A stretch of 64,000 nucleotides of DNA from an uncultured Coprobacillus sp. (GTDB lineage: Bacteria > Bacillota_I > Bacilli_A > ML615J-28 > CAG-698). Below the pieces are notes generated by a model, which saw only the letters and a program-made list of their open reading frames with translations, was not told the origin of the DNA and searched no databases. Shown one piece after another: positions 1 through 64,000 of the stretch. Location: contig CAYLPZ010000003.1 of the NCBI GenBank assembly GCA_964385755.1, forward strand, positions 65,052 to 129,051. Reading direction: 5' to 3'. Made by a program: the position numbers and the translations under genes. Each line of letters opens with the position of its first letter. The first letter of the stretch is position 1.

Positions 1-2394
1 ATCACATACTTCCACTGCTTCTTTTGTTGATGAATCAAAAATGAAGTTTGCAACAATTCTATTATAATTTTCGCCCTCAAACATTTTTTGTGCATATCTT
101 ACTTTTTCAAGTATTACTTCGATGCTTTCTTTTATATTATATATAATTTCATTAAGACACTCATCTTCTAAAATAACTAAAATAAAACTTTTAAAAGTAA
201 TTTCATCTTTATGATAGTATTTATTAATAATCTCTTTTGAAATCCCCATAAGCGAAGAAAATTCGTCGATAGTGTAACTTTCTTTAAAAAGACTACATAA
301 ATTGTAATAATACTCTATTTTTTCATTTAAGGTATTAACTGTATCCTCCAAAAGTGAAGAACTAGTGAAAATTCTACAAATGTCATAATAAGAAAGTGTA
401 TCATTAAAGGCAAAAGCAATACTAAATAACTCGTTTGGTAAAAGGATAAACTCTTCCTTATTCATCGCTTCATTTTTAGTATACATTTGTAAAAGCTTAG
501 TATATTGTGATAATACTTCTTTTATCTTTACATTTTCAGTTTCTTCATTTTCTTTCGCAAAACTATAATAACTAAGATTATTAGGATAAATAAAAATAGT
601 TTGATCGTCAATAGCAAAATATTCATTAACTTCTTCTATATCTCTAGTCTTTGTTAATATATCATATGACTCTTTTATATCTTTTATTTTTGATAAGTAG
701 TTATTAAAATACTTTTCTTCTTTTAGATATTTTATTAACTCACTATATGTAATAACATTTTTTGGCAAAGTAGAAAGAAAATATTCACATTTTTCCATAG
801 TAAATAATGAATTATTTAATAATTCTACTAAACCTTCGCAGCTAATTACACTATCAAGTAAATCAATAGCCTCAAGCGATGAAGAAAAGAAAACTTGATA
901 ATTCTCTTTTAAGGTTTCTAAAAACTTTTCATCAACTAAATTTTCTAAAATTCTTAGAACTTGAATCTTTGTATCTTGAGTACAATTTTCTTCAATTGAT
1001 GTAAAAATTATTTTAGACATCTCTAAATTAATACTATATTTTAAACTGAATTCATTATATGATAAATAATCATATATTCCCGTAGTTGCAATACTTTTTA
1101 CATTGGTAAAAGGATATTTTCCATTATACTTATATTCTTCTAATAACTTAACAACTTCTTTTTCTATCTCTAATGATTCAGAGGGAATTATCACCGCAAA
1201 AGTATTATTCACACCAAAAATATCTTCAATTGCTTTTTTATCTATTTCAATTTCTGAGTTTTCATTTGTAGAAGTTTTTACAACAAATGAATATTCTGCT
1301 TTTGTGTAAAAATAAAACGTTACAGGAATAATCAATATAAAAATTATTGTATAAATGTATCTAGTTTTATATTGATAATTTGCTACTTTGTGTGATAATT
1401 TGTTACTTTTTTTCTTGATAATTTGATAAATATTACGATGTCTTGTCTTAATAATTAATTTAGAAAATAATATTGTAATACCAGGCATCAATAAAAGTAC
1501 TGATAAAAGGCTAAGAATTATTCCTTTAGTTAATACAATTCCTATATCAGCTCCCAATGTAAATGTCATACAAATAATAGCTAATAAACCTCCAATAGTG
1601 GTTAAACCACTACCTATTATCGGCATCAATGTATCCTCTAGTGCCTGTTTCATTATTAACTTTTCATCATCATCTTCTTTATATAACTCAGTAAAACGAT
1701 GAAGAAGAATAATAGAATAATCCATAGACAGAGCAAGCTGCATTACTGGACTTATGCTTTTAGTGATAAAAGATACTTGTGGGAGTAATGAGTTTGTTCC
1801 CATATTAATGATAATTGCTATTATCGAAACAATAATGAAGATGATTGGTTCAATCCATGAAACAGAATTGACAAATAGTATTATAATTACAATCGCACAG
1901 GCAATTGACATAATAATAGCCATATCATTTATTACAGTTTTGCTTAGATAAACAGAATTAACAGTTTCACCAGAATAATAACTATCATATTCACTTAAGC
2001 TTTTTTTTACATCATTGAGAATTTTCTTTGCTTCATTAGAATAATTTGTATATTCGAGGTAAACGACGTATAAAGCACTATCTTCTTTATAATCTTCGTT
2101 TTCATCATAGTTAATAAAAGAGATTCCCTCGATACTTGATAATTTATTTTTAATATTAATTGCATCTTCTTTAGAAATGTTTTTAGTCATTATCATAAAT
2201 GAACCATTCGAGTTGAATTCATCACTCATAATATCAAGAACAATCTTGGTATTTGATTCATCACTTAAATATGATGATAAATCATAATTTGTATTATCTA
2301 TTAACAATAAAAAGAAAGAAAAAGCAAATAGTAAAGTAAACGTAATTATTAAATAGCTTCTTTTTTCTACAATAAAATTAATTATTTTTTTCAT
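1..2394 (-). CDS. MMPL/RND-superfamily membrane transporter, partial (C-terminal part lies beyond window start)
   Basis: A minus-strand ATG at 2392-2394 starts the reading MKKIINFIVEKRSYLIITFTLLFAFSFF. The open frame runs to position 1 with no stop; the lines I spot-translated stayed in frame. It shows a TM cluster then a large soluble loop, and motifs such as LPQVSFITKSISPVMQLALSMDYSIILLHRF typical of MMPL/YdfJ exporters. It is absent from the ORF track because its stop lies outside the window. Confidence 0.55.
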   Translation of the reverse strand, partial: MKKIINFIVEKRSYLIITFTLLFAFSFFLLLIDNTNYDLSSYLSDESNTKIVLDIMSDEFNSNGSFMIMTKNISKEDAINIKNKLSSIEGISFINYDENEDYKEDSALYVVYLEYTNYSNEAKKILNDVKKSLSEYDSYYSGETVNSVYLSKTVINDMAIIMSIACAIVIIILFVNSVSWIEPIIFIIVSIIAIIINMGTNSLLPQVSFITKSISPVMQLALSMDYSIILLHRFTELYKEDDDEKLIMKQALEDTLMPIIGSGLTTIGGLLAIICMTFTLGADIGIVLTKGIILSLLSVLLLMPGITILFSKLIIKTRHRNIYQIIKKKSNKLSHKVANYQYKTRYIYTIIFILIIPVTFYFYTKAEYSFVVKTSTNENSEIEIDKKAIEDIFGVNNTFAVIIPSESLEIEKEVVKLLEEYKYNGKYPFTNVKSIATTGIYDYLSYNEFSLKYSINLEMSKIIFTSIEENCTQDTKIQVLRILENLVDEKFLETLKENYQVFFSSSLEAIDLLDSVISCEGLVELLNNSLFTMEKCEYFLSTLPKNVITYSELIKYLKEEKYFNNYLSKIKDIKESYDILTKTRDIEEVNEYFAIDDQTIFIYPNNLSYYSFAKENEETENVKIKEVLSQYTKLLQMYTKNEAMNKEEFILLPNELFSIAFAFNDTLSYYDICRIFTSSSLLEDTVNTLNEKIEYYYNLCSLFKESYTIDEFSSLMGISKEIINKYYHKDEITFKSFILVILEDECLNEIIYNIKESIEVILEKVRYAQKMFEGENYNRIVANFIFDSSTKEAVEVCD

Positions 2395-2400
2395 ATTCGC

Positions 2401-2955
2401 CTACTTAATTATTATATAATTATCAATTTTCTTTTCATGATATTCTGTTTTATCATTAAATTTTACTATTATTTCAAAATTATCAATTGTTGCCTTATTT
2501 TTATTAATTTTTTTCTCTTCTTTTGACATTTTAGATGTATCAACGCGATAAAAAATCTCAATAAAATCATTGATTAATTTTGTAGATAAAGTAAAGAAAT
2601 CTTGTTTTGAAAGATTATCAAAGAATACTTTTCCAAAAGAAAATTTCCCAAATTCATCTTCTTTAAATGTTATGCTTTTAACATTAATTTCTTTTTTACA
2701 ATCCTTAGTCATTTCTCTATAGAAGTCTTCACGATATTTTAATATAAGTTCACTTTCCCTTTTGATAATCTTTGATTTAGGTCTTAAATAGATTGCGAAA
2801 GCAAGCAAAAAGAATATCACCGCAACCATCGTAAAATAATCATCTTTTAACACTTTTGTAAGTTTAAGCACAAGAATAACTACTCCTATTATTGTTGAAA
2901 TAATTGCTAGAATTTTGCTATTTTTTGTATTTATCCCATATTTCATATATAACAT
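2401..2955 (-). CDS. small membrane protein, unknown function (two N-terminal TM helices)
   Basis: 184-aa ORF with hydrophobic N-terminal segments (ILAIISTIIGVVILVL, VAVIFFLLAFAIY). It lies immediately upstream of, and co-oriented with, the MMPL gene (stop at 2401, next start at 2394). Confidence 0.45.
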   Translation of the reverse strand: MLYMKYGINTKNSKILAIISTIIGVVILVLKLTKVLKDDYFTMVAVIFFLLAFAIYLRPKSKIIKRESELILKYREDFYREMTKDCKKEINVKSITFKEDEFGKFSFGKVFFDNLSKQDFFTLSTKLINDFIEIFYRVDTSKMSKEEKKINKNKATIDNFEIIVKFNDKTEYHEKKIDNYIIIK

Positions 2956-2965
2956 TTCTCCTTTA

Positions 2966-3946
2966 TTAATAATTTTCCACAGCTTCTAAAAACAACTGCT
3001 CATCATTATTCATCATAAATATACCAAATGATAAATCAAAGTTTGAATGTTCTAACACTCTAAATAGTTTAGATAAATTATCTACTAAATATATATCATC
3101 TTTTCTTTCTATTATTGAATATAATACGTATTTTATTATTATATAAACACCTATTACAAGTAATTCCTTGTGATGCCTTATTCTTTCATCAATTTGCTTT
3201 GGATAATTCTTAAAAACTAAATGGTTTATCAACAGTTTTTCTATATATATATCTATATTAGGATATAGACTATATAATAGTTTTTTCTTCTCACTATAAT
3301 TATTTATTAAGCACTCATTTATTACTATTTTATTAATAAAGTCATTTCTATTTTGATAATATTTTAAAAAATCATAAACTAATTTATTTATGTTACAATA
3401 ATCTTGATGACTTGTTTTAATATTAAATGTTCTTACTAATCTTAAACCTAATTTTTCTTTTCTATCACTTAATTTATCAATTATTTTTTGAAGTTCTAAA
3501 TTACTATTGTCTTTTTCATCATCAGAATAAAAGGTCGGATTTTCCGTTTCGATAAGCATCTCAATTACTTTTTCACAACTATTTGATAGTGATTTATACT
3601 TACCTAAGGAAGCACTTCTAGGGTACATCTTACAAACATTAGCTATATTTTCTTCGCCAAAATATTTATGTATCATACATAAACCATCCACGTCATGAAA
3701 TACACAATCACCTTGATAGTTTTTCTTTATCATTACATAACGTTCTTTTGTGGGATAGTCACAAGGAACAAACGCACAATCAATTTTTCTTCGAATATCT
3801 GTATGATCCTTACAATCAAGATTAATTAAATGAAAATACTCTTCTAAACCTATTGTAACATTCCAGTTTTCACAACAACTACTTCTACACTCTCCACATT
3901 TACATTTAAATGAATCAAAAAAACCTTTTTTCATATAATATTCCAT
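2966..3946 (-). CDS. YkgJ/FliB-family cysteine-cluster (CxxCxxCC, PF03692-like) protein
   Basis: The N-terminus reads FKCKCGECRSSCCENW, with further Cys (CDYP, DCVFHDVDGLCMIH) matching the putative zinc/iron-chelating flagellin-N-methylase-like domain. Start could be M1 (3946) or M5 (3934). Confidence 0.45.
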   Translation of the reverse strand: MEYYMKKGFFDSFKCKCGECRSSCCENWNVTIGLEEYFHLINLDCKDHTDIRRKIDCAFVPCDYPTKERYVMIKKNYQGDCVFHDVDGLCMIHKYFGEENIANVCKMYPRSASLGKYKSLSNSCEKVIEMLIETENPTFYSDDEKDNSNLELQKIIDKLSDRKEKLGLRLVRTFNIKTSHQDYCNINKLVYDFLKYYQNRNDFINKIVINECLINNYSEKKKLLYSLYPNIDIYIEKLLINHLVFKNYPKQIDERIRHHKELLVIGVYIIIKYVLYSIIERKDDIYLVDNLSKLFRVLEHSNFDLSFGIFMMNNDEQLFLEAVENY

Positions 3947-4443
3947 CCTTAATTATCTATTATAACAAAATTTTGTTAATAAATAAATATACAATTTTAA
4001 GCTTTATATATAATTACCGAAATTAAATTGACTTTTTTAATTCAACGTTTTGGGTTTTTAGTCGTTAAAATATTTTATACATTTTTTTGTTAAAAATTCT
4101 TTTAGAATTATTGAATCTTCTTCATTATATAATATCATCACTAAATCATAATATTTATCTATTAGCTCAGCCTTAACGAAAAACAATCCTAAGTCAAGAC
4201 TTATCATATAATGATTAACAAAAAACACTGCTGTTCTTTTGTTTCTATATAATGTGATTCTTTATCTAGAGTTTCATGTTTATTAGATTATTGGTTGCTA
4301 TTTTTGTTACATACTTCATCAATCTTTTCATGTTCCAACCTTATCTTTATTATATTCTTTACATAAACTAAATACAGAAAATCACTCATAACTATATTAT
4401 AAAATACACAATAAATAATTAATTATTTTTCTTTTTAAATTAT

Positions 4444-4471
4444 AAATGAGTTGGACTAATCCAACTCATTT
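4444..4471. terminator. perfect 12-bp stem hairpin AAATGAGTTGGA-ctaa-TCCAACTCATTT, T-rich on + side; likely terminator downstream of lipoprotein gene
   Basis: An inverted repeat read directly in the sequence. It lies just downstream (minus sense) of the CDS ending at 4490. Confidence 0.4.
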
Positions 4472-4489
4472 TTATCATTTATCATCATA

Positions 4490-6328
4490 TTATTTAAAGT
4501 ATTCTTTTATATCAAGAATTGCCCTTTTAGCCCAAGCTTCCATACCATAAATATTTGGATGTAAATTATCACCTAAGTAATAAAAGTAGTTTTCACTAGT
4601 TTGTACTTCATCAATTCTTATTAATCCGCAGTGATATGTTTCAGCAAGTTCTTTAATTTCATTATTATATTTTAAACGTGTTTCTTCTGTATAACTATAG
4701 CCTGTATATGCACTATAGCCTAAAGTGCATAAGAATACATATGCATCAGGATATAATTCACTAATCTGCTTAAGTGCTCTTTCATAGGCAGGTTTATATT
4801 CTGTAACTTTACCATTTACATTATCATTGATTCCAAGGTTTATTATTATCACATCAGGTTTTCCAAACTTACCAAGATTTCTGATTCTTTCAGGAATATT
4901 ACTTTCTGTCATACATGATCCAGCTAGTGATTCGTTAATTACTAGTTTCATTTTTAAAGCTGTATAAGTTTTATACCACCATGTTGCATCAACAGTTTTT
5001 ACTGTTGGAGAATATCTTGGAAAGTAGAACTGATCATCTCCTGAATAGTAACTATTGACATCACTATCTGGGCTATAGAAAGTAGTTACACTATCACCTA
5101 AAAATGATACTCTCTTGCCTGTTAAATCAAAACCTGAGTGATCTTTTTCAATGCTATTATATTTAACATATAATGATAAATCACTATAAACTTTTGTTGA
5201 GAAATCGTATTTTTCTTCTCGTAGCATATTAGTATACCATCCTTCTACTTCGTAACTGAAGCGGTTAGAATCTTCTTTAGGACAATCAATTGGCTCTGCA
5301 CATTCGCCACGTTTTACTGTTAATACTTTATATCTACTATTCTTTTCATTATAATAATATACTTTAAATTCTTGTTTTAACTTTGTTTGTTCAAACACAG
5401 CATAAACAACAACATTACTACTTAAAGGCTCAGTAAAGTCAAATAAATCATCCATGTTATCACTTGTGCACCAACCAAAGAAATTATATGCATATAAATC
5501 ATCATCTTCTTTTGTTACATAATATTCAGTTGCAAGTTCACCAACCTTAATCCAATCTTCCTTGTATAAGTTTTGATCTAATACATAAGTGATTTTATAT
5601 GCTTCTACTATCCACTTTGCATTAAGAATATAATCACGTTTTTCAACAGAAGTAACTAAAGTATCACCTTCGTACCAACCAACAAACTTAGAGCCTTCTC
5701 TTTCAGGGATTGGAAGAACTACTTCATCAGGATTTGAAAATACAATCGTTGGTGGTACACAATCTCCACCAGTCAAACAAATAATAGTGTAAGTTATCTC
5801 AGAAAACCTAGCTACTAAAGTATAGTTCTTATCTGTTAATTCAGTTACTAATGTATCTCCTTCATACCAACCATCAAAAGTATATCCATCTTTAGATACT
5901 TCCTCTAAAGTAACTTCTTCTTTTGATGTAAATGTAATAGTTTTATATACTTCATCATCTATAATATACTCAATTTTATATTCAACTACTTTTTGATTAA
6001 CAACAACTTTTATAGAAGCTTGTTTTGTAGAATCTTCCTTTAAAGATAATTTTAAAACACTTTCTCCACTTTTTAAAGCTATTATTTTATTATCAGAAAA
6101 AGAAATAGCATCACCTTCAATATCATAAACTAAAGTAGCACCACTTGTATAGGAAATATTAATTTCTTTTTCTTCTCCCTCATCTAATGTTAACTCACTA
6201 ATTTGAATATTAAGCTCATAATTAATCACATCATCATTATCTTCACCACAACTAAATAGCATAAATAGCGAAAAACAAGCAACAAAAATATTTAGTATTT
6301 TTTTTATTGTCTTCATTGTTATAATCAT
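4490..6328 (-). CDS. lipoprotein with Listeria-Bacteroides (Flg_new) repeats and C-terminal SGNH/GDSL hydrolase domain
   Basis: Signal peptide plus lipobox (FSLFMLFSCGED). Repeated GYTFDGWYEGDTLV / GSKFVGWYEGDTLV / FFGWCTSD motifs. The C-terminal block VSFLGDSVTTF ... IIINLGINDN ... DNLHPN fits the SGNH esterase blocks. Confidence 0.7.
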   Translation of the reverse strand: MIITMKTIKKILNIFVACFSLFMLFSCGEDNDDVINYELNIQISELTLDEGEEKEINISYTSGATLVYDIEGDAISFSDNKIIALKSGESVLKLSLKEDSTKQASIKVVVNQKVVEYKIEYIIDDEVYKTITFTSKEEVTLEEVSKDGYTFDGWYEGDTLVTELTDKNYTLVARFSEITYTIICLTGGDCVPPTIVFSNPDEVVLPIPEREGSKFVGWYEGDTLVTSVEKRDYILNAKWIVEAYKITYVLDQNLYKEDWIKVGELATEYYVTKEDDDLYAYNFFGWCTSDNMDDLFDFTEPLSSNVVVYAVFEQTKLKQEFKVYYYNEKNSRYKVLTVKRGECAEPIDCPKEDSNRFSYEVEGWYTNMLREEKYDFSTKVYSDLSLYVKYNSIEKDHSGFDLTGKRVSFLGDSVTTFYSPDSDVNSYYSGDDQFYFPRYSPTVKTVDATWWYKTYTALKMKLVINESLAGSCMTESNIPERIRNLGKFGKPDVIIINLGINDNVNGKVTEYKPAYERALKQISELYPDAYVFLCTLGYSAYTGYSYTEETRLKYNNEIKELAETYHCGLIRIDEVQTSENYFYYLGDNLHPNIYGMEAWAKRAILDIKEYFK

Positions 6329-6498
6329 TACCTTCCTTTACATTATTATATCATACTATTTTTCTCAATTCTATCCTTTATTATAAAGATATTAGACTTT
6401 ATACATTTTATTATCATCTGTAATTTATTAAACTATTTTAATTAATAATTTGAAAAAATATATGATATAATAAACATAAATATTAATCGGAGAACAAA

Positions 6499-7371
6499 AT
6501 GAATATACTTAAAAAAATACTTTATCCTAAGCTAATCATTCGTATTATTTTAATTCCCATTGCAACATTTTCCTTAGTTTATTCTCTTATAAATATAGAT
6601 ACCCTTATCTTTTTTCAATATATAGCGTATTTCATTTCCTTTTATACTTTATTAATTTGGTGTCTAAAAATACCAAAGATTATAATATACTTTAAGAAAA
6701 TAATAAGTAATAATAAATTATATATCAAGTGGCATAATGATATTTCTTTTAAAGTAAAGACTTCATTAAATATTTCTTTTGTGTGGAATACTAGTTATGG
6801 CATATTTCAATTATTCTTAGGAATTAAGCTCAACTCATTGTGGTATTATTCTTTTGCCATATACTATATTTTACTTGCTTTTATGCGTTCTTTTTTATTT
6901 TCCCACACGAGAAAATTTAACCCAGGTGAAAATATTAAATCAGAGTGTAAAAAATATACTATATGTGGTTTTATACTATTGCTATTAAATTTGGCCTTAA
7001 CAATTATTGAATACTACATTATTTTCAAAGATATGTCATTTAAACATCATCAATACACGGTCATAGCTATGGCACTTTATACTTTTATTTCTTTCTCTGT
7101 GGCACTTATAAATGTATTTAAATACAAAAAATTTAATAGTCCAGTCGTAACTGCTGCGAAAATAATTAGTTTATGTGTTGCTTGTGTTTCAATGGTAACT
7201 CTCACTTCTTCAATGCTTTATGTTTTTAGTAGTTCTGTTAATTCACAAAATAAAATTATTTTAACTGTTGAAAGCACTGTTGTATCACTATTCATAATTA
7301 TTATGGCTATTTACATGATTACTAATGGAATAAAGAAATTAAGTCTAATAACAAAATGCGATAGAGAATAA
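6499..7371 (+). CDS. polytopic membrane protein, unknown function
   Basis: 290-aa ORF with about 7-8 hydrophobic helices. It sits on the strand opposite to its neighbours, and a hairpin plus T-run follows at 7355-7390. Confidence 0.45.
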   Translation: MNILKKILYPKLIIRIILIPIATFSLVYSLINIDTLIFFQYIAYFISFYTLLIWCLKIPKIIIYFKKIISNNKLYIKWHNDISFKVKTSLNISFVWNTSYGIFQLFLGIKLNSLWYYSFAIYYILLAFMRSFLFSHTRKFNPGENIKSECKKYTICGFILLLLNLALTIIEYYIIFKDMSFKHHQYTVIAMALYTFISFSVALINVFKYKKFNSPVVTAAKIISLCVACVSMVTLTSSMLYVFSSSVNSQNKIILTVESTVVSLFIIIMAIYMITNGIKKLSLITKCDRE

Positions 7372-7396
7372 TCTCTACCGCTTATTTTTTTATATA

Positions 7397-8314
7397 TTAT
7401 GAACCTAAATATGCTGCCTTTACTTTTTCATTATTTAATAGTTCTTCACCAGTTCCTGATAATACAACATTTCCAGTTTCAAGAACATAGGCACGATCAC
7501 AAATACTTAAAGCCATTTTAGCATTCTGTTCAACAAGTAAAATTGTTGTGCCATGAGCATTTAAATCTTTTATTATGTCAAAGATTTCTGTTACATAGAT
7601 TGGTGATAATCCCATTGAAGGTTCATCCATTAGTAATATTTTTGGTTTGCTCATCATTGCTCTTGCCATTGCTAGCATTTGTTGTTCACCACCAGAAAGT
7701 GTTCCAGCTTTTTGCTTTCTTCTTTCCTTTAGTCTTGGGAATCGTTCAAATACTTCCTCTAAATCTTCTTTGATCTTAGTTTGATTATGACGTCGATATG
7801 CTCCCATTTCTAGGTTTTCTTGAACTGTAAGTTCTGCAAACACTTGTCTTCCCTCAGGAACATGAGCTACACCATATAAAATACCATCATATGGTTTAAT
7901 TTTAAATAAATCAGCTTTAACATATTTATTATACTTTTTACGAAGTTTTTCCACTTTTGCTTTAGCAAAGTAGCTTTCTTTACCAAATACTTCTTTAGCA
8001 ATATCTTCATTTGAACTAATTTTGTCAAATGTTTTTTCGCTAGTTTGATATACAGCAAGTAATTTATCTGCCATCTTGGTTCCCGCAAATCTATTAAGGG
8101 TACGTTTATCTTTTAGCATTGATAAATCAAGTTGTGCACTACTTCCAGACTCAACCTTAATTAATCCAGAAAGAGAACGAAGCAAAGTTGTTTTACCAGC
8201 ACCATTTGCGCCAATCAAGACAACTATTTCACCTTGTTTAACATCAATATTTATGCCTTTTAAAGCTTTAATATTGCCATTATATGTTACTTTTAAATCG
8301 CGTACTTCTAACAT
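7397..8314 (-). CDS. livF: branched-chain amino acid ABC transporter ATP-binding protein LivF, with ~70-aa lysine-rich insertion
   Basis: Walker A GANGAGKTT. The LivF-like N-terminus reads MLEVRDLKVTYNGNIKALKGINIDV, with signature LSGGEQQMLAMARA and Walker B LLMDEPSMGL. An extra segment (approx nt 7940-8160) is absent from canonical ~235-aa LivF. Confidence 0.8.
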   Translation of the reverse strand: MLEVRDLKVTYNGNIKALKGINIDVKQGEIVVLIGANGAGKTTLLRSLSGLIKVESGSSAQLDLSMLKDKRTLNRFAGTKMADKLLAVYQTSEKTFDKISSNEDIAKEVFGKESYFAKAKVEKLRKKYNKYVKADLFKIKPYDGILYGVAHVPEGRQVFAELTVQENLEMGAYRRHNQTKIKEDLEEVFERFPRLKERRKQKAGTLSGGEQQMLAMARAMMSKPKILLMDEPSMGLSPIYVTEIFDIIKDLNAHGTTILLVEQNAKMALSICDRAYVLETGNVVLSGTGEELLNNEKVKAAYLGS

Positions 8315-8316
8315 AT

Positions 8317-9102
8317 TTATTCTCCTAAGTATGCGGCAATTACTTCTTTATTATTTCTAATTTCTTCAGGAACACCACTAGCAATTATTTTTCCGAAGCT
8401 TAGTACTGTAATCCATTCACATACACCCATTACTAATTTCATATCATGTTCAATCAATAGTATTGTTGCATTAAATTTTTTACGAAGGATATCAAATGTT
8501 TCCATTAGTTCCTGTGTTTCTGTTGGATTCATACCAGCAGCTGGTTCATCTAAAAGTAATACTTTTGGATTAGTAGCCATAGCACGCGCAATTTCTAAGC
8601 ACCTTTGTTTACCATAAGGTAAATTTTGAGCTTGCTCATTAGCATATTTATCAAGTTTAAAGATTGATAATATTTCTAATGCTTTTGCTTTATACATTTC
8701 ATATTCTTTATAAAAACTTGGAAGACGTAATGTAGAAGCAATTAATCCAGTTTTCATATCTTTATTAAATGCAACCATAACATTATCAAGAACTGATAGT
8801 TGTTTAAATAAACGAATATTTTGGAATGTTCGAGCTAGACCTAATTTTACCATTTGATGAGGTTTAATATTCACAGGGACAACTTTATCTTCAATATAAA
8901 TTGAACCAGATGTAGGAGTATATACTCCAGTTAAAAGGTTAAAGCAAGTTGTTTTACCAGCACCATTTGGACCAATAAGTCCAACTATTTCACCAGGATA
9001 AACTTTAATAGAAAAGTCATCAACAGCTTTTAAACCACTAAAACTAATTGATATATGTTCAACATTTAAAATTGGTTTTTGGTTTTCGCCTCTATTTTCC
9101 AT
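8317..9102 (-). CDS. livG: branched-chain amino acid ABC transporter ATP-binding protein LivG
   Basis: Walker [10 protein letters not shown], then [17 protein letters not shown] and [11 protein letters not shown]. The gene is adjacent to livF. Confidence 0.8.
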
Positions 9103-10171
9103 CAGTTGTCACCTCCTCTTTTACTTTTTTCTTAAAGATTTTTCTAAAGAGGTTTTTTATCTTCTTAATAAGATTTTTACAGTTTTGTTTAAAGTTCAAA
9201 ATGAACTTAGTCATACTAAATTCATGAATTCCAAATAACCCTTTAGGCGCAAAGATCATTATTAGAATTAATGCTAAAGAATAAATAATTAAACGTAAAG
9301 CACCAAAATTAGTTAATTTAATTGTTAAATAACTAAGAACTGTTGCTGAGAGGATGCTTCCAGTGTATGAGCCTAAACCACCAAATACTACCATAACTAA
9401 GTAATCAATTGATTTACTTAAGCCAAAGTTTTCAGGGTAAATTGAACCAATTGTATGAGCAAACATTGCACCACCAATTCCCGCAAATACAGCAGATACG
9501 GTGAATGCTAATACTTTATATCTTGTTACTGAAATACCAGACGCTTCTGATGCAATTTCATCTTCTCTTATTGATAAAATAGCTTTACCATGGCGAGAAG
9601 TCATAAATGAATATACGATAGCAACACAAATTACAGTTGTTACTAATGCAATTAATATACCCGCATAACCACCTAAATCTTTATTTGATGCACTTAATAC
9701 TTTTGGAAGACCTGATAAACCTTGTGAACCTTTTGTGATAGGTAAGTTCTTGATTAAACACCTAATAGCCTCACCAAAGCCAAGTGTTACAATTGCTAAG
9801 TAGTCACCTCTTAGTCTTAAACATGGAATACCAACGATTAATCCAAAGATTGCGCAAACTGCTGCAGATAATAAAATACATAGTAGAAATTGAACATACA
9901 TATTTTCCATTGGAAAATATTTGCAAAATAGACCTGAGATATATGCACCTATTGCCATAAATCCTGCTTGACCTAAAACTATTTCACCCATTGATCCAGC
10001 TGAAATGTTTAGTGATACTGCAACTACAATATTTATACAAATTGTGATCACTGTTGTTGTAAATGAACGACTAATAGACTTTGTTATTAAAGCTACAACT
10101 GCAATTAGTAAAATTGATGAAATCAAATTTACTAACATCGGAAAGCGTTTATGATTAATTAATTTTTTCAT
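9092..10171 (-). CDS. livM: branched-chain amino acid ABC transporter permease LivM (with charged C-terminal tail)
   Basis: Polytopic permease. It lies between the livH-like and livG genes, and its C-terminal KKIKNLFRKIFKKKVKEE tail overlaps the livG start. Confidence 0.7.
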   Translation of the reverse strand: MKKLINHKRFPMLVNLISSILLIAVVALITKSISRSFTTTVITICINIVVAVSLNISAGSMGEIVLGQAGFMAIGAYISGLFCKYFPMENMYVQFLLCILLSAAVCAIFGLIVGIPCLRLRGDYLAIVTLGFGEAIRCLIKNLPITKGSQGLSGLPKVLSASNKDLGGYAGILIALVTTVICVAIVYSFMTSRHGKAILSIREDEIASEASGISVTRYKVLAFTVSAVFAGIGGAMFAHTIGSIYPENFGLSKSIDYLVMVVFGGLGSYTGSILSATVLSYLTIKLTNFGALRLIIYSLALILIMIFAPKGLFGIHEFSMTKFILNFKQNCKNLIKKIKNLFRKIFKKKVKEEVTTDGK

Positions 10172-11058
10172 TATACTTTCTCCCTTCTATTTTTACCTAG
10201 AATTCCAGATGGTTTAACAAGTAATATAAAGATCAAAATTGAGAATGTAATAACATCAACCCAAGCAGATCCAATATAAGGGATACATAAATGTTCTATA
10301 ACACCTATTATTAAGCCGCCAAGAACAGCTCCAGGGATTAATCCAATTCCACCAAGAACAGCAGCAACGAAGGCCTTAATACCTAAAGTTGAGCCAAGCA
10401 TATTATTAAATCCTTGGTAATAGATACAATACATTACAGAAGCTAATCCCGCAAGCATAGCTCCAATGATAAATGTTGTAGAAATTGTTTTATCAACATT
10501 AATTCCCATCAAAACTGCCGCATCAGGATTTTCACTTACAGCTTTCATTGCTTTTCCTGGTCTTGTCTTATTTACAAATAACGTTAACACTGTAGTACTT
10601 ATTATTAGTAATACTATCATAAGTATTAATTTCCATTGAATTGTTAAATCACCTAATGTAAATGATCCTAAATCAGGAATTATTTCAGGTGACTCTTTAT
10701 CACGACTACTAAATGCAAGTGCAAATAAATTCTCAAGTAAGAATGATACTGCAATTGCAGTAATTAGAGCTGTGATTCTTTTTGATTTTCTTAAAGGTTT
10801 ATAAGCTAATTTTTCAGTTAGAAAACCTAATAATCCCGTTAATACCATTGTTATTAAGACACTAAAGACGGGTGGAATACCTAGTCCTAATAGAATATTT
10901 GTAGCACCTAATGCTACGAAGCAGCCTACCATTATAAAATCGCCATGGGCAAAGTTTATTAGTTTTATAATTCCATAAACCATTGTATATCCAAGTGCGA
11001 CAAGTGCGTAGATACTACCAGACGATAAACCATTTATTAAGTATTCAAAAAATTCCAT
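10171..11058 (-). CDS. livH: branched-chain amino acid ABC transporter permease LivH
   Basis: The N-terminus MEFFEYLINGLSSGSIYALVALGYTMVYG is the classic LivH start. The protein is polytopic. Confidence 0.75.
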   Translation of the reverse strand: MEFFEYLINGLSSGSIYALVALGYTMVYGIIKLINFAHGDFIMVGCFVALGATNILLGLGIPPVFSVLITMVLTGLLGFLTEKLAYKPLRKSKRITALITAIAVSFLLENLFALAFSSRDKESPEIIPDLGSFTLGDLTIQWKLILMIVLLIISTTVLTLFVNKTRPGKAMKAVSENPDAAVLMGINVDKTISTTFIIGAMLAGLASVMYCIYYQGFNNMLGSTLGIKAFVAAVLGGIGLIPGAVLGGLIIGVIEHLCIPYIGSAWVDVITFSILIFILLVKPSGILGKNRREKV

Positions 11059-11126
11059 AAGCTTATTCTCCTAACACACTTATTTTTCTCCGTAAGGATA
11101 TTTTATATTTAAATATTATATAATAA

Positions 11127-12308
11127 TTATAGTTCTTTGTATAAAGATAATGATCCATCAGCGTGGAATTCAAGAACTGGAGCACTCTTTTGTGGGTTGT
11201 TCTTTTCATCAAATGTTAATGCACCAGTACATCCTTCAAATGAAATACCTTTTAATGCGGCAACAACATCAGCATTATCAGTTGAATTTGCTTTTTCGAT
11301 TGCGGCAACTGCAAGATATAATGCATCATATGCTAAAGCTGCAAACATTGAAGGAACTTCTTCATGACCATTCTTATATAATTCTGTTCCAGCTCTATTA
11401 AATTCTGCTTTATAATCAGCATAGAATGATTTAACTTGTTCTTTTTCTGAACCAGAAAAAATACCAGTTACATAGAAGCAGTTTTCAAAATATTCAGGGT
11501 GTGCATAATTAGCAGTAGCACCATCCCATCCATCACCGCCAAAGAACATACAATCAACACCAGCTTCACGGCAAGCAGCAACAGCAGTTCTAATTTGATC
11601 AGTATAGTCAGGCATTACAATTGCATCTGGAGCAGCATTTTTAATTTCTGTAACAAATGAGCTCATAGAGTTCTTTAATGCATCTAAATTATCATAATTT
11701 AATAATTTTGCAACTTCAACTTTTCCTTCAACTTCACTAACAAATGCATCACAAATACCAGAAGAGTATGCGTCAGCAGTGTTCTTTAAAACAACAACTT
11801 TTTTAACGCCTTTATCTAAAGCAAGCTTAGAAAGAATTGTACCTTGATAAGAATCAATAAAGCAAGTACGGAATACAGATCCTTTTAATTTACCATCATC
11901 ATAAGTTACAACATCACCTGTTGCAGTTGGAGTGATCATTGGAACACCATCTTCAGCAGCTGCAGAAGAAACTGCTATAGTAGTATTAGTGATAACTGGT
12001 CCAACGATAATATCAACATCTTCAGCTATTGATTGATATTGGTTAACAGCTGTAGTAGGATCAGCTGTATCATCTTTTATAACTAATTCTATTTGTTTTT
12101 TAGCGCCATCAACATTAACACCACCAGCTTCATTGATTTGTTTAGTAGCTAGTTTAACACCATTAACTACTTCTTCAGCATAGAATTGTGCTGCAACACT
12201 TAAGTTACCGATAACACCTATTTTAACAGTATCATTTTCTTTTTCACCACAAGCAATTAGGCCAAATCCTAAAGCCAACATCATAACTACGAATAGAAAT
12301 TTTTTCAT
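11127..12308 (-). CDS. livJ: branched-chain amino acid ABC transporter substrate-binding lipoprotein (LivJ/LivK family)
   Basis: Lipoprotein signal MKKFLFVVMMLALGFGLIACGE with a periplasmic binding-protein type I fold, first gene of the liv cluster. The RBS AAAGGAGAAAAG lies upstream. Confidence 0.7.
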   Translation of the reverse strand: MKKFLFVVMMLALGFGLIACGEKENDTVKIGVIGNLSVAAQFYAEEVVNGVKLATKQINEAGGVNVDGAKKQIELVIKDDTADPTTAVNQYQSIAEDVDIIVGPVITNTTIAVSSAAAEDGVPMITPTATGDVVTYDDGKLKGSVFRTCFIDSYQGTILSKLALDKGVKKVVVLKNTADAYSSGICDAFVSEVEGKVEVAKLLNYDNLDALKNSMSSFVTEIKNAAPDAIVMPDYTDQIRTAVAACREAGVDCMFFGGDGWDGATANYAHPEYFENCFYVTGIFSGSEKEQVKSFYADYKAEFNRAGTELYKNGHEEVPSMFAALAYDALYLAVAAIEKANSTDNADVVAALKGISFEGCTGALTFDEKNNPQKSAPVLEFHADGSLSLYKEL

Positions 12309-12364
12309 AAATCTTTTCTCCTTTTTTTATTATTAATATATAAGTGGATACTTTAACCATGTAA

Positions 12365-12406
12365 AAAGAAACAAAAAAGTTCTTGTCTATCAAAAAAAAC
12401 AAGAAC
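12365..12406 (-). terminator. intrinsic terminator of the liv leader (stem GTTCTTG/CAAGAAC, followed by UUUUUUGUUUCUUUUU on minus strand)
   Basis: The hairpin and T-run were read directly. It sits ~60 nt upstream of the livJ start, the usual position of a riboswitch or attenuator terminator. Confidence 0.6.
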
Positions 12407-12630
12407 ATCATTTCTATTATACCATCTTTTTGATAATGCTATCACATCACCAGTATGCTAACGGATACCACCCGATCCATCTTAATTGTAACGATTGTTA
12501 CGTTCAGACAACTACTAGCAGAATGATTTTCACACTCAAGTGATATCTACCTTACACCAATAGTAGACTCTCTAAAATCACTTTTTGAACTGTTACTCTT
12601 TTCTGATTAACGTATTTACTTATACTTACT
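12407..12630 (-). promoter_or_regulatory. T-box-like leader (candidate Ile specifier AUC-A) controlling liv operon
   Basis: The minus-strand RNA contains GUGAUUUUAGAGAG...GGUAGAUAUCACUU...AAAAUCA, a stem-I-like helix with an AGAGA motif and an AUC-A specifier candidate. Downstream lies GGGUGGUAUCCG, resembling the T-box sequence AGGGUGGNACCGCG. A terminator follows. The spacing to the terminator is longer than typical, so the assignment is tentative. Confidence 0.4.
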
Positions 12631-12633
12631 AGT

Positions 12634-12662
12634 ATTATACGCCAATTTGCAAATTATGTAAA
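12634..12662 (-). promoter_or_regulatory. sigma-A-type promoter for liv leader (-35 TTTACA, 17-nt spacer, -10 TATAAT)
   Basis: The reverse complement of 12634-12662 reads TTTACA-taatttgcaaattggcg-TATAAT. Confidence 0.55.
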
Positions 12663-12734
12663 TATTTTTCATAAATGTAAACGTTTTATGAAAGTGTTTT
12701 TTTAAGATTTTATAAATAATTAATAATTATTTAA

Positions 12735-14096
12735 TTATTTTAATGGTTTTTTATATATAATTGCGTTAGTATGCAATTTTTTTACCTCTTTATATCCATT
12801 ATGTTCATAATAACCCTTATTACAAGTATTATCAGCCCAAAGTAGAATATTATCCGGTTTTTCTCTATCAATAACCTCTTTAAATAATTTAGAACCTAAA
12901 TGCATATTTTGCATATTTCTCCTCACCGCAACTAAACTAATATAAATATCATTTTCACTCAAATATTTTTTACTGATGTTTGTGTTATAAATTATTTTTT
13001 TCATATAATTGCTATTATATTCTTGATAATTGGACGTGATCTTCTCATTTCCTTTAGCGTAAAATAGGAAAGCGACTACTTCATCATTCATATAAATATA
13101 TTCTTGATAATAGTTTCTTTTACTATATTCTAATAAATCTTCAACATTTTTCTTTCCATCTTTATAGAAAACTTCATTTAATATTTCAAAACAATTATCT
13201 TTTTTTAAGTAACTATTTTTCATATCTAATGCTTTTTGCTTATATAGTTTATAATCTAATACAAAACTAAGCCCATGTGGTGCATTTGAAACTTTTACAA
13301 AATCAACATATTCTTTATTAGTTTCTTTAATTCTCTCGCTCATTTCCACAGGAACAAGTTTATCATTATCACCATGAATTAATAAGATTGGTATTTTTGC
13401 CTCCTTAACTGCTTTATAGCAATCATTTGCTTCTATATTAAAATGTCCGAAAACTATTCCAGATAGTTTCACAAAAGGATAAAGAAGTTTTACAGGAAAT
13501 CCTCTTTTTTTCATTACACTTTGTATTATTTCTTTTGGTGAAGAAAAAGGGCAATCCGCAATCACATATTTAATATCATTTTGATTTATTTTGTTTAAAC
13601 TCATTAAAACAGTTGACGCTCCCATTGATACTCCTTCAAGAATTATTTCTCGATTTGGATATTTTTCTTTAACATAATTAATCCACTCGCAAACATCATT
13701 TGCTTCTTTTACTCCAAAAGATATTGTTCTTCCGTCACTTTTACCATGACCTCTTTGATCAACTACTATTGCATCAAAACCTAGTTCTAAAGTTAATTTT
13801 AATCCACCTGAGAAATCAACAAGAGCTCTACCTTTATACCCATGAAATAAAATAGCTATAGGTAAAGCATTTGAACGTATGTACTCTTTTGCGTAAAGAG
13901 TTTTATGATCCTTTGTTCTAATTGATATTTCGTTATAATGATATTCTTCGATATCATTTATTAGTTTATTCATTGTATCAATATAAGGTTTGTATTCTTT
14001 AGTTTCATAAAATGCTTTTTTAATTTTCTTCTTTTGATTATTATAAAATACATTTAAATATAAAACATATAAAAATATTAGAAAAAGTGTGATCAT
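12735..14096 (-). CDS. fusion protein: N-terminal TM anchor + alpha/beta hydrolase (GVSMGAS nucleophile elbow) + C-terminal GNAT-like acetyltransferase
   Basis: FHGYKGRALVDFSGG...DQRGHGKSDG...EGVSMGAS fits the alpha/beta-hydrolase fold. The C-terminal ~130 aa (LVAVRRNMQNMHLGSKLFKEV...NKGYYEHNGYK) resemble the GNAT core. Confidence 0.5.
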   Translation of the reverse strand: MITLFLIFLYVLYLNVFYNNQKKKIKKAFYETKEYKPYIDTMNKLINDIEEYHYNEISIRTKDHKTLYAKEYIRSNALPIAILFHGYKGRALVDFSGGLKLTLELGFDAIVVDQRGHGKSDGRTISFGVKEANDVCEWINYVKEKYPNREIILEGVSMGASTVLMSLNKINQNDIKYVIADCPFSSPKEIIQSVMKKRGFPVKLLYPFVKLSGIVFGHFNIEANDCYKAVKEAKIPILLIHGDNDKLVPVEMSERIKETNKEYVDFVKVSNAPHGLSFVLDYKLYKQKALDMKNSYLKKDNCFEILNEVFYKDGKKNVEDLLEYSKRNYYQEYIYMNDEVVAFLFYAKGNEKITSNYQEYNSNYMKKIIYNTNISKKYLSENDIYISLVAVRRNMQNMHLGSKLFKEVIDREKPDNILLWADNTCNKGYYEHNGYKEVKKLHTNAIIYKKPLK

Positions 14097-14833
14097 TTGC
14101 TTTCCTCTCTTATAAATATTAATTTATCACTAGGACTATTTTCATCATATTTATATCCTAGGTCATTAAACATTTTTACTTCATCAATCGTTTTTATTTT
14201 TCTTTTCGCAAGGTATTTTACCATTGCTCCTCTTGCCATTTTAACATATACTCCTTTTTCTATTAACTTATTATTAACTTTTTCATAAAATAAAACAGAA
14301 ATGATTTTTCCTTTATTTTTATTATCGTATAGTATTTTACTATATTCCTTTGAGGCAAGATCTAATATTATTTCATCAGAAGCAAAAATCGCTTCTGATA
14401 CTTCTTTTTCCCAATACTGATACAAGTTTTCATAGCCATCAAAAGAGTATTTTAGGCCCATTTCAAGACGATATAAGCTAATTAGATCAAATGGTCTGAC
14501 TACGCCATATAAACCAGATATTATAAACATATTATCATTTAAATACTCTAACTCACTACTTTCTAGAATTGATGGATTCATGTATTGATACTGAATGCCA
14601 TCGTATGATAGTATCGCTGTTGAAATACCATCATATGAAAAAGATTGATAGTAATTATATGTGTCTACAGCTATTTTTTCGTTAACATTAAATACCTTCT
14701 TAAAATCATTAACTGAAAACTTTTTAAACATTTCGACTAAATATTTAGTTTTTTCAGGAAATAAAGGTTTGCTTTCATAAGAAACTAATTCATTTACTTT
14801 CATCTTTTTTGCGGGAGAGATTATTATTTTCAT
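14093..14833 (-). CDS. yaaA: YaaA-family (DUF328/UPF0246) peroxide-stress protein
   Basis: The internal start MKIIISPAKKM carries the hallmark YaaA N-terminus and is preceded by RBS AGGTGA at 6 nt. The track ORF begins at an upstream TTG (14902), which I consider less likely. The gene overlaps the hydrolase-GNAT gene by 4 nt. Confidence 0.6.
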   Translation of the reverse strand: MKIIISPAKKMKVNELVSYESKPLFPEKTKYLVEMFKKFSVNDFKKVFNVNEKIAVDTYNYYQSFSYDGISTAILSYDGIQYQYMNPSILESSELEYLNDNMFIISGLYGVVRPFDLISLYRLEMGLKYSFDGYENLYQYWEKEVSEAIFASDEIILDLASKEYSKILYDNKNKGKIISVLFYEKVNNKLIEKGVYVKMARGAMVKYLAKRKIKTIDEVKMFNDLGYKYDENSPSDKLIFIREESK

Positions 14834-15639
14834 ATTTTCACCTATTTTAGTAGCAGGTAGTGCAAAATTACTAATAATATCATTTTTATCTTTATTGTTC
14901 AATATCCGATATATTTTTTTGCATTACTATTATTTGTTTTTACTTATATCAATGTATGTTCATTATTATATCTTGTAATAAAGTCCATTTTAAAGCTACT
15001 TGATTTACAATGATATAATTATTTATGAAACTTATTAAAAGTATCTACTTTTTTAAATTAGTTATTTTTTATAATTATAACTTATTGTGTACTTTATTTC
15101 AACATATAATAAATGTGTAATTTTGCATATCATTGTTAGTTTTTAACCTGAATTCCTAATTAAGATTATACACTTAATAGATTAATCAAGTATTTCATTT
15201 ATATTATCATATGGTAACCTTTTTTCTATTTTTTAAAACACTTGTGCATCTTCTTCTACAAAAAACAAAAGATCAGTGCTTCATCGCTACCAATATAAGA
15301 CTTTGGAAATCCAAAACTCAATATATCTATTTTTAATTAATGCTTTAAGAGTTTCTATTTTAATTTTCTTGTTTTCCTCCTATTTTCTTATTGATTTTTT
15401 CCTTCATATAACTTGTAAATTCAGTCATTTCATCATTTGTTTTCGAACTTAATTTTAAAAAAATTCTATTGATGGATTTATTCTTTTCACATTTACTTTT
15501 AGTCTATCAATATCAAAATTAAAGTAAGGAAGAGCATCAATTTTTGTCACTACTAATGTATCAGATACACTAAACATTAAGGGGTATTTATGTGCATTTT
15601 TATCACCCTAAAGACATTTACCACAAGAATATAAACTTT

Positions 15640-15677
15640 GTCTAAAAAAGTAAAAAAAGTAAGGAAAAACCTTACTT
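15640..15677 (-). terminator. intrinsic terminator after uracil permease (AAGTAAGG-uuuuu-CCTTACTT + U-run)
   Basis: The hairpin overlaps the stop codon, with UUUUUACUUUUUU downstream on the minus strand. Confidence 0.6.
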
Positions 15678-17080
15678 TATAAATCTAGATTATATTCATC
15701 CTCACTTGATTCAGTATTATCTTTTTTTGTTTCTTTTACTTCCTTTGGTAAAATGAAATTCAGAATAATTCCAAAAATCATCGCAAGAGCCATACCAGAG
15801 AATTTACCAAAATCTCCAATTTTTATTACTGCACCACCAAGGCCAATTACAAGCATTACTGATACAATAATCATATTTCTTGTAGAAGTCAAATCAACTT
15901 TAGCATCAAAGATAGTTTTTAATCCATTTGAAGCAATAAAGCCATATAGAATTAAACATACACCACCCATTACTGCACTTGGAATTGTAGCAATTAATGT
16001 TGTAAAAAGATTACAAAATGATAGTAAGATTGCAACTACAGCAGCTCCACCAGTTACCCAAACTGATCCAATTTTAGTCATACCAACAACACTTGTGTTT
16101 TCTCCATAACTAGTGTTAGCAGGTCCACCAATAGCCCCTGCAAACATTGTTGCAATTCCATCACCAAGTAATGTACGGTGAAGTCCAGGTTCTGTCATGT
16201 AATCATAACCAGTAATTTTGCCTAAAACTTTATGATCCCCAATATGTTCAGATATTGTTACAAAAGCTAGTGGAATGCATCCTACTGCCGCAACCAAACT
16301 AAATTTTACCATGCTTACGTTAGCAAATAAATTAGCATCCTTCCATCCTAAAATCTTAAATGATGGTAATGTAAACCATTGTGAAGGAGTTTTTACAACT
16401 TCAATAAATGCTTCTAATGTATTTTGTTGTTGTCCATTCACAAATACAGGAGTATCTGATACCCAATTTAAAGCTAATGCAACTAAGTAACCTCCTAAGA
16501 TACCTAGAAGAAATGGAATTATTTTCATAAAGCCTTTACCTTTTAAGGCAAATAATGCAACAAATAACATAGTAGAAATTGCTATCACAATATTACGCCA
16601 ATCTCCACCCTCAACTAAATCAATTTGTCCTACTGCTGTTGAAGCTAAACCTAGACCAATGATAATAATCATAGGTCCAACAACTACTGGTGGAAGTAGT
16701 TTATGAAGCCATTTAACTCCCACGAACTTTATTATTAAAGCAACAATTACATAAATTATACCTACAATTAAAATACCAGTAAAAGCAGCTCCATAGTTTG
16801 GTCCATCGGAACTACCAGCTAACTGCATTGCGGAATTGATATATGCTATATAAGCAAAACTAGAACCTAAATAAATAGGTACACGTGCTTTTGTACATAA
16901 AATGTAAATTAATGTTCCAACACCAGAAGCAAATAATGCAACTGAAATATCAAGACCTGTAAGCATTGGAACTAAAACTGTAGCACTAAACATCGCGAAT
17001 ACATGTTGGAACGATAAGAAAAACCAATCACGTTTCTTTCTTGGTTTTTCATTGTAATCAAGAATTAAATTGTTGTTCAT
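15677..17080 (-). CDS. pyrP: uracil permease (NCS2 family, UraA/PyrP-like)
   Basis: LSFQHVFAMFSATVLVPMLTGLDISVALFASGVGTLIYILCTKARVPIYLGSSFAYI closely parallels the UraA/PyrP N-terminus. The preferred start is MNNNLILDY at 17080, with a perfect RBS GGAGGTATAT; the track start is 17125. Confidence 0.75.
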   Translation of the reverse strand: MNNNLILDYNEKPRKKRDWFFLSFQHVFAMFSATVLVPMLTGLDISVALFASGVGTLIYILCTKARVPIYLGSSFAYIAYINSAMQLAGSSDGPNYGAAFTGILIVGIIYVIVALIIKFVGVKWLHKLLPPVVVGPMIIIIGLGLASTAVGQIDLVEGGDWRNIVIAISTMLFVALFALKGKGFMKIIPFLLGILGGYLVALALNWVSDTPVFVNGQQQNTLEAFIEVVKTPSQWFTLPSFKILGWKDANLFANVSMVKFSLVAAVGCIPLAFVTISEHIGDHKVLGKITGYDYMTEPGLHRTLLGDGIATMFAGAIGGPANTSYGENTSVVGMTKIGSVWVTGGAAVVAILLSFCNLFTTLIATIPSAVMGGVCLILYGFIASNGLKTIFDAKVDLTSTRNMIIVSVMLVIGLGGAVIKIGDFGKFSGMALAMIFGIILNFILPKEVKETKKDNTESSEDEYNLDL

Positions 17081-17106
17081 ATATACCTCCTTATTACATA
17101 AAAAAT

Positions 17107-17130
17107 AAGAGTTGAAAAAATTCAACTCTT
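17107..17130 (-). terminator. attenuator terminator in pyrP leader (AAGAGUUGAA-uuuu-UUCAACUCUU + UAUUUUUU) abutting the pyrP RBS
   Basis: A 10-bp perfect stem and U-run end about 14 nt before the GGAGG RBS. Confidence 0.6.
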
Positions 17131-17221
17131 AAAAATTATTGTCCTTATGAAATGAAAAAATAGTGATACTTCTTTTTGCAAGTTTATTAGTATTTTTAGT
17201 TTCTACTTTTACTGCTTTCAT
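17129..17221 (-). CDS. 30-codon leader ORF (MKAVKVETKNTNKLAKRSITIFSFHKDNNF) whose stop codon overlaps the 5' arm of the attenuator terminator
   Basis: ATG at 17221 with RBS AAGAAGG 7 nt upstream. The in-frame UAA falls at 17129-17131 inside the terminator 5' arm, and the U-rich codons AUU UUU UCA UUU precede it. Confidence 0.4.
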   Translation of the reverse strand: MKAVKVETKNTNKLAKRSITIFSFHKDNNF

Positions 17222-17252
17222 AAGAAGTACCTTCTTTCTTTATTTCCGATAT

Positions 17253-17281
17253 ATTATACATCATACTAATAAATAATGCAA
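17253..17281 (-). promoter_or_regulatory. sigma-A-type promoter for pyrP leader (-35 TTGCAT, 17 nt, -10 TATAAT)
   Basis: The reverse complement of 17253-17281 reads TTGCAT-tatttattagtatgatg-TATAAT. Confidence 0.55.
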
Positions 17282-17290
17282 TACTTTTAT

Positions 17291-18211
17291 TTATTTTTTG
17301 TAAATTATTGTGCCCTTTTGTAAATTTATAGCTTCACTTGCATTTACAATTGATGTAATAATTGCTTTAGCAGAATTATTATTTTTAACAAAATTAAGTG
17401 CTGCAGTAACTTTTGGAAGCATTGATCCAGGTTTAAAGTGTCCTTCTTCCACATATTTTTCTAAAGTATTAACATCAACTTCCGTTAATGCTCTTTCATC
17501 TTCTTTGCCATAATTTAAAAATACATTATCAACTGCCGTTAGTATAATTAACATATCCGCATGTAGTGACGTGGCTAATACTTCTGATACTAAATCTTTA
17601 TCAATAACAGCATCAACACCAATATATCCACTTTCACCTTCGATTACAGGTATGCCTCCACCTCCACAACATATTACAATATTATTTGTACTTATTATTG
17701 TATCAATTATTTTTTCTTCTAAGACCTTTAGTGGTTTTGGGCTTGCAACTACTCTACGATAGCCCCTCTTGTTCGCTTCTTCTTTTGTTGGATATAAAGC
17801 CTTTTCTGCTTCTTCTTTTGATAGATATAAACCTACTGGTTTAGTAGGATTACTAAAAGCTTGATCATTTTTATCTACTACTACTTGAGTTATTATAGAT
17901 GCAACTTTTTTACCAATATTATGCTTATTTAATACATTTATTAAAGCGTTTTGTAAATGATATCCTATATATCCTTGTGATAATGCACCACACTCACAAA
18001 ACGGCATTTCAGATACTTTTTCATTTTCTTTATGAGCAAGCAAAAAAGCGTTATTAATTAAGCCAACTTGTGGACCATTTCCATGTGTAAAGATTACTTC
18101 GTTATTTCTTAATAACGGCAACATTTTTTCAACCGTTAGAATTGCCATTTCTTTTTGCTTTTGAGGAGTTTCTCCTAAAGCATTACCACCTAATGCAACT
18201 ACGATTCTCAT
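17291..18211 (-). CDS. arcC: carbamate kinase
   Basis: [12 protein letters not shown]...GNGPQVG...CGGGGIPV are the carbamate-kinase hallmarks. It is the last gene of the arc cluster. Confidence 0.85.
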   Translation of the reverse strand: MRIVVALGGNALGETPQKQKEMAILTVEKMLPLLRNNEVIFTHGNGPQVGLINNAFLLAHKENEKVSEMPFCECGALSQGYIGYHLQNALINVLNKHNIGKKVASIITQVVVDKNDQAFSNPTKPVGLYLSKEEAEKALYPTKEEANKRGYRRVVASPKPLKVLEEKIIDTIISTNNIVICCGGGGIPVIEGESGYIGVDAVIDKDLVSEVLATSLHADMLIILTAVDNVFLNYGKEDERALTEVDVNTLEKYVEEGHFKPGSMLPKVTAALNFVKNNNSAKAIITSIVNASEAINLQKGTIIYKK

Positions 18212-19200
18212 TAGTCCACCATTGTCGCATAGATTACTGCTTTAATCGTGTGTAATCTGTTTTCTGCTTCATCAAAGACAACTGACTGCTCTCCTTCAAA
18301 TACTTCTTCAGTCACTTCTAGTCCATCAAGACCAAATTTTTGATACACTTCCATACCAACTTTAGTCTCTAGGTTATGAAATGATGGAAGGCAATGTAAG
18401 AATATTGCATCACTTTTTGCTTTTTTCATTAATTCTTTATTCACTTGATATGGTTTTAATAATTCAATTCTTTCTTTCCAAACACTATCAGGCTCACCCA
18501 TTGAAACCCAAACATCAGTAACAACAATGTCTGCTCCTTTGATATTTTCATCAATATCTTCGCTCAAAATGACTTGTCCTTTAGTTTCTTTACAGATTTC
18601 TATACATTTATCAACTAATGAACTTTCTGGCCATAATTCTTTTGGAGCTAATCCAACGAAAGTCATTCCCATTTTAGCACAACCTATCATTAATGAATTT
18701 CCCATATTATAACGACAATCGCCTAAATAAGCCATTTTCAAGCCTTTTAATGTTCCTTTATGTTCTCTGATTGTAAGCATGTCCGCAAGTATTTGCGTTG
18801 GATGATATTTTTCTGTTAATCCATTCCAAACAGGAACTCCTGAGTATTTTTCTAAAATCTCAACAGTTTCTTGTTTAAATCCTCGGTATTCAATTCCGTC
18901 ATATATTCTTCCTAATACTCTAGCAGTATCTTTGATTGATTCTTTTTTTCCCATTTGACTTCCAGTAGGTCCTAAATAAGTTGCATGCATTCCTAAATCA
19001 TATGCAGCAACCTCAAATGAACATCGTGTTCTTGTAGAATCCTTTTCAAATAATAAAACTATATTTTTACCTTCGAGTACCTTTGTGGGAATACCATTTT
19101 TCTTTTTTTCTTTTAATTCACTTGCTAAATCTAATAAATATGTTATTTCTTCAGGTGTAAAATCTAAAAGAGTTAATAAACTACGATTCTTTAATTTCAT
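18211..19200 (-). CDS. arcB: ornithine carbamoyltransferase (catabolic)
   Basis: The STRTR and HCLP motifs are present ([21 protein letters not shown]), in arc context. Confidence 0.85.
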
Positions 19201-19235
19201 ATTGTTCCTTTCTATTTTAACATTAATTATATTAT

Positions 19236-20465
19236 CTATTTGTCTAATTTCTCTCTTTCAAGAGGCATACACATACATCTTGGGCCACCACGACCTCGTG
19301 ATAATTCACTAGATGGAATAGTATGAACCTTTATACCATATGATTTTAAAAGATCATTAGTAATGTTATTTCTTTCATATGTAATAACCTCACCCGGAGC
19401 AATCGCAATACAGTTGCTACCATCACTCCATTGTTCACGATCTGCAGAAACTTGATCTTTTCCACCACAAGGAATTAAAGTAATCTTTCGTTTTAAGATA
19501 CTACTTAGAATTTCTTCTAAACTTCCAGTTAGTTCAGTTGTTTTTAATAGTACATCACTAGTCTCATCTTTTTCAACACAAAACACTTTGAAACTATCAT
19601 AACATTCTTGATGCACAGTAAACTTATCGTAATCAATTTGTGTAAAAATTGTATCTAAATGCATAAAAGTTCTTTGCTTTGGAATAGACAAAACAATAAT
19701 TCTTTTAAGTTTTGATTTATATTCATAAAATAAGTTCTTTGCTAATTTTTCAATTGCTTCAGCAGAAGTACGTTCACTAACACCTATTATTAGTGTATCT
19801 TCATTCAATACTAGAATATCTCCACCTTCTATATTATATTTATATTCTCTATCGTAGAAGAATTTTGTTCCTTTGTATTCAGGATGATACATAAAAATAT
19901 ATTTACCATAAATTGTTTCACGACATCTAGTTTTTGAATACATTTTATTAAGAATGATTCCATCTTCAAATGTTACAAATGGATCTCTTGTAAAATATAA
20001 ATTTGGCATAGGATTAGTAATAAACTTATTATCTTTAACAAAATCTGAAAGTGATTTTTTTTGATAATTTGGAAGTTCACTTCTCTTAATCCCCGCCATA
20101 GTTTTAATAACTAAACTTTTTGTATCTTCAATTTTATTTAAATAATCACATACAGCCTTCTTTAGATGTTCATTTGATATTTCAGCCTCATTTACATATT
20201 CAGAAATAAATTGTTCTCTAACATCCTTTGAACTATTTAGTGCTTCAGTTACTAAATCAACCAAATATACTACTTTTACATTTGCATCTCTAAATGTTTG
20301 TGCAAAAGCTCTATGTTCCTTTTTAGCTAGTGGAAGCCAAGGAATATCATCAAATAGTAATTCACCTAAATAAGCTGGTGTTAAATTATTTAATTCCTCT
20401 CCCGGTTCATGTAAAAGGACGGTTTTTAATCGTCCAATTTCAGAGTTTACGAATAATTTACTCAT
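19236..20465 (-). CDS. arcA: arginine deiminase
   Basis: [25 protein letters not shown] is the classic ADI N-terminus, with the C-terminal catalytic Cys region [12 protein letters not shown]. The preferred start is 20465 (RBS AAGGAG); the track start is 20489. Confidence 0.85.
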
Positions 20466-20478
20466 TATTTTCTCCTTC

Positions 20479-21045
20479 TTATGCGCCATCCCAGTGATTG
20501 TCGCAAGTGTTTTTTATCTTTTTTAAAGAATATTCTTTTTCCATATCATTAAGCATATCAATATCTTCTCCAGTTTTAAAAATATTATGCTTACTAGAAT
20601 ACTTTTTTTCTTTAATTTTTTTATCACTAGACTTATTTAAATCATATATAATCGAAGATATTTCATAACTACTTTTATTATCAATATCTAGCACAAAACA
20701 TTTTTTATTTTCATTAAAATCTAAAGACATACTCTTTTTTATTAATAAAACATTTAAGTAGTTATCGTTAAGAATAGTTTTCATTAAATCATATATTTTT
20801 TTACTTGTGATAATATTATATGCGATAACACTTTTTTCTTCATTTTTACGTTTTTCAATGTCAATAAACATTTTTTCTATACTTTTAAATAATTCATCTT
20901 CATTTATATCTTCATATGAATTTATTTTTAAATAATTATTAATTGATACTATTTCATATTTATAGTTATATAAGATATTAAGTATTCTTATAATATCAGA
21001 TTTATCAGATGAAACTAGGTTATTTATTAAAATTACTTTATTCAT
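20479..21045 (-). CDS. hypothetical protein (Asn/Lys-rich, no recognisable domain), immediately upstream of arcA
   Basis: 188-aa ORF. Its stop lies 14 nt before the arcA start. Confidence 0.4.
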   Translation of the reverse strand: MNKVILINNLVSSDKSDIIRILNILYNYKYEIVSINNYLKINSYEDINEDELFKSIEKMFIDIEKRKNEEKSVIAYNIITSKKIYDLMKTILNDNYLNVLLIKKSMSLDFNENKKCFVLDIDNKSSYEISSIIYDLNKSSDKKIKEKKYSSKHNIFKTGEDIDMLNDMEKEYSLKKIKNTCDNHWDGA

Positions 21046-21046
21046 A

Positions 21047-21571
21047 TTATCTAAATGGGTAATTTAAATATGTAAAGAGCATAGCTAGAAATAAAAACAA
21101 AAAGGCTAAAGTATTAATACTTAATTTAAGTAGAGTAGTTTTAATATCTTTTCTTCTTCTAACATACATAACCATCAATAAAACAACAAATAATGATACT
21201 GAAATAGCAAAGAAAATGGTAGCAAAAGTTGTAGTTAATCCCTTATTGAAAGGTATTAAATCTGTCATATAGTTTGCATACCATATTCCTATAATCATAA
21301 ATAATATTCCGACAGGAATGGCAATTAACATTTGTTTTTCAAACCAAGTAACGCTAATATCCTTCTTCACATCTAAATATTTATTAACATTTTTTAATCC
21401 ACTAGATAATGCACAAAGTACAACACCAAAAACAAAAAATGCATTCTTAATCATAATCATTGCAAACGCTGCAGCAAGAACATAAAAAAATAATGGCAAG
21501 AAATTTAAATAAACTAGATATGCTGGCATTTGTATGTTTTTATTTTTTTTGTTTCTATTTCCCATAATCAA
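21047..21571 (-). CDS. small membrane protein (4-5 TM), unknown function
   Basis: Hydrophobic helices. It overlaps or abuts the next ORF, so it is probably co-transcribed with the arc genes. Confidence 0.4.
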   Translation of the reverse strand: MIMGNRNKKNKNIQMPAYLVYLNFLPLFFYVLAAAFAMIMIKNAFFVFGVVLCALSSGLKNVNKYLDVKKDISVTWFEKQMLIAIPVGILFMIIGIWYANYMTDLIPFNKGLTTTFATIFFAISVSLFVVLLMVMYVRRRKDIKTTLLKLSINTLAFLFLFLAMLFTYLNYPFR

Positions 21572-21661
21572 ACCTCTTATAATGTTTCTTTTTTACTATT
21601 ATACACAAAATCATCAAAAAATTAAACTATTTATTGCTTTTTATATTTTTATAAATATTAA

Positions 21662-21700
21662 AATGGTGAACCTCAAAGGAATTCACCACTTGTTTTTTTC
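21662..21700. terminator. bidirectional hairpin terminator (TGGTGAA-n11-TTCACCA, T-runs on both sides)
   Basis: Read directly from the sequence, downstream of the rhodanese gene on the minus strand. Confidence 0.5.
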
Positions 21701-21740
21701 TTTGAATATAATTTATCATTAATACATAGAAAACAATTAT

Positions 21741-22145
21741 CTATTTACCATATTCAAGTTTGCCATTATAATCGAGAATTCCACCAATCTCAATTATATT
21801 TGTATATCCAAGTTTTACAAGTTTACTAGATGCTTGTTTGCTGCGAGAACCACTACGACAATATACATAAATATTTTGTCTTTTATTTGGTAATAATGAA
21901 ATCTCAAAAGTTCCAATTGTTTCATTTGGAATGTTTATAGCACCAGGGATATGTCCTGCGATAAACTCATCTTCCCTGCGAACATCTACCAAAATGTATC
22001 CTTTATCTTCTTGCATTCTTGCAAGAGCTTCAGACATAGAAATAGATTCATATGTGTTCTGATTTTTATCAGAATCTGGTTTTCTACATCCTAACCCAAA
22101 AAGCAACAAAAATAATATTAATGGTAATAATTTTATTGGCATCAT
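21741..22145 (-). CDS. rhodanese-domain sulfurtransferase lipoprotein
   Basis: Lipobox LFGLGC. The rhodanese active-site loop is YCRSGSRS, and the flanking motif ILVDVRREDEFIAGHIPGAINIP is present. Confidence 0.75.
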   Translation of the reverse strand: MMPIKLLPLILFLLLFGLGCRKPDSDKNQNTYESISMSEALARMQEDKGYILVDVRREDEFIAGHIPGAINIPNETIGTFEISLLPNKRQNIYVYCRSGSRSKQASSKLVKLGYTNIIEIGGILDYNGKLEYGK

Positions 22146-22172
22146 CTAACTCCTAAATTAATGCTAAAATAA

Positions 22173-22481
22173 TTATTTTAATAATTCCTCTAATATAGTT
22201 TTTGGCATAGCTCCTACTTTTTGTTTTACAATCTTTCTATCTTTTATTACTACAAACATAGGAATACTTGAAACTTGGAAATAACTAGCAAGCTCTGGTT
22301 CATCATCAACATTTACTTTTCCGATAATTGCTTTTCCTTGATATTCATTTGCAAGTTCCTCAACTACAGGTGACATCATACGGCATGGTCCACACCAAGG
22401 AGCCCAAAAGTCAATTAGAATTGGTAACTCGCTTTTTAAAGCTTCCTCAAAGTTTTCTTTTGTAATTTTTAGTTCAGACAT
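22173..22481 (-). CDS. trxA: thioredoxin
   Basis: WCGPC active site. The preferred start is MSELKIT at 22481 with RBS AAAGGAG. The track ORF begins upstream at 22568, and I consider that hydrophobic extension unlikely to be translated. Confidence 0.8.
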   Translation of the reverse strand: MSELKITKENFEEALKSELPILIDFWAPWCGPCRMMSPVVEELANEYQGKAIIGKVNVDDEPELASYFQVSSIPMFVVIKDRKIVKQKVGAMPKTILEELLK

Positions 22482-22810
22482 ATATTCCACTCCTTTATTA
22501 AATTTTTTTATCATCAAAATAAATCCTTTTATGAAAAGCATCACTATTATAATAAACATATAATACATTATTATAGATAATATATGATTCTTCTAGCTAT
22601 TCATGTAAAATAATAAGATACACCATTATTTTTATATCTTTATTATTATTATATTATTTATTACTATTTTTTTCAAGAATCGTGACATATATACAAATTA
22701 AAAAGTGGTGAAACAATTTTATATACAAACGAAGCACTATCAACAGGCTTTAATATTTTTCTTAGTACTGGTGGGAATGCTAAAATTCAGTCGTATTACT
22801 GAGATGTTTC

Positions 22811-23161
22811 TTATTCCACCGTGTTAATAACCAAAAACGGCTTACGCCCGAATTTGTCCACAAGGGGACGGTAGAAAATAATAAGCAACGTTACCGGATA
22901 GGAAATAAAACCTATGGCGGAAAAGAGCGATAATCCCTCGCCGTATTCCATACCCATATTTTTTACGAAGAATTCCGTAACTATATTCGCCTGAAACTGA
23001 ATGGATATAGTAGACGCTATTTCGTCCGTTATGAAGATGAGCGACAAAATCATAAACAAGTAAGTCAGATAAAACTTGTTGCTTCTTGCGCCCAACTGTT
23101 TTTCGCGGCGGATAAGTTCTTTGGCTTCGCGCGCCTGTAATCGTTCAACGTTTTTTGCCAA
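22811..23161 (-). pseudogene. N-terminal fragment of an MFS transporter, truncated at island boundary
   Basis: The 116-aa ORF ends with PLVDKFGRKPFLV, the MFS loop 2-3 signature. The reading frame stops exactly at the left compositional boundary. Confidence 0.45.
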
Positions 23162-23199
23162 GCGGTAAGCTTTCTCCCGCTTTTTGCTTTTTGTTTATC

Positions 23200-24258
23200 T
23201 TATTTGTGGCGCATACGATACTCAAATTCATCAACGCGTTCTCCCGTCTTTTTCATTTCGTCGAGAGTTTTACGTTGGTTTTCAAGATTGCGTTCATTCT
23301 GCTTTGCAAGTTCTGCGTTGTGTGAAGCCTGTTGCTTTGCTCTGAACTCAGCATCCTCGTGCATTTTCTTTGTTGTCCTGTTAAGGTCGTCGAGCTTTTG
23401 GTTTATTGAATTGCGTGTTTCAATATTTATCATATTTTGAATGTTGATCTGCTGCTGTGTTTTGTCAGCTATTATACATTCCTTAGCTATAGAGTTGAAA
23501 TCATCCTCAGAGGTGGCTGTCATTCCAAGCTTTATAAAATAGTCTTGCTGATCGTAAGGAGTGTTTTCAAAAAGAAATAATACTCGCTCTCCAACTATAG
23601 CCTTTGCCTCCTCGGCGACATCACTAAGTGTGCTATCCCTTCTGACCTCGGCATCAGCATATGCTTTCTCGAATGTTAACAACAGCTCAGAAAAGTAATT
23701 CTTTGTAATGCTCTGTGCCTTGGAAACAAGCGCAGAAAGCACAGCTTCGTCAGGCTTGTTCTTCTTAATAGCTATAATAACGTCAAGAAGTCCCAAACCT
23801 ATTCCGACCATGGTGATCTTCGGCATCGAGAGTGCCAATCCGGTGAATAACGCAGACGCTGCCAAAAGACCGAGCATTAAAACGCCAAAAAGTTTAAGAA
23901 AGCTTCCTGTAAGAGGCTTATTTACGCCCTTTTTAAGCTCATCCCTTACATTGCTCTGAATTTCGAGCAATTTAGACTCATACGCCGATGTTTCAGCGCG
24001 CATTTGTTCTGTATATTTAATATTTAACAAATCACATCCGTACTTAACGTTATCGCCAAGGCGGGATGCTTTGCCATCGTATTGATCCAATAGATATCTT
24101 ATTTGCTCGACTATATTGCGGTCGTTAAGCCCATCTGCGATCGCGCGCTTGCTTTTTAGACTTTCGATATATTGATACGCCTTGGTAAAAGAGCGCTCTA
24201 TATTTTTTTTGTCCTCACGGTACTTAGTGAGGTACTGCATAGCTTTGGCATAATTCAT
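23200..24258 (-). CDS. hypothetical protein with central pair of TM helices and coiled-coil C-terminus (island cargo)
   Basis: 352-aa ORF. Hydrophobic stretches LKLFGVLMLGLLAASALFTGLAL and ITMVGIGLGLLDVIIAI. The C-terminus is Gln/Glu/Lys-rich. Confidence 0.4.
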   Translation of the reverse strand: MNYAKAMQYLTKYREDKKNIERSFTKAYQYIESLKSKRAIADGLNDRNIVEQIRYLLDQYDGKASRLGDNVKYGCDLLNIKYTEQMRAETSAYESKLLEIQSNVRDELKKGVNKPLTGSFLKLFGVLMLGLLAASALFTGLALSMPKITMVGIGLGLLDVIIAIKKNKPDEAVLSALVSKAQSITKNYFSELLLTFEKAYADAEVRRDSTLSDVAEEAKAIVGERVLFLFENTPYDQQDYFIKLGMTATSEDDFNSIAKECIIADKTQQQINIQNMINIETRNSINQKLDDLNRTTKKMHEDAEFRAKQQASHNAELAKQNERNLENQRKTLDEMKKTGERVDEFEYRMRHK

Positions 24259-24501
24259 TTTATTTTCCTCCGAGTAATATATAGTTGTACCATAAGCATA
24301 CCACGCCTTTTGATAAAATGCAATATGATATACGAATAAATATACTGAAAATTTTATTTTGTAAAGGTAAAATGCCCTATCAGTTGGATAAGTGAAAATA
24401 TAAGAAACAAAAAAAGCCCGAACCTTTTTCCAATGGTAAAAAAGTTCAAGCCATTTGCGTTTGGTGACCCTGTGCCCAAGAAAGTCTAACCTATAAAATG
24501 G

Positions 24502-25350
24502 TTAAATATAATAAATAGTCAAATAGTAGTTATGCCAAAGCCCAAAAGCAAATTCGGTATAAGTCGAAGATGAGGTATTACCTAAATTTATCTCACTCAA
24601 CGACGGGCGCGTCAAATAATAAGATGCTGAATTATAATTTTGAAATATGTGCCACATTACCACCAATTTGCCTTTTCCCGTAGCAACGTGAGCTTTATAT
24701 TGATAAGCCGCCAACTGATTTTCGGTTATGCCTGTTGTGTAATACCTTTCAGCAGAATTTTCGCTATCAAAAAGATAAAAATACTCGCAATCGACAAAAT
24801 CGGAACTCAATAAATTTAAAAGAGCAGTATTGTTGTCAACAGTAATTTTTTCTTCGCTGACACTTTCAATATCCGTAAGCTCGATAACCTTATAAATTAC
24901 GCCGACTTCGGTATCAAACGCCCCTTTCTCGGTAGCGATAGCGGTTATTTTTTCGTTAAGTTTAGCGTTTGTAGAAAGTACATAACGATTATTATCGACA
25001 TTTATTCCGTTCAATGAAATGCCGTAAGAGTTTGCGCCTTGTCGTATCGTAAACGAAGTGTTGTTGCCAGGCGCAGGCGGTTCATTACCTAAATTAGTAA
25101 GTTTGGCGGTAAGTACCAAATTAACTATTTCGTCTATATTGCTCTTATCTTCAATAGTAAACTGAAAGCCGTCCTTTTTTCCGTTATCGAAATCCACGTC
25201 TATTTTATCGCCACCCGAAAGCATATCCGAATAAAATTCAATATCGCTTATTGCGTTTATTTGATTAGCCTTATCGGTACAGCCAGCAAACGCAAATAAT
25301 GCTATACAAGTAATAGCCGATAATAAAAACGCTATAACAGTTTTTTTCAT
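24502..25350 (-). CDS. lipoprotein of unknown function (island cargo)
   Basis: Signal plus lipobox (ALFAFAGCTDK). No recognisable domain. Confidence 0.4.
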   Translation of the reverse strand: MKKTVIAFLLSAITCIALFAFAGCTDKANQINAISDIEFYSDMLSGGDKIDVDFDNGKKDGFQFTIEDKSNIDEIVNLVLTAKLTNLGNEPPAPGNNTSFTIRQGANSYGISLNGINVDNNRYVLSTNAKLNEKITAIATEKGAFDTEVGVIYKVIELTDIESVSEEKITVDNNTALLNLLSSDFVDCEYFYLFDSENSAERYYTTGITENQLAAYQYKAHVATGKGKLVVMWHIFQNYNSASYYLTRPSLSEINLGNTSSSTYTEFAFGLWHNYYLTIYYI

Positions 25351-25365
25351 ATCATTACACCCTTA

Positions 25366-25402
25366 TTTAATTTTTCACTATTATATCTTTTTCACTATTA
25401 TA
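25366..25402. repeat. two tandem 17-bp direct repeats TTTTTCACTATTATATC (iteron-like)
   Basis: Exact repeat copies at 25366-25382 and 25386-25402. They sit in the intergenic region next to the origin-like hairpins and the Rep gene. Confidence 0.45.
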
Positions 25403-25470
25403 TCATACGCAAGTCTTTTTAGCAATAGCTTAAGTGGGATAAACACTTATTAAAATTAAAAGGGCAGTTA

Positions 25471-25525
25471 TGCGTGAGCTTGTCTTGACGAGCGCGCGAC
25501 TACGCCGCGCGGACAAGCTCACGCA
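25471..25525. promoter_or_regulatory. GC-rich nested stem-loop (14-bp perfect stem TGCGTGAGCTTGTC / GACAAGCTCACGCA enclosing a CGCGCG...CGCGCG sub-hairpin): candidate rolling-circle origin
   Basis: Read directly. A second nested hairpin AAGGGCG...CGCCCTT lies at ~25576-25616. The Rep gene is ~750 bp downstream. Confidence 0.4.
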
Positions 25526-25780
25526 ACAAAATAAATAAATCGACTAAATAAACGTATTTGAAAGCCGAGCGGAAGGGCGTTCGCCGCTGAACCGCTTGGC
25601 GATTCGCCCTTTCCTCTCGCTCTGCGGTGATTTCAAATAATATCGTTTTATTACAGCCGATTTGCTTTTCTTTTTGTTGGCGGTGGGGCTTTTCCGCTTA
25701 ATCGTCGCAGAGATTAACCCTAATTCCGCTCGCTTTGTTCATAACTGAAAAATTTTTTTAAAAAATATACAAACATTTGT

Positions 25781-25809
25781 TTGACTTTTAAAATTGTTGG
25801 TTATATAAT
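25781..25809 (+). promoter_or_regulatory. strong sigma-A-type promoter (-35 TTGACT, 17 nt, -10 TATAAT)
   Basis: TTGACT at 25781-25786 and TATAAT at 25804-25809. Confidence 0.5.
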
Positions 25810-25815
25810 AATCAA

Positions 25816-26104
25816 ACGCACAAAAAAGTGCGAGTGCAATTTAATATTGGAACTGCGTCAATAGGAAATCTATTGTGCAGCTAAAACAGCAGACCAGAGG
25901 TTAAGTTAAGGAGCAAAGTAGCGATTAAGCGAAAGCCGGTTCACCCCCAACAAAGAAAAGGTGCAGAGTTGCGTTTTGATAAGAGAGAAGATAGCACACT
26001 CTTATTCTATTAAGGGAATATAATATTCTCTTAATTTTAACGGGCGATGTACAAAGTTTTATGAGATTAAGTTCTCGTAAGATTTTGTACATCGCCCTTT
26101 TTTC
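25816..26104 (+). ncRNA. candidate ~290-nt non-coding RNA bounded by promoter and a strong intrinsic terminator
   Basis: No convincing ORF. The terminator at the end is GGGCGATGTACAAA-n28-TTTGTACATCGCCC followed by a T-run, and it sits upstream of the Rep gene. Confidence 0.3.
26042..26104 (+). terminator. intrinsic terminator (14-bp stem, long loop, T-run CTTTTTTCG)
   Basis: Read directly from the sequence. Confidence 0.55.
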
Positions 26105-26280
26105 GTGCAAATTTTCGAAACGGAGGACAGAAATTTGCAGGAAAACAAGACAAAAAAAGACATTGAGGTCAGGAGTATCGGAAAGCCGAACATTTCGGCA
26201 TTATCCGAGAGTGAACAGGCGGTATTCTACGCCACCCTATTAAAGCGAATAACGGAGCTTGTAAAAGGGGGTGATAGAAA

Positions 26281-27165
26281 ATGAACTTAATCGGCGCAAA
26301 GGTTTACTTTGACGGCAGACATTGGATAGCTATTCGCCATACCGAACGAAGTTCCAAACGGCGAAGAAAGAGCATTAAGGCGCAGGACGACCCCACGGTT
26401 GAACAGTTTGAAAAGTCGTTTAACAAGACAACAAAGGGTAGAAATTCGAAGAAAAAAGAAAGCCTTTTGAAAGAGTTTTTACCCCACTTTGACAGCGAAA
26501 GCGAAGCTACGGAATTTGTAGAAACGCAGTTTGAACGGCTTAACCGCAACCGCATTGAAAGATTTAAAAGGTTAAAGCGAAAGGCGTATTTACAGCAATG
26601 GCACTACTTTTGCACTTTTACCTATGCGGACGGCAAGCAGACCGAAGAGAGTTTCAGAAAGCAGTTAATGAACTGTTTATACCATTTGGCTACACGAAAG
26701 GGTTGGAGATATATCGGAGCTTGGGAACGTGGTGAAGATAACGGAAGATTACACTTTCACGCTTTGGTCTATATACCGCCCGACGGTATGGTTGGAGAGT
26801 TTGAAGAACGTAACGATTTCAGCTTTAAAGCTCATAAACGGCAGGTTACTAATCAAAATACGTTTTTCAACGAGCGGTTTGGGCGTAACGATTTCGACAA
26901 GATTTCACATCAAATCGAAGTCGAGAACAGCGTTTACTATATGCTCAAATACATAACCAAGAATGACGAAAAGGTCGTTTATTCAAGGGGGTTAAAGAGC
27001 TATATCGTAGCGGACATTTTGGAAGAAGATATACTCTGCCCTTATGGTGATGACGAGAATGAATACAAATTTATACTTTCAGACGATTTCACCTGCATTA
27101 CGGACGGCGAGATTTTGGGAAAGGTCAGTCCCGAAGTCATAGAAAAAATGCCGAAAAGTAACTGA
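26281..27165 (+). CDS. rep: rolling-circle replication initiator (HUH endonuclease superfamily Rep)
   Basis: Motif I FCTFTYAD, motif II HFHALVY (HUH) and motif III VYYMLKYITKN (YxxKYxxK, the two-tyrosine type seen in phiX174 gpA-like and plasmid Reps). The basic N-terminal region is preceded by RBS AAAGGGGGTG. Confidence 0.6.
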   Translation: MNLIGAKVYFDGRHWIAIRHTERSSKRRRKSIKAQDDPTVEQFEKSFNKTTKGRNSKKKESLLKEFLPHFDSESEATEFVETQFERLNRNRIERFKRLKRKAYLQQWHYFCTFTYADGKQTEESFRKQLMNCLYHLATRKGWRYIGAWERGEDNGRLHFHALVYIPPDGMVGEFEERNDFSFKAHKRQVTNQNTFFNERFGRNDFDKISHQIEVENSVYYMLKYITKNDEKVVYSRGLKSYIVADILEEDILCPYGDDENEYKFILSDDFTCITDGEILGKVSPEVIEKMPKSN

Positions 27166-27364
27166 CCAAGAGTTTTTGTCTATCGACTTGCAGAGCGTAA
27201 ACGAAAACCCACGCTGTTGCAAGGGTAAAATGCACTACTTTCGTAGCCCTTGCATCAGCGCAGGAATAAGCCATAAAAAACGCTAAACAATGGCTTTCCG
27301 TTTGTTCGCCCCTTGTCGAAAGACAAAAGTTAAAAATCTATTTTAAAAGGAGTTTAAATTAAGA

Positions 27365-28846
27365 ATGAAAAAAGCAGTTATATATGCAAGATACTCTTGC
27401 GATAAGCAAACCGAACAATCAATCGAGGGTCAGTTGAGAGTTTGTCAGGAATATGCCAAAAGGAATGATATTCTAATTCTTAACACCTACATTGACCAAG
27501 CTATGTCAGGTACGAATGACAATCGTCCTGATTTTAAGAAAATGATTAAAGACAGCGCAAAGCGTGAATGGGATTTCGTACTCGTTTACAAACTTGATAG
27601 GTTTTCAAGAAATAAGTACGAAGCTACAATTCACAAGAAAACGTTAAGAGATAACGGTGTTAAGGTTATATCCGCTATGGAGAACATACCAGACACCCCC
27701 GAAGGAATTATCCTTGAAAGCCTACTTGAAGGAATGAACCAATACTATTCCGCAGAGCTTTCTCAAAAGGTTAAGCGTGGTATGAAAGAAACAAGATTAA
27801 AAGGTTATTACCAAGGCGGTGGCGTTCCGTATGGATATAAAATAGACGGACGAAAGGTTGTAATTGACGAAGAAAGAGCCGAAGTTGTCAGATATATGTA
27901 CGACGAATTTTCAAAGGGCGTAATCGTCAAAGATATTGTTAAGGCTTTGACCGATATGGGTAAGACCTACCGTGGTAAGCCGTTTGCGATGAACACAGTT
28001 TACGGAATACTGCGCAACGAAAAGTACATAGGAGTTTATAGAATTAACGACGAAGTTATAACCAATATGTACCCCAAGATAGTTGACGAACCTATTTTCA
28101 ACCGAGTAATAGCCATATTAGAACGTAATAAACGTGGTAGTCGCAGTCAAGAAACCAATTACCTATTAAAGCACAAATTAAAGTGCGGTTATTGCGGTAA
28201 CAATATCAACGGTGAATATGCTAAATCTCATACAGGAGCGAGCTTTTACTACTATAAATGCCGTGGTCGTAAATCGAAGTTAGCGGACTGTAAAAAAGGT
28301 ACTATTCAAAAGGATTGCCTTGAAAATCTTGTAATCGGTAACACCATAAAAGAGTTAAGCGACCCTATGAATATGCAGACGATTATTAACGGTATTCTTG
28401 AAATGCAAAGGCGAAACCTAAAAGAAAATTCCAAGTTAGCAGAGCTTAAAAGGGAACAGCGAGAGATTGAGATTGCCATTGACAACACTATGAAAGCGAT
28501 AGCACAAGGAGTTATTACAAAATCTACGGGGCAGTACCTTAAAACCTATGAAGAAAGGCAAGAAGAAATTATTAAGCAGATTGCCATTGAGCAGAGTAAG
28601 GAAACGGTTTTATTGACCGAAAAGGAAATTAGAAAGTTTTATGAAGATGCTTTAAAACTTGAACCTCAAATGCTTATAAATTACCTTGTAAAAGAGATAG
28701 TGTTATACGATAACCGAGCAGACATTATCTACACAAGTCCATTAAAATCTACGGATAGTCCTGACGATAGTCAGGGCTTTTCTTTTTACTCTAAAACGGT
28801 TAGAATTAAGAATAGGTACTTTATTATAACGCTGTATATCAAATGA
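27365..28846 (+). CDS. large serine recombinase (resolvase catalytic domain + recombinase domain + zinc ribbon)
   Basis: The N-terminus AVIYARYSCDKQTEQSIEGQ carries the catalytic Ser. VYKLDRFSRN, the recombinase domain GVPYGYKIDGRKVV and the zinc ribbon CGYCGNNING...YYYKCRGRK are present. RBS AAAGGAG. Confidence 0.8.
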   Translation: MKKAVIYARYSCDKQTEQSIEGQLRVCQEYAKRNDILILNTYIDQAMSGTNDNRPDFKKMIKDSAKREWDFVLVYKLDRFSRNKYEATIHKKTLRDNGVKVISAMENIPDTPEGIILESLLEGMNQYYSAELSQKVKRGMKETRLKGYYQGGGVPYGYKIDGRKVVIDEERAEVVRYMYDEFSKGVIVKDIVKALTDMGKTYRGKPFAMNTVYGILRNEKYIGVYRINDEVITNMYPKIVDEPIFNRVIAILERNKRGSRSQETNYLLKHKLKCGYCGNNINGEYAKSHTGASFYYYKCRGRKSKLADCKKGTIQKDCLENLVIGNTIKELSDPMNMQTIINGILEMQRRNLKENSKLAELKREQREIEIAIDNTMKAIAQGVITKSTGQYLKTYEERQEEIIKQIAIEQSKETVLLTEKEIRKFYEDALKLEPQMLINYLVKEIVLYDNRADIIYTSPLKSTDSPDDSQGFSFYSKTVRIKNRYFIITLYIK

Positions 28847-28925
28847 TATACGGCAATTTATTCCACAGTGCTATTGACAAGAGCCTCCAAGGCGTGTGGT
28901 ATTCAGGCAAAGAGCCAAATACCCA

Positions 28926-28950
28926 AGCCCTTGGGGGCTTTTGATTTGCC
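28926..28950 (+). terminator. intrinsic terminator after recombinase gene (AAGCCC-ttgg-GGGCTT + TTTGATTT)
   Basis: Read directly. It is embedded in a larger imperfect inverted repeat. Confidence 0.45.
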
Positions 28951-29397
28951 GTTGGCTGATAGCCTACCACACGCCATTCTCTTATCAATAGCCTTTTGCG
29001 GCATAAAGTGCCGTAAATAGCAAGCCAAATATAAGCGTTTTAAGGCTTGATTTTTCAGGTTGAAGAAATATTGCAAGACATAAAGAAAAGCCGTACAGAG
29101 CTATTCTGCGCGAATTAAAGGAGCGAAAAACAAAAGCCGAACCTCTCATTTGTGAAAAGTTCGACTTTGTTAAGTGTTGGTGACCCGTACGGGAATCGAG
29201 ACGGTGAGCAATAAAAAAGAAGGATACCTTCGGACTGTTTAATTAGGGATTTTCTAAAAACAGTCTAAAAGTCGGCTCAGAACAAAAAAACCACATCCAA
29301 GAGTTTATAAGCTCAAGGGGGTGGCTTTTTGTTGCTCAAATAAGCAATAGATACAATTAATAGTTTAAAATATTAGTGTAAAATTGCTTAATTTGAG

Positions 29398-29601
29398 GTG
29401 AAAATTATGATTTATGGGTACACAAGAGTAAGTACTAGAAAACAAGTTGACGGTTACGGGTTAGAGGTACAAAAAAATGAAATTTTGAGCAAATATCCTA
29501 CTGCCACCATAATTGATGAACAATACACGGGTACTAAATTAGATAGACCCGTTTTTAACGCACTTTTAGAAGGCTTGCAGAAGATTATATTGATTATATG
29601 A
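29398..29601 (+). pseudogene. N-terminal 60-aa fragment of a small serine recombinase (resolvase/invertase), truncated
   Basis: MIYGYTRVSTRKQ...GLEVQKNEI...RPVFNALLEGLQK is the catalytic-Ser motif of resolvases. The frame then ends after IILII, where the 120-aa remainder is missing. Low-GC DNA. RBS GAGGTG. Confidence 0.5.
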
Positions 29602-29784
29602 TGGCCTACCTCCTTTTTCTAACTCTTTATCTGTAATAGATTTAAGAAAATCACATACACCAGACTTTTCTAACAATTCTAAAAATCTATTTATTTTTAA
29701 AACTTCTTTCTCTTTTATTACAAATGAGGGTATCAAAAAAATTTGTTTTGTGTTATAATATTTCATGTAGTAATAATGCGGCAC
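29566..29784 (-). pseudogene. N-terminal ~70-aa fragment of an IS1182/IS5-like transposase (DUF772 region), truncated
   Basis: LIPSFVIKEKEVLKINRFLELLEKSGVCDFLKSI...EKGGRPSYNQYNLL parallels the conserved IS1182-family N-terminus (...DHFVRFI..VD.LDL...GRPAY.P..LLK). It ends where it meets the resolvase fragment. Confidence 0.4.
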
Positions 29785-29849
29785 ATTATTATATCACAAA
29801 AACGCTCCGGGTTGGATTCCCCGAGCGTTTTAATTTTTTATATATAATA

Positions 29850-29872
29850 AATGGGCTATAATAGCCCATTTA
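29850..29872. terminator. perfect 11-bp palindromic hairpin AAATGGGCTAT-aat-ATAGCCCATTT + T-run; terminator downstream of recD
   Basis: Read directly. A second GC-rich hairpin AAAACGCTCCGGG...CCCGAGCGTTTT lies at 29795-29835. Confidence 0.5.
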
Positions 29873-29903
29873 ATTTTGAGGTTTTTTTACATCCTCCATA
29901 TTT

Positions 29904-31832
29904 TTATTTAATATTAGTCATTCGTTCAATTGTTTTACATTTACCTTCTTCTAATCTTTCTTGGTTTGACAAAATGTAAGTATTACCTTTTGTTCTTGTG
30001 ATTGCAGTATAAACAATCTCACGTGTAAGAAGTGGATGACCTTTCTTTTTTGGCAGAATAACTAAAATATTTTTAAAATCTGATCCTTGTGATTTATGAA
30101 TTGAAATAGTATACGCTAATGTAATTTCATCAGATGCAAATAATCTAACAGGATAGAATAAATATTCTCCTAATTTAAAAATCTTATTTTCTCTCTTTCC
30201 ATCTTCAGTATAAAACTTTGAAGTCTTCTTTAGCATTAAGTATAAAGTATCATCTTCTGCGAAAGAAACAATTATTCCTGTATCTCCATTATATACTTCT
30301 AATGTAGTGTTGTTTTTAGTGATCATAATAATCATTCCTGGGTAATAACCATTATATTCACTCTTGTAAGTCTTATCTATTACTAAATTTTTAACTAGTT
30401 CATTGATTTTAATATTCCCTCTTAATCCTTCGTTCTCAGCAGTTAAGATTCTTGACAGTTCAATTTCACTTTCTAATGTCTTAAGTACATCTAAATCATA
30501 CTCGCTTAGATTACTAGCTTTTCCTTGTAGATTCTTATAAAAATGTTTAGCCCAAACACCTACTACTTTCTTTATGATTTCTTCTTCAGAGGCTTTTTCA
30601 TCATTATCTAAGTAATAATATATAGGTTTTGTAACAAAGTTATCTTCCTCTATTTTAAAAGAATCATAGTTCTTCCATTCACTACTTGAAACTGGCAACT
30701 CTTGATTATTATTAATTGCGTTTGCTAGAGCGTATATTTTAGTTTTATCTGAAAATCTAATCGATACATCTAAGGCAACTATATTATCTTTTAGTGTATC
30801 CATTTTTAATAAATCACCAAAAACGGCACCACAATCAACTGATGGAAGTTGATTCTTATCACCCATGATAAAAAGTTTTGCATTAGTAGGAATAGCTTCT
30901 AAAAGAGATGAGAATATATTTATATCAATCATACTTGCTTCATCGATAATAAAAATCGAATTTTCATCAAATTGATTACTTCGATTTTTCGAAAAAGTAT
31001 TTGTCATACTACTATACGCAAGTAAGCGATGAATAGTTGCTTCATTTGATTTCTTTATTTTCTCTATAATATCATTATTGTTTAAAATAAACTCTTCTTT
31101 TAATCTACTTATTCCACCCAAAATGCTTTCTTTCATTCGTCCTGAAGCTTTTCCACTTGGAGCGGCTAAATATATTTCATATTCACTATTCTGTAGTAAT
31201 AAACTAATTAATAAAAATAAAATTGATGTGGTTTTACCAGTACCTGGTCCACCAGTAATAATTAAATTTTTATTAATACCTTCTTCTATTGCTTTTTTCT
31301 GTCCGAAAGATAAATTAAAACTAGATTTGTTTTCTAACCAATTTTCATATGATTCACAAGTGAAAGTTGTATTTGTAGTTTTAAACAACCTTCTAATGTC
31401 ATATTCAATTGATGTTTTTGCTTCATAATATTTTCTTGTATAGATGTAATCATCTTTTATAACAAATAAACCATATTCACCAAATATGCTTGAATTTTTT
31501 TTATCATTTAATAAGTTTAATGCTTTTTTTACAAATTCACATGCATTATCATAAATCACATCATACTCTAAAATATTATACTTTGGATTATCACCATATA
31601 ATACCTTTCTTCCCTGGCACTTTACCAAAAATCTATTTAAGATACCATTCTCATCAAGTAACATACATGTATTTCCATCATCAATAAATGAAAAATATAA
31701 AAGTAGAAAGCATAAAACATCATCTTCACTGATATCTAAAGAAAGCATTTGACAAACTTTTTGCCAGATAGGACTTAACAAATCATTTTTTACAAGTAAA
31801 TTACAAAATTCTTGATAATTCATAAAATCCAT
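29904..31832 (-). CDS. recD: exodeoxyribonuclease V alpha subunit (RecD, SF1 helicase)
   Basis: IITGGPGTGKTT...LAAPSGKAS...ATIHRLL...FIIDEASMIDI...LFIMGDKNQLPSVDCGAVFGDL tracks E. coli RecD motif by motif. Confidence 0.75.
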   Translation of the reverse strand: MDFMNYQEFCNLLVKNDLLSPIWQKVCQMLSLDISEDDVLCFLLLYFSFIDDGNTCMLLDENGILNRFLVKCQGRKVLYGDNPKYNILEYDVIYDNACEFVKKALNLLNDKKNSSIFGEYGLFVIKDDYIYTRKYYEAKTSIEYDIRRLFKTTNTTFTCESYENWLENKSSFNLSFGQKKAIEEGINKNLIITGGPGTGKTTSILFLLISLLLQNSEYEIYLAAPSGKASGRMKESILGGISRLKEEFILNNNDIIEKIKKSNEATIHRLLAYSSMTNTFSKNRSNQFDENSIFIIDEASMIDINIFSSLLEAIPTNAKLFIMGDKNQLPSVDCGAVFGDLLKMDTLKDNIVALDVSIRFSDKTKIYALANAINNNQELPVSSSEWKNYDSFKIEEDNFVTKPIYYYLDNDEKASEEEIIKKVVGVWAKHFYKNLQGKASNLSEYDLDVLKTLESEIELSRILTAENEGLRGNIKINELVKNLVIDKTYKSEYNGYYPGMIIMITKNNTTLEVYNGDTGIIVSFAEDDTLYLMLKKTSKFYTEDGKRENKIFKLGEYLFYPVRLFASDEITLAYTISIHKSQGSDFKNILVILPKKKGHPLLTREIVYTAITRTKGNTYILSNQERLEEGKCKTIERMTNIK

Positions 31833-31837
31833 CCTCC

Positions 31838-34800
31838 TTAATACATTTTGTCTTTAACGATCTTTTGATATGCATTTTGTAATTCATTATATGACTTCCA
31901 TGTTTGTGCATATACTCCATTTCCACTATCTTTGTTACATCCACGCAAAAATACATAATATATACCACCAAAGTGGTTATCAAATATCTCTTCTTCTGTT
32001 TCATTATTGTAAATATTCTTAAGCCATTTTATAAGAGTATATGAATATAATACTCTTTGGATTGAATAACAATTATCAACATGTTTTTTGATATCTTTAT
32101 TATTATAGCTTAATAAATCTGAATCATTTAATATATCTGATTTCCAGTCAAGTACAGAATAATACTGTCCACGCTTAAACACTAAATCGATAAAACCATT
32201 ACAATAGTTTCGTAAACTATATAAGTCATTATTAAATATAAATTCCATTTCAGCTTTGTAATCCTTTGTTGGTAGCGAATTTAGTTTTATATTCCCTTCA
32301 ACTTTGTTAGCACCATGGATTATCGGAAGTTTTGAAGAAAGAACTTCTCTTACTATTCTTTTAGAATCCTCAATCCATTCCTCTTTTGTTTCAATTCCTT
32401 CTTCGTTAAATGACGAGATAATAATTTCTTTTAAAGCATCATCATCTATATTATCAAAATCATATCTTTCAAAGATGCTGTGTAAAGCTGTCCCAATTTT
32501 ATTTCCCTTAGGAAAGTCTTTACTTAAACTAATGCATTCTTCATTTGTAAAATCACTCTCCACAAACAAAGCATTTTGATCATACATCGAAATTGCATCT
32601 TTTATTTCAATTCCTTCTTTATCAACATTTTTATTATCATCAACGATTATGTCATCTTCAAAATCACTTCTTTCATTACTATGTGAAAGTGAAGTATAAG
32701 AATGTTTAAAAATCAATTTACCAAACTTATCTCTTATAAGTGTTTTTAATATCGCATCTTGTTCTTCTTTGCTATCAATAATATCGTTTTCTGCTATTTT
32801 ATTTTCTTTCTCTAAATTTATAGATAGAATTTTCTTAACATCCTCTGTTCTAGAAGATTTATTGCTAGATTTAATAACATTAACTAATCGATAGTTGTTA
32901 CTATCACTTTCGATTAATTCATTTGTAGTATTTGCGATAAATGAAAATGGCTCTTTTAATGGTCTATAAAACGGAATAAACAATAAATATTCTGCTCTTG
33001 TATAATCAACATAGAATATGTTTTTCCATTCTAAGGCGTTCTCAATTAAATATTTTTCTTTATTTGAAGAAATAACAGGTTTTTCATCTTCATGAATCAA
33101 GTTATAAGAAGAATCGATTGGACCCTTTTCACCACCCATTGAAATTACAATTGGAAATTGTAGTCCCTTTGATGCATGAATTGTCATAATTTTTACCGCA
33201 TCAAAATCAGTACCTTTTTCTATTATTCCACAGTTTTCATTATCATTTGTTGATTTATTTGTAAAGCTTTTTAAATGATGAATTAAATCAACTAAATCAT
33301 GATCATTAGATAAATATTCGCATGAGTATCTACATAATTGTTTTATCTTTGACAATGATTGAATATTATCAGGCCCACTAAGTGTATATAATACTTTAGA
33401 ATCATTAATAATAGAGTCAATAAGGTTTTCCCACTTTTTGCTTCTTGCAAGTTCCTGCCATTCTAGTATTATTTCCATTTCCTCAGTATCATTGCGTTCA
33501 TATTTTTCTAAATTGAGTTCTCTTATACTTTTATTAAAAAAGCATGTGAAAAGAGCTTTTTTAAATGCTTTTCGATTATACTGCGTAAAATCATCCTTAA
33601 CTAATGCTTCAAAAATAGCAATTAAGTGTGCACATTCTTTGTCTGTAAAAAGTGACTCATCTTTATTACGAATACAAGGAATTCCATTTTTTCTAAGTTC
33701 CTTTTCAATAGAAAACATCTCACTTCTTGTTTTCGCAAGTACACAAATATCTTTAAATGACACATTTCTTTTCTTTTTTACTATTATGTCATTTACTTTT
33801 TCATTATAGAAAAGTTGTAACCTTGTGTTTCCTTTTTCATCATACGAACACATATCTATTAAATAGTTTGCAACAGTTTTACTATAGCTATATGGTTCAC
33901 AATATTTATTTTCTTCATCATAAACAACCCATATTGGTTCTATTTCTTTTCCATCAAAACAGGCCATTAAACTTTTTTGATCATTTACTTGTGGTGCTTT
34001 TGACTTTATAAAAGTATCACCAAAAAAACTTTTTGCTTTGCATAAATCATTACAACCTGCGATCATTTGTGGTGTTGAACGATAGTTAACATCAAGTAAC
34101 TCTCGTTTAGCCCCATAATCTTTTAAATATTTTATTGCATCGATATATGCATGTAAATCTGCTCCTTGAAATGAATAAATTGATTGCTTTGGATCTCCAA
34201 CAACAATTATATGATGATTTTCATCTTCTAAAAATATCTTCTTAAAAATATCCCATTGTTTTTGATTTGTGTCTTGAAATTCATCAATAATTGCTAAAGA
34301 GTATCTGTCTTTTATTTTTTGCTTCAAAGGACCATCACTACATATTTCTTCACGAACATATGCTATCATATCATTAAATGATTGCAATTTTCTTTTCTTC
34401 TTTTCTTCTTGCCAACTTATATATAAATCATCTATATATGTTAAAATTAATAATTTAACTATTGTTTGATTAAAAGTTTTTTTATCAAAATAATCTTTAT
34501 ATGTTTTTATTTTCGAAAACATTTCTTTTTCATAGTCACTAAATTTTTTAATTGTATTGTTATTAAACTTATGACCATTAAAGCTAATTACCCTCTTTTC
34601 ATCAAATTCTTCTTTTATGTTTACTAATAATTTATTCAAATTAGGATAATTGTTATCTGATAATACATCATATATTTCTTTAAACCTTTTGTTTTTAGAA
34701 ATAAATTCATCAAGATTATTAGAATCAATCATATCAATAATAAAATCTAAATCAACATCATTCAATATACTTTTATCAATTGATACGATTTCTTTACGTT

Positions 34801-35242
34801 CTTTGTAATCTTTATCTAAATAATATAGATTAACTACTGTTTTTAGATTTCTCTTTAACGTATCTATATTGATATCATATTCATAAAACTTTTCAATATA
34901 GTTAAATATCTTTGTATCTCTAATATATGACTCCAAAAAATTATCAAATTCCACACCACTAGTCACATCTAAGCTCATTGGTTGGTTAGAGGCAATAGCA
35001 TACTCATAAAGCATTCTTTGACAAAAAGCATGAAATGTATAGATTTCACTATTTTTATCTGACTTTATTGATCTACGGACGCGAGCTTTAAGCTCTCCCA
35101 CTGCTTTTTCTGTGTAAGTTAATATCAGTATTTTATCTAAGCTTATTTCTTCTGTGAAAACTTCTAACATTTTGATAATGTTATAAGTCTTACCAGTCCC
35201 AGCAGAGGCTTCAATATAATAATTATCTATCTTGTTTATCAT
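31838..35242 (-). CDS. recB: exodeoxyribonuclease V beta subunit (RecB, UvrD-like helicase + RecB-family nuclease)
   Basis: The N-terminal IEASAGTGKTYNI matches RecB LIEASAGTGKTFTI. UvrD-family helicase motifs are present. The C-terminal nuclease motif GFIDLVFKRGQYYSVLDWKSD fits GxID...D-YK. The stop overlaps the recD start and the start overlaps the recC stop. Confidence 0.75.
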   Translation of the reverse strand: MINKIDNYYIEASAGTGKTYNIIKMLEVFTEEISLDKILILTYTEKAVGELKARVRRSIKSDKNSEIYTFHAFCQRMLYEYAIASNQPMSLDVTSGVEFDNFLESYIRDTKIFNYIEKFYEYDINIDTLKRNLKTVVNLYYLDKDYKERKEIVSIDKSILNDVDLDFIIDMIDSNNLDEFISKNKRFKEIYDVLSDNNYPNLNKLLVNIKEEFDEKRVISFNGHKFNNNTIKKFSDYEKEMFSKIKTYKDYFDKKTFNQTIVKLLILTYIDDLYISWQEEKKKRKLQSFNDMIAYVREEICSDGPLKQKIKDRYSLAIIDEFQDTNQKQWDIFKKIFLEDENHHIIVVGDPKQSIYSFQGADLHAYIDAIKYLKDYGAKRELLDVNYRSTPQMIAGCNDLCKAKSFFGDTFIKSKAPQVNDQKSLMACFDGKEIEPIWVVYDEENKYCEPYSYSKTVANYLIDMCSYDEKGNTRLQLFYNEKVNDIIVKKKRNVSFKDICVLAKTRSEMFSIEKELRKNGIPCIRNKDESLFTDKECAHLIAIFEALVKDDFTQYNRKAFKKALFTCFFNKSIRELNLEKYERNDTEEMEIILEWQELARSKKWENLIDSIINDSKVLYTLSGPDNIQSLSKIKQLCRYSCEYLSNDHDLVDLIHHLKSFTNKSTNDNENCGIIEKGTDFDAVKIMTIHASKGLQFPIVISMGGEKGPIDSSYNLIHEDEKPVISSNKEKYLIENALEWKNIFYVDYTRAEYLLFIPFYRPLKEPFSFIANTTNELIESDSNNYRLVNVIKSSNKSSRTEDVKKILSINLEKENKIAENDIIDSKEEQDAILKTLIRDKFGKLIFKHSYTSLSHSNERSDFEDDIIVDDNKNVDKEGIEIKDAISMYDQNALFVESDFTNEECISLSKDFPKGNKIGTALHSIFERYDFDNIDDDALKEIIISSFNEEGIETKEEWIEDSKRIVREVLSSKLPIIHGANKVEGNIKLNSLPTKDYKAEMEFIFNNDLYSLRNYCNGFIDLVFKRGQYYSVLDWKSDILNDSDLLSYNNKDIKKHVDNCYSIQRVLYSYTLIKWLKNIYNNETEEEIFDNHFGGIYYVFLRGCNKDSGNGVYAQTWKSYNELQNAYQKIVKDKMY

Positions 35243-38057
35243 CTAAAACCTCCAAGAATTTCATCAAACTTTTTTGCCTTTCCCTAATCTCTTTCCATAG
35301 ATTTAAGTAATTACTTTCGTTATAACCTAAATCTTTGTAAAAATCAATCATATCTCTATGTTCAAAGTATTTCCAAGCGCTACTATTTTGTATGTTATAT
35401 ATAAAATCTTTATATTTATCATAGTTTGCATTACCTTTTACCATGCTAAATGGAGCAGAATAGATATTATCAAAGTCATAATAAGCAAAATAAATATTAT
35501 TTAAATAATGTTTTGCTTCTTTCTTTGTTAAAGTGTAATCACATTTTTCTCTTCCATTAATAAAAATATTATATTCTTTATCTTCATAAACATCTGATGC
35601 AACGTCAACAAGTGAAATAAGATATAACCTAATCTCATTTACACTATTATCATTGATAAGAGCATATTTTATATCATTTCCACTTGTAACTTTTACAAAT
35701 TCTTTATCATATTCAATTGTCCACTTTAATATACTTTGATTATCAATGATAAGGTCTATTTCTAGATCATTTAAATTTGTTACAACTAAAGATTGTCCAT
35801 ACTTACTTATAATATCATCTTTTATTTTTATAGCCTTTTCTTTTTCTTTTTGAAATTCAATTTCACCTATTTTACCAGAGTGTAAAGTGTAATCCATTGT
35901 ATTTAATTCTTTATTACTATTAAAAACATCTGATGGGTTTTCATTTTTAAGAAGACTAGTTGCTATTTTATTATAAATGTTAAATTGTTGTAGATTATCA
36001 AGACTAAATGGTTCATATTCACACTTTATTTTTTCAAAATAATCATCTGTTTTTTCAAATAAACGTTTTAAGTGGTGAACAAATGGATCTTTTAAGAACT
36101 CTTCAAGGTCCTTTAATTTCATTTTTTTACTTTGTTCAAGTAAGGCTCCTTCATCTTCTATTCTAATATTATCTTCATCTTCCTCTAATAGTTTTGTGTA
36201 GTAACCTTTATTCATATACTCAAGCTTTGTATATAATGTTCCCCATTTTCTATCCTCATCAAGTTTATACGTTGTAATGTTGTTACTTGTAATATAATTT
36301 GATACAGCTTCGGAAGGAAAATATTCCTCTAATGTCGTTAAATTAACATTAACATAACTAATAAACACTTCTTTAGCGTTTGATATAAGTTTATTAACTA
36401 TTGTACATCCATCTTTGATAGAAGTATCTTCTTTAATATTCAAAAAAAGTTCTGATCTACTTTTCTTGCTTGGATAGTTTTTTGAACTCATCCCTAGCAT
36501 AAAAATATATTTTGAAGTGTAGTTTGCATCATCATTCAAATTAGTGAATGTAACTCCACTAGTAAACATAGTCCCCTTTTGCATTATTGATTTTGAAGTT
36601 GCATCTAAAATAGCATAAATGAATGTCTTAACTAGCACTTTACTTGTGTGCGAATATTTCCATTTGTTTATTTCTTTAAGCAAATTTTTGTAAAATACAT
36701 TTTCTAAACTACTTTGATTATTTGTAACAAATAACCATTTGTTCATCTCTTCAATAAAAGCATCAAAATACTCAGAAGTCAAAATATCTTTATTTAAGTT
36801 TTTTATTAGTGATGATAAATCATCAATAAGATCAATAAATTTAACAATAACATCATCTGAAAGACTAATATTTGAAAATGGCAAGTAATAATGATTATCT
36901 ATTATTCCTTTATTTTCTACAGTTATATTATTATTAATTAATTTAGATAATAGCATTCTTTTCTTAGCATATTCAAAATCTAATTTTTCTTCATGATTGC
37001 GATATGCATTCATATTAACTAAACATTGCATAAGGACTAATGCATCATCACTAGTTATGTCCCTTGCCTTTTGTATTAATTTATTTGATAATAATTCATA
37101 GATATCATATCGAGTATATGTTTTTCTAGTAATAATATCCATTAGCCTTGAAAGAGCATTAATAAAGGAGCTATCTTCTTTTTTCATATCTAAGATATTA
37201 TATGGTATTTTTGGATAATTCTTATCGTCTTGATTAAAAACTCGATTAATTGTTGACTGATAATTTGTGATATTTGGTGCTAAAACCAAGAAATCACTAT
37301 ACTTAACATTCTTTTCTCTAAGTAGAGAGCAAATGTGTGAATGCATTACTTCAACTTCCCTAAGTATAGAAGGGCAAGAACTAAATGTTATCTTTGCTTC
37401 TGTTTTTTCACTCTCTTTAGTCTCATATACTTTAATATTATTTGAGATACTTAGTTTATTAATAATCTCTTTTGATAATTTATCTAGTTTTGAAAAACCA
37501 AATATATAAACTGGATTATCATTTGGAATAATATTACTATCTTCAAATAAATTCCTAAGAGTTGTTAATCCATTATTTTGTAAATATTCTATTGATTTTC
37601 GGTATAAAATATTTTGAAATGAATCGCTAACATCATAAAGTTCACTTTCATATTCATTGAACACTTCAACCATCTTTGTGATATAATCATAAAACTTTAT
37701 TGGATGGTATTTATCTTTATCATATATATACCTTTTTATATTATCTGGCATTAAAGAAGTTACTAAAGGATCTTCTAAAACCTTTGCAATAGCAACGCGA
37801 AAATCACTGTTATTAGCAAGACGATACCTATTTTCATTAGATAATTGTTCGAGAAAAAAAGGTTTTAATCTTTTAAATGATACGTTCATTAATATGCCAT
37901 TATCATCATTAAGCCATAAATATTTAAGTTGCTCTTCAATCTTTAAATTTGGAGTAATAATAATAGGAGTTATATAAAAATTCATTTTATTTTTTAATTC
38001 ATTAAAAAGATTATTTGCAAGATTTTTAATTAATTCATCATTCTTATATTCTAACAT
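35223..38057 (-). CDS. recC: exodeoxyribonuclease V gamma subunit (RecC-like)
   Basis: A 944-aa protein lacking a Walker A, sitting first in a recC-recB-recD order and translationally coupled to recB. The N-terminal region has RecC-like pattern similarity. The call rests mainly on synteny. Confidence 0.55.
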   Translation of the reverse strand: MLEYKNDELIKNLANNLFNELKNKMNFYITPIIITPNLKIEEQLKYLWLNDDNGILMNVSFKRLKPFFLEQLSNENRYRLANNSDFRVAIAKVLEDPLVTSLMPDNIKRYIYDKDKYHPIKFYDYITKMVEVFNEYESELYDVSDSFQNILYRKSIEYLQNNGLTTLRNLFEDSNIIPNDNPVYIFGFSKLDKLSKEIINKLSISNNIKVYETKESEKTEAKITFSSCPSILREVEVMHSHICSLLREKNVKYSDFLVLAPNITNYQSTINRVFNQDDKNYPKIPYNILDMKKEDSSFINALSRLMDIITRKTYTRYDIYELLSNKLIQKARDITSDDALVLMQCLVNMNAYRNHEEKLDFEYAKKRMLLSKLINNNITVENKGIIDNHYYLPFSNISLSDDVIVKFIDLIDDLSSLIKNLNKDILTSEYFDAFIEEMNKWLFVTNNQSSLENVFYKNLLKEINKWKYSHTSKVLVKTFIYAILDATSKSIMQKGTMFTSGVTFTNLNDDANYTSKYIFMLGMSSKNYPSKKSRSELFLNIKEDTSIKDGCTIVNKLISNAKEVFISYVNVNLTTLEEYFPSEAVSNYITSNNITTYKLDEDRKWGTLYTKLEYMNKGYYTKLLEEDEDNIRIEDEGALLEQSKKMKLKDLEEFLKDPFVHHLKRLFEKTDDYFEKIKCEYEPFSLDNLQQFNIYNKIATSLLKNENPSDVFNSNKELNTMDYTLHSGKIGEIEFQKEKEKAIKIKDDIISKYGQSLVVTNLNDLEIDLIIDNQSILKWTIEYDKEFVKVTSGNDIKYALINDNSVNEIRLYLISLVDVASDVYEDKEYNIFINGREKCDYTLTKKEAKHYLNNIYFAYYDFDNIYSAPFSMVKGNANYDKYKDFIYNIQNSSAWKYFEHRDMIDFYKDLGYNESNYLNLWKEIRERQKSLMKFLEVLDDKQDR

Positions 38058-38153
38058 TAAAAACCCCTCCTTGATTTATATTATAAAGTGAATAGCTAAT
38101 TAATTCAAGTAAAAAAACATAATAGTGAAAACTATTATGTTTTATTATTATAC

Positions 38154-39821
38154 CTATTTACTTTCGCCTTTTTCTAAAGCTAAAGTTCTTGTTGTTAAAT
38201 CACATACCTCACTTGGTCCATAATATTGGATTGCGCCAGGAAATACATAACAAGTTTCTATAGCCCATTTCTCACGGTTTTCTGCAAAGTATTTGAATGG
38301 TTTACCATCAAGTTCAACTAATGCTTTTTTGATAACTGGTTTATCTTCTCCATGTCTTCTTTCGATATTCATCATTTTAGTAATTGGCATACCACCAGCA
38401 ACCCATTCTTCAGCAGGTTTAGAAAGATTAGATACTTTTGATAAATAACCATTGTATCCATATTGGATAAGCATAAATGCATTGTAACCAAGTGAATAGC
38501 AGTAGTCTGCATCGAAATTAGATGGGAATGCACATCTTCCTTCATAACCAAAGAAATGGTGGATTGGGTTAAATTTACCTTTATATGTACCTTTTTGTTT
38601 TCTTTCAGCTAATTTATCTTTAACTAAAGCAGAGAATAATTTTTCAGATTCAATTAATGAAACTTGAACATTTCCATGAGGATCTCTTTCTAAGAATAAT
38701 TGTTGTTGAATTCCTTGTGGTAATAAAGCAAATACAGCCATAGATGCTTTTGTTAATCCTTTTTCAATGAATGCATACTTTTCTTCCCATGATTGTAAAG
38801 CATTGAAAGCATCTTGTTTGCTTCCAGCAAGCATTTCATTTATTTCAGAAATTAATACTTTAAACTCAGGAACAAATTCAACTAAGCCTTCAGGAATAAT
38901 AGCAACACCAAAATTCATGCCATTGTTACTTCTTGTTTCTACAGAATCAGCGATATAGTTAGCAATTTGAGAAAGTCCCATTTTCTTCTCTGCAACTTCT
39001 TCAGAGATTAAGCAAATATTAGGTTGAGTTTCTAATGCACATTCTAGTGCAACATGAGATGCACTACGTCCCATTACTTTAACAAAGTGCCAATATTTTT
39101 TAGCAGAATTTGCATCTCGCTCAATATTACCAATTAATTCACTATATGTTTTTGTAGCAGTATCAAAGCCAAATGAGCATTCGATATCTTCATTTTTTAA
39201 ATCACCATCAATAGTCTTAGGACAACCAATAACTTGTACACCAGCATTAGTTCTTGCGAAATATTCAGCAAGTACAGCCGCATTTGTATTTGAATCATCA
39301 CCACCAATGATAACAATTGCAGTGATGCCATGTTCTTTGCATACTTTAGCAGCTACTTCAAATTGTGCTTCTGTTTCAAGTTTTGTTCTGCCAGAACCAA
39401 TAATATCAAAACCACCAGTATTACGATATGCATCAATATATGCATCATCAAATACTAAATAGTCATTTTCAATTAATCCACTTGGTCCATTTTTAAAGCC
39501 AATAAGTATATTTTCTTTATCTGTTTGTTTTAAAGCATCATACAAACCACAAATAACATTATGTCCACCAGGAGCTTGACCACCTGATAAAATAACACCT
39601 ACAACTTGTTTCTTAGAAACAGAAGTATTCTCTCCCTTAGCAAACGTGATTTCTTTTTTTCCATATGTATTAGGAAATAATGCTTTAATTTTTTCTTGAT
39701 CAGCTACACTTTGTGTTTCATTTCCTTCTTTTACAGTAATTTGTGAAATACCATTTCTTAACATACCAGGAAGTTTTGGAACATAAGAATATCTAGCTTT
39801 TTGTAAAGGTGTAACACTCAT
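38154..39821 (-). CDS. pfp: pyrophosphate-dependent 6-phosphofructokinase (long PFP type)
   Basis: GGDDS (Asp instead of Gly) and PKTIDGD (Lys) are diagnostic of PPi-PFK. The 555-aa length fits the long-type enzymes. Confidence 0.8.
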   Translation of the reverse strand: MSVTPLQKARYSYVPKLPGMLRNGISQITVKEGNETQSVADQEKIKALFPNTYGKKEITFAKGENTSVSKKQVVGVILSGGQAPGGHNVICGLYDALKQTDKENILIGFKNGPSGLIENDYLVFDDAYIDAYRNTGGFDIIGSGRTKLETEAQFEVAAKVCKEHGITAIVIIGGDDSNTNAAVLAEYFARTNAGVQVIGCPKTIDGDLKNEDIECSFGFDTATKTYSELIGNIERDANSAKKYWHFVKVMGRSASHVALECALETQPNICLISEEVAEKKMGLSQIANYIADSVETRSNNGMNFGVAIIPEGLVEFVPEFKVLISEINEMLAGSKQDAFNALQSWEEKYAFIEKGLTKASMAVFALLPQGIQQQLFLERDPHGNVQVSLIESEKLFSALVKDKLAERKQKGTYKGKFNPIHHFFGYEGRCAFPSNFDADYCYSLGYNAFMLIQYGYNGYLSKVSNLSKPAEEWVAGGMPITKMMNIERRHGEDKPVIKKALVELDGKPFKYFAENREKWAIETCYVFPGAIQYYGPSEVCDLTTRTLALEKGESK

Positions 39822-39896
39822 AATTTTTCTCCTTATATTTAATTTAATTTTTACTAATAATTATTATATCATACTTTGGGATAAAAATAAATATTA

Positions 39897-41573
39897 TTAT
39901 TGCATTTCTACTGCTTCTGCTTGACTATAGAAATACGCACTATAAATACCTTCTGCGTTGAATCTACTAGAAAATGATCCATCATTATAATATTCCTGGA
40001 AAGTTAAATAATGTGTATCTGTGAACACTGCGACACAAACATCATTATATCCTTTCGCATCAAAACCATTTTCGAAAATTACAACTCGACCTACTCCTCT
40101 ATTCACTTTACCAGATGATGAAACATAAGTACCATCAAGATCAATATCAAACTCATGATACTCTCCACCTTTAAATGGAATTGCATTTACATAACCATCA
40201 GTACGAGAATACGTTGAATATTGACGAGCATTCAATCCAAATATATTAAAAATCTCTCGATAGTTTTTTGATTTTGCATAATTTGCGGGGAAAGAATTAA
40301 AAGCAATATAATAATTTATTACATCAATAGGATCAACCATCATAGCATCTTTCATAGAACTAATATTTTCAAGCACATATGCTGGTGTGTAATATGTATA
40401 TGTTTTTTCTTCATTTACAACATATCCACTATCAGTGTATGTTACGCTTGTTGGATACGTTACTTGTGATACACCAGGTACTAAAGATCCTTCATAAGGT
40501 TTTAAATTAATTCTTTTTCTTTCTTCTCCAACATTTTTTCTTTCTATTTCATTAATTACTTTAGTACAGTAATGTATTACTATTTTTACTAAAGTGATGT
40601 CATCAATAGTTGTTTCAATTCTAAAGTAATCGGCACCTTTTAGTTCAAAATTAATCGTATCCTCATAATCAGCTTTGGGTGCATCAATATAATTATAAAA
40701 TAAATAATCTTCCGAATAACCAACTTTAAAGCCAGAACTGCATTGATATGTTATATCTATTGATTCAATGTCACCATAAGCGGTTTTATTTTGAAATGTT
40801 CCAGGGATTGCATCATAATTCATGTCATTTGATGATATGATAGTACAATCTGAAATGCGAATGAACACAAACTCATGTCCATAGCTATATAAAGACCCAA
40901 AGTTTCCAGTTTGATATTTTCCTTCCGAAAAATATTCAATTTCATCATGATAAATTGCTTCTAATTTTGAAAGCACTGTATCATTATGTTGTAAAACAGA
41001 ATAATCGTTTAGAAAATAGCCTTCATTATTACTTTCAATTTTTCCTCTAACTACAATAAAATCATTTTTATTAATACTTATCTCAAGAGGTATTAATGAT
41101 GGTGATAGCGTAAACTCTATTTCGTCTTCACTTTTACATTTTATCAGAAATTCATCTGTTACAATTCCACAAATTGTATATTCGTTACCTATTACTATAT
41201 TTCTAAAATTTTCTGTTTCGAAAATAGTACTAGGAAAAGCAATACGTGGAAGAGAGTTGCCTCTGCCATATCCACATATACTACATTGATACATTTCTTC
41301 TCCATATGTAAAATATGTTGGTTCTTTTCTGCTTATTAGAATCATCTGATGTTCATAAATAGTACTACCTTCAAAGGTATCACTTGATATCTCACCGCAT
41401 TCACAATGATAATAATAATGAGGTTTTTCACCACATATTGTCTTATAAGCTAAATATTCACTTGTTTCTTCTTTAATATCAAATGTATGCTTATGTCCTA
41501 TCTCACAACTTGAGAGTAAACACAAAAAGAATATCAAAGCTAAATAATGTAATATCTTTTTATTCATAATCAT
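39897..41573 (-). CDS. large secreted lipoprotein with N-terminal Cys-rich (CxC...CxxC) region, unknown function
   Basis: Lipobox LLSSCEIG. Cys cluster HCECGEIS...CSICGYG. No recognisable catalytic domain. Confidence 0.45.
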   Translation of the reverse strand: MIMNKKILHYLALIFFLCLLSSCEIGHKHTFDIKEETSEYLAYKTICGEKPHYYYHCECGEISSDTFEGSTIYEHQMILISRKEPTYFTYGEEMYQCSICGYGRGNSLPRIAFPSTIFETENFRNIVIGNEYTICGIVTDEFLIKCKSEDEIEFTLSPSLIPLEISINKNDFIVVRGKIESNNEGYFLNDYSVLQHNDTVLSKLEAIYHDEIEYFSEGKYQTGNFGSLYSYGHEFVFIRISDCTIISSNDMNYDAIPGTFQNKTAYGDIESIDITYQCSSGFKVGYSEDYLFYNYIDAPKADYEDTINFELKGADYFRIETTIDDITLVKIVIHYCTKVINEIERKNVGEERKRINLKPYEGSLVPGVSQVTYPTSVTYTDSGYVVNEEKTYTYYTPAYVLENISSMKDAMMVDPIDVINYYIAFNSFPANYAKSKNYREIFNIFGLNARQYSTYSRTDGYVNAIPFKGGEYHEFDIDLDGTYVSSSGKVNRGVGRVVIFENGFDAKGYNDVCVAVFTDTHYLTFQEYYNDGSFSSRFNAEGIYSAYFYSQAEAVEMQ

Positions 41574-41701
41574 GTTTTTCCTTTTCTATAAATATCATTT
41601 ACTATTACTTATTCTATCATTTTATGTAATAATAAACAATTGTTATTTTTATCAATCAAAAAAATCATCCGAAATGAATGATTTTTACTATTAAAATAAC
41701 A

Positions 41702-42640
41702 TTAACTTATTACTGGTTTTTTAAGTGGGGCGATTTGTTTCATCAAAATTGGATGAATAACAATTTCTTTTTGCTTTTGAGGATTATTGTAACTGACATC
41801 AAGTGTACAAACAATATGATACCAATCACCTTTGTTAAGTTTTAATCCTAAGTCATTATATGCAAGGTGCCCATAAAACTGAATGTCTTCTGCACAACAA
41901 TTCATTACGCTTCTTCCAGGAATAAATGTATTTTTTGGAAGTTCTGGAGAAGTGTAAATAATTGCATTGAACACAATTTGCTTACCTAAATATCTATCAA
42001 GATTATCAAATGTATCCATGTACCAAACTGCATAGTCGTTATCTTCAATCTCAATCACATCCGCATTAACATTGAAAGGAAGTTCATCTTCTAAATAACT
42101 AATGAATGAACCATCTGTTCTTTGAAATGCATACATTGCATCTTTATTAATCATCATCAGTGATCTTTTAAAATTTGCTAGAGACTTCTCATCTTCACAA
42201 CGATTAAAAATAACAACTTCAGAACCTCTAATCATCTCACTTACTTTTTGTCGCATATTATTATAATAAACTGAAAATGAGTTAGCATCAATCATTGTAA
42301 TTTGTTGGCATACCATACATATTCTTGGGTATTTAATTTTAGTTAAATCCCACATACCATTCATTTCAATGACGATACGTTGAGGTCTATCAATTCGAAC
42401 AAAGTCTTCAATAACATCTTTATTAATGTCTTCAACTTTTTCGATCTCTCTTACAACTGTATTATAATTTTTTAGTTTTTCTAAATTGTACTCAACTTCA
42501 CCAAACTCACAAGTAATAATTAATGTTTTTCCATTTTTATAAAAATTATCACTTGTGACTGTTTCTTCAATATATGTTGTCTTTCCACTCTCAAGAAATC
42601 CATTAACGATAAATGTAGGAATTGCTCTCAAGGTAATCAC
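41702..42640 (-). CDS. COG0523 (CobW/ZigA/ZNG1-like) GTPase paralog with degenerate motifs
   Basis: P-loop GFLESGKTT, then ITCEFGEVEY (like the ENEFGE switch). The CobW C-terminal-like domain is present, but the canonical CxCC metal site is missing (ICMVCQQ instead). Confidence 0.5.
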   Translation of the reverse strand: MITLRAIPTFIVNGFLESGKTTYIEETVTSDNFYKNGKTLIITCEFGEVEYNLEKLKNYNTVVREIEKVEDINKDVIEDFVRIDRPQRIVIEMNGMWDLTKIKYPRICMVCQQITMIDANSFSVYYNNMRQKVSEMIRGSEVVIFNRCEDEKSLANFKRSLMMINKDAMYAFQRTDGSFISYLEDELPFNVNADVIEIEDNDYAVWYMDTFDNLDRYLGKQIVFNAIIYTSPELPKNTFIPGRSVMNCCAEDIQFYGHLAYNDLGLKLNKGDWYHIVCTLDVSYNNPQKQKEIVIHPILMKQIAPLKKPVIS

Positions 42641-42643
42641 CTT

Positions 42644-44008
42644 CTATTTGTTAAATAGATTGCTAATTCTATCTTCATCAAGATGCGAACCAATAACACA
42701 TACTCTACCAGTATAATCAGCATCGCCTAAACGAATTTCATAGTCCCCAGCAACATAATCAAAATAATACCATTTTTCATTATCTGATGCTTTAATAATA
42801 CCTTTACTTCTTAAAACTTCACCTATTGACTCATCTTTTAAAGCCTCTAAGAAAGTAGTAAGTTCTTCTTTACTTTTTGCTTTAGCTGTTTCGATTCCCC
42901 AACTAGTAAATACTTCATCAGCATCATGGTGATGATGGCATGAACATTCTGGATCATCACATTCTCCCTCATGGTGGTGGTGATGATGACATGAACATTC
43001 TGGATCATCACATTCTCCCTCATGGTGGTGGTGATGACAACATTCATGTTCGTCTTCATCGTGGTGATGGTGGTGACAGCATTCATGTTCTTCATCTTCA
43101 TCGTGGTGATGGTGGTGACAACATTCATGTTCGTCTCCCTCATGGTGGTGGTGACAGCATTCATGTTCATCATCTTTCTCATGGTGGTGGTGACAGCATT
43201 CATGTTCTTCATCTTCATCATGGTGATGGTGGTGACAACATTCATGTTCTTCATCTTCATCATGGTGATGGTGGTGACAACATTCATGTTCATCTTCATC
43301 GTGATGATGGTGGTGACATGAGCATTCTGGATCATCACATTCTCCCTCATGGTGGTGGTGATGTCTATCTTCTTTCGCTTGTTTTTGTAAGTCTTCAAGC
43401 ATTGTGTTTAGTAAATCAACTTTTGATTCTAAAGTAGATAATAATTTTTCACCATCTAACTCTTTAAGAGATGTTGTAATAATTGTAGAATTACCATTAA
43501 TTGATTTTAAAACTTCTAATGTTTCATTAAGTTTATTCACATCTATCTTATCTACTTTCGCAACCACTATTGTATTAGCTTCAGAAACTTGATCGATAAA
43601 GAACTCACCGAAGTTTCGTGCATACATTTTAGCTTTTCCACCATCTACAACAGTTGCAACAATATTTAAAACAAGTTTGTCACTATGCTTTGCACAAGCT
43701 TTTTTAATGTCAGATAGTTTTCCAACTCCAGATGGTTCAATAATTATACGTTCTGGTGCATATTTTTCTATTACTTCATCTAATGATTTATTAAAGTCAC
43801 CAACTAATGAACAGCATATACAACCACTATTTATTTCTTTAATATTAATGCCTGATTCTTTTAAGAAAGAACCATCGACACCAATTTCTCCAAATTCATT
43901 TTCAATAAGTACTATTTTCTCTTTTTTAAAAGCTTCTGCGAATAGTTTTTGAATAAGTGTTGTTTTACCAGCTCCTAAAAAACCTGATATAATATCTAGT
44001 TTAATCAT
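42644..44008 (-). CDS. COG0523 metallochaperone GTPase with ~150-aa His/Cys/Asp/Glu-rich repetitive insertion
   Basis: GFLGAGKTT, ENEFGEIGVD and the GCICCS metal-binding motif are present. A run of about 12 repeats follows (HECCHHHHHDEDEE, EGECDDPECSCHHHH), and then the CobW C-terminal domain. Confidence 0.7.
   Translation of the reverse strand: MIKLDIISGFLGAGKTTLIQKLFAEAFKKEKIVLIENEFGEIGVDGSFLKESGINIKEINSGCICCSLVGDFNKSLDEVIEKYAPERIIIEPSGVGKLSDIKKACAKHSDKLVLNIVATVVDGGKAKMYARNFGEFFIDQVSEANTIVVAKVDKIDVNKLNETLEVLKSINGNSTIITTSLKELDGEKLLSTLESKVDLLNTMLEDLQKQAKEDRHHHHHEGECDDPECSCHHHHHDEDEHECCHHHHHDEDEEHECCHHHHHDEDEEHECCHHHHEKDDEHECCHHHHEGDEHECCHHHHHDEDEEHECCHHHHHDEDEHECCHHHHHEGECDDPECSCHHHHHHEGECDDPECSCHHHHDADEVFTSWGIETAKAKSKEELTTFLEALKDESIGEVLRSKGIIKASDNEKWYYFDYVAGDYEIRLGDADYTGRVCVIGSHLDEDRISNLFNK
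42925..43360. repeat. intragenic tandem repeat (units ~36-48 bp, ~10-12 copies) encoding the His/Cys-rich region
   Basis: Visible periodic recurrence of catgaacattctggatcatcacattctccctcatggtggtggtgatg and catgttcttcatcttcatcgtggtgatggtggtgac. It produces spurious long ORFs in several frames (42847..43398, 42940..43437, 43022..43321). Confidence 0.7.
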
Positions 44009-44062
44009 TTTACATTACTTCCTTTTCTTTATATATTATTAGCTTTTTTTAAATAATTATAT

Positions 44063-44605
44063 TTATATATTATGACCTAGTTCATAAGCTTTTGCCATAA
44101 CTCTATCAAGTTGTAGAACATCTTTTGGATTTTCTGCTCCTCCTGTTGATAATATGCCTTTTAAGCTTGCTTTTTCAAAGCAATCAACCCAACCCTGCAA
44201 TCCTTGGTAGGCTTTTGTAAAAGTATCCTTTTCTGTATCTGCAGCACAAGCAATCATATATACTTCTCTAAATTTATAATCAGAGTAATATAAAGGATTA
44301 AGTCTATCTAACAAGACTTTCATTTGTCCACTCATCTCATAATAATAAATTGGAGTAGAAAATACAATGACATCTGAATTTTTGACTTTTTCTAATATTT
44401 CTTTAACATCATCTTGATGAATACACTTTTGAGTTTTCTTACAAGATAAACATCCAATACAAAAATTTAATTTTTTTCCTTTTAATGAAACTAGTTCAAC
44501 TTCATGTCCTGCTTCAATTGCTCCTTTTTGACATTCTAAAGCAAGTAGTTCTGAGTTACTTCCTGAACGCAAACTTGTACTAATTACTAATACTTTCTTC
44601 ATCAT
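44063..44605 (-). CDS. iron-sulfur flavoprotein (Isf family; flavodoxin-like FMN reductase fold with compact 4-Cys cluster)
   Basis: The N-terminus VLVISTSLRSGSNS is NADPH-dependent FMN reductase-like. FCIGCLSCKKTQKC is the CX2CX2CX5C motif characteristic of Isf. Confidence 0.6.
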   Translation of the reverse strand: MMKKVLVISTSLRSGSNSELLALECQKGAIEAGHEVELVSLKGKKLNFCIGCLSCKKTQKCIHQDDVKEILEKVKNSDVIVFSTPIYYYEMSGQMKVLLDRLNPLYYSDYKFREVYMIACAADTEKDTFTKAYQGLQGWVDCFEKASLKGILSTGGAENPKDVLQLDRVMAKAYELGHNI

Positions 44606-44692
44606 TATTACTTCCTTCTTTATTATTTTTTGTTTATATATATATTATTATAATACTTTTATTTATTTTTCTCAATATACAATTATAGTCGA

Positions 44693-45334
44693 TTATTCAT
44701 TCCATTCTTTGTAAAACTCATTTAAAAATGTTATCATAAAGTCATGTCTTTCACAAGCAATCCTCTTTCCTTCGCTTGTTGTCATCATATCTTTTAAGAG
44801 TAATAATTTTTCATAAAAATGATTAATACTTGTAGAAGTACTAGAGCGTTTTTGATATTCTTCTTTTGTCATATTCATAATAGGTCTATTTAATGGATCA
44901 TAAATAGGCCTGTTACGTGACCCACCAAAAGCAAAAGTTCTTGCAATTCCGATTGCGCCGAGAGCATCTATTCTATCAGCATCTTGTACACACTTTCCTT
45001 CAATAGAACTTGGTTCTTTGCTTTCACTGCCTTTAAAAGATACTTCTTCTATTATTTCACATATTCTATTAATATCTTCTTCACATACATTCTCACTATT
45101 TAATATTTTTCTTGCGTTGTTTTTATTTTCATAAGTATCAAATATCTTATAATCATCAACATCATGAAGTAGTGATGCTAATGAAACTATATAAATATCT
45201 GCTTTTTCTTTTATAGCGATTTTTCTTGCAAGATTATATACTCTTTTTGTATGATAATAATCATGACCAGTATTATCATTTTTTAAAAATTTTTCTACTG
45301 CTATTTTTACATTATCAATAATTGCATTATTCAT
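44693..45334 (-). CDS. HD-domain phosphohydrolase
   Basis: The H...HD...D metal ligands are present (YYHTKRV, LLHDVDD, DADRIDALG). Confidence 0.65.
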   Translation of the reverse strand: MNNAIIDNVKIAVEKFLKNDNTGHDYYHTKRVYNLARKIAIKEKADIYIVSLASLLHDVDDYKIFDTYENKNNARKILNSENVCEEDINRICEIIEEVSFKGSESKEPSSIEGKCVQDADRIDALGAIGIARTFAFGGSRNRPIYDPLNRPIMNMTKEEYQKRSSTSTSINHFYEKLLLLKDMMTTSEGKRIACERHDFMITFLNEFYKEWNE

Positions 45335-45335
45335 T

Positions 45336-45698
45336 TTATTTCCTCAAATGACTTAGTTTTTCTTTCCATTCTTTTTCATCAAATCCAACTAAAACATTTT
45401 CTTCACAAACTAAAAGTGGCCTTTTTACTAATTTACCATTGCTAGAAAGTAAAATAAGCATTTCTTCTTCACTCATATTAACAAGTGTTTCTTTTAGATT
45501 CATTTCTTTATAAACTACTCCACTTGTATTAAAAAATCTTTTCAAAGGAAGTGAAGACATCTTATACCACTTTTTTAATTCATCATACGTTGGATTTTCG
45601 GTAATTATATCTCTTTTGATTACATCTATATTATTATTTTGTAAAAAATTATAAGCTTTATTACATGTTGAACATTTTGAATAACAAATAAATAACAT
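45336..45698 (-). CDS. ArsC/Spx-family protein (thioredoxin-like fold, N-terminal CxxC)
   Basis: The N-terminal YSKCSTCNKA is CxxC. RPLLVCEENVLVGFDEKEW matches the ArsC/Spx/YffB C-terminal pattern. The protein is 120 aa. Confidence 0.6.
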   Translation of the reverse strand: MLFICYSKCSTCNKAYNFLQNNNIDVIKRDIITENPTYDELKKWYKMSSLPLKRFFNTSGVVYKEMNLKETLVNMSEEEMLILLSSNGKLVKRPLLVCEENVLVGFDEKEWKEKLSHLRK

Positions 45699-45775
45699 TT
45701 CATTAATTCTCCTTTATATATATTTTATCACTTTTTACGATAAATTAATATTAAAAATAATTAATGCTATGCTTT

Positions 45776-45815
45776 TTGCTAAAAATAAAAAACAAACATA
45801 GTATTAAAATAATAC
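45776..45815 (-). terminator. intrinsic terminator after DUF2807 lipoprotein gene
   Basis: The imperfect 14-bp stem AACAAACATAGTATT/TAATACTACATTTGTT is followed by UUUUUUAUUUUU on the minus strand. Confidence 0.45.
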
Positions 45816-45835
45816 TACATTTGTTCGATTATCAA

Positions 45836-46768
45836 CTATTTTTTATTTACTGTACTTCCGCCGCTACTAACTACATCCATTATTCCATCTAAAGTTTCGT
45901 ATTCAAGTTTACTTGCGCCGGATAGTTTTGCTTCAAACAAAGATATAAACGATAGTTCTAATAAAGATGCGGAAGAAATAGTTGCTTTACCACTATTTAA
46001 CGTCATATCAAACATTTTAACACTTGATGCACCAGATGCATCAATTGAACCATATGTTGCAATGCCAGAAGTAATAATTTTTGATGCACCACTTAATTTA
46101 AATTTTAAATTATTAATACTACTATCAATAATTTCAGCATATGAGGCACCACTAAGCTCAACATCGATATTTTCAAATATGTTCGTATTTGAAACTAAAC
46201 TAGATACTCCACTTAAATCAATATCTGCCTCTATAGCTTTTATATGCTCAATTTTCATTGATGATGCACCGCTTAAACTAATAAATAATTCTTGTGTTTC
46301 AATTTCATCGACTATAACACTTGAAGCACCTGAAAAGTCTAAATCTAACTTAGTAATTGACATAGAGCTTTTAGATATTCTTCCTGTAACATTTGCAAGA
46401 TCAATTTCATTAAAAGTATATCCATAAACGTAAATCTCTATTTTTTTAGTAACATAGTTTTTATATTTATTTCCAGAAATAATTAATTCATTACCAATCT
46501 TGTTAACACTAATTTCCTCAAGTAAATCAACAGATGCTTTTATCACAACTTTATTATCTTCGTTTGCTTCTTTATCAATTATATATACATTAGGCCCGAA
46601 AAAATTTCCTTGTTGTCTTAAGTGAATATCTTTTATCTCTAGTTCATTTACATCAACTATATTATATACTTTTTCTGAAAATTCTTCTGATACTTCTTGA
46701 TCACTTCTACAACCAATCATTGTTATAATAAAAATAAAACAAGTAATAAAAAATATGATTTTTTTCAT
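45836..46768 (-). CDS. DUF2807/GIN-domain (putative adhesin head) lipoprotein
   Basis: Lipobox MIGCRSD. The repeated beta-strand pattern LSGASS / SGAS every ~20 aa is typical of DUF2807. Confidence 0.5.
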   Translation of the reverse strand: MKKIIFFITCFIFIITMIGCRSDQEVSEEFSEKVYNIVDVNELEIKDIHLRQQGNFFGPNVYIIDKEANEDNKVVIKASVDLLEEISVNKIGNELIISGNKYKNYVTKKIEIYVYGYTFNEIDLANVTGRISKSSMSITKLDLDFSGASSVIVDEIETQELFISLSGASSMKIEHIKAIEADIDLSGVSSLVSNTNIFENIDVELSGASYAEIIDSSINNLKFKLSGASKIITSGIATYGSIDASGASSVKMFDMTLNSGKATISSASLLELSFISLFEAKLSGASKLEYETLDGIMDVVSSGGSTVNKK

Positions 46769-46993
46769 TTATATATCTCCTTTTACAATTATCTAAAAAA
46801 TAAATTTTCCATAATTTATTTTATCTCATTTTTTCCCACTTTTACATAATATTTTTCTCTTTAATAAATCTATGTTAAAGTATTATTATATAAAGCCAAC
46901 AGTTTTGATTTTCAGTTGGCTTTTCTTTATTGTTCTTCTATTGCATGGATTACATATTTAATTTGGAATTAGATGAGTTGCTTATCAATTAAT

Positions 46994-47848
46994 CTATTCC
47001 TCCTCTTCATAATAATATGAGTAATCTATTCCTTTCATAAATATATCTCTATCTTTAATATTATCAGTTAATGCTTTATTTAATAAATCGAATATAGGTT
47101 TAGAATTTGTTGGACTTAATTTCATCGCATTTAAGTAATCATTTTTTTCAATTTTAGACCAATCAATGCATTTTTGAATTCTTTCTTTCAATAATAAATC
47201 AAGCCAAATTCTAGTAGATCTTCCATTGCCTTCCATAAATGGATGAGCAATATTCATTTCAATATACTTATCTATTATTTTTGTAAATGTATCATCAGGC
47301 ATTTTATCGATATCAAGTAGCACTTGTGACAAATAATCACCATTAGCAAAAACAAAACCGGCTTTAGATATAGTTTTAGTTCTAATTTGACCTGCAAAAT
47401 CATAGATACCTTCAAATAAATAAGCATGTATTTGTTGTAACAATTTGGTTTTACCTACATATAATAAATCTAATATATTAGATTCAAATAAAGTTTGAGC
47501 CTTCCTTTTGCTCTGCTCATCTATTGGATCCATACTTCCAGCAACCCAATTATTAAAATCTAGATTGTTTTTGTTTTTCAAGATGATACCAAGTCTTTTA
47601 ACACCAGACTCATCAATCACATCATTCAGATATTTTTTGCCATCATTTGAATATAATTTTAGTTGTCTACAAAATGTATTCAACTCTGGATTTCTTCTTT
47701 TTATGGCATTCCAGTATATTCTTGGATTTTTTGAATCTGTTAAAGCAAAAACAATATCAGTTGCGGAATACCACCACTTATTATTTTCATTATCCCAAAT
47801 TGCTCTTACCTGTTTGTTTAAAAATGTTCTAATCGAATGTTTAATCAT
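46994..47848 (-). CDS. BRO-N domain + Fic (Fido) domain protein
   Basis: The N-terminal VRAIWDNENNKWWYSATDIVFAL is BRO-N / antirepressor-like. The C-terminal HPFMEGNGRSTR is the canonical Fic motif HxFx(D/E)GNGRxxR. Confidence 0.7.
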   Translation of the reverse strand: MIKHSIRTFLNKQVRAIWDNENNKWWYSATDIVFALTDSKNPRIYWNAIKRRNPELNTFCRQLKLYSNDGKKYLNDVIDESGVKRLGIILKNKNNLDFNNWVAGSMDPIDEQSKRKAQTLFESNILDLLYVGKTKLLQQIHAYLFEGIYDFAGQIRTKTISKAGFVFANGDYLSQVLLDIDKMPDDTFTKIIDKYIEMNIAHPFMEGNGRSTRIWLDLLLKERIQKCIDWSKIEKNDYLNAMKLSPTNSKPIFDLLNKALTDNIKDRDIFMKGIDYSYYYEEEE

Positions 47849-48003
47849 ACATAAATTATATCATAATTAATTTTAGTTGTCTACAATTTGTATACAACTA
47901 TGATATTTCTTTAACTCATACTCTAATTATTCCGAAATTATAGGCTAAATAAATAGAATATATTCCTTGTTATTACTTTTGTAGTTTTGTTTGACATGTT
48001 TTC

Positions 48004-48227
48004 TTACACATATGTATACCTTTTTTTATAATCATCAAATGACATCTTATTAATTTCTGATATCAATGAGTGATTATTTATTTGTTCTTCAACATAATGC
48101 CATCCACATACTGTGCAAAAATCATCTTCCATCTTTATTCCTTCTTTAATCTCTTCATCAGAAAGAGTTTCAAAATAATAACCACTGCAAACAGGACATA
48201 ATGTTTTTTTTACTTTATTTCACCCAT
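48004..48227 (-). pseudogene. small zinc-ribbon protein gene (LCPVCSGYY...CTVCGWHY) lacking an in-frame start in this copy
   Basis: The 69-aa frame has two CxxC pairs. An intact homologous start MGRNKVKKILCPICSGYYFE exists in repeat copy B at 50026. Here a 1-nt difference (ggtgaaat vs ggtagaaat) puts the ATG out of frame. Confidence 0.3.
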
Positions 48228-48352
48228 ATTTTTCCTCTTTTTTGTTCGAGCTAGGTTACCTAGCTTCGTAATATTAAATTTACAAAAAACTAATGTTCTG
48301 AGTAAATTTCTTATCTTGTTGATAAAGATAGACAACTAATTAATTTTTAATT
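48122..48352. repeat. mosaic intergenic repeat, copy A (segment Y)
   Basis: About 230 bp, roughly 93 % identical to 49913-50131. Confidence 0.6.
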
Positions 48353-48437
48353 AAAATATTTTTAAACCTTATATTATATTTCTGCAAAATTCTTACTTAA
48401 AATAATATATAATATAGTAAATGTGTTTTTATTTTTT

Positions 48438-48534
48438 GTAACTTGTGACAATTTTGTAAAGTGTTATACTTGCTTTTTAAGGTTTTTTTGGTATAATATT
48501 TTTGTAAAGCGTAACTTGTGACAATTTTGTAAAG
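48438..48534 (+). promoter_or_regulatory. two 24-bp direct repeats GTAACTTGTGACAATTTTGTAAAG bracketing a promoter (-35 TTGCTT 48470-48475, 16 nt, extended -10 TGgTATAAT 48489-48497) for the ATPase gene
   Basis: Exact repeat copies at 48438-48461 and 48511-48534; the second overlaps the RBS AAGGTG. Confidence 0.45.
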
Positions 48535-48546
48535 TAAGGTGCAACT

Positions 48547-49800
48547 ATGATAATTAAAAGAGATTTATATTTAAACAAATTGATTGAACGAAAGCATAAT
48601 GGTTTAATCAAAGTGATTACTGGAATTCGTAGATGTGGAAAATCTTTTCTTTTATTTAAACTTTTTAAAAATCATTTACTATCTGAAGGTGTAAAAGAAG
48701 ACCACATCATAGAACTTAACTTTGATGATTTTGATAATGAAGAATACCAAAATCCGAAAGTTACTTCCCCTTATTTAAAAGGTAAAGTTGTTGATTCAGA
48801 TATGTATTATTTTTTATTAGATGAAATTCAACTTCTTGGTAAATTCGAAGCTGTTTTAAATGGTTTATTAAGACTTGATAATGTTGATATTTATGTTACC
48901 GGAAGTAATGCTAAATTTTTATCTAAAGATGTAATAACAGAATTTAGAGGACGTGGTGATCAAGTTCATATTTATCCACTTTCTTTTAAAGAATTCTTTG
49001 AAGCTAGAAATATTGATAGAATGACTGCTCTTGAAGAATACTTAACATATGGTGGTATTCCTTTAATATTATCAATGCAAACACATGAAGCTAAATCCAA
49101 CTTTTTACATAACCTCTTTATTGAAACTTACTTAAAAGATATTATCAATAGAAACAATTTAACCAACAATAATGAATTAAAAGAATTAGTAAATATTGTT
49201 TCTTCTTCTATTGGTTCATTAACAAACCCAACTAAACTATCTAATACCTTTAAAAGTGTTAAAAACATAAACTTGTCCGTTCCAACAATCAGCAAATACT
49301 TAGAATATTTAACTGATTCATTTTTAATACATAAGGCAATTCGTTATAATATTAAAGGCAGAAAATATATTGATACTCCAAGTAAATATTATTTTTCAGA
49401 TCTTGGCATTAGAAACGCTTCTATTAACTTCCGTCAAAATGAAAAAACTCATTTAATGGAAAACTTAATTTATAACGAATTATTAATTAGGGGATATAAT
49501 GTAGATGTTGGTGAAGTTCCTTTGGTTGTTAGAGATGAAAACAAAACACAAATTAGAAAGACATTAGAAGTTGATTTTGTATGCAACCTAATTGATAAAC
49601 GATTATATATTCAATCAGCATATTCATTATATGATGAAGAAAAATACCTTCAAGAAACACGATCTCTTTTAAACATTAAAGATAATTTTAGAAAGATAAT
49701 TATCACATATGATTATGGTCGTAAACATTATACTAATGATGGTATTATTATCATGAGTTTATTTGATTTCTTACTTGATCCTGATTCATTAAATTATTAG
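48547..49800 (+). CDS. COG1373 AAA+ ATPase (AAA_14 + DUF4143 architecture)
   Basis: Walker A ITGIRRCGKSFLL and Walker B-like YYFLLDEIQ. Length 417 aa. Confidence 0.65.
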   Translation: MIIKRDLYLNKLIERKHNGLIKVITGIRRCGKSFLLFKLFKNHLLSEGVKEDHIIELNFDDFDNEEYQNPKVTSPYLKGKVVDSDMYYFLLDEIQLLGKFEAVLNGLLRLDNVDIYVTGSNAKFLSKDVITEFRGRGDQVHIYPLSFKEFFEARNIDRMTALEEYLTYGGIPLILSMQTHEAKSNFLHNLFIETYLKDIINRNNLTNNNELKELVNIVSSSIGSLTNPTKLSNTFKSVKNINLSVPTISKYLEYLTDSFLIHKAIRYNIKGRKYIDTPSKYYFSDLGIRNASINFRQNEKTHLMENLIYNELLIRGYNVDVGEVPLVVRDENKTQIRKTLEVDFVCNLIDKRLYIQSAYSLYDEEKYLQETRSLLNIKDNFRKIIITYDYGRKHYTNDGIIIMSLFDFLLDPDSLNY

Positions 49801-49843
49801 TCTATTTGCAATAATAGGCTTTTTCTTTACTTTAATTATTAAA

Positions 49844-50131
49844 TTTCAGCTTCTAATTCTTCTTTTGATATTAATCCTTCTTCAATTAACCTATTAAGTT
49901 CGGCTTTTTTCATTTTCCATCTATATTCCTTCTTTAATCTCTTCATCAGAAAGACTTTCAAAATAATAGCCACTGCAAATAGGACATAATATTTTTTTTA
50001 CTTTATTTCTACCCATATTTTTCTCCTTTTTGTTTGAGCTTGGTTACCTAGCTTCGTAAGATTAAATTTACAAAAAACTAATGTTTTGAGTTAATTTCTT
50101 ATCTTGTTGCTAAAGATAGACAACTAATTAA
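49844..50131. repeat. mosaic intergenic repeat, copy B (segments X+Y)
   Basis: 49844-49927 matches 51996-52080 (segment X) and 49913-50131 matches 48122-48352 (segment Y). On the minus strand it encodes MGRNKVKKILCPICSGYYFESLSDEEIKEGI* and, in another frame, ...EYRWKMKKAELNRLIEEGLISKEELEAEI*. Confidence 0.6.
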
Positions 50132-50238
50132 TTTTTAAAAGGTTTAAAATTTTCTTTGAGAGGTAATAAAAATTACCTTACAGAGTAAAAAATTAACCTT
50201 TCTATTTGATTTCTTCTTTTTAATTTGATATAATATCA

Positions 50239-50991
50239 TTGGTGGTAGTGATGAAATATTTAAATGAATTAACAAAATATAAAGTTTTTAACAGAAAAGA
50301 TTTTGCAACTATGATAAATGATGATAATTTAGCAAAAATGCTTTTACAAAACTATTTAGAAAAAGGCTATATAAAACGTATTAAACATAATTTATATGGT
50401 GTTGTAAGTCTAGAAACTAATGAATGTATAGCTGACAAATTTTTAATTGCTTCTAATATTACAGACACTTCTTTTATATCACATCATTCTGCATTTGAAT
50501 TTTATGGTTATTATAATCAAGTTTATTATGATGTAAATGTATCTTCTATCTCTAAATTTAATACCTTCGAATTTGAAGAAAACAAATTTTCTTTAATTAA
50601 AGTATCTTCTACAAACTTAGTTGAAGAAATACGTGGTGTTAAGGTTACTTCAATAGAGAGAACTATAGTAGATTCAATTAAAGATTCTGGTAAATATTGT
50701 GAGTTAGAAGAAACATTAAACTGCATCAATATGATTCCATACATTTCAACAAAAGAAATTTTAAAGTATTTAGATCAAATAAATTCAAAAATGCTTTATA
50801 AAAAAGTTGGTATTATTTTATCTCTATTTAAAGATAAACTAAACATTCCTGATTCTTTCTTTGATATATGCCATGAAGTATCCGATTCAATTAAGGGACA
50901 TTTTGATAAAAATAAAAGTGCTCATGTATATAATTCCGAATGGAAAATATTTATTTACAAAGACTTAAGAAATTACATTAACAAGGAATGA
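50239..50991 (+). CDS. abiEi: AbiEi-family antitoxin (type IV TA, wHTH N-domain)
   Basis: GYIKRIKHNLYGVV (the AbiEi_4 G.l.R..rGvY motif) and VKVTSIERTIVDSIKD are present. Confidence 0.6.
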   Translation: MVVVMKYLNELTKYKVFNRKDFATMINDDNLAKMLLQNYLEKGYIKRIKHNLYGVVSLETNECIADKFLIASNITDTSFISHHSAFEFYGYYNQVYYDVNVSSISKFNTFEFEENKFSLIKVSSTNLVEEIRGVKVTSIERTIVDSIKDSGKYCELEETLNCINMIPYISTKEILKYLDQINSKMLYKKVGIILSLFKDKLNIPDSFFDICHEVSDSIKGHFDKNKSAHVYNSEWKIFIYKDLRNYINKE

Positions 50992-50995
50992 TCAT

Positions 50996-51954
50996 ATGTT
51001 CAATTACAAAAAACACGAAATAGTAGCATTAGCTAAAGACAATGGTTTTAGAAGTGAAACTTTAGAAAAAGTTCTTAGATTAATAGACGTATTAGATTTT
51101 ATAAGTAAAACAGATGAACTTTCTCCTTATTTAGTACTTAAGGGGGGACATCAATTAACTTTACGGTATTTAATCTTCCTAGACTAAGTGTCGATATTGA
51201 TTTAGATTTTTCCTTTAGTGGTACTAGAGAAGAAATGTTAAATAAAAGAAAAGAAATCACCGCTATCATCAGAAGATATATGGAAATTAACAACTACAGT
51301 ATTAATGATGAAACCAAATCAAAACATGCATTAGATTCGTTTGTATTTAATTACAATAATAACTTTGGAAACAAAGATAACTTGAAAATTGAAATTAACT
51401 ATATGAATAGAACACACGTATATGAAACAATCACAAGAAATGTTTCTATATCTTTTTTAACTTCTTTTAAAACATTAACATCGAATAAATATGAACTATA
51501 TGGTTCTAAAATTAAGGCACTTATTGAAAGATGTACTATTAGAGATGTATATGATGTTTACCATATGCTTAAAGAAAATTTATTTAATGAATCCGAATTT
51601 AATTTAGTAAAGAAATGTGTAATATTCTATATGGTAATTGGTAAAACTACTGATAGACCATTTAACGAAGTGTTAATCGACTTTGAAACGAAAATTAATG
51701 CATATATGGTAGACAAAGTACCACAATACCTTTCTTCAACTCTTAAAAAAGATGATAAATTTTCGATGATTGATTCCGCAAATATGGTTAAAGATTTTGT
51801 TTCAACTTTAATGAAATTAAATGAATTTGAAACTAAATTTATTAACGAGTTTGAAAATAGTAATTATTGTCCTGAACTTCTATTTGATGATAACGAAATT
51901 ATTAATAGAATCAAAAATCATCCAATGGCATTATGGAAAATATCAAACAAATAA
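50996..51954 (+). pseudogene. abiEii: AbiEii/AbiGii-family nucleotidyltransferase toxin (DUF1814), interrupted by a frameshift at a G6 tract (51142-51147)
   Basis: Frame 1 gives LVLKGGHQLTLRYLIFLD*. The neighbouring frame continues NLPRLSVDIDLDFSFSGTREE... A G7 tract would restore LVLKGGTSINF..NLPRLSVDIDLDF, the AbiEii consensus. Confidence 0.55.
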
Positions 51955-51995
51955 CAAGTCACATTAACTTCCTAGAAATGGGAAGTTTTTTACAT

Positions 51996-52080
51996 TTTCG
52001 CTTCTAATTCTTCTTTTTATATTAATCCTTCTTCAATTAACCTCTTAAGTTCGGCTTTTTTCATTTTCCATCTATATTCT
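51996..52080. repeat. mosaic repeat, copy C (segment X), carrying small minus-strand ORF MSYLLSKSIELTKQVDEEAYEVFLEYRWKMKKAELKRLIEEGLI
   Basis: About 90 % identical to 49844-49927. Confidence 0.55.
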
Positions 52081-52254
52081 AAAAAAACTTCATAGGCTTC
52101 TTCATCAACCTGTTTAGTTAATTCAATTGATTTACTTAATAAATAACTCATTTGATTTAACTCTTGCTTCCTAAGGCAACTTGCAATGGATCAACCAATT
52201 TCTAATTTGTTTAATCACTACATACTCAATATGTTAATCATAATATTTGCTATC

Positions 52255-52422
52255 AATTATTCGTGATATAGGTTTTCCTTCTACAACTAAATCACCATAA
52301 GTTGAAAAATCTCTCTTTATGAAAGCATCCCATAATTCTAAGTTGTTATACATAGCACTAATGACAATAGATGCAATCGTATTAAAATCATATTTTCTAT
52401 ATATCTAATAATATAAATTCAA
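52255..52422 (-). pseudogene. orphan C-terminal gene fragment (..TIASIVISAMYNNLELWDAFIKRDFSTYGDLVVEGKPISRIIDSKYYD*) without start
   Basis: An open frame of 55 codons bounded upstream by a stop, with no start codon. Confidence 0.2.
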
Positions 52423-52478
52423 ATAAAGTATTTTCTTATATTCATTTAGTCCTAATTTCCAATATTTATCCAAGAATA

Positions 52479-52991
52479 TCACCTAGTCCTTTCATCCGTT
52501 ACAATATGCTCAATTCCAACATGATCTCGGCATAAATAATCTTTCATGAAAGTAGGAAATGCTTTGTAATTGTCCAATTCATTAATTGGTATCCAATACA
52601 TATTTTCTTTTACACCAAATGTTGTACTATTGCTATGCAGTTCCTGCGTACCTCTTGGTTTCATCAAATAATAAAAACATACTTCATGACAATCCAGTCC
52701 GGCCAATGTTCCTTTATTCTCATCGAAAAAATTTTCATGAATTACAGCCAAACGATCAATATCATACGCAACCCCTGTTTCTTCAAAAACTTCCCTTTTT
52801 ACTGCATCCTCAGCAGTTTCTCCCATATGGACACCACCGCCGATAGAGTAATAATAGTCTTCTAGTTCATTCCCTGCAAACAAAACACAGCCATCCTCAA
52901 CAATAATAGCAGCTGCTCTATATCGAAACCATTTATTTTCTTTTGTAAAACCACAATCATATTCCTTCATCATTTTCATCCCTTTTTCCAA
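52479..52991 (-). CDS. NUDIX hydrolase
   Basis: Nudix box GGGVHMGETAEDAVKREVFEETGV. Confidence 0.7.
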   Translation of the reverse strand: MEKGMKMMKEYDCGFTKENKWFRYRAAAIIVEDGCVLFAGNELEDYYYSIGGGVHMGETAEDAVKREVFEETGVAYDIDRLAVIHENFFDENKGTLAGLDCHEVCFYYLMKPRGTQELHSNSTTFGVKENMYWIPINELDNYKAFPTFMKDYLCRDHVGIEHIVTDERTR

Positions 52992-53101
52992 ATAATATAG
53001 GGGTAGAACTTTTCCACCCCTCTTTAATTACTAAGTTCAATATACATTTCCCCCTGCTAAAAACACAGGTATATATTTATCAAAAAAGCCCTGAACCCCG
53101 C

Positions 53102-54421
53102 TTAAACTGAGTCTTTACGTGACAGTAAACAAACGGTTTCCACATGATATGTACAAGCAAACATATCAACTAAAGATACTTTTTCCACTTTATAATTCTT
53201 AAGCATACTTATATCCCTTGCTAAAGTTTTTGCTTCACATGAAACATAAACTATCTTTGGTACTTTCATTTCTTCAACAGCATGCAAAAATTCTTTTGTT
53301 GAACCACATCTTGGAGGATCCATAATTAGTACATCAAACTTTTCATCGGTATTTAATATATAGTTTGTAGCATCATCACAGACAAAACTCATATTTGTTA
53401 TTTTGTTTTCTTTCGCATTTACTCTTGCGTTAAGCACTGATTGTTTGTTGTTTTCCACACCAATTACTCTTTTTGCGTTTTTGCTTAATATCATTCCTAT
53501 AGTACCAACTCCACAATAAGCATCTAATACTTTTTCACATCCTGTAAGATTAGCATATTCTTTTACGATACTATAAAGTATTTCTGTTTGTCTTGGATTT
53601 ATTTGGTAGAATGTTTTTGATGATATTTTAAAGTTTATCCCTGATAGTGTATCGTTTATATACCCAGGGCCATACAATACTCTTTCTTCATCACCTAATA
53701 TTATACTAGTTTTTCTAGTATTTACATTTTGTACTATTGATGTGATATAAGGGCATCTTGCCTTTAGTCTTTTCACAAATTCATTTCTTCCAGGAAAAAT
53801 ATCTGAGTTTGTTACAATTGTTACTAATATTTCTTTTGAATAATAACCTTCTCTTATCATTACAAAACGAATCAATCCTGTGCGTTTATCTTCTTGATAA
53901 ACTTGCAACCTTAGTTCTTTTATTATGTCACAAACTACTTTTACAATTTCATTTTGTCTATCTGATTGAACTAAACATTTCTTTAAAGGAATTATTCTAT
54001 GGGAATCTTCTTCGTAAAAACCATATACTATTTTACCTTCTTTGATGCCAAAAGCTACTTGCATTTTGTTTCGGTAGCCTTCTTTAACTAAAGAAGATAC
54101 ATATTTATCTAATTTAAAAAGGATTTTATATTCTCTAAAGCAGCTTTCAACATAATCTTTTTTAAAGTTTTCCTGAGCTTTATCATTCATGTGTAAAAGG
54201 TGGCACGAACCACATTTTAAATAATGTTCACATTTTGGTTCAACTCGTTCTTTACTTTTCTTTATAAAAGAAGATATATAATATTTACCTTTTTTATCTT
54301 TATCAGCTAATGCAACCTCGCCAACAAGTAAATTACTAGCATAGCCAATATCTTTTCCAACTTTAAATACACCTTGACCAAAATCATTATATGTAAAACA
54401 TTTAACTTCTATTTTTGCCAT
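53102..54421 (-). CDS. rlmCD: 23S rRNA (uracil-C5)-methyltransferase RlmCD/RumA family (TRAM + [4Fe-4S] + SAM MTase)
   Basis: Cys cluster CEHYLKCGSCHL. SAM motif DAYCGVGTIG. Catalytic region LIMDPPRCG. The preferred start MAKIEV is at 54421 with RBS AAAGGTGA; the track start is 54430. Confidence 0.75.
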   Translation of the reverse strand: MAKIEVKCFTYNDFGQGVFKVGKDIGYASNLLVGEVALADKDKKGKYYISSFIKKSKERVEPKCEHYLKCGSCHLLHMNDKAQENFKKDYVESCFREYKILFKLDKYVSSLVKEGYRNKMQVAFGIKEGKIVYGFYEEDSHRIIPLKKCLVQSDRQNEIVKVVCDIIKELRLQVYQEDKRTGLIRFVMIREGYYSKEILVTIVTNSDIFPGRNEFVKRLKARCPYITSIVQNVNTRKTSIILGDEERVLYGPGYINDTLSGINFKISSKTFYQINPRQTEILYSIVKEYANLTGCEKVLDAYCGVGTIGMILSKNAKRVIGVENNKQSVLNARVNAKENKITNMSFVCDDATNYILNTDEKFDVLIMDPPRCGSTKEFLHAVEEMKVPKIVYVSCEAKTLARDISMLKNYKVEKVSLVDMFACTYHVETVCLLSRKDSV

Positions 54422-54433
54422 AATAATCACCTT

Positions 54434-54961
54434 TTATAATATCTTTTGAAAAGCTAATCTTCTCCTATCATAATAATCATTTCTTAGTAATGTAATATTT
54501 CCACAATATATAAAATTATATTTTTCAATTAGCTTAAGCATGCTTTCGTTTTTATAATATGTATCTATTCTAATGTTTTTTATATTTTTTGATTTTATTT
54601 CTTCTAGGGCTTTTTCAAAAAGCTTCTTACCAATTCCATTTTTACGATATTTTTCTAAAACACATATTCTATGAATAGAAGCATACTTTTCATTATTTAA
54701 CCATCTTCCATCTATTACTTGATAGTTAGGATCAATATCATAAACAATTGTAATTAAACCAACAACTTTATTTTCGACTTCACAAGCATATATACTATTT
54801 TCTTTTATATCCTTTTCAAAAGTCTCTTTGTTTGGATAATTACCACTCCACTGATATGTTTTTTCTTCTTCAAATACTCTTTTCGCATCTTCATAAATAC
54901 AAACTGCCATTTGTAAATCATCTATTATAGCTCTTCTTATAATAATATTATTTATTTCCAT
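54434..54961 (-). CDS. GNAT family N-acetyltransferase
   Basis: RICVLEKYRKNGIGKKLFEKA is the acetyl-CoA binding motif. Confidence 0.6.
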   Translation of the reverse strand: MEINNIIIRRAIIDDLQMAVCIYEDAKRVFEEEKTYQWSGNYPNKETFEKDIKENSIYACEVENKVVGLITIVYDIDPNYQVIDGRWLNNEKYASIHRICVLEKYRKNGIGKKLFEKALEEIKSKNIKNIRIDTYYKNESMLKLIEKYNFIYCGNITLLRNDYYDRRRLAFQKIL

Positions 54962-54969
54962 AATTACCT

Positions 54970-55689
54970 CTAAAATATTAAAGTAATTAGATAATAAATA
55001 ATTGGAATCAATAAACTTGGAAGCATATTAGCAATTTTTAGTTTATCTTTTCTTAAGAAATTAATACCAATTGCAACAATTATTGTATAGCCTACAATTG
55101 ATATCATCTTAATCAGTTCTGATAGACTTGCTATGTCGATTACTTTTCCAACAAAGAAAAAAAGCAAAGTAAGAGTTCCTTGAATTAAAAGAACTGAAAA
55201 GCCAGAAAGTAATACACCTAATCCAAGAGTTGATGCTAAAATGATTGAAGACACACCATCCAAAATACTTTTTAAATAAATCATTTCAGGTTTCCCAAGA
55301 GTATCATTTAAAGTACCAATAATTGTCATTGCTCCAACACAATATAGTATTGTAGCAGTTAAGAAGCCCTGGGCAATACTTCCCTTGTTAATCTTTTTTT
55401 CTATAGTAAATGATAGTTTTTCAAATCCCTCTTCAATTTTAAGAAGTGAGCCAATATACGTTCCTATGGCTAAAGACGCTATCAATAGTAGGGTATACTG
55501 TGTTGTTACTACATTATTTTCAATTACTGCTCCACTTTCAACAATTCCTAAAATTCCAATTGCAACACATCCAAGCCCTTCCGCTGCTATTACTTGATCG
55601 CAATAATCTTTTTTAATAAATTTCTTGCAAAAAAGTCCAATGAAACTACATATTATTATACTTATGCTATTTATTATAAATCCAAACAT
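54970..55689 (-). CDS. DUF554 (YqgA-like) membrane protein
   Basis: Polytopic 239-aa protein resembling YqgA-type membrane proteins. Confidence 0.45.
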   Translation of the reverse strand: MFGFIINSISIIICSFIGLFCKKFIKKDYCDQVIAAEGLGCVAIGILGIVESGAVIENNVVTTQYTLLLIASLAIGTYIGSLLKIEEGFEKLSFTIEKKINKGSIAQGFLTATILYCVGAMTIIGTLNDTLGKPEMIYLKSILDGVSSIILASTLGLGVLLSGFSVLLIQGTLTLLFFFVGKVIDIASLSELIKMISIVGYTIIVAIGINFLRKDKLKIANMLPSLLIPIIYYLITLIF

Positions 55690-55923
55690 ATTTTTCTTAC
55701 TTTTAAAATTTTTGTTATAATGTTCTTAAATTAAAGCTTGGTTAGTTTAGGCATTTTATAAAAAGCTAAATTATAGCTTAAATTTTAAGGATATTTTTTA
55801 AATTTTGTAATGATTGTTTAATTATTTTATCATATTTTTAGTTTTTTTAAAAGATTAATATAAAATAACAAAATAAAAAAGTAACTTACTTTAATATTAA
55901 CAAAAGCAAGTTACTTTTTATTT

Positions 55924-57165
55924 TTATAAAAGGTTATTTTTAGAAAGAAAATCTTTTATTATCTCAATTGAAATGGCAAATCCGATATTTTCAGTATTCT
56001 CTTCTACTATTTTTAAAGTGTTCATGCCAATCACATTTCCATCAATATCAAATAGTGGACCACCACTATTGCCTGGGTTTATGGCAACGTCATGTTGAAA
56101 GTACACAGCACTTTCTCCTTCTAGTTTTCTATTGCAATATGAAATAATACCAAATGTGACAGTACCAAAGAAATCGTAACCGTTAGCATTTCCTATTGCC
56201 ACCGCAAAATCACCAACAGATACACTTGATTGATCACCTAAAGTTAAACATTTTAAATCCTTTTTAGATGTAAACTTCACCACCGCAATGTCTAAACTAC
56301 TATCCTCACAAACTAAAGAAGCATCAACATATTCATTTTCATAGCCAAAATATACTCTTAGTATATGATTATCTTCGATAACATGATAATTAGTTAATGC
56401 ATAATATGTATTTTTTTCTTTTTTGAAGATAAACCCTGTACCAACTCCTGCTTCTGTTAATACTTTTCTACCAAAATAATCAACAACATACTGATAATTA
56501 CTTACACCAATAATAGAGTCTTTATTTGTATCAACTATATTTGTAATCTTATCGCTTAATGTGGTTAAACTTATATCCCCATTTATTGAAGTTATGTGAT
56601 TTGTAATGACATTTTCAACTATTTCACCACTATCATTTGTCGCATAACAATAATATACTATATCTTTTTGTCTTTCACTTTCATTTGATGAACTAATTGT
56701 AATTGTGGCAATACCAGTTCCCACAGATTTTACCAAACCACTATCTGATACGGTTACTACTTTTTCATCATTTGAAGAGAAATTATAAAAGGTATTTTCT
56801 TTTTTTTCAATCGTAATTTGTGTTTCTTCACCAACCAACAAAGTTTGTTTTGAACTAGCAAGAATCTCTTCTTTCGCATTCGATTTAATTACAGTTACAT
56901 TTGATTCATATATTTTTTCATCGATTGTAACAAAAACTATTGCAGTTCCTTCATTTATTCCTTTTACAATTCCCTCTTTTGAAATTGTAATTATATTTTC
57001 ATTACTTGACTTAAATGTTATATTGTCAGTTTCACTTTGGTATAAAAGAGCTATTTGTCCTTCTTCAATTACTAAATCATCAATTTCTATTTGACCTTTA
57101 CATGAAGTAAAAATACCTAAGCAAAGCATAATTACTAATATTAAATAATAATTAATTTTTTTCAT
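55924..57165 (-). CDS. secreted lipoprotein: BIG2 (Ig-like) domains + trypsin-like serine peptidase
   Basis: Lipobox IFTSCKG. The catalytic triad is intact: TNYHVI (His), DIAVVKF (Asp) and GNSGGPLFD (Ser). Confidence 0.6.
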   Translation of the reverse strand: MKKINYYLILVIMLCLGIFTSCKGQIEIDDLVIEEGQIALLYQSETDNITFKSSNENIITISKEGIVKGINEGTAIVFVTIDEKIYESNVTVIKSNAKEEILASSKQTLLVGEETQITIEKKENTFYNFSSNDEKVVTVSDSGLVKSVGTGIATITISSSNESERQKDIVYYCYATNDSGEIVENVITNHITSINGDISLTTLSDKITNIVDTNKDSIIGVSNYQYVVDYFGRKVLTEAGVGTGFIFKKEKNTYYALTNYHVIEDNHILRVYFGYENEYVDASLVCEDSSLDIAVVKFTSKKDLKCLTLGDQSSVSVGDFAVAIGNANGYDFFGTVTFGIISYCNRKLEGESAVYFQHDVAINPGNSGGPLFDIDGNVIGMNTLKIVEENTENIGFAISIEIIKDFLSKNNLL

Positions 57166-58814
57166 TATAATTCAACCTCTATTTCTAGTAATGTTCCATT
57201 ACGATTAATTACTAATGTTACTTTCTCTTTACAACCTTCATCATAATCATCTAATACTTTACGAAGATCATAAGTAAAATACAAATCAACATCTTCTATT
57301 TTCAGAATAATATCACCTGCTTTTACCCCTGCTTTATAGGCACTTTGACCATAGGTAGCCTCATTAACATAAATGCCATATGTTACACCATCTGGGATAA
57401 CAATTTCTGGATAATATTCTTGATATTTAAGAATATCCTTTACATTTACTGCGGAAACACCAAGTGTCGCGCGAACACGTGGCACTCCACTTTCTAAACT
57501 ACAAAGAAGCTTAAGAATTACTTCTGCTGGGATTGCGAAAGACATATTCTCTATTTTTTCTGAATTTATTCTCATTGTATTAATTCCCACTACTTCTCCT
57601 GATAAAGACATTAATATTCCTCCACAATATTCATCTCCTAAAGGTGCATCATGCTGAATATACTGTGCATCCCAGTCTTTTACGCCATCTGAGTCTGTAT
57701 CATCTGCTAAGTATCTATCAACATATGATGCTATTCCAAAGGATACTGTCTTATCTAATTCTACATTAGTGCCAATTGATATTACAAAATCACCTGTTTT
57801 TAAAGTTTCTTCAGAAAACTTAATTGTTGGAATATATTTATTAATTTGAAATTTAATAACTGAAATATTTACTTTATTATCAGAAGCAATAACAGTTGCT
57901 TCTACAATTTTATCTTCAACTACTATTTCTATCAAAGACTTATTATTTACTAAATGCTTATTAGTCAAAGCATAGTATTCATAAGTTTTAAAGACTTGAT
58001 CATTATGTATGTCATCATCAAGTACTCTTTGACCATTTTCTAAAACCAAAAATCTTTTATAAACTGTTGCGCAAGCAGAAGTTTTTTGTGTTTGATTAAA
58101 ATAGCTCCTTTGATAACTATTTAGTGCAACAACGCTATCAAGGTTTCTATTAATCTGAGTAACAAACTGCTTGTGATAGTCAGAAATATCTACTTCTTGC
58201 TTGACTTCTTCTTCGGTCTTCTTATAACTATTATTCTCATCTAATTCTTCTGTAACAACAAATGTAATTTCATCGAAAATTTCTAAGTCATTTCTTAAAT
58301 AACATCGTACAGTAACTATTCCCTTCTTTAAAGCAGTAATTAGTCCTGTCTTAGATACACTTGCTATTTCTTCATCACTACAATTATATATTACATCATC
58401 ACTAGTTTTACTTGGATAAAAAGTTACTTCTAGTTGAAATGTATCTCCTTTTTTAATTGATGACAGATTACTTAATTCGATAGATGTAACTTTATTTTCT
58501 ATAACACTAACAAGATAAGTTGCAACTATCTTTGATCCAACTTTCGCATATATTAATGCATCGCCAATACTATAACCAAATACTTCATAATTGTCAATCT
58601 TAACAATATCCTCATTAGTAGACTCATACTTAACAAGTTTTCCATCCACTGCTCTAGATAATGTGATGCTCTCGCCTTTAAATATTGTTGAGACATCATT
58701 GTAATATGATATTTTTATTTTATTACTACAACCAATTAATGTTGTTAGAGTGAATAACAATAATATTATTACTATATATTTTGTGATTGATTTTATTCTT
58801 TTCATTTGTTTCAA
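57165..58814 (-). CDS. secreted lipoprotein: BIG2 domains + trypsin-fold domain with atypical nucleophile motif + C-terminal PDZ
   Basis: Lipobox LIGCSNK. TNKHLV (His) and ISVIKF (Asp) are present, but GDSGG is replaced by GDEYCGG. The C-terminal PDZ-like segment reads GVKAGDIILKIEDVDL. Confidence 0.5.
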   Translation of the reverse strand: MKQMKRIKSITKYIVIILLLFTLTTLIGCSNKIKISYYNDVSTIFKGESITLSRAVDGKLVKYESTNEDIVKIDNYEVFGYSIGDALIYAKVGSKIVATYLVSVIENKVTSIELSNLSSIKKGDTFQLEVTFYPSKTSDDVIYNCSDEEIASVSKTGLITALKKGIVTVRCYLRNDLEIFDEITFVVTEELDENNSYKKTEEEVKQEVDISDYHKQFVTQINRNLDSVVALNSYQRSYFNQTQKTSACATVYKRFLVLENGQRVLDDDIHNDQVFKTYEYYALTNKHLVNNKSLIEIVVEDKIVEATVIASDNKVNISVIKFQINKYIPTIKFSEETLKTGDFVISIGTNVELDKTVSFGIASYVDRYLADDTDSDGVKDWDAQYIQHDAPLGDEYCGGILMSLSGEVVGINTMRINSEKIENMSFAIPAEVILKLLCSLESGVPRVRATLGVSAVNVKDILKYQEYYPEIVIPDGVTYGIYVNEATYGQSAYKAGVKAGDIILKIEDVDLYFTYDLRKVLDDYDEGCKEKVTLVINRNGTLLEIEVEL

Positions 58815-58907
58815 TCCTTTCTTACATATATTATACCTTAATAAACTTAAAAATAACTAAACAAATAAAAGAAATTATGATAAAATAAGAAAAAAAAGGA
58901 GAAATAT

Positions 58908-60356
58908 ATGGCAATTGAAAAATTTCAAGAGATAGCAAAAAGAGAAAAACTTGCCGGCGCAAACATTGTTATTTGCAATGAAAACGGAATTTTAGATAAA
59001 GATAGTTATGGTTTCCAAGATTTAGAAAACAAAGAACCATCAACTGAAGATACGATCTACCGTATCGCCTCAATTTCTAAAACAATCGGTTGCATTGGTC
59101 TTATGCAACTTGTGGAGAAGGGATTAGTTGATTTAAATGAAGATATCTCGACATATTTAGGATATAAAGTTAGAAATCCTAAATATCCAGATGATGTAAT
59201 CACTGTTAAAATGATCACAATGCAAACTTCATCTATTCAAGATGGTTACGATGATGAAAACCCAGCCTATGACGACATTATCAAAGGATACAATGGTCTA
59301 AATGGTACATATATCAATTGTTCACCTAAAACAATATTAACAGATACAAGTAGTGAATATTACACACAATATACTTTTGGGGACTACAAACCAGGAACAC
59401 GCTTTTGTTATTCAAATTTTGGATGTGGTCTTATGGCTTGTATTATTGAAAAAGCTAGTGGTGAGCTTTATGTTGATTATATGGAAAATCACATTTTTAA
59501 GCCATTAGGACTTAATGCAAGTTTTAAATCATCAAGACTTAATAACAAGGAAAACATCGCACAAATGTATGCTTATTACAAAGGAAATATTAAAAAATTT
59601 GATAAAAGCAGTTTTATCAATTCTCAATTACCTATTTTCCCATTAGGTGAAAACTACCGTGGTCCTGCTGGAGGTTTATTTATCAATATGAAAGACTTAA
59701 GCGTTCTTTTGCGAATGTTTTTAAACTATGGTAAGGTAAATGGCGTAGAAATCCTCAAAAGAGAAACAGTAGAAAGAATGATCCAAGAAGAGTGGTGTGG
59801 ACTACCAAAAAATGATGAATACCGCGCAAAAGGAATTCAAATGCGAATAATTGAGCCAGTTCCTCACTTCGCATTACGTGGTCATACTGGTGGTGCATAT
59901 GGCGTAAGAAGTTATTTCTTCTTCAGTTTAAAATATAAAATTGGTGCTTGTTTTATTACTAATGGAATATTAAATGATGATAGTAAATCTTGTGATAGAT
60001 TATTTGATGAAACAATGGAAATGTGGATAAATAAATATGCGAAATATAGACCATCTAAAATTATTATCAAAGAAAAAGAAATAGTTTTAGAAGAAAGAAC
60101 AATCAAGCAAGAAAAACTATTTATTAATAAGAATAATCCATATATATTAGGAAAAACCTTAGCAGACATGTTATCAACTTTAGCGGTTTATGATGAGGAT
60201 AAAATGACATACACATTTGATGTAGATAATAAACAAATAATAATTGATGATATGATAATCATTAATGATGAATTCTACATTCCATTTACAAAAACTTTAG
60301 AAAAACTTAATATACCTTTTACAAAGGAAAATGGAAATTATATAATTAATTATTAA
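58908..60356 (+). CDS. serine hydrolase of beta-lactamase/esterase family (SxxK) with C-terminal copper-amine-oxidase-N-like stalk domain
   Basis: IYRIASISKTIGC carries the S-x-x-K motif. RBS AAAGGAG. Confidence 0.55.
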   Translation: MAIEKFQEIAKREKLAGANIVICNENGILDKDSYGFQDLENKEPSTEDTIYRIASISKTIGCIGLMQLVEKGLVDLNEDISTYLGYKVRNPKYPDDVITVKMITMQTSSIQDGYDDENPAYDDIIKGYNGLNGTYINCSPKTILTDTSSEYYTQYTFGDYKPGTRFCYSNFGCGLMACIIEKASGELYVDYMENHIFKPLGLNASFKSSRLNNKENIAQMYAYYKGNIKKFDKSSFINSQLPIFPLGENYRGPAGGLFINMKDLSVLLRMFLNYGKVNGVEILKRETVERMIQEEWCGLPKNDEYRAKGIQMRIIEPVPHFALRGHTGGAYGVRSYFFFSLKYKIGACFITNGILNDDSKSCDRLFDETMEMWINKYAKYRPSKIIIKEKEIVLEERTIKQEKLFINKNNPYILGKTLADMLSTLAVYDEDKMTYTFDVDNKQIIIDDMIIINDEFYIPFTKTLEKLNIPFTKENGNYIINY

Positions 60357-60385
60357 AAAACCTAACACAAATGTGGGGTGCTATT

Positions 60386-60440
60386 GGGAATTTTGAGTAA
60401 GTTGGTATAAAACCAACAAACTCAGATTCCCTTTTTGCTT
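60386..60440 (+). terminator. intrinsic terminator after beta-lactamase-family gene
   Basis: A long imperfect hairpin GGGAAT..GAGT..GTTGGT / ACCAAC..ACTC..ATTCCC is followed by TTTTTG. Confidence 0.5.
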
Positions 60441-60496
60441 TGCATAGCGTATTGTGATAGGTCTACTGCGCCAACAAGATTATATACGATTTTTAT

Positions 60497-61070
60497 ATCT
60501 TGGAATTTTTGTTCTTTGTAAACTTCCGTTTTCCTATGTAAATTCTATCCACGAAACTGTGAAGAATATCGGGCGTAAGTTCTTCAATCTCCGTATATTG
60601 TTTTACAATACGAATAAACTTTGCTAATGTCTCGCCTTCGTTATCCACGACGGCGAGAATTTCTTTTAGTTCTTGTACTTTTCGGTTTAACTCGTTTTGT
60701 TCTTCTTCGTAAGACTTGGAAAGGTAGTCAAAACGCTCATCAGTTATTCTTCCGCTTACGTTATCTTCGTATAATTTGCGAATAATCTTATTGATTTTAT
60801 CGATTAAAACAAAGTTGTCTTTACCTTCTACGTAATTGGTTTCGATATATTCGTTAAGAACTTTATATTCTTTAAGGTTATCGTATTTGGATAAGTTAAA
60901 GTTGATATGAATGATATTAACGTCGAGAACGTTTTTTGTACGTAGGCTTTGAACGCTTCAAGTAGTTTAGATTTGCCCGAACGTCTTACGCCTGTCAACA
61001 CCTTAATATCGGGAGTTCCAATCCCGCCTATCATTTTTTCTAAATATTGTTTTCTTTCAATCAGTTTCAA
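60497..61070 (-). pseudogene. chimeric pseudogene: COG1373 ATPase N-terminus (~105 aa) fused to C-terminal ~90 aa of a clostridial-type large serine recombinase; frameshift at a T6/A6 tract (60933-60938)
   Basis: Frame A gives MKLIERKQYLEKMIGGIGTPDIKVLTGVRRSGKSKLLEAFKAYVQKT. The neighbouring frame continues NVLDVNIIHINF...FVLIDKINKI, which is COG1373-like, then LYEDNVSGRITDERFDYLSKSYEEEQNEL...YTEIEELTPDILHSFVDRIYI, the conserved tail of large serine recombinases. GC is elevated (~38-40 %). Confidence 0.45.
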
Positions 61071-61159
61071 AGAAAATCACCTTGCAAAACTATCATAGGA
61101 TATTCACTTCCCAAATTCAATATTTTTTCGTTTTTGGTAAGTAACTTTTTAGAAAGGTA

Positions 61160-61195
61160 AAAGAAAAATCAGACTCTATATCGAATCTGATTATT
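61160..61195 (-). terminator. intrinsic terminator after tspO
   Basis: AATCAGAC...GTCTGATT is followed by UUUUCUUUU on the minus strand. Confidence 0.45.
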
Positions 61196-61304
61196 TATTT
61201 TAACGAACCCGCTATTTGGTTAAATATTATTGTGTAATTTTTTTCTATATATTTAATGTACAATAGTTATCGTACACTCATAATCTATTATAATATTTTA
61301 ATTA

Positions 61305-61775
61305 TTAATTTAAGAAATATATTCCTATTTGTAGATAGTTTGCAAAGATGAGCCACAAGACATAAGGAATAAATAAGTAAAAACTGATTTTCTTAATTTT
61401 ATAATACCTAATAAGCAAGTAAATAGACATAGCAAGAATTGTAAGTGTCATTAAAGCACCAATTGCAATCATTTTACCATAAAAGAATACCACTGGATAG
61501 AGTAAATTTATTATTAACTGAATGTAATAAATTTTCATTTCTTGTGGTTTATTTTCTTGATCAATAAAATATGCACTTACACCTATTAATACATAAAGAA
61601 CACTCCATGCAATTATAAAAACTATATTAGGAATTTCTAATGGCTTATTTAAAGAATCTAAATAAGGCTTATAATCACCTATTAACATCTGCACAGTAAA
61701 TGCCAGCATCAATGGAATGAGAGCATGAAACAAAACACCTTTTACATTTTTAAGTTTTTCCAAAAATTTCTTCAC
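61305..61775 (-). CDS. tspO: TspO/MBR family tryptophan-rich sensory protein
   Basis: 156 aa with 5 TM helices. The W/Y-rich motifs AWSVLYVLIGVSAYF and IPYVLWLIFANYLQ are present. Confidence 0.6.
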   Translation of the reverse strand: MKKFLEKLKNVKGVLFHALIPLMLAFTVQMLIGDYKPYLDSLNKPLEIPNIVFIIAWSVLYVLIGVSAYFIDQENKPQEMKIYYIQLIINLLYPVVFFYGKMIAIGALMTLTILAMSIYLLIRYYKIKKISFYLFIPYVLWLIFANYLQIGIYFLN

Positions 61776-61823
61776 AAATATACCTCACAAAATAACATCT
61801 ATTATGTTATATGCAAGTTAAAC

Positions 61824-62363
61824 TTATTTTATGCAAAAATATTGAAATAAATATTTGTTTTTATACTTTTTATCTTTTGTTACATCTTTTATATCTAATT
61901 TAAAATCATTTCTTAAGATGCTTTCAATTATTTTTTTATCATTATCGATATTAATATCAGAAAGTTCAACCTCACAAGTTAAAAACTTTGGTTCAACATT
62001 TAAATACTCATCAAACTCAAATATATAGCTTTTATAATACTTCACATATCTATTTTTTATTATCCTACTTTCATTAGTAATTAATAAAAACTTTTGATAT
62101 TCTTCTTTAGTGATTATAGTTTCATATTCATTTCTTGAAATATCTCCGCTAGTCTTTAGTGTTAATAAGTATTTAATACTATTATTTTCTTTTGTATAAC
62201 GAATTCTATATGTATTAATATCATCACTTGTTATGTTTACCTTTGCTTCTAGTACTTGCTTTTCTATAGCATTGGGAAGAAGATATACTTGTGTTATCTC
62301 TATTTTCTTATCAAATGATGGAATATGTGATACAAGGTACTTTAGTTCTATTTCAACTGCCAT
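61824..62363 (-). CDS. CYTH-domain protein (class IV adenylate cyclase / triphosphate tunnel metalloenzyme family)
   Basis: The N-terminal EIELKY motif (ExExK) is present, on a 179-aa beta-barrel sized protein. Confidence 0.55.
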   Translation of the reverse strand: MAVEIELKYLVSHIPSFDKKIEITQVYLLPNAIEKQVLEAKVNITSDDINTYRIRYTKENNSIKYLLTLKTSGDISRNEYETIITKEEYQKFLLITNESRIIKNRYVKYYKSYIFEFDEYLNVEPKFLTCEVELSDINIDNDKKIIESILRNDFKLDIKDVTKDKKYKNKYLFQYFCIK

Positions 62364-62374
62364 TTTTATCCTTC

Positions 62375-63088
62375 TTATAATATTTTTATTTGTCCAATTT
62401 GTAATATTTTTTGATTGTCCCGACTTTCTTCAAGCCTATAGTAAATATTATGGTCTTCTCTTAATAATTTTAAAGTAGGTGTACTTTCAATAAAAGCTTG
62501 ACCTTGATATTTTATTTGCACTTCAAAAGGATGTTCATTTAAATAATCTAAATCCTTTCTGTCACATTTTAACATTAAAAGATATAAACTTTTCGCATTA
62601 TTTAAGTGAAGTGACATATCACAAAAGATTGGGTGAATAAACACACTTTCTTCATTCTCATAATCTTTTTCTTCAAAGTTAAAAATTACATCACAATTTT
62701 CTCCTTCTAATACTAAATTAAACTTATTTAACTTTTGTAGCCTATAAGTAGATTTATCTAAAATGCAACATTCAGTGACACCTTCAATTAATTTAGTATT
62801 GTCTTTTGAATAAATATCTGTTTTTATATAACACAAAGCATGAGTCATTTTCACGATCCTACAATTTACATTCACTTCTTGCGTACAATATGGTTTTGAA
62901 AGTAGTTTCACTTTATTTTTAGAAAATACCCACATTGCATTGTAATCATTTTTTAATATTATGTTACTACATTTTATTTCTTCAAATAGAATGGAAATAC
63001 AATCTTGAATTATACATAATATATTTTCGTTTGCAAATTTACTATCATATCCACAATATGATGAAGTAATATTTAATGGAAATTTCAT
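62375..63088 (-). CDS. acyl-ACP thioesterase (FatA/FatB-like hotdog tandem)
   Basis: 237 aa. The pattern AMWVFSKNKVKLLSKPYCTQEVNV...KLIEGVTECCILDKSTYRLQKL parallels bacterial acyl-ACP thioesterases. Confidence 0.45.
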   Translation of the reverse strand: MKFPLNITSSYCGYDSKFANENILCIIQDCISILFEEIKCSNIILKNDYNAMWVFSKNKVKLLSKPYCTQEVNVNCRIVKMTHALCYIKTDIYSKDNTKLIEGVTECCILDKSTYRLQKLNKFNLVLEGENCDVIFNFEEKDYENEESVFIHPIFCDMSLHLNNAKSLYLLMLKCDRKDLDYLNEHPFEVQIKYQGQAFIESTPTLKLLREDHNIYYRLEESRDNQKILQIGQIKIL

Positions 63089-63106
63089 ATTTGTTTCATT
63101 ATCTCC

Positions 63107-64000
63107 TTAATTATTAGGGTTTTGAACAACTCCTATAAATAATATACAGCCATTAGCATCTTCGATGTAATAAATAAAAGGTCTATCAAGAACGAAATTT
63201 ATAACTTCTTCAGGCCCTTCACTAGTAGCTTTATCACCAACAATAGTTACTGCAGCTGCTTTAACTCCCTCTTCACTTAAATCAATTCCAACTATTTGAT
63301 TAATTAATGCGCAATATAGATTTGTATCTGATATTTTTGATAAATCACATTTATTTACATCAAATAAACTATCTACTCCTAATGACTCCATTACAGGAAC
63401 TAAATTATGAGCATTTGTATATTTAAACTTTGGTAAAGATAAATTAACTTTTCTGTTAGTTTTGTTTAATGTTAAAACAGTATCAAGTTCTGCGTATAAA
63501 TCAGACACATTGACAAAATCTTGAGGGAGAATGAATGTAATTTTATTACCATTATAGAATCTATCTTGCATAAGCTTATATTTTTCATTTTCATAATATC
63601 TAGTATAAAGAGAATGATTCATCATATCAACTAAGATATTCTCACCATTTTCTAATGTAAAATCATGTTTTCTAGTATTTTCTTTCTTAAACTCAACTTC
63701 CCATTTATTATTAAAATAAATTGTATTAATTAATGCGAAAGAAAGACCAACTAGTTCTTTTAGATTGCTATCTTTGACATTTAGAAAATCATAAGTATTT
63801 TCATTTATCCATTTTGCAATAGCACTTAAAGTATCTAAAGTAAATGAATTAAAATGTGCTTGTGCATAATAATTATCTACAAGTATTTTTTGGTAGTCTT
63901 CTTTAACAAAAATATTAGGACTAATCCAGTATGAGTTTGCAATCTTAGCTTTACCATCTTTATTCTTATAATAATTAGTCTCATATAAAGATTTATTAAT
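63107..64000 (-). CDS. serpin (serine protease inhibitor), partial - N-terminus beyond window end
   Basis: INTIYFNNKWEVEFKKENT..DFTLENGENILVDMMN is the serpin breach/shutter region. The hinge plus reactive-centre loop read EEGVKAAAVTIVG, and the C-terminal signature is FVLDRPFIYYIEDANGCILFIGVVQNP. The frame stays open to position 64000. Confidence 0.75.
   Translation of the reverse strand: MNKSLYETNYYKNKDGKAKIANSYWISPNIFVKEDYQKILVDNYYAQAHFNSFTLDTLSAIAKWINENTYDFLNVKDSNLKELVGLSFALINTIYFNNKWEVEFKKENTRKHDFTLENGENILVDMMNHSLYTRYYENEKYKLMQDRFYNGNKITFILPQDFVNVSDLYAELDTVLTLNKTNRKVNLSLPKFKYTNAHNLVPVMESLGVDSLFDVNKCDLSKISDTNLYCALINQIVGIDLSEEGVKAAAVTIVGDKATSEGPEEVINFVLDRPFIYYIEDANGCILFIGVVQNPNN

Follow-up and report, generated by a model that had tools for sequence, protein, structure and literature searches.

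The window, i.e. the whole 64-kb stretch of DNA that was analysed, carries on its minus strand a gene for a nucleobase permease. Between the stop codon of arcC (17291) and the start codon of the permease gene lies a leader that contains a short ORF and an intrinsic terminator. Listed in the order of transcription, the features are:

17253..17281, minus strand: promoter-like site with -35 TTGCAT (17281-17276), a 17-nt spacer and -10 TATAAT (17258-17253)
17222..17246, minus strand: 5' arm of a leader helix predicted by RNA folding (GAAAU, AAGAAA and GGUACUUCUU), which overlaps part of the leader ORF's Shine-Dalgarno (SD) sequence and reaches its AUG
17230..17235, minus strand: SD sequence AGAAGG of the leader ORF, 8 nt ahead of the AUG at 17221
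17129..17221, minus strand: leader ORF (uORF) of 30 codons plus UAA, product MKAVKVETKNTNKLAKRSITIFSFHKDNNF
17149..17174, minus strand: 3' arm of the predicted leader helix or anti-SD segment (AAGAAGUAUC, UUUUUU and AUUUC), within uORF codons 16-24
17131..17161, minus strand: U-rich tract in the 3' half of the uORF with U6 at 17160-17155 and U5 at 17135-17131, candidate pause sites for RNA polymerase
17106..17131, minus strand: intrinsic terminator hairpin, a perfect 11-bp stem (UAAGAGUUGAA and UUCAACUCUUA) with the 4-nt loop UUUU, -12.4 kcal/mol
17100..17105, minus strand: T6 tract of the terminator, from sequence reading and a terminator scan
17086..17092, minus strand: SD sequence AAGGAGG of the permease gene, from sequence reading
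15677..17080, minus strand: permease gene, encoding a 467-aa NCS2/NAT nucleobase:cation symporter of the UraA/PyrP-like branch
15656..15678, minus strand: 3' terminator of the permease gene

Owing to this last terminator, the permease gene forms a single-gene unit. A preliminary description of the DNA had called its product PyrP or uracil permease. The protein does pass the NCS2 superfamily model of NCBIfam (308 bits, cutoff 292), its best solved relative is UraA from E. coli (E=3e-73) and the UraA residues Glu241 and Glu290 are conserved, but it stays below the cutoff of the NCBIfam uracil-permease equivalog (339 bits, cutoff 477) and Asp replaces His245. Uracil is a candidate substrate, suggested by the likeness to UraA. 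The commonest sensor associated with the window's permease clade is a guanine-type purine riboswitch, which is found alone, in tandem with a uORF or before an upstream purine-permease gene, so that a purine-related or mixed substrate and signal are conceivable as well.

The promoter-like site begins 10 nt past the arcC stop codon. Its -10 hexamer bears out the consensus promoter of the preliminary description; its -35 hexamer does not, as it agrees with TTGACA at three of six positions only, which is also why the site has no entry in the consensus scan. In two relatives (L001 and L081) the arrangement TTGCAA-17-TATAAT is kept with a diverged spacer sequence. The uORF has the 30 codons ascribed to it, preceded by an SD sequence that we would call fair rather than good, and the U-rich tract lies before the hairpin as described, with its U6 run forming part of the helix 3' arm. 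The terminator stem, given earlier as 10 bp, is perfect and 11 bp long, and the uORF stop codon UAA (17131-17129) indeed falls into its 5' arm, where it makes up the first three bases of the hairpin. The permease ATG (17080) follows 26 nt past the hairpin. The predicted helix pairs part of the uORF SD sequence (unpaired probability 0.23); this sequestration of SD and AUG is absent from the preliminary description, and so is the position of the terminator in the path of read-through from arcC.

Between the arcC stop codon and the hairpin there is no other terminator. Transcripts of the arc genes must consequently end or be attenuated at the hairpin, and the leader terminator is also an obstacle to arcC read-through. 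This invites the reading that nothing regulatory is present, the hairpin simply terminating the arcABC operon and the ORF being there by chance or as a real small-protein gene; the 30-aa ORF was called as a gene independently in two public gene-calling runs (Logan assemblies), and several of the related peptides are hydrophobic. We consider this highly improbable. A promoter-like site stands between arcC and the uORF, the peptide of the window is not hydrophobic (KD -0.14 across the last 12 residues), and in other genomes the uORF-terminator module accompanies the permease or a upp gene behind varied upstream genes and does not travel with arc. The layout, with a chance of about 0.5% per leader, recurs in some 15 lineages whose peptides are unrelated, and in one of them a frameshift has been tolerated. 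For the chance estimate, the 170 nt preceding the hairpin were shuffled 1000 times with dinucleotides preserved; an ORF with SD and ATG that spans 30 codons or more and stops at the hairpin arose with P=0.005 for the window leader, and in 15 of 17 related leaders P was <=0.015. Within the 64-kb window, the succession of SD, uORF and stop at the hairpin is unique.

Comparison of close pairs suggests what is maintained in these leaders. A near-identical variant (L171, 99%) retains the uORF despite six nucleotide changes in the leader and also retains the hairpin, and a C-to-U change in the helix preserves the pair as G.U. Beyond this variant, genome and metagenome scans and a search of 5.8 billion proteins yielded no closer relative until about 71% identity. 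L168 and L170 differ by a frameshifting 1-nt indel and the ORF is still open up to the hairpin. The uORFs of L162 and L166 are set apart by five non-synonymous and two synonymous changes, and the helix between SD and anti-SD has undergone a compensatory change from G-C to A-U. Judged from these sequences, it is the open frame and the RNA that are conserved and not the peptide.

The preliminary description had suggested looking for the uORF and hairpin in relatives, and the layout, though not the peptide, is kept in about 15 lineages. An SD-preceded uORF with its stop at the hairpin precedes homologous permeases in the window and in L001/81, L005, L006, L007, L008, L017 and L022 as well as in L094, L052, L032/60/112, L145/147, L156/157/159, L162/166 and L168/170; the same layout is present before a upp-permease arrangement in L149. 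Relative to the first base of the hairpin, nine lineages have their stop at -1 to +3, and in L022, L008, L094 and L032 the ORF extends into or through the hairpin. The leader peptides of these lineages are mutually unrelated in sequence; several resemble small membrane proteins. The same loci (1.1 Mb) contain 48 other genes preceded by a terminator, and none of these has a comparable uORF. In a second, sister clade uORF-type leaders stand before permease-Upp fusions (L032, L145, L156 and L159), and they also precede a permease-upp operon in L052 and the upp-permease operon in L149. Going by the sequence-based assignment of these genes, the leader class is linked to uracil salvage. In L007, L017, L162, L166 and L170 a guanine-type riboswitch (RF00167) is situated in tandem directly upstream of the uORF.

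Some relatives are organized differently. In an 'operon' class, a long upstream purine-permease ORF stops 2-14 nt before the terminator. We do not take this closeness as support, since it is ordinary (the stop lies <=14 nt from the terminator at 54% of 146 generic gene-end terminators in these genomes); nor do we use the U-richness of the class as separate support for UTP-dependent pausing, as it equals that of hydropathy-matched parts of the same genes. PyrR attenuators, a further hint at pyrimidines, were detected before the homologues in L018 and L026 with the RF00515 model and by motif in L019, L029 and L093. We set aside as spurious the 'uORFs' proposed automatically in L099 and in streptococcal loci (MSSREV...), which overlap PyrR sites. 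The idea that uORFs are leftovers of the C-terminus of an upstream permease was likewise not supported, as L006 has an intact upstream permease gene plus a separate uORF.

Known RNA regulators do not account for the window leader. At gathering score no Rfam family was matched over the whole window, and in the intergenic region 16950-17400 a search at E<=10 returned noise only, with neither RF00515 nor RF00167 among the matches. The stem-loop with a UCCAGAGAGGCU-like motif and the alternative hairpins that mark PyrR attenuators are lacking, as the preliminary description had stated, while the same RF00515 model does detect L018 and L026; the three-way-junction aptamer of purine riboswitches is likewise lacking in the window. 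A search of 17 leaders for an antiterminator gave a uniformly negative result: pairing of the terminator 5' arm with leader sequence upstream of it was in no case better than in shuffles, and the best such duplex in the window reached -4.3 kcal/mol compared with -4.8 +/- 1.5 kcal/mol for shuffled sequences (p=0.57). This rules out switching of the trp/his type and of the riboswitch type, and it is thus probably the terminating ribosome itself that blocks the hairpin. By layout, the leader has what defines attenuators of the pyrE/pyrBI type, an SD-preceded ORF that reaches a terminator before the gene, and alternative antiterminators are absent from the window and from 16 related leaders. The core idea of the preliminary description, a ribosome masking the terminator as in pyrBI or pyrE rather than a PyrR attenuator, holds up on this comparative evidence. 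The significant pairing in the window is of another kind: the duplex between the translation-initiation region and the uORF interior amounts to -15.6 kcal/mol compared with -6.8 +/- 2.1 kcal/mol (p<0.002) when the same uORF segment is shuffled 500 times at the mononucleotide level. This SD:anti-SD helix is significant (p<0.03) in 10 of 20 leaders, about half of them being non-significant.

An overall leader structure exceeding that of shuffles (z = -2.8 to -3.1, from folding) could also point at a trans-acting protein, small RNA or ligand that controls the terminator or the SD helix and would make the uORF incidental or secondary. Other sensors for this gene do seem to exist, given that L002/3, L004/82 and L085-89 possess a structured leader and a terminator, no uORF and no Rfam match. 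For the uORF leaders, such a factor appears quite improbable to us: the roughly 15 lineages have SD, AUG, open frame, U-rich tail and terminator in common and nothing else, there is no antiterminator that a ligand or protein could stabilise, Rfam gives no match, and the open frame has survived a frameshift and heavy divergence.

The 3' halves of the uORFs are richer in U than hydrophobic coding explains. The T content of the window tract is 0.50 in its last 30 nt compared with 0.33 +/- 0.10 in coding windows of uORF-class loci, and the 30 nt before the hairpin show 0.58 compared with 0.38 at 48 other leader terminators (Mann-Whitney p=8e-5). Counted by codon position 1/2/3, T amounts to 0.43/0.56/0.58 over the final 12 codons of the uORFs, the corresponding values for hydropathy-matched permease windows being 0.25/0.47/0.43. 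Part of the U-richness arises because the segment complements the purine-rich SD region and because it encodes hydrophobic peptides. Nascent RNA that is rich in C and T and exposed by runaway transcription is a target of Rho in B. subtilis, and many Rho-terminated fragments contain long stretches (>150 nt) with an excess of C (PMC13323073). The tail of the uORF is atypically pyrimidine-rich for a coding strand, and an untranslated uORF 3' half might serve as a Rho loading site, with Rho and not the hairpin bringing about conditional termination. This we find scarcely credible, as the tract is about 60 nt long and poor in C (C = 0.13 across uORF-class leaders) and every uORF leader is equipped with a strong canonical intrinsic terminator.

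The same hardware could respond to general translation capacity or to amino-acid supply instead of UTP, so that transcription of the permease gene would require prompt initiation and elongation by ribosomes and nucleobase uptake would follow translational activity, the nucleotide input coming from the tandem guanine riboswitch where there is one. All of the architectural evidence fits this equally well, and the five leaders with a tandem riboswitch show that another element can do the sensing of nucleotides. As no run of regulatory codons is common to the peptides, no specific amino acid is implicated; lacking also an antiterminator, the window leader is no classical amino-acid attenuator. Many peptides end in Phe and several hold Asn-Asn, which does not go beyond the effect of a U-rich, AT-rich composition, and sensing of Phe or Asn, physiologically senseless for this gene, was dismissed. 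A pure translation sensor, however, needs neither an enrichment of U at all three codon positions nor U-runs beside the anti-SD segment and the hairpin, and it would hardly be confined to UraA-like permease or upp genes as is this leader type (0/48 other leaders), whose presence ahead of upp operons and Upp fusions suggests a signal specific to the pathway. We therefore regard translation capacity or amino-acid supply as an unlikely signal.

From the features described we infer four things, namely translation of the uORF, occlusion of the hairpin by the ribosome, pausing of polymerase at the U-runs and UTP as the signal. The leader is probably a ribosome-operated transcription attenuator of a 'no antiterminator' type. 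With greater confidence we suggest that termination is relieved by translation of the uORF; for UTP or the pyrimidine nucleotide pool as the physiological signal the chances appear about even at best. Transcripts originating at the TATAAT promoter or reading through from arcC would meet a strong intrinsic terminator ahead of the permease gene, and the sole obstacle to its folding would be a ribosome at work on the 30-codon leader ORF. Once UAA is in its A site, this ribosome would cover the 11-nt 5' arm of the hairpin. Masking would require the lead ribosome to be right behind RNA polymerase as hairpin and T-tract emerge. When UTP is scarce, polymerase may be slowed at the U-runs 17160-17155 and 17135-17131, in the U-rich loop and at the T-tract. 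Given the predicted helix 17246-17222:17174-17149, a ribosome could load only before polymerase releases the latter segment, and as the helix sequesters the SD sequence it is likely that just one ribosome would be loaded per transcript. Low UTP would thus result in a slow polymerase, loading and catching up of the ribosome, a masked terminator and production of the permease, and at high UTP the SD sequence would be sequestered or the ribosome would lag behind, such that transcription terminates. RNA polymerase of B. subtilis outruns ribosomes (PMC13323073), which should render ribosome-coupled attenuation inefficient unless strong pauses exist.

It is tempting to generalize, and we do so tentatively and with some doubt. 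The leaders might represent an undescribed, widespread class of ribosome-operated attenuators acting on uracil salvage, i.e. on UraA-like permeases, Upp and fusions of the two, in uncultured Mollicutes-like Bacilli and some Clostridia, in which PyrR is replaced and UTP is sensed by two kinetic checkpoints, in several lineages in series with a guanine riboswitch. At the first checkpoint, a U-run pause would keep the anti-SD segment inside RNA polymerase while one ribosome loads on the leader ORF; at the second, another U-run pause would let this ribosome catch up and occupy the terminator arm. Where the guanine riboswitch stands in series with the uORF, uptake could be under two-input control by purines and pyrimidines.

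In textbooks, pyrimidine genes of Bacillota are the domain of PyrR, and attenuation coupled to ribosomes is regarded as a chiefly proteobacterial device. If our interpretation is correct, the logic of pyrE and pyrBI arose independently, or persisted, outside the Proteobacteria, and transcription and translation would be tightly coupled in relatives of bacteria whose polymerase outruns ribosomes. With a length of about 150 nt, the leader would offer a compact system for asking about this coupling in uncultured lineages, and the tandem of riboswitch and uORF would constitute a natural composite regulator consisting of an RNA sensor and a ribosome sensor. For genome annotation, it follows that ORFs of 28-45 codons now called hypothetical proteins are probably regulatory leaders.

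A full-text literature search turned up no leader-ORF attenuator reported for a uracil-permease or upp gene of Bacillota. PyrR attenuators (RF00515) serve the same gene family, pyrP-like permeases, and have their terminator about 25-45 nt before the start codon. They differ in the PyrR-binding motif, the antiterminator and the anti-antiterminator, all of which the window lacks, and in relying on a protein as sensor where we propose the ribosome. The trp/his/phe attenuators likewise combine a short translated leader with a following intrinsic terminator, and in trpL a segment further down the leader is reported to sequester the ribosome-binding site. In contrast to these systems, the window leader has no regulatory codon run and no alternative antiterminator hairpin, its target is a nucleobase permease, and a ribosome stalled within the uORF would promote termination instead of preventing it. 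The uORF motif uORFC-13-1 of Acholeplasma aroF (PMC8632094) shows that Mollicutes-related bacteria do possess uORF attenuators. Among the antibiotic-responsive leader-ORF attenuators of Bacillota, the vmlR leader reportedly combines RNA polymerase pausing with transcription attenuation, in control of a resistance factor that is induced by drug-stalled ribosomes (PMC9226507). The window differs in having neither a resistance gene nor a recognisable arrest motif.

The attenuators of pyrimidine genes in E. coli come closest. pyrBI is controlled by a leader-peptide attenuator, with which the window has in common a short ORF dedicated to the leader, an intrinsic terminator after it, a U-rich candidate pause region ahead of the hairpin and, as proposed here, the ribosome in the role of antiterminator. 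The ORFs of the four relatives that enter or cross the hairpin do so as in pyrBI. Reiterative transcription occurs at pyrBI and upp (PMC6245113). The window ORF differs from that of pyrBI in stopping at the first base of the hairpin without crossing it; phylum, target gene and leader sequence are others, and the SD:anti-SD helix is an extra feature. The rph-pyrE attenuator, studied by Jensen, Bonekamp, Poulsen and colleagues and covered in a 2008 review by Turnbough and Switzer, is reportedly UTP-sensitive and coupled to translation. There, an enzyme gene acts as the upstream ORF, whereas a dedicated 30-codon leader is present in our case; the host belongs to low-GC, Mollicutes-like Bacilli and not to the enterobacteria, the target is a permease, an internal helix is predicted to sequester the uORF SD sequence, sequence homology is absent and the dependence on UTP is what we infer. 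The two systems resemble each other in an upstream ORF that ends at or just before an intrinsic terminator, the next gene belonging to pyrimidine metabolism in E. coli and possibly so in the window, in a U-rich region, in the absence of an antiterminator and, if our reading is correct, in the suppression of termination by a ribosome finishing the upstream ORF. The 'operon' relatives have the layout of rph-pyrE, with the stop of a purine-permease ORF located 2-14 nt before the terminator.

The arrangement of a leader ORF (uORF) and a terminator upstream of the permease gene is confirmed, and the overall layout given in the preliminary description is correct save for details. The elements, all on the minus strand, are as follows:

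19236-20489, arcA
18211-19200, arcB
17291-18211, arcC, followed by a 210-nt arcC-permease spacer
17281-17276, -35-like TTGCAT, then a 17-nt spacer
17258-17253, -10 TATAAT
17246-17222, predicted 5' arm of the leader helix, GAAAU/AAGAAA/GGUACUUCUU
17235-17230, AGAAGG
17221-17129, uORF of 30 codons encoding MKAVKVETKNTNKLAKRSITIFSFHKDNNF
17174-17149, predicted 3' arm of the leader helix, AAGAAGUAUC/UUUUUU/AUUUC
17160-17155, U6
17135-17131, U5
17131-17106, terminator hairpin (11-bp stem, 4-nt loop, -12.4 kcal/mol)
17105-17100, T6
17092-17086, AAGGAGG, then the permease ATG
17080 (ATG) to 15677 (stop), NCS2 nucleobase permease, 467 aa
15678-15656, the permease gene's own terminator, after which yaaA is the next gene

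As had been claimed, the uORF stop codon lies inside the 5' arm of the hairpin, its UAA forming bases one to three. The stem, previously put at 10 bp, comprises 11. Of the proposed consensus promoter, TATAAT is present, but TTGCAT matches TTGACA at three of six positions only. The absence of a PyrR motif holds: no Rfam family, PyrR included, matched the whole window at gathering score or the spacer at E ≤ 10. Since arcC lacks a terminator of its own, transcripts of the arc genes continue into the leader and attenuator of the permease. No arginine/ornithine antiporter gene is adjacent to arcA-arcB-arcC (arginine deiminase pathway, 17291-20489).

An SD- and ATG-bearing ORF that spans 30 codons or more and stops at the hairpin is unlikely to arise by chance (P = 0.005; the preceding 170 nt dinucleotide-shuffled 1000 times), and the arrangement is unique among all terminator-like hairpins of the window. 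Shuffling yielded P ≤ 0.015 in 15 of 17 leaders tested. In a control on flanking sequence (1.1 Mb, non-redundant), such a uORF was absent before all 48 terminators located ahead of other genes and present in 27 of 56 permease leaders; about 13 of these 27 calls lie over streptococcal PyrR sites and were discarded as spurious ORFs. The 30-aa ORF is also called by gene callers in Logan assemblies SRR6824180 and SRR23253271, whose contigs are identical or 99% identical to the window.

Two further hairpins of the window are worth recording. One (12379-12406, minus strand; 10-bp stem and T6) precedes by 71 nt the gene (11127-12308) for the substrate-binding protein in an ABC transporter operon of the branched-chain amino-acid type (7397-12308) and could be another leader attenuator; its leader has no Rfam match and no uORF by the criteria used here. 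The other, a perfect 25-bp stem with a T-run (26042-26097), is situated just upstream of genes for a Rep (ORF2/G2P-like) protein and a large serine recombinase (26281-28846). Hairpin and genes together probably make up an integrated mobile element, or the remnant of a small prophage or plasmid. No Pfam family matches the ORFs at 20479-25350.

For comparison, 171 loci with homologous permeases (L001-L171) were collected. Beyond near-identical contigs, the nearest homologues are only ~71% identical and originate from MAGs labelled Bacilli, Anaeroplasma, Mollicutes, Izemoplasmatales and Erysipelotrichaceae. An intrinsic terminator is located 25-45 nt before the start codon in nearly all homologues of at least 54% identity, and five classes can be distinguished by what precedes it: (i) an SD-bearing uORF of 28-45 codons whose stop codon falls at the hairpin or within it, (ii) a complete gene for an AzgA-like purine permease, its stop codon 2-14 nt short of the hairpin, (iii) a riboswitch of the purine type, (iv) a PyrR site and (v) structured leaders of unassigned type. 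Class (i) comprises ~15 lineages (the window's own locus/L171, L001/81, L005, L006, L007, L008, L017, L022, L094, L162/166, L168/170, L052, L032/60/112, L145/147, L156/157/159 and L149). In nine of these the stop codon falls at -1 to +3 of the hairpin's first base, and in L022 the uORF extends right through the hairpin. Conservation in relatives thus applies to the layout of uORF and hairpin and not to the peptides, which are unrelated in sequence.

A recurrent operon consists of a guanine riboswitch, an AzgA-like purine permease, a strong internal terminator 2-14 nt past the stop codon of the latter and a UraA-like permease (L010-L016, L020, L021, L024, L088, L090-L092, L095, L097, L098, L101, L128; Rfam confirmation of the riboswitch limited to L010, L088 and L092). 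Its succession of AzgA-like ORF, terminator and permease has the layout of E. coli rph-pyrE. Structured leaders with a terminator also occur upstream of permeases of 64-68% identity in L002/L003 (~3800-3990), L004/L082 and L085-L089 (~2750-2990). They feature no uORF, PyrR site or Rfam match and may represent one or more undescribed sensors for UraA-like permeases.

How could translation of the uORF affect the terminator? In none of 17 leaders does an upstream segment pair with the terminator 5' arm better than shuffled sequence (window: -4.3 versus -4.8 ± 1.5 kcal/mol). The lack of an antiterminator excludes switching of the trp/his, PyrR, T-box or riboswitch type; the sole visible route to read-through is then to occlude the hairpin directly. 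A ribosome with a stop codon in its A site shields ~12-15 nt downstream; with the UAA in the A site it would cover the entire 11-nt 5' arm. Occlusion would work only with the ribosome immediately behind the polymerase, and the E. coli pyrE and pyrBI attenuators follow this same logic, a closely trailing ribosome occluding the terminator.

A helix over the uORF's own start is a feature missed in the preliminary description. In the predicted fold, an internal stretch of the uORF base-pairs with the translation-initiation region (duplex -15.6 versus -6.8 ± 2.1 kcal/mol, p < 0.002; 500 mononucleotide shuffles of that stretch). A start-region helix reaches p < 0.03 in 10 of 20 leaders; in L006, GGAGAAAACGGU pairs with ACCGUUUUUCUC, and L162 and L166 differ by a compensatory change from G-C to A-U. 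Such a helix would confine leader translation to the brief interval in which the polymerase still holds the anti-SD segment, and would limit each transcript to a single ribosome. As U6 lies within this segment, a pause there would hold the inner arm (17174-17165) inside the polymerase and leave the SD free.

The uORF leaders are rich in U. The 30 nt before the hairpin contain 58% T, as compared to 38% in 48 other leader terminators (Mann-Whitney p = 8e-5), 27% in the final 30 nt of 146 ordinary genes that end at a terminator, and 33 ± 10% in coding windows. In the last 12 uORF codons, T amounts to 0.43/0.56/0.58 at positions 1/2/3 versus 0.25/0.47/0.43 in hydropathy-matched windows of the downstream permease genes, 0.9% of which reach the uORF level. 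The enrichment, present at all three positions, is therefore a property of the RNA and not merely of hydrophobic coding. The same test was negative for class (ii), which therefore provides no independent support. In B. subtilis, the polymerase outruns ribosomes and coding strands are kept purine-rich (PMC13323073), which makes it noteworthy that a Bacilli relative should have a leader that is pyrimidine-rich and, as proposed, dependent on the ribosome. That work also supplies the idea that the uORF tract is a Rho target; we consider this improbable, given a short tract with little C and a canonical intrinsic terminator in every leader.

Close relatives suggest that it is the ORF that matters and not the peptide. 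Between L168 and L170 a 1-nt indel shifts the frame and wholly changes the C-terminal peptide, yet the ORF reaches the terminator in both; nucleotide conservation in the 3' half of this leader is far above that of permease synonymous third positions (0.59 identical). L162 is separated from L166 by five non-synonymous changes and two synonymous ones. L171 deviates from the window at six leader positions and retains both the ORF and the upstream helix, in which a C-to-U substitution leaves a G.U pair; a 1-nt deletion still leaves it with a terminator stem of 10 bp. L032 and L112 are 100% identical across 1200 nt of the permease gene and exhibit nine differences packed into a uORF stretch of ~40 nt (codons 8-18; ~100-140 nt ahead of the permease start), a local hypervariable patch in and around a small hairpin whose stem is kept (G.U to A-U).

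Sequence and comparison support the mechanism class of a pyrBI/pyrE-type reading well; UTP as signal and uracil as substrate, parts of the same earlier proposal, are what we infer. The best solved relative of the permease is E. coli UraA (E = 3e-73; Glu241 and Glu290 conserved), and PyrR sites precede some homologues of the same clade. In a sister clade (48-51% identity), uORF-type leaders precede permease-Upp fusions (L032:3983-6013, L145:315-2345, L156:1338-3434, L159:2449-4605), single ORFs of 676-718 aa with an N-terminal UraA-like permease (~440 aa) and a complete C-terminal uracil phosphoribosyltransferase (upp equivalog, 283-293 bits), whose products would be transporter-salvage enzyme fusions. 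Such leaders also precede a permease-upp operon in L052 and a upp-permease operon in L149. Taken together, this suggests a pyrimidine signal. It is complicated by a score of 339 bits, below the 477-bit cutoff of the uracil-permease equivalog, by replacement of UraA His245 by Asp, and by guanine-type purine riboswitches (C at the specificity position, by inspection) as the commonest partner in the window's own clade. These reside alone before the permease (L009, L096), before an upstream purine-permease gene (L006, L010, L088, L092) or, with their own terminator, immediately upstream of the uORF SD (L007:197-298, L017:3688-3790, L162:898-999, L166:899-1000, L170:866-967). By predicted layout, a single permease gene in the tandem loci is preceded by two sensors in series, one an RNA and the other a ribosome, which suggests that the uORF module contributes an additional input of another kind. 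The most economical candidate for this input would be UTP; general translation status may be sensed instead.

Our literature search found no description of such a leader attenuator. Closest among published cases are the uORF motif that precedes aroF in Acholeplasma (PMC8632094) and the vmlR leader (PMC9226507). Functionally closest are the rph-pyrE and pyrBI attenuators of E. coli, which are not homologous to the window leader. The latter belongs to another phylum and has its stop codon on the first base of the hairpin, and leaders of this kind further differ in their target, a permease or Upp, in the predicted SD-sequestering helix and in the occurrence of tandem riboswitches.

Follow-up and report, generated by a model that had tools for sequence, protein, structure and literature searches.

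Small elements moved by a large serine recombinase (LSR) are known from Clostridia, where Tn4451 and Tn4453 carry canonical Mob relaxases and resistance genes. Streptococcal IMEs have relaxases of the rolling-circle replication (RCR) initiator type, Rel_PHA00330, Rel_PF02486/MobT and Rel_PF01719, as in IME_SpnA45_tRNAleu (Coluzzi et al. 2017, PMC5357655; Guedon et al. 2017, PMC5704250), and their PHA00330, Rep_trans and Rep_2 initiators were proposed to act as relaxases (PMC5357655, PMC5704250). AICEs such as pSAM2 integrate in a tRNA gene and encode a rolling-circle Rep, RepSA in pSAM2, which replicates the excised circle; a serine integrase occurs in Sco3937, one of the insertions resembling pSAM2 (PMC2440964). 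In ICEBs1 and Tn916, the relaxase drives rolling-circle replication after excision (cited in PMC5704250).

The locus described here lies in a 64-kb window (the whole stretch of DNA analysed) from an uncultured lineage of Bacilli. It has a Y2-type HUH endonuclease (Rep) and an LSR in an element of 4.7 kb, and we consider it likely that this is an intact small integrative element inserted at a relic of a tRNA-Glu gene, within an older patch of foreign DNA. An initial annotation had viewed a rolling-circle Rep with a serine integrase, and no capsid or Mob genes, as departing from a standard phage, ICE or plasmid layout. Capsid and Mob genes are indeed absent, as are T4SS genes, but the layout has precedents in the streptococcal IMEs (PMC5357655, PMC5704250) and in AICEs such as pSAM2 (PMC2440964). 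Like the streptococcal IMEs, the element and its relatives are small, couple a phage-type HUH Rep to an integrase of the Tyr/Ser kinds at tRNA 3' ends, have no T4SS, carry variable cargo and occur in tandem arrays. They differ in the lack of TcpA, in the targeting of tRNA sequences by an LSR instead of a tyrosine integrase (in the window and most relatives), in their hosts (gut Clostridia and the uncultured Bacilli lineage) and in the conserved structured modules sL, sR and leader. The element shares tRNA-gene integration and a rolling-circle Rep with AICEs, but the FtsK-like Tra of AICEs (dsDNA conjugation) and their Kor/Pra regulators are absent, and neither the Rep family nor the host phylum is related; assignment to the pSAM2-like AICEs was rejected, the 4.7 kb holding no FtsK/SpoIIIE-type Tra ORF. 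ICEBs1 and Tn916 offer the parallel that one HUH protein can achieve transfer as well as plasmid-like replication of the excised circle by the rolling-circle mode; they are at least 20 kb long and self-transmissible, with a full T4SS and Rep_trans-type relaxases, and the 4.7-kb element has no transfer genes. Tn4451, Tn4453 and IME_Rho_tet are likewise small (6-11 kb) gut Firmicutes elements with LSR-defined ends and terminal inverted-repeat-like att arms. IME_Rho_tet carries a canonical Mob relaxase, MobC and resistance genes instead of an HUH Rep, and it ends 81-90 bp past the recombinase stop codon (PMC12904643), compared to about 340 bp here, which hold sR and a terminator.

A GC-rich block with two layers

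In 500-nt windows the GC content is 0.36-0.43 over positions ~22750-29350 and 0.24-0.30 on either side. The block mean is 0.386-0.415 and that of the flanks 0.275-0.278, a gap of about 12 points where 15 had been estimated. The block is unique, all other 1-kb windows in the 64 kb reaching 0.35 at most, and it is compositionally foreign as initially proposed. Positions 22790-29390, first given as the edges of the element, are the limits of the GC shift; the mobile element itself spans 24471-29186. The 6.6-kb block is composite, with a 4.7-kb Rep-LSR element inside an older patch of foreign DNA: an MFS gene fragment and a gene for a 352-aa protein stay in sister strains that do not have the element.

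The older layer, outside the mobile unit, is composed of these two genes and of the right-hand tail of the block. The truncated MFS transporter gene (22790..23161, ORF 22811-23161, minus strand; GC 0.415) has a weak MFS_1 match in profile search and is kept at 99% identity in three element-free contigs (L030-L032), relative to which 178 nt including the ATG are missing in the window. The gene for the 352-aa membrane/coiled-coil protein (23200..24258, minus strand), also found in L030-L032, has only 17 homologues, a distant one of which sits amid ordinary chromosomal genes (L036). The GC-richer tail (29200..29340, GC 0.38), with a hairpin at its end, is likewise present in L030-L032. The 352-aa and 282-aa ORFs, described initially as two cargo genes without recognisable domains, have no family match in Pfam, PHROGs, NCBIfam or PADLOC; the designation as cargo holds for the 282-aa lipoprotein gene and fails for the 352-aa gene, retained in the element-free strains.

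The whole had been seen as one decayed 6.6-kb rolling-circle replicon, with the MFS fragment marking a truncated left edge and both ORFs, of 352 and 282 aa, counted as cargo. The foreign composition of all of 22790-29340 is compatible with this reading and so is the MFS gene, which is truncated and GC-rich as stated, but sister strains retain the fragment and the tail as well as the gene for the 352-aa protein, and what they lack is exactly 24471-29176 and one core. Rep, LSR and the small ORF preceding Rep are full length in comparison to their relatives, and conserved; strains 98-99% identical differ by the nucleotide-precise presence or absence of the element; and the relatives share no DNA with the window left of 25445 or right of 29199. 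A single decayed replicon is therefore hardly tenable.

Limits of the mobile unit and attachment sites

The mobile unit is an intact small integrative element at 24471-29186, 4,716 bp long when one copy of the 10-bp core is counted. It contains, in order, the lipoprotein gene, a hairpin region, a promoter followed by a leader and terminator, a 49-aa ORF, Rep, the LSR gene and a 165-nt structured region. The initial annotation had suggested looking for empty sites in related genomes, and L030-L032 provide them: these contigs of the same host locus are 98-99% identical to the window on both sides minus exactly 4,716 bp, with 24470 fused directly to 29177 via one TTGGTGACCC. A SNP inside the tRNA relic separates L030 from L031 and L032, therefore at least two strains have the empty site. 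Comparison with the window defined attL and attR, gave attB in its empty state and allowed attP to be reconstructed. The attL core TTGGTGACCC (24461..24470, plus strand) is the junction common to the empty site, the window departing from L030 right after it, and the filled state of this junction is confirmed by an independent contig (L013). The attR core, of the same sequence (29177..29186, plus strand), follows from the comparison with L030-L032.

The P' arm (TGTGCCCAAGAAAGTCTAACC..., 24471..24495, plus strand) matches the left end of a relative (the 7.6-kb L022 element) with 2 mismatches and would make up an imperfect inverted repeat together with the P arm (29133..29176, minus strand). The latter has a predicted terminator-like hairpin facing the tRNA end, and in L005, L019 and L022 its conservation extends as far as the tRNA 3' end. 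Downstream of the relic, the B arm has another terminator-like hairpin (24415..24452, minus strand), which the empty L030 site shares. Reconstruction gives attP as GTTCGACTTTGTTAAGTGT-TGGTGACCC-TGTGCCCAAGAAAGTCTAAC; its symmetry, 14/24 in the window and 13/24 in L022 and centred within the core each time, is only modestly above chance (shuffle fraction 0.05). The L022 element has TGGTGACCC and the same P' arm at its left end and tRNA-Glu at the right one. At another site in another metagenome, L039 is 94% identical to window positions 26702-29189 and continues into unrelated DNA immediately past TTGGTGA, which narrows the probable crossover to within this heptamer.

The left ends have no long direct repeat of tRNA sequence, which fits a serine and not a tyrosine integrase. 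Precise insertion, a recoverable empty site and the lack of long identity between att sites are the traits of an element moved by an LSR, and all three are seen here. By the textbook rule LSRs recombine attP with attB only. The P-arm-like left half of attB at the window locus and the tandem arrangements seen in L022 are unexpected under that rule.

The polymorphism reflects either gain in the lineage of the window or excision in that of L030. A single pattern scan of metagenomes for the circular attP form gave no match, and the two ends of L013 share no overlap. Deletion between the 10-bp repeats by slippage or microhomology, independently of the recombinase and with the element immobile in this host, would also yield an empty site. 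The 178-nt indel at the same locus is flanked by a 10-nt repeat, TTTTTTGCCA, therefore microhomology deletions occur there. The 10-bp repeat, however, coincides with the exact element ends set independently by L022 and L039, matches the tRNA 3' end used by relatives and encloses the apparent centre of attP symmetry, and we regard recombinase-independent deletion as unlikely; a single event of this kind, by microhomology at genuine att sites, would be possible. Integration by the LSR is well supported.

A relic of tRNA-Glu as target

The window has no tRNA genes. At 29178..29199 (minus strand), 22 nt left over from the 3' end of a tRNA-Glu gene make up the B' half of the attachment site. The same 22 nt, without a mismatch, open tRNA-Glu(UUC) in L005 and L008, and this relic is the insertion target. 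Relatives in Christensenellales-like Clostridia are seated at the 3' ends of intact tRNA genes, their right ends adjoining tRNA-Glu, Leu, Ser or Ala genes. Their P arm reaches the tRNA end, to which it provides a predicted terminator hairpin.

Rep and the large serine recombinase

Rep (26281..27165, plus strand) has the HUH motif (H158-F-H160) N-terminal to the catalytic tyrosine pair (Y220-x-x-x-Y224), the order seen in Reps, and it has the HUH nuclease fold. Both histidines and both tyrosines are invariant across 32 homologues. The motifs FCTFTY, HFHALVY and YYMLKYITK recognised initially are present, and Pfam profile PF23343 (REP_ORF2-G2P) matches residues 109-228 with 48.4 bits for a cut-off of 27.8; a weak Phage_GPA match is found too. 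Rep is, on these motifs and profiles, a Y2-class HUH endonuclease with a putative nicking and joining activity at an origin. The closest predicted structures in BFVD are Microvirus initiators, at 15-23% identity, a relationship at the level of fold and motif. A tblastn search of 72,556 PLSDB plasmid records with Rep gave no match, therefore there is no sign that the family lives as a free replicon; an autonomous rolling-circle plasmid was rejected for the same reason and for the absence of a circular contig.

The order of HUH motif and YxxxY is that of Microviridae VP4 and phiX174 gpA-type initiators. An ssDNA phage of microvirus or inovirus type that has integrated, or a satellite using a helper capsid, would account for this similarity, for a Pfam family named after phage Reps (SpV1 ORF2, G2P) and for a phage-like size of 4.7 kb. 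The phage gene context is lacking, however: Pfam and PHROGs reveal no capsid, morphogenesis or packaging genes, Rep and cargo have no match in PHROGs, and IMG/VR has no relatives by single protein or alignment. Relatives have large cargo of cellular type (RM, Hachiman, Fic) and the sole 'phage' match, with 39% identity, is to a metagenomic record of 57 kb that has no annotation. We find a phage or satellite origin highly improbable, and Microviridae, Inoviridae and Plectroviridae were discarded as assignments.

The LSR (493 aa; 27365..28846, plus strand) was correctly located at the right end and is complete. It has the catalytic-serine motif YARYS at residues 7-11, the full set of Pfam domains Resolvase, Recombinase and Zn_ribbon_recom, and a match to the phrog_95 integrase at 2.5e-107; TP901-1, A118 and TnpX are among the relatives whose structures have been solved. 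With the LSR and defined att sites the element possesses its own integration/excision module, as IMEs do.

Structured regions, leader and small ORF

The origin-like region of iterons and nested hairpins announced by the initial annotation is present in part: the hairpins are real and conserved, while the only iterated sequence is a tandem 17-nt repeat of two copies (25371-25404) in the promoter region of the lipoprotein gene, outside the conserved module. Region sL (25457..25640, plus strand), conserved in relatives, has two long hairpins and is a candidate origin (dso, sso or oriT). Its identity over relatives is 74-97%, and still 80-82% in L001 and L008, where that of Rep DNA is just 71-75%; 6 of its 44 predicted pairs show compensatory changes. 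Region sR (28846..29014, plus strand), a conserved 165-nt structure, is a candidate single-strand origin or 3' RNA element, with compensatory changes in 13 of 42 pairs among 17 sequences.

A sigma-70-type promoter, TTGACT-17-TATAAT (25781..25809, plus strand; 11/12 matches), is kept in most relatives. It is followed by a conserved structured leader of about 290 nt (25816..26103, plus strand), upstream of the small ORF, that ends with a 20-bp terminator hairpin (26046-26093) and a T-run. The leader has no match to an Rfam family. It has 6 compensatory pairs and several invariant G-U pairs, which favour a plus-strand RNA. The G-U pairs of sL, sR and leader are all on the Rep-sense strand. Regions sL and sR may represent RNA elements (3' UTR, terminators) instead of ssDNA origins, since the G-U argument settles the strand and not the type of molecule. 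The 49-aa ORF (26135..26284, plus strand) has a TTG start and overlaps the start codon of Rep. It is annotated as a gene in L013, its peptide is kept in 13 relatives and it has no family match; it is a candidate regulator or recombination directionality factor.

Proposed cycle

In the reading that we favour, the LSR joined attP of the element to an attB made of the 22-nt tRNA-Glu 3'-end relic, and excision probably requires a directionality factor, for which the 49-aa ORF is a candidate. The leader and its terminator apparently repress the operon, which groups the small ORF with Rep and LSR. We infer that Rep serves rolling-circle replication or mobilisation. After excision it would nick sL or sR and initiate rolling-circle replication of the circle, the remaining structured region acting as single-strand origin. 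Nicking could also allow a conjugative element to mobilise it, in line with what has been proposed for IMEs whose relaxases are Rep-like.

A reading that overlaps with the preferred one makes the element an IME whose Rep is chiefly a non-canonical relaxase nicking an oriT in sL or sR, with a co-resident conjugative element moving the circle and vegetative RCR secondary or absent. Streptococcal IMEs couple phage-type RCR initiators to Tyr/Ser integrases, often at tRNA 3' ends (PMC5357655, PMC5704250), and the fold of Rep is nearest to Microvirus initiators of the PHA00330 kind, PF23343 being a possible counterpart of PHA00330. The absence of Rep from plasmid records and the passage from one class to another, with relatives in Clostridia and the host in Bacilli, also agree with it. 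The mobilisation module would then consist of Rep as putative relaxase and sL/sR as candidate oriT. Against this, the element has neither the coupling protein TcpA, present in most streptococcal Rep-type IMEs, nor a MobC-like accessory gene nor T4SS genes, and no conjugative element is found in the window. Such a primarily mobilisable lifestyle is possible, yet we hold it rather doubtful. We privilege the intact integrative element, which would replicate by rolling circle.

Cargo and family of relatives

The sole cargo gene of the element (24502..25350, minus strand) encodes the 282-aa predicted lipoprotein, with a signal peptide and a lipobox FAGC read from its sequence. Its 90% cluster has 245 members, and the gene adjoins a P'-like arm in L033-L035. 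The module sL-promoter-leader-ORF-Rep-recombinase-sR is repeated in at least 25 loci with variable cargo at its left (RM, Hachiman and Fic genes among it), often defence genes. We found no published description of the Rep or of the element family. More than 3,500 Rep homologues exist, nearly all nameless or 'hypothetical', one bearing the JGI label 'predicted metallopeptidase'. The suggestion that this may be a class of small integrative elements worth characterising holds in a weaker form, with a large unnamed Rep family and a layout that has precedents. Relatives reside in gut Clostridia and the window copy in a host of Bacilli lineage. By its sequence relationships, the element is a member of a large unnamed family of gut Clostridia and would have spread across classes, from Clostridia relatives to its Bacilli host.

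Compositional Shift and Gene Content of the Island

GC content rises from 0.24-0.30 to 0.36-0.43 across ~22750-29350 and then drops back (500-nt windows). Mean GC is 0.415 in the MFS gene fragment, 0.412 in the 352-aa gene, 0.386 in 24471-29176 and 0.383 in the tail at 29200-29340, against flanks of 0.278 (22.8 kb on one side) and 0.275 (34.7 kb on the other); no 1-kb window elsewhere in the 64 kb exceeds 0.35. Windowed GC and block means thus bear out the GC-rich foreign block described in the initial annotation, whose ORFs are also found as described. Its HUH Rep (26281-27165) matches Pfam family PF23343 (REP_ORF2-G2P) at 48.4 bits, above the cut-off of 27.8, and its 493-aa large serine recombinase (LSR, 27365-28846) has Resolvase, Recombinase and Zn_ribbon_recom domains. 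The 352-aa and 282-aa ORFs, said to have no recognisable domains, give zero family matches in four libraries, and a 116-aa ORF has a weak MFS match alone. An Rfam scan of 22000-30500 returned sub-threshold chance matches and nothing else. Megablast of the island found zero matches in plasmids and, in phages, a sole match of 136 nt of the MFS gene to a mislabelled, bacterial-looking 'Bacteriophage sp.' record. The initial observation therefore holds in substance and its interpretation in part: the proposed origin-like region does have nested hairpins, but its iterons come down to just two tandem 17-mers adjoining the lipoprotein gene start, and in place of one decayed element there is an intact 4.7-kb Rep-LSR element nested in older foreign DNA.

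The Empty Site and the Element Ends

Three Logan contigs free of the element (L030, L031 and L032, from ERR3588730/52/54), reached through the 90% cluster of the 352-aa protein, carry the host locus of the window with genes for AddA, a RecD-like helicase, the 352-aa protein, thioredoxin and rhodanese. They are 98-99% identical to the window on both sides, with position 24470 fused directly to 29177. In L030 attB reads ...GCCATTTGCGTT-TGGTGACCC-GTACGGGAATCGAGACGG..., while in the window attL reads ...GCCATTTGCGTT-TGGTGACCC-TGTGCCCAAGAAAGTCTAACC... and attR ...GACTTTGTTAAGTGT-TGGTGACCC-GTACGGGAATCGAGACGG...; the attB junction of the empty site is CATTTGCGTTTGGTGACCCGTACGGG and the reconstructed attP junction is GTTAAGTGTTGGTGACCCTGTGCCCAAG. 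By the alignment with L030, the window therefore has 4,716 bp more than the empty site (24471-29186), bounded by the 10-bp repeat TTGGTGACCC. A SNP inside the site separates L030 from L031 and L032, so that the empty form exists in at least two strains. The filled state is covered at attL by an independent Logan contig (L013, SRR6824180) that is 100% identical to window 23131-28974, and the island proteins are present verbatim in public assemblies. L039, the closest relative of the LSR region (94.4% identity over 26702-29189), departs right after TTGGTGA into unrelated, non-tRNA DNA, which pins down the right end and confines the crossover to this heptamer.

As reconstructed, attP has the form of an imperfect inverted repeat, GACTTTgTT ... 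AAgAAAGTC, whose centre of symmetry lies between TGGTG and ACCC in the window (14/24) and in the relative L022 (13/24), modestly above expectation with a shuffle fraction of 0.05. Such symmetry is supportive of a serine-integrase site, short of proof. A search with the host helicase for empty sites in GTDB representative genomes found no relative, and a metagenome pattern scan for attL/attP (core plus the left, P' arm) gave 0 matches. No inverted or direct repeats were found between 22600-23400 and 28840-29450, the edges of the GC shift, because these edges differ from the element ends. A direct repeat between 22809-22835 and 28848-28870 (TTATTCCAC.GTG) was attributed to chance, its left copy lying inside the MFS coding sequence.

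The element ends are thereby known to the nucleotide, and there is strong support for the LSR having inserted the element site-specifically, at a target of tRNA-Glu type. The same holds for recent mobility, since the element is present or absent among near-identical strains of an uncultured Bacilli lineage.

The Older Foreign Layer and the Flanks

The element-free strains retain the MFS fragment, the 352-aa gene and the tail 29200-29340, which assigns these segments to an older foreign layer. The older layer would fit a piece of chromosome from some donor: the 352-aa family has just 17 proteins, with a distant member amid ordinary chromosomal genes, and DNA of the MFS start matches just one other entry, a fragment filed as 'Bacteriophage sp.' that looks bacterial. 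It may have come with the element, which was later excised in the L030 lineage, or have come first as a landing pad. As for descent of the layer from a sister element now decayed, the left arm of attB, when aligned with the P arms (right element ends), has a hairpin and an A-run alone in common with them.

At window 23151-23160, 178 nt of the sister strains (2311-2488 of the L030 reverse complement) are missing. This gap is flanked by the 10-nt repeat TTTTTTGCCA, and the deletion took away the ATG of the MFS gene, which was truncated already, together with the sequence upstream of it. Immediately right of the island, 29398-29784 is decayed mobile-element debris that is kept in the element-free contigs: a small resolvase survives as its N-terminal 67 aa (Pfam Resolvase 1.2e-8), overlapped by a 72-aa minus-strand ORF without Pfam match that resembles the N-terminus of an IS1182-like transposase. 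The left flank (19236-22568) is ordinary host DNA, collinear with L030 and L032, coding for arginine deiminase, small membrane proteins, a rhodanese-domain lipoprotein and thioredoxin. Two human-faecal 'Bacteriophage sp.' records matching island genes, MT839602.1 (L038) and MT835493.1, look bacterial; the ORFs of MT839602.1 are TrmB-like, XRE-membrane and MgtC-like, with zero phage genes.

The tRNA Target

The window has no tRNA genes. Its positions 29178-29199 are identical to the 3'-terminal 22 nt of tRNA-Glu(UUC) in the related loci L005 and L008, and this half-site evidently suffices as LSR target in the window. In relatives, the element sequence ends exactly where an intact tRNA gene on the minus strand has its 3' end; the gene is tRNA-Glu (UUC or CUC) in L005, L008, L019, L020, L022 and L023, tRNA-Leu in L001 and L014, tRNA-Ser in L024 and tRNA-Ala in L029. 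Tyrosine-integrase style direct repeats of tRNA length were not found at the left ends of the relatives, which fits a serine integrase because such an enzyme needs no long att identity. The P arm has a terminator-like hairpin oriented toward the tRNA, and integration therefore swaps the downstream terminator of the tRNA. L022 displays the full same architecture in an element of 7.6 kb, with attL passing from ...TGGTGACCC directly into TGCACCCAAGAAAGTCTAACC and attR at tRNA-Glu.

Sequence comparison suggests that new copies may land at the junction of a resident element and the tRNA, leading to tandem accretion. If serine integrases kept strictly to attP x attB, landing at this junction would not be expected.

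The signs of such accretion come from two loci. In L022 the host-side B arm at attL (5280-5348) resembles the P arm/spacer of L014-type elements. In L007 a partial tRNA-Leu-like stub at 3130-3250 is followed by another cargo block.

The Rep Protein

Motif I (FCTFTY), H158-F-H160 and Y220-x-x-x-Y224 are invariant in 32 homologues of Rep. The HUH motif is N-terminal to the tyrosines, the order of Rep proteins and not of relaxases. The YxxKY spacing is that of phiX174 gpA-type initiators, in agreement with a weak Phage_GPA match. Databases hold 3,572 homologues at E <= 1e-3, mostly from gut metagenomes. Almost all lack a name or bear the label 'hypothetical protein', with a JGI entry that reads 'predicted metallopeptidase', and the genomes with names are Christensenella, Coproplasma and 'Clostridia bacterium' MAGs. 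Rep found no relative among PLSDB plasmids, and neither Rep nor its alignment had a match in IMG/VR. The family is absent from PHROGs, NCBIfam and PADLOC, a PDB sequence search gave zero matches and no paper mentioning PF23343 was found. Among phage-labelled records a single match, 39% identical, lies in MT835493.1, an unannotated 57-kb 'Bacteriophage sp.' entry.

Family Backbone, Integrases and Cargo

A backbone of ~3.7 kb is shared by more than 25 loci. It is composed, in order, of the structured region sL, a strong promoter, a ~290-nt leader with terminator, a small TTG-start ORF overlapping the Rep start, Rep, sometimes an ORF of 205-214 aa, the recombinase, the 165-nt structured region sR and a spacer. 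The recombinase position is open to exchange, being occupied by LSRs of 493-507 aa, by a 542-aa DUF4368-type LSR or, in L001-L004, by a tyrosine integrase. The small accessory ORFs of relatives (205-214 aa, 62-79 aa) give weak HTH hints and nothing more. Cargo is variable and lies left of the backbone, mostly on the opposite strand, with Fic, Eco57I-type RM, ResIII helicases, Hachiman HamA, reverse transcriptase and Macro among its types. In the window it is a single lipoprotein gene (90% cluster of 245 members), also found adjoining a P'-like arm in mouse-gut contigs.

In these contigs (L033-L035, ~9870-10880) the 282-aa lipoprotein gene, its downstream sequence and the P'-like arm (TGGTGAAC-TTGCGTCCAAGAAAGCCGAACC) form a block that ends a region running into a tyrosine-integrase, prophage-like element, and sL is reduced to its first 48 nt.

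Backbone GC of ~0.40 is a family property, below that of the usual hosts (0.45-0.53) and above that of the window host (0.275). Beyond the three sister contigs, the nearest neighbours of the host helicase are ~50% identical and the few that are named are 'Bacilli bacterium' MAGs. Relatives of the element reside in Clostridia and its host is a Bacilli lineage, which points to transfer between bacterial classes.

Relatives of ~10 kb with the 542-aa DUF4368-type LSR (L008-L012, e.g., L011:1286-11735 with junctions at ~1285 and ~11735) lie inside the Rep gene of a resident relative. The insertion point is in the motif I codons (FCTFTY; equivalent to window 26614-26625). Their ends are inverted repeats of 17 nt without mismatch (TTTTATGGACACTATTC), and the right junction is identical against three different Rep genes. 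This looks like a lineage that targets the rep genes of its relatives.

Cis-Acting Structures and the Small ORF

sR (28846-29014) has 42 predicted pairs, 13 of them with compensatory double changes among 17 sequences (e.g., GCTATTGACAAGAG/CTCTTATCAATAGC vs CCGCTTGACACGAG/CTCATATCAAGCGG); its G-U pairs occur in the Rep-sense strand only. sL (25457-25640) folds into two long hairpins with six compensatory pairs and is 74-97% identical among relatives, exceeding the identity of Rep DNA in some (80-82% vs 71-75% in L001 and L008). Both could be RNA elements instead of origins. A promoter with 11/12 matches (25781-25809) stands ahead of the leader (25816-26103, plus strand), which is conserved, structured and ends in a 20-bp hairpin and T-run. 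Several invariant G-U pairs in the leader favour its action as RNA. The leader is without a match in Rfam and may act as an attenuator of Rep and LSR expression. The 49-aa peptide of the small ORF is conserved as protein in 13 relatives and has no match to known families.

Proposed Mechanism and Relation to Known Systems

We privilege a scheme in which the two structures act as origins. After excision, the Y2 HUH Rep would nick the plus strand at sL or sR to initiate rolling-circle replication, and the remaining structure would serve as single-strand origin. Nicking by the same chemistry could also allow a helper conjugative element to mobilise the circle. The leader-terminator would hold the small ORF-Rep-LSR operon off until induction, and the 49-aa product may be the directionality factor. 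Against this scheme, neither the L013 ends nor the metagenome pattern scan yielded a circular form, and the PLSDB search gave no plasmid relative.

The layout, which the initial annotation had considered non-standard, has precedents: a rolling-circle Rep with an integrase at a tRNA gene is familiar. Streptococcal IMEs use phage-type RCR initiators (PHA00330, Rep_trans, Rep_2, Viral_Rep) as putative relaxases, have tyrosine or serine integrases, and many reside at tRNA 3' ends, with tandem arrays (PMC5357655, PMC5704250). In AICEs such as pSAM2, integration at tRNA genes goes together with RCR by RepSA, and one pSAM2-like insertion has a serine integrase (PMC2440964). The Rep-LSR family differs from both in being without TcpA and Tra, in relying on the LSR for tRNA targeting, in its other Rep family and other hosts, and in its conserved structured backbone. 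As Tra is missing the element is not an AICE; it is at most a candidate IME. What stands of the proposed new class is an uncharacterised family. The mechanism class is familiar; the family, the defined LSR sites and the regulatory RNA and structures are the concrete, testable part.

Significance

With its more than 3,500 homologues, Rep serves as the marker of a coherent family of small integrative elements, often with restriction-modification, Hachiman, Fic or reverse-transcriptase cargo. Tentatively, and at somewhat under even confidence, we count the window element among tRNA-targeting 'integrative rolling-circle elements', which would be a large and unnamed family in gut Clostridia. The fixed backbone of this family would comprise sL, an attenuator-type leader RNA, the small ORF, a Microvirus-like Y2 Rep, an exchangeable LSR or tyrosine integrase, and sR. 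The P arm would regenerate the landing site and the tRNA terminator, permitting tandem accretion; the family would ferry defence systems from host to host and could cross bacterial classes, and its DUF4368-LSR sister lineage would integrate into the rep motif-I codons of relatives. If true, this last targeting would be inter-element parasitism or competition.

The complete attP, attB, attL and attR set is that of an LSR naturally targeting a tRNA-Glu 3' end, and such att pairs are raw material for genome-engineering recombinases. The leader-terminator and the two covarying structures are candidate controls of excision and replication and candidate origins. Annotating the family would account for many small 'defence islands' by tRNA genes in Christensenellales-like bacteria.

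Follow-up and report, generated by a model that had tools for sequence, protein, structure and literature searches.

Genes and limits of the element

The window, meaning the whole 64-kb stretch of DNA that was analysed, contains a conserved block of ~3.75 kb (about 25462-29180) with two hairpins, A and B, at its left edge. Hairpin A is followed by hairpin B, a promoter with a structured leader RNA, an ORF of ~50 amino acids, a HUH Rep, a large serine recombinase and a non-coding tail. The features of the locus are listed below; a slash within a sequence marks a junction or a nick.

25371-25387 and 25388-25404, minus strand: exact 17-nt tandem duplication of TTTTTCACTATTATATC, outside the element
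25462-25470, plus strand: left edge of the conserved block, GG/GCAGTTAT (TGG/CAGTTAG in relatives)
25471-25525, either strand: hairpin A, with outer stem, 5' bulge, inner GC stem and apical loop
25554-25640, either strand: hairpin B, a long imperfect hairpin with 47 distinct variants
25673-25700, plus strand: conserved non-coding block TTGTTGGCGGTGGGGCTTTTCCGCTT, 3' of hairpin B, from an alignment of 13 loci
25781-25809, plus strand: promoter TTGACT-17-TATAAT, 11/12 matches, kept in most window-type loci
25816-26106, plus strand: structured leader RNA (about 290 nt) with a long intrinsic terminator at its end (stem 26039-26100 and T run)
26135-26284, plus strand: small ORF, 49 aa from TTG or 59 aa if GTG at 26105 is used, overlapping the start of rep
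26281-27165, plus strand: Rep, a two-tyrosine HUH endonuclease (H158-F-H160; Y220-M-L-K-Y224)
27365-28846, plus strand: large serine recombinase with Resolvase, Recombinase and Zn_ribbon_recom domains
28847-29180, plus strand: conserved non-coding tail ending in ...GTTCGACTTTGTTAAGTGTTGG; homology with L002, L016, L018 and L019 reaches 29183-29199
29178-29199, minus strand: 22-nt fragment of a tRNA-Glu 3' end, TGGTGACCCGTACGGGAATCGA

The ORF at 26281-27165 matched PF23343 (REP_ORF2-G2P) with 48.4 bits, at a cut-off of 27.8, and Phage_GPA weakly. Its HFH and YxxKY motifs are invariant in the Rep family, and its structure model showed a HUH fold, with the Helraiser transposase as second-best structural match. 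No match was obtained with NCBIfam models, and sequence and profile searches against the PDB returned nothing. The family comprises 3,572 database clusters, nearly all unnamed, from gut and other metagenomes, and had no member among 72,556 plasmid records. The phage collection gave a single match, in MT835493 (39% identical, a different subfamily), and the region upstream of that Rep was without comparable hairpins.

The promoter at 25781-25809 is predicted to drive the leader RNA, the small ORF and rep. The leader RNA is rich in G-U pairs on the plus strand and had no match in Rfam. The small ORF, for which no family match was found, is kept in window-type loci. Part of the non-coding block at 25673-25700 is retained in the L003 and L008 lineages.

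At the left, homology among the 20+ loci compared started at 25447-25463, and the block common to all related elements at about 25455-25463. The segment 25462-25470 is probably the left junction of the serine-recombinase element together with the conserved 5' flank of hairpin A, and the TGG found there recurs in the right junction, TTGG/TGACCC. At the other side, the tail probably forms the right end of the element and, in attP, the P arm. The insertion site of relatives is the CCA end of a tRNA-Glu or tRNA-Ala gene. The 64-kb window has no complete tRNA, and no additional tRNA-Glu 3' fragments were found left of hairpin A. A search further left in the window for an inverted, P'-like copy of the right-end sequence, whose presence would have moved the left end past the upstream genes, gave chance-level matches only.

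To the left of the element, the DNA varies and has a foreign composition. A unit of 3.75 kb is favoured by pairs of elements like L017 and L020, in which units ~90% identical from -18 to +3760 are joined to unrelated left flanks. The higher-GC genes at 22811-25350, left of hairpin A, may be cargo of the same element or belong to a neighbouring island.

Inside the 3.75-kb conserved block there was no coupling protein, T4SS gene or cargo. The element has its own large serine recombinase and an RCR-related Rep, and its relatives are integrated site-specifically at tRNA CCA ends, as in integrative and mobilizable elements (IMEs). Hosts of this element type are Christensenellales-like gut Clostridia. 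No free circular form was seen: the terminal-overlap test for circular contigs was negative for all fetched loci.

Structure and conservation of the hairpins

The original prediction had described a tandem repeat, nested GC-rich hairpins and a rep gene downstream, all of which are present, at slightly refined coordinates. It had also taken the 17-nt repeats for iterons, to which Rep would bind, and this part did not hold. The repeat lies 55-90 nt outside the homology block common to related elements and was absent from all homologous loci. Its minus strand reads GATATAATAGTGAAAAA and carries TATAAT boxes at 25402-25397 and 25385-25380, the first belonging to a promoter, TTGCTA-17-TATAAT (10/12 matches, 25425-25397, minus strand), for the divergent gene 24502-25350. 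Several other minus-strand genes of the window have a sequence close to the 17-mer at their start or shortly before it. Judged from the sequence, the repeat is a duplicated -10 box in the promoter and 5' UTR of gene 24502-25350, unrelated to the origin.

Hairpin A has a perfect outer stem of 14 bp, in which TGCGTGAGCTTGTC (25471-25484) pairs with GACAAGCTCACGCA (25512-25525), and an inner stem of CGCGCG (25493-25498) with CGCGCG (25506-25511). The apical loop is ACTACGC (25499-25505), and the 5' arm has an internal bulge, TTGACGAG (25485-25492). Three boxes of the GACAAGC type are present, one inverted and two direct. Hairpin A is unique in the 64-kb window as an inverted repeat (at least 14 nt, within 60 nt) with 100% complementarity; the other inverted repeats are AT-rich and imperfect.

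The apex stem of hairpin B is formed by AAGGGCGTTCGCC (25573-25585) and GGCGATTCGCCCTT (25598-25611); one T of the 3' arm stays unpaired, and the stem closes on a 12-nt loop, GCTGAACCGCTT (25586-25597). At the base, ATTTGAAA pairs with TTTCAAAT (about 25556-25638).

Folding, which had been proposed as a check of the hairpins, placed the region well beyond its shuffles. As DNA, the two strands of 25440-25740 reached -66 and -68 kcal/mol, compared with -43 +/- 4 for shuffles (z = -5.65; 0/100 shuffles as good). In the covariation tests of hairpins A and B, 0/500 shuffles reached the observed values, and slid controls were far lower.

Other loci provided 50 distinct variants of hairpin A, with 98% of cells paired and compensatory changes at five pairs. 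The outer stem is nearly invariant, with two covarying pairs, and three of the five inner-stem pairs showed compensatory changes; additional ones occur in distant relatives. The apical loop varies among homologues (C-T-N-C-G). In hairpin B, 10 of the 12 apex pairs carry compensatory changes, and 95.5% of cells are paired, as against 82% in shuffles and 46-52% in slid controls. Its loop is invariant at 12 nt, GCT[GA]A[ACT]CCGCTT, and its lower stem can be fully different between lineages and still pair (GCCGAGCG with CGCTCGGC vs GCCCGCCGCG with CGCGGCGGGC). The invariant GCTTGTC/GACAAGC boxes and the invariant loop point to sequence-specific recognition.

Of 70 loci examined, all informative ones have both hairpins together with a Rep of this family, whose identity falls as low as 41%. 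Hairpin A lies 640-940 nt before rep in each Rep-homologous locus with enough upstream DNA, which for genomes and assemblies are L002-L020, L022 and L024-L026. Among metagenome loci found via the hairpin pattern, most of those that extend far enough have Rep ~640-710 nt downstream. A handful of copies are without rep: A and B together in L029 and L041, and A alone in L042/L057, L044, L048, L056 and L059. The module can thus persist, or act, without a Rep in cis. Relatives whose Rep is 41-51% identical have both hairpins beside rep, compensatory changes included, so the objection that homologous elements might lack these structures falls away. In a distant clade the module is inverted relative to rep, which fits a cis-acting DNA site. 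The hairpins are also found with three integrase types: a 493-aa serine recombinase, a DUF4368 serine recombinase and a tyrosine integrase. The 754-nt spacer had no blastn match in the plasmid and phage collections, nor did the hairpin A pattern have one in IMG/VR.

Hairpins of this kind could instead be RNA structures, such as a small RNA, an antisense RNA or a terminator, and the region does fold as well as RNA, with a real structured RNA just downstream. We regard this as the least probable of the readings. Rfam gave no match in the window at the gathering score, and only chance-level ones at E up to 5. Because the upstream flank differs in each locus, there is no conserved promoter before the hairpins. 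G-T pairs were counted zero times in the outer stem of hairpin A in 25 aligned variants and once among all variants (L068), whereas G-U pairs are many in the leader RNA. Neither hairpin is followed by a T run, and hairpin A was rejected as a terminator for this reason. The rarity of G-T pairs, the position of the promoter downstream of the hairpins and the flips in orientation relative to rep were counted in favour of the hairpins acting as DNA. Regarding the strand, G-T pairs slightly outnumber A-C pairs in hairpin B on the plus strand, a weak hint for that strand; folding energies calculated with DNA parameters for 50 variants of hairpin A and 47 of hairpin B, on both strands, had no strand bias.

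Origin, recombination site or transposon end

As at a double-strand origin (dso), a HUH Rep gene is linked to the hairpins, the module is conserved with Rep, and the pairing of the inverted repeats is under selection. We consider it probable that hairpins A and B act in cis as the origin of a small replicon that integrates and replicates by the rolling-circle mechanism. The original prediction, in which a rolling-circle Rep has an origin of the hairpin type, stands in this general respect, with hairpins that are conserved with rep and covary. On the best reading, the module would combine the Rep recognition and nick site with a single-strand origin (sso), and possibly an oriT.

The nick site had been expected in a hairpin loop. 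Homologues differ in the apical loop of hairpin A, so that it is not a conserved nick site, and comparison of the loops with known nonamers gave no match. None of the known nick motifs (CRESS/geminivirus NANTATTAC, pMV158 TACTACGAC, pC194/phiX174 CTTGATA) occurs in a conserved unpaired position of the element. Its single CTTGATA is at 27593, within the recombinase gene. The hairpin A loop GACTACGCC agrees with pMV158 TACTACGAC at 7/9 positions, in a loop that varies among homologues, and CTTGATAC was found in distant relatives only. Two unpaired stretches are invariant, one being the 5' internal bulge of hairpin A and the other the 12-nt loop of hairpin B. Their positions, 25485-25492 for the bulge and 25586-25597 for the loop, are the candidates for the nick. 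In the window lineage the bulge reads TCTTGAC(A/G)AG, in distant relatives TCTTGATAC, and in other lineages TCATAGAC or TCTATGAC.

Hairpin B fits the shape of the long imperfect hairpin of ssoA-type origins (about 100-160 nt). The CS-6 motif of ssoA (5'-TAGCGT-3') was absent from its loop GCTGAACCGCTT and from the complement AAGCGGTTCAGC. RSB, TTATGCCGAGAAAATTT, was compared with the lower stem, which reads AAGCCGAGCGGAAG in the window and ACGCCGAGCGGAAA in other window-type loci. The likeness amounts to the 6-mer GCCGAG and a few adjacent bases, and is limited to one lineage, the sister lineage having GCCCGCCGCG.

Both hairpins might also be a signal for single-strand initiation only (an sso, ssi or ssDNA promoter used by host RNA polymerase or primase), with the dso elsewhere, for example at 25673-25700 or inside rep. 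Such a signal would resemble the two-hairpin minus-strand origin of filamentous phages. It would agree with the A and B modules that have no rep nearby (L029, and L041 beside ylxM-ffh), with the size and shape of hairpin B and its RSB-like GCCGAG, and with a CTG or CTA in the hairpin B loop; both are known primase start trinucleotides. The invariance of the sequence could then stem from a conserved host factor. However, the module was found only together with this Rep family, to 41% identity, and none of the loci examined had it beside another replicon type. CS-6 was not found, there is no -10 element suitably placed for the TTGACA of the bulge, and hairpin A occurs alone too. We consider this division of the origin unlikely.

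The position of hairpin A raises a different point, as its start is 9-12 bp away from TGG, the inferred crossover of the recombinase. The P' half-site must therefore overlap its 5' arm, and part of the conservation of hairpin A could belong to attP, given that only about 10 bp separate them. It has to be asked whether hairpin A is a recombination or accessory site of the integrase system (belonging to attP or bound by a directionality factor) and no origin. L043 resembles a circular permutation of an L027-type element with the break between -46 and -8 of hairpin A, and recombination breakpoints cluster at the edges of the hairpin, e.g. in L015 vs L017. Against this, hairpin A is intact in every integrated copy and hence is not the crossover site itself. 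The same sequence is found with three unrelated integrase types, hairpin A adjoins the rep stop codon in the distant clade, and covariation of the inner stem serves nothing in a double-stranded att half-site. A purely recombinational role is thus very unlikely in our view. As the attP core, hairpin A was rejected: it is unsplit in integrated copies, and the crossover is placed 9-12 bp leftward.

A dual-purpose site is a rather improbable variant. Here attP would overlap the Rep recognition hairpin, coupling excision and integration with nicking by Rep. A complete, firing origin would exist only on the excised circle, and hairpin A would be a universal breakpoint at which elements exchange unrelated cargo and integrase modules. 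If true, the Rep-hairpin pair would be a previously undescribed recombination and capture engine of gut Clostridia, and the element type would be intermediate between integrative plasmids and rolling-circle transposons of the IS91/Helitron kind.

Rep and hairpin A could also be the end of a rolling-circle transposon (IS91/ISCR, Helitrons), at which Rep nicks TGG/CAG and mobilises or captures the variable DNA to the left. The two tyrosines of Rep and its structural match to Helraiser would suit such an end, as would the foreign composition and variability of the leftward DNA. Furthermore, homology stops within a few bases of one point, even where integrases are different or distantly placed. 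Yet each complete element has a dedicated integrase, and the serine-recombinase lineage lies exactly at tRNA CCA ends, as site-specific integration predicts. The L017/L020 pair fits a 3.8-kb cut-and-paste unit, and a second, ter-like end was not found. We give this reading slightly less credence than a purely recombinational role of hairpin A.

For the origin module, the following scheme is inferred, including where and on which strand Rep nicks and how A and B share the work. The recombinase would excise the element as a circle, bringing the tail beside hairpin A, with a predicted circle junction of ...GACTTTGTTAAGTGTTGG/GCAGTTATGCGTGAGC. Rep would recognise hairpin A through its near-unchanging outer stem and the GACAAGC boxes, and might nick a conserved unpaired stretch, either the 5' bulge of hairpin A (TCTTGACRAG) or the invariant 12-nt loop of hairpin B. 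Rolling-circle synthesis would then displace a single strand. On it, hairpin B, with its covarying stems, fixed bulged base and invariant loop, would fold as the single-strand (lagging-strand) origin. The hairpin sites could double as oriT if a conjugative element mobilises the circle. In classical RCR plasmids the sso is located upstream of the dso; a nick on the plus strand at hairpin A would put hairpin B just downstream, unlike this order. Two reviews describe HUH Reps as nicking ssDNA presented by hairpins, and RCR replicons as carrying a separate structured sso (PMC5714925, PMC5703833).

Relation to known replicons and significance

In Firmicutes IMEs, an integrase is paired with a relaxase related to RCR initiators (Rep_trans/MobT, Rep_2, PHA00330 or Viral_Rep), and for IMEs with an RCR-type relaxase, replication of the excised circle has been proposed to serve maintenance or transfer (PMC5704250). 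The element shares with them the combination of an integrase with an RCR-type HUH initiator and the integration at the 3' end of a tRNA gene. It differs in its Rep, which is of PF23343 and without NCBIfam or plasmid match, and in its minimal size of 3.75 kb. The pSAM2-type elements of actinomycetes, which are integrated rolling-circle plasmids, are comparable. To our knowledge, no origin or oriT has been defined for this element group.

The origins of RCR plasmids (separate bind and nic loci of the dso in pMV158 and pT181; ssoA and ssoU) likewise have an invariant inverted repeat beside a long imperfect hairpin, near rep. Hairpin B is like an sso in its conserved terminal loop, and in one lineage its 5' lower arm carries the RSB-like GCCGAG. 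In contrast to these plasmids, the element is without CS-6, and its sso would lie downstream of the nick if the plus strand is nicked.

With the phiX174 gpA and pC194 systems, whose Reps are of the two-tyrosine type or related members of superfamily I and in which the nick falls between G and A, the element has in common the two tyrosines of its YxxKY motif. In addition, the bulge TCTTGATAC of distant relatives resembles the CTTG/ATA core; the pC194 origin sequence contains CTTGATA (PMC7072734). The bulge motif of the element, however, is not conserved across lineages and lies in an internal bulge of a GC-rich hairpin.

The Pfam family of Rep includes gpII (G2P) of the filamentous phages. In f1/M13, hairpins for the minus-strand origin and for nicking by gpII adjoin each other in the intergenic region. 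The element, too, has several neighbouring hairpins in a compact non-coding region, its probable origin, although it has no sequence similarity to these phages and no phage structural genes.

For annotation, the locus teaches that exact tandem repeats beside rep need not be iterons. The Rep family has been without a characterised member, a plasmid relative or a defined origin, and the comparative data define for it a cis-acting module of two hairpins, with invariant motifs and few candidate nick positions. They also define a minimal integrating replicon of 3.75 kb for gut Clostridia, which are hard to manipulate. It could seed vectors or integration tools, and would aid the annotation of thousands of "hypothetical" tRNA-adjacent islands.

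Structure and conservation of the two hairpins

Both hairpins and a 17-nt tandem repeat lie in a gap of 750-930 nt without long ORFs. The features around it are as follows.

Features of the gap and its surroundings (window coordinates)
24502-25350, minus strand: lipoprotein-like gene, left of the gap
25781-25809, plus strand: promoter TTGACT-17-TATAAT, driving a structured RNA, upstream of the small ORF and rep
26039-26106, plus strand: long intrinsic terminator, closing the ~290-nt RNA just 5' of the small ORF and rep
26105/26135-26284, plus strand: small ORF, right of the gap
26281-27165, plus strand: HUH Rep (PF23343, 48.4 bits, cut-off 27.8)
27365-28846, plus strand: large serine recombinase, right of the gap

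Hairpin A has the perfect 14-bp stem (25471-25484 / 25512-25525) and the CGCGCG/CGCGCG inner stem described in the original prediction; no other perfect inverted repeat of 14 nt or more occurs in the 64-kb window. The second predicted hairpin, B, was also present. Its apex (25573-25611; AAGGGCGTTCGCC / loop GCTGAACCGCTT / GGCGATTCGCCCTT) caps a long imperfect hairpin at about 25554-25640. Folding had been proposed as a check: as DNA, each strand of the region exceeded its shuffles in stability by 5.65 sd, and the energies favoured neither strand for the hairpins.

Conservation was assessed on 50 distinct variants of hairpin A and 47 of hairpin B. For hairpin A, 98% of the cells were paired; the figure was 91% for shuffles and 21-50% for slid controls. 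The sequence of its outer stem (GCGTGAGCTTGTC...GACAAGCTCACGC) was almost invariant, with two covarying positions, one changing from G-C to T-A and the other from A-T to T-A. In the inner GC stem, the sequence was free to change with pairing kept (three of five pairs compensatory). The apical loop was variable (C-T-N-C-G), and the 5' internal bulge was conserved as T(T)GA..AC(A/G)AG. In hairpin B, both-sided changes were found in 10 of the 12 stem pairs, and 95.5% of the cells were paired, versus 82% in shuffles; none of 500 shuffles matched it on any measure. Its lower stem differed wholly between lineages and retained pairing, its 12-nt loop was invariant (GCT[GA]A[ACT]CCGCTT), and a one-base bulge kept a constant position in the 3' arm. 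Pairing is under selection, with invariant motifs in unpaired positions.

The segment between the promoter and the terminator is a true RNA. This structured RNA (~290 nt, 25781-26106, plus strand) was conserved in 15 loci, more so than coding sequence, and had no match in Rfam. It may control rep as an attenuator or leader, or else be a small RNA in its own right. It holds many G-U pairs on the plus strand, whereas the outer stem of hairpin A had none in 25 aligned variants and one among all variants seen (in the viral-contig locus L068). This contrast supports a cis-acting DNA site over an mRNA leader.

The 17-nt repeat had been read as iterons bound by Rep. Two exact copies do exist (25371-25387 and 25388-25404), but they lie 55-90 nt outside the homology block and were found in none of the related loci. 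On the minus strand the repeat reads GATATAATAGTGAAAAA. A promoter scan placed TTGCTA-17-TATAAT (10/12, with TG) at 25425-25397, directed at the lipoprotein-like gene, and its -10 box is repeated in the second copy. Several further minus-strand genes in the window have a near copy of the 17-mer at their start or shortly before it. The repeat is a duplicated piece of promoter region and not an array bound by Rep. Iteron-like direct repeats were found between hairpin B and rep in the lineages of loci L008 (7682-7889) and L003 (7636-7838), as three copies of about 24 nt ending AATGTGGGGT and two of 37 nt containing GTACTGAAAGA. At that position the window lineage carries its promoter and leader RNA instead.

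Linkage of the hairpins to the Rep family

Rep had 3,572 database relatives, nearly all unnamed and mostly from metagenome or sequencing-run assemblies; three with a source name are labelled Clostridia. Among 20 Rep homologues, H158-F-H160 and Y220-x-x-K-Y224 were invariant, the latter being the two-tyrosine arrangement of phiX174 gpA-type initiators. Four sets of loci were compared: contexts for four proteins, 13 loci from species-representative genomes ("Christensenella", "Coproplasma" and Clostridia MAGs), 39 metagenome loci retrieved by the hairpin A pattern itself, and three viral-contig loci retrieved by the hairpin B apex.

In all Rep loci with sufficient upstream DNA, hairpin A preceded rep by 640-940 nt and hairpin B came next. 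Most hairpin-pattern loci of adequate length had Rep downstream. A handful were rep-less, two with both hairpins (L029, L041) and the others with hairpin A alone (L042/L057, L044, L048, L056, L059); these copies may be remnants, or sites mobilisable in trans. One rep-less copy lies beside ylxM-ffh-rpsP, another between restriction-like genes and Ku.

The original prediction would have been contradicted by homologous elements lacking the hairpins. Both were retained even in the distant clade formed by the three viral-contig loci, in which Rep is 41-51% identical and the outer stem of hairpin A shows further compensatory changes (GCGTGTGC.../...GCACACGC). Here the A-B module follows rep, ~70 nt after its stop codon, and is oriented convergently (L067 1590-1800; L068 400-620; L069 near 4890-5020, minus strand). 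Two structured DNA sites are linked to the HUH Rep, and their conservation is as expected for a cis-acting DNA site that goes with this Rep family, not for an mRNA leader.

Element limits, integrases and flanking DNA

Homology to more than 20 loci begins at 25447-25463, and it extends to 29183-29199 in the four loci reaching the right end. There, the common sequence ...GTTCGACTTTGTTAC.TGTTGG abuts TGACCC...; in six loci this is the 3' terminus of a tRNA-Glu on the minus strand, and in one that of tRNA-Ala. The window holds no complete tRNA gene; a 22-nt fragment of the tRNA-Glu 3' end (29178-29199) abuts the element. On the left, the flank is unlike in every lineage up to the junction of ...TGG with CAGTTAG and hairpin A. 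The TGG common to both junctions fits a serine-recombinase crossover at the CCA end. Between -18 and +3760, numbered from hairpin A, loci L017 and L020 share ~90% identity, and their left flanks are unrelated. Such pairs point to the ~3.75-kb block as the mobile unit; hairpin A begins ~10 bp from its left end. The 330-nt tail 3' of the recombinase gene (28847-29177) is conserved among elements and has no convincing ORF. Candidates for its content are the attP arm, a site for a directionality factor and a further RNA.

Other integrases also accompany these hairpins and rep: a tyrosine integrase at tRNA-Leu in L003-L007, and in L008-L013 a DUF4368 serine recombinase, on an element inserted in the rep of a resident element. 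Hairpin A therefore tracks Rep, not the integrase, and the hairpin module is independent of integrase type and rep orientation. In L010 (1-12354), a 10.4-kb element with its own hairpins, rep, DUF4368 serine recombinase and cargo (LytTR two-component system, GH3 glycosidase) is nested in a resident element of the window type, within the rep gene of the latter. The insertion point is equivalent to window 26614-26625, and the right-hand junction is identical in L013. A rep fragment lies just 3' of the DUF4368 serine recombinase in L008, L009, L011 and L012. In L003 (11014-11350), the 5' half of the tRNA recurs in three partial copies (from 11152, 11244 and 11338) after the tRNA-Leu that adjoins the tyrosine-integrase variant; these copies look like scars of repeated integration.

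Recombination breakpoints cluster at the edges of hairpin A. In L015 and L017 (hairpin A at 3064 and 3170), the left flank and hairpin A are 99.5% identical, but identity is only 85% from +90 nt after the hairpin A start onward. The invariant hairpin A seems to serve as a breakpoint at which recombination replaces one element by another. L043 looks as though an L027-type element had been circularly permuted, with the break shortly before hairpin A.

Left of hairpin A, window 22800-25450 has 35-45% GC, versus about 27-30% in the surrounding host DNA, and carries three minus-strand genes (116 aa, 352 aa and the 282-aa lipoprotein-like gene) without a family match. These genes are foreign, either cargo or a neighbouring island. 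The left flank in other hosts is richer in AT than the chromosome. Since the left-flank composition departs from the host in all these cases, the neighbourhood is a foreign-DNA mosaic, some of which may be cargo.

After the tRNA-Glu fragment, a truncated 67-aa N-terminal piece (29398-29601; MIYGYTRVSTRKQ...) reads like a small serine recombinase, as judged from its sequence. Together, fragment and piece suggest older integration and decay at the site. Directly right of the island, 29904-38057 (minus strand) carries three genes. A Pfam scan of the first two identified RecD-like (642 aa) and UvrD/AddA-like (1134 aa) helicases; the last gene encodes 944 aa. Locus L002 has an AddB gene near its element copy, and the island may adjoin the same repair locus in different hosts.

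Proposed origin functions

Linkage to rep, covariation and invariant motifs support the predicted hairpin origin. The GACAAGC boxes of hairpin A are invariant and its 5' bulge is conserved; this hairpin would be the region of Rep recognition and nicking, that is, the double-strand origin (dso) and potentially oriT. Its bulge in the distant-clade loci L068 and L069, TCTTGATAC, matches the CTTGATA core of pC194/phiX174-type origins (pC194 origin sequence in PMC7072734); the core is degenerate in other lineages. None of the known nick-site nonamers was present. Alternatively, the nick site could lie in the invariant loop of hairpin B. With hairpin A as the dso, hairpin B would prime complementary-strand synthesis, as its single-strand origin (sso)-like shape, invariant loop and, in one lineage, RSB-like GCCGAG suggest. 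The ssoA motif CS-6 was absent from hairpin B. Both hairpins could also be sso only. The combination of a hairpin dso with a structured sso is itself known (PMC5703833 and PMC5714925).

Integrative and mobilizable elements (IMEs) of Firmicutes combine an integrase with an RCR-type initiator/relaxase in a small element at a tRNA gene (PMC5704250), and the window element is of the same class. What is new here is an uncharacterised, very common Rep family, for which no plasmid counterpart was found, a precisely delimited two-hairpin module, and a minimal integrating replicon of 3.75 kb.
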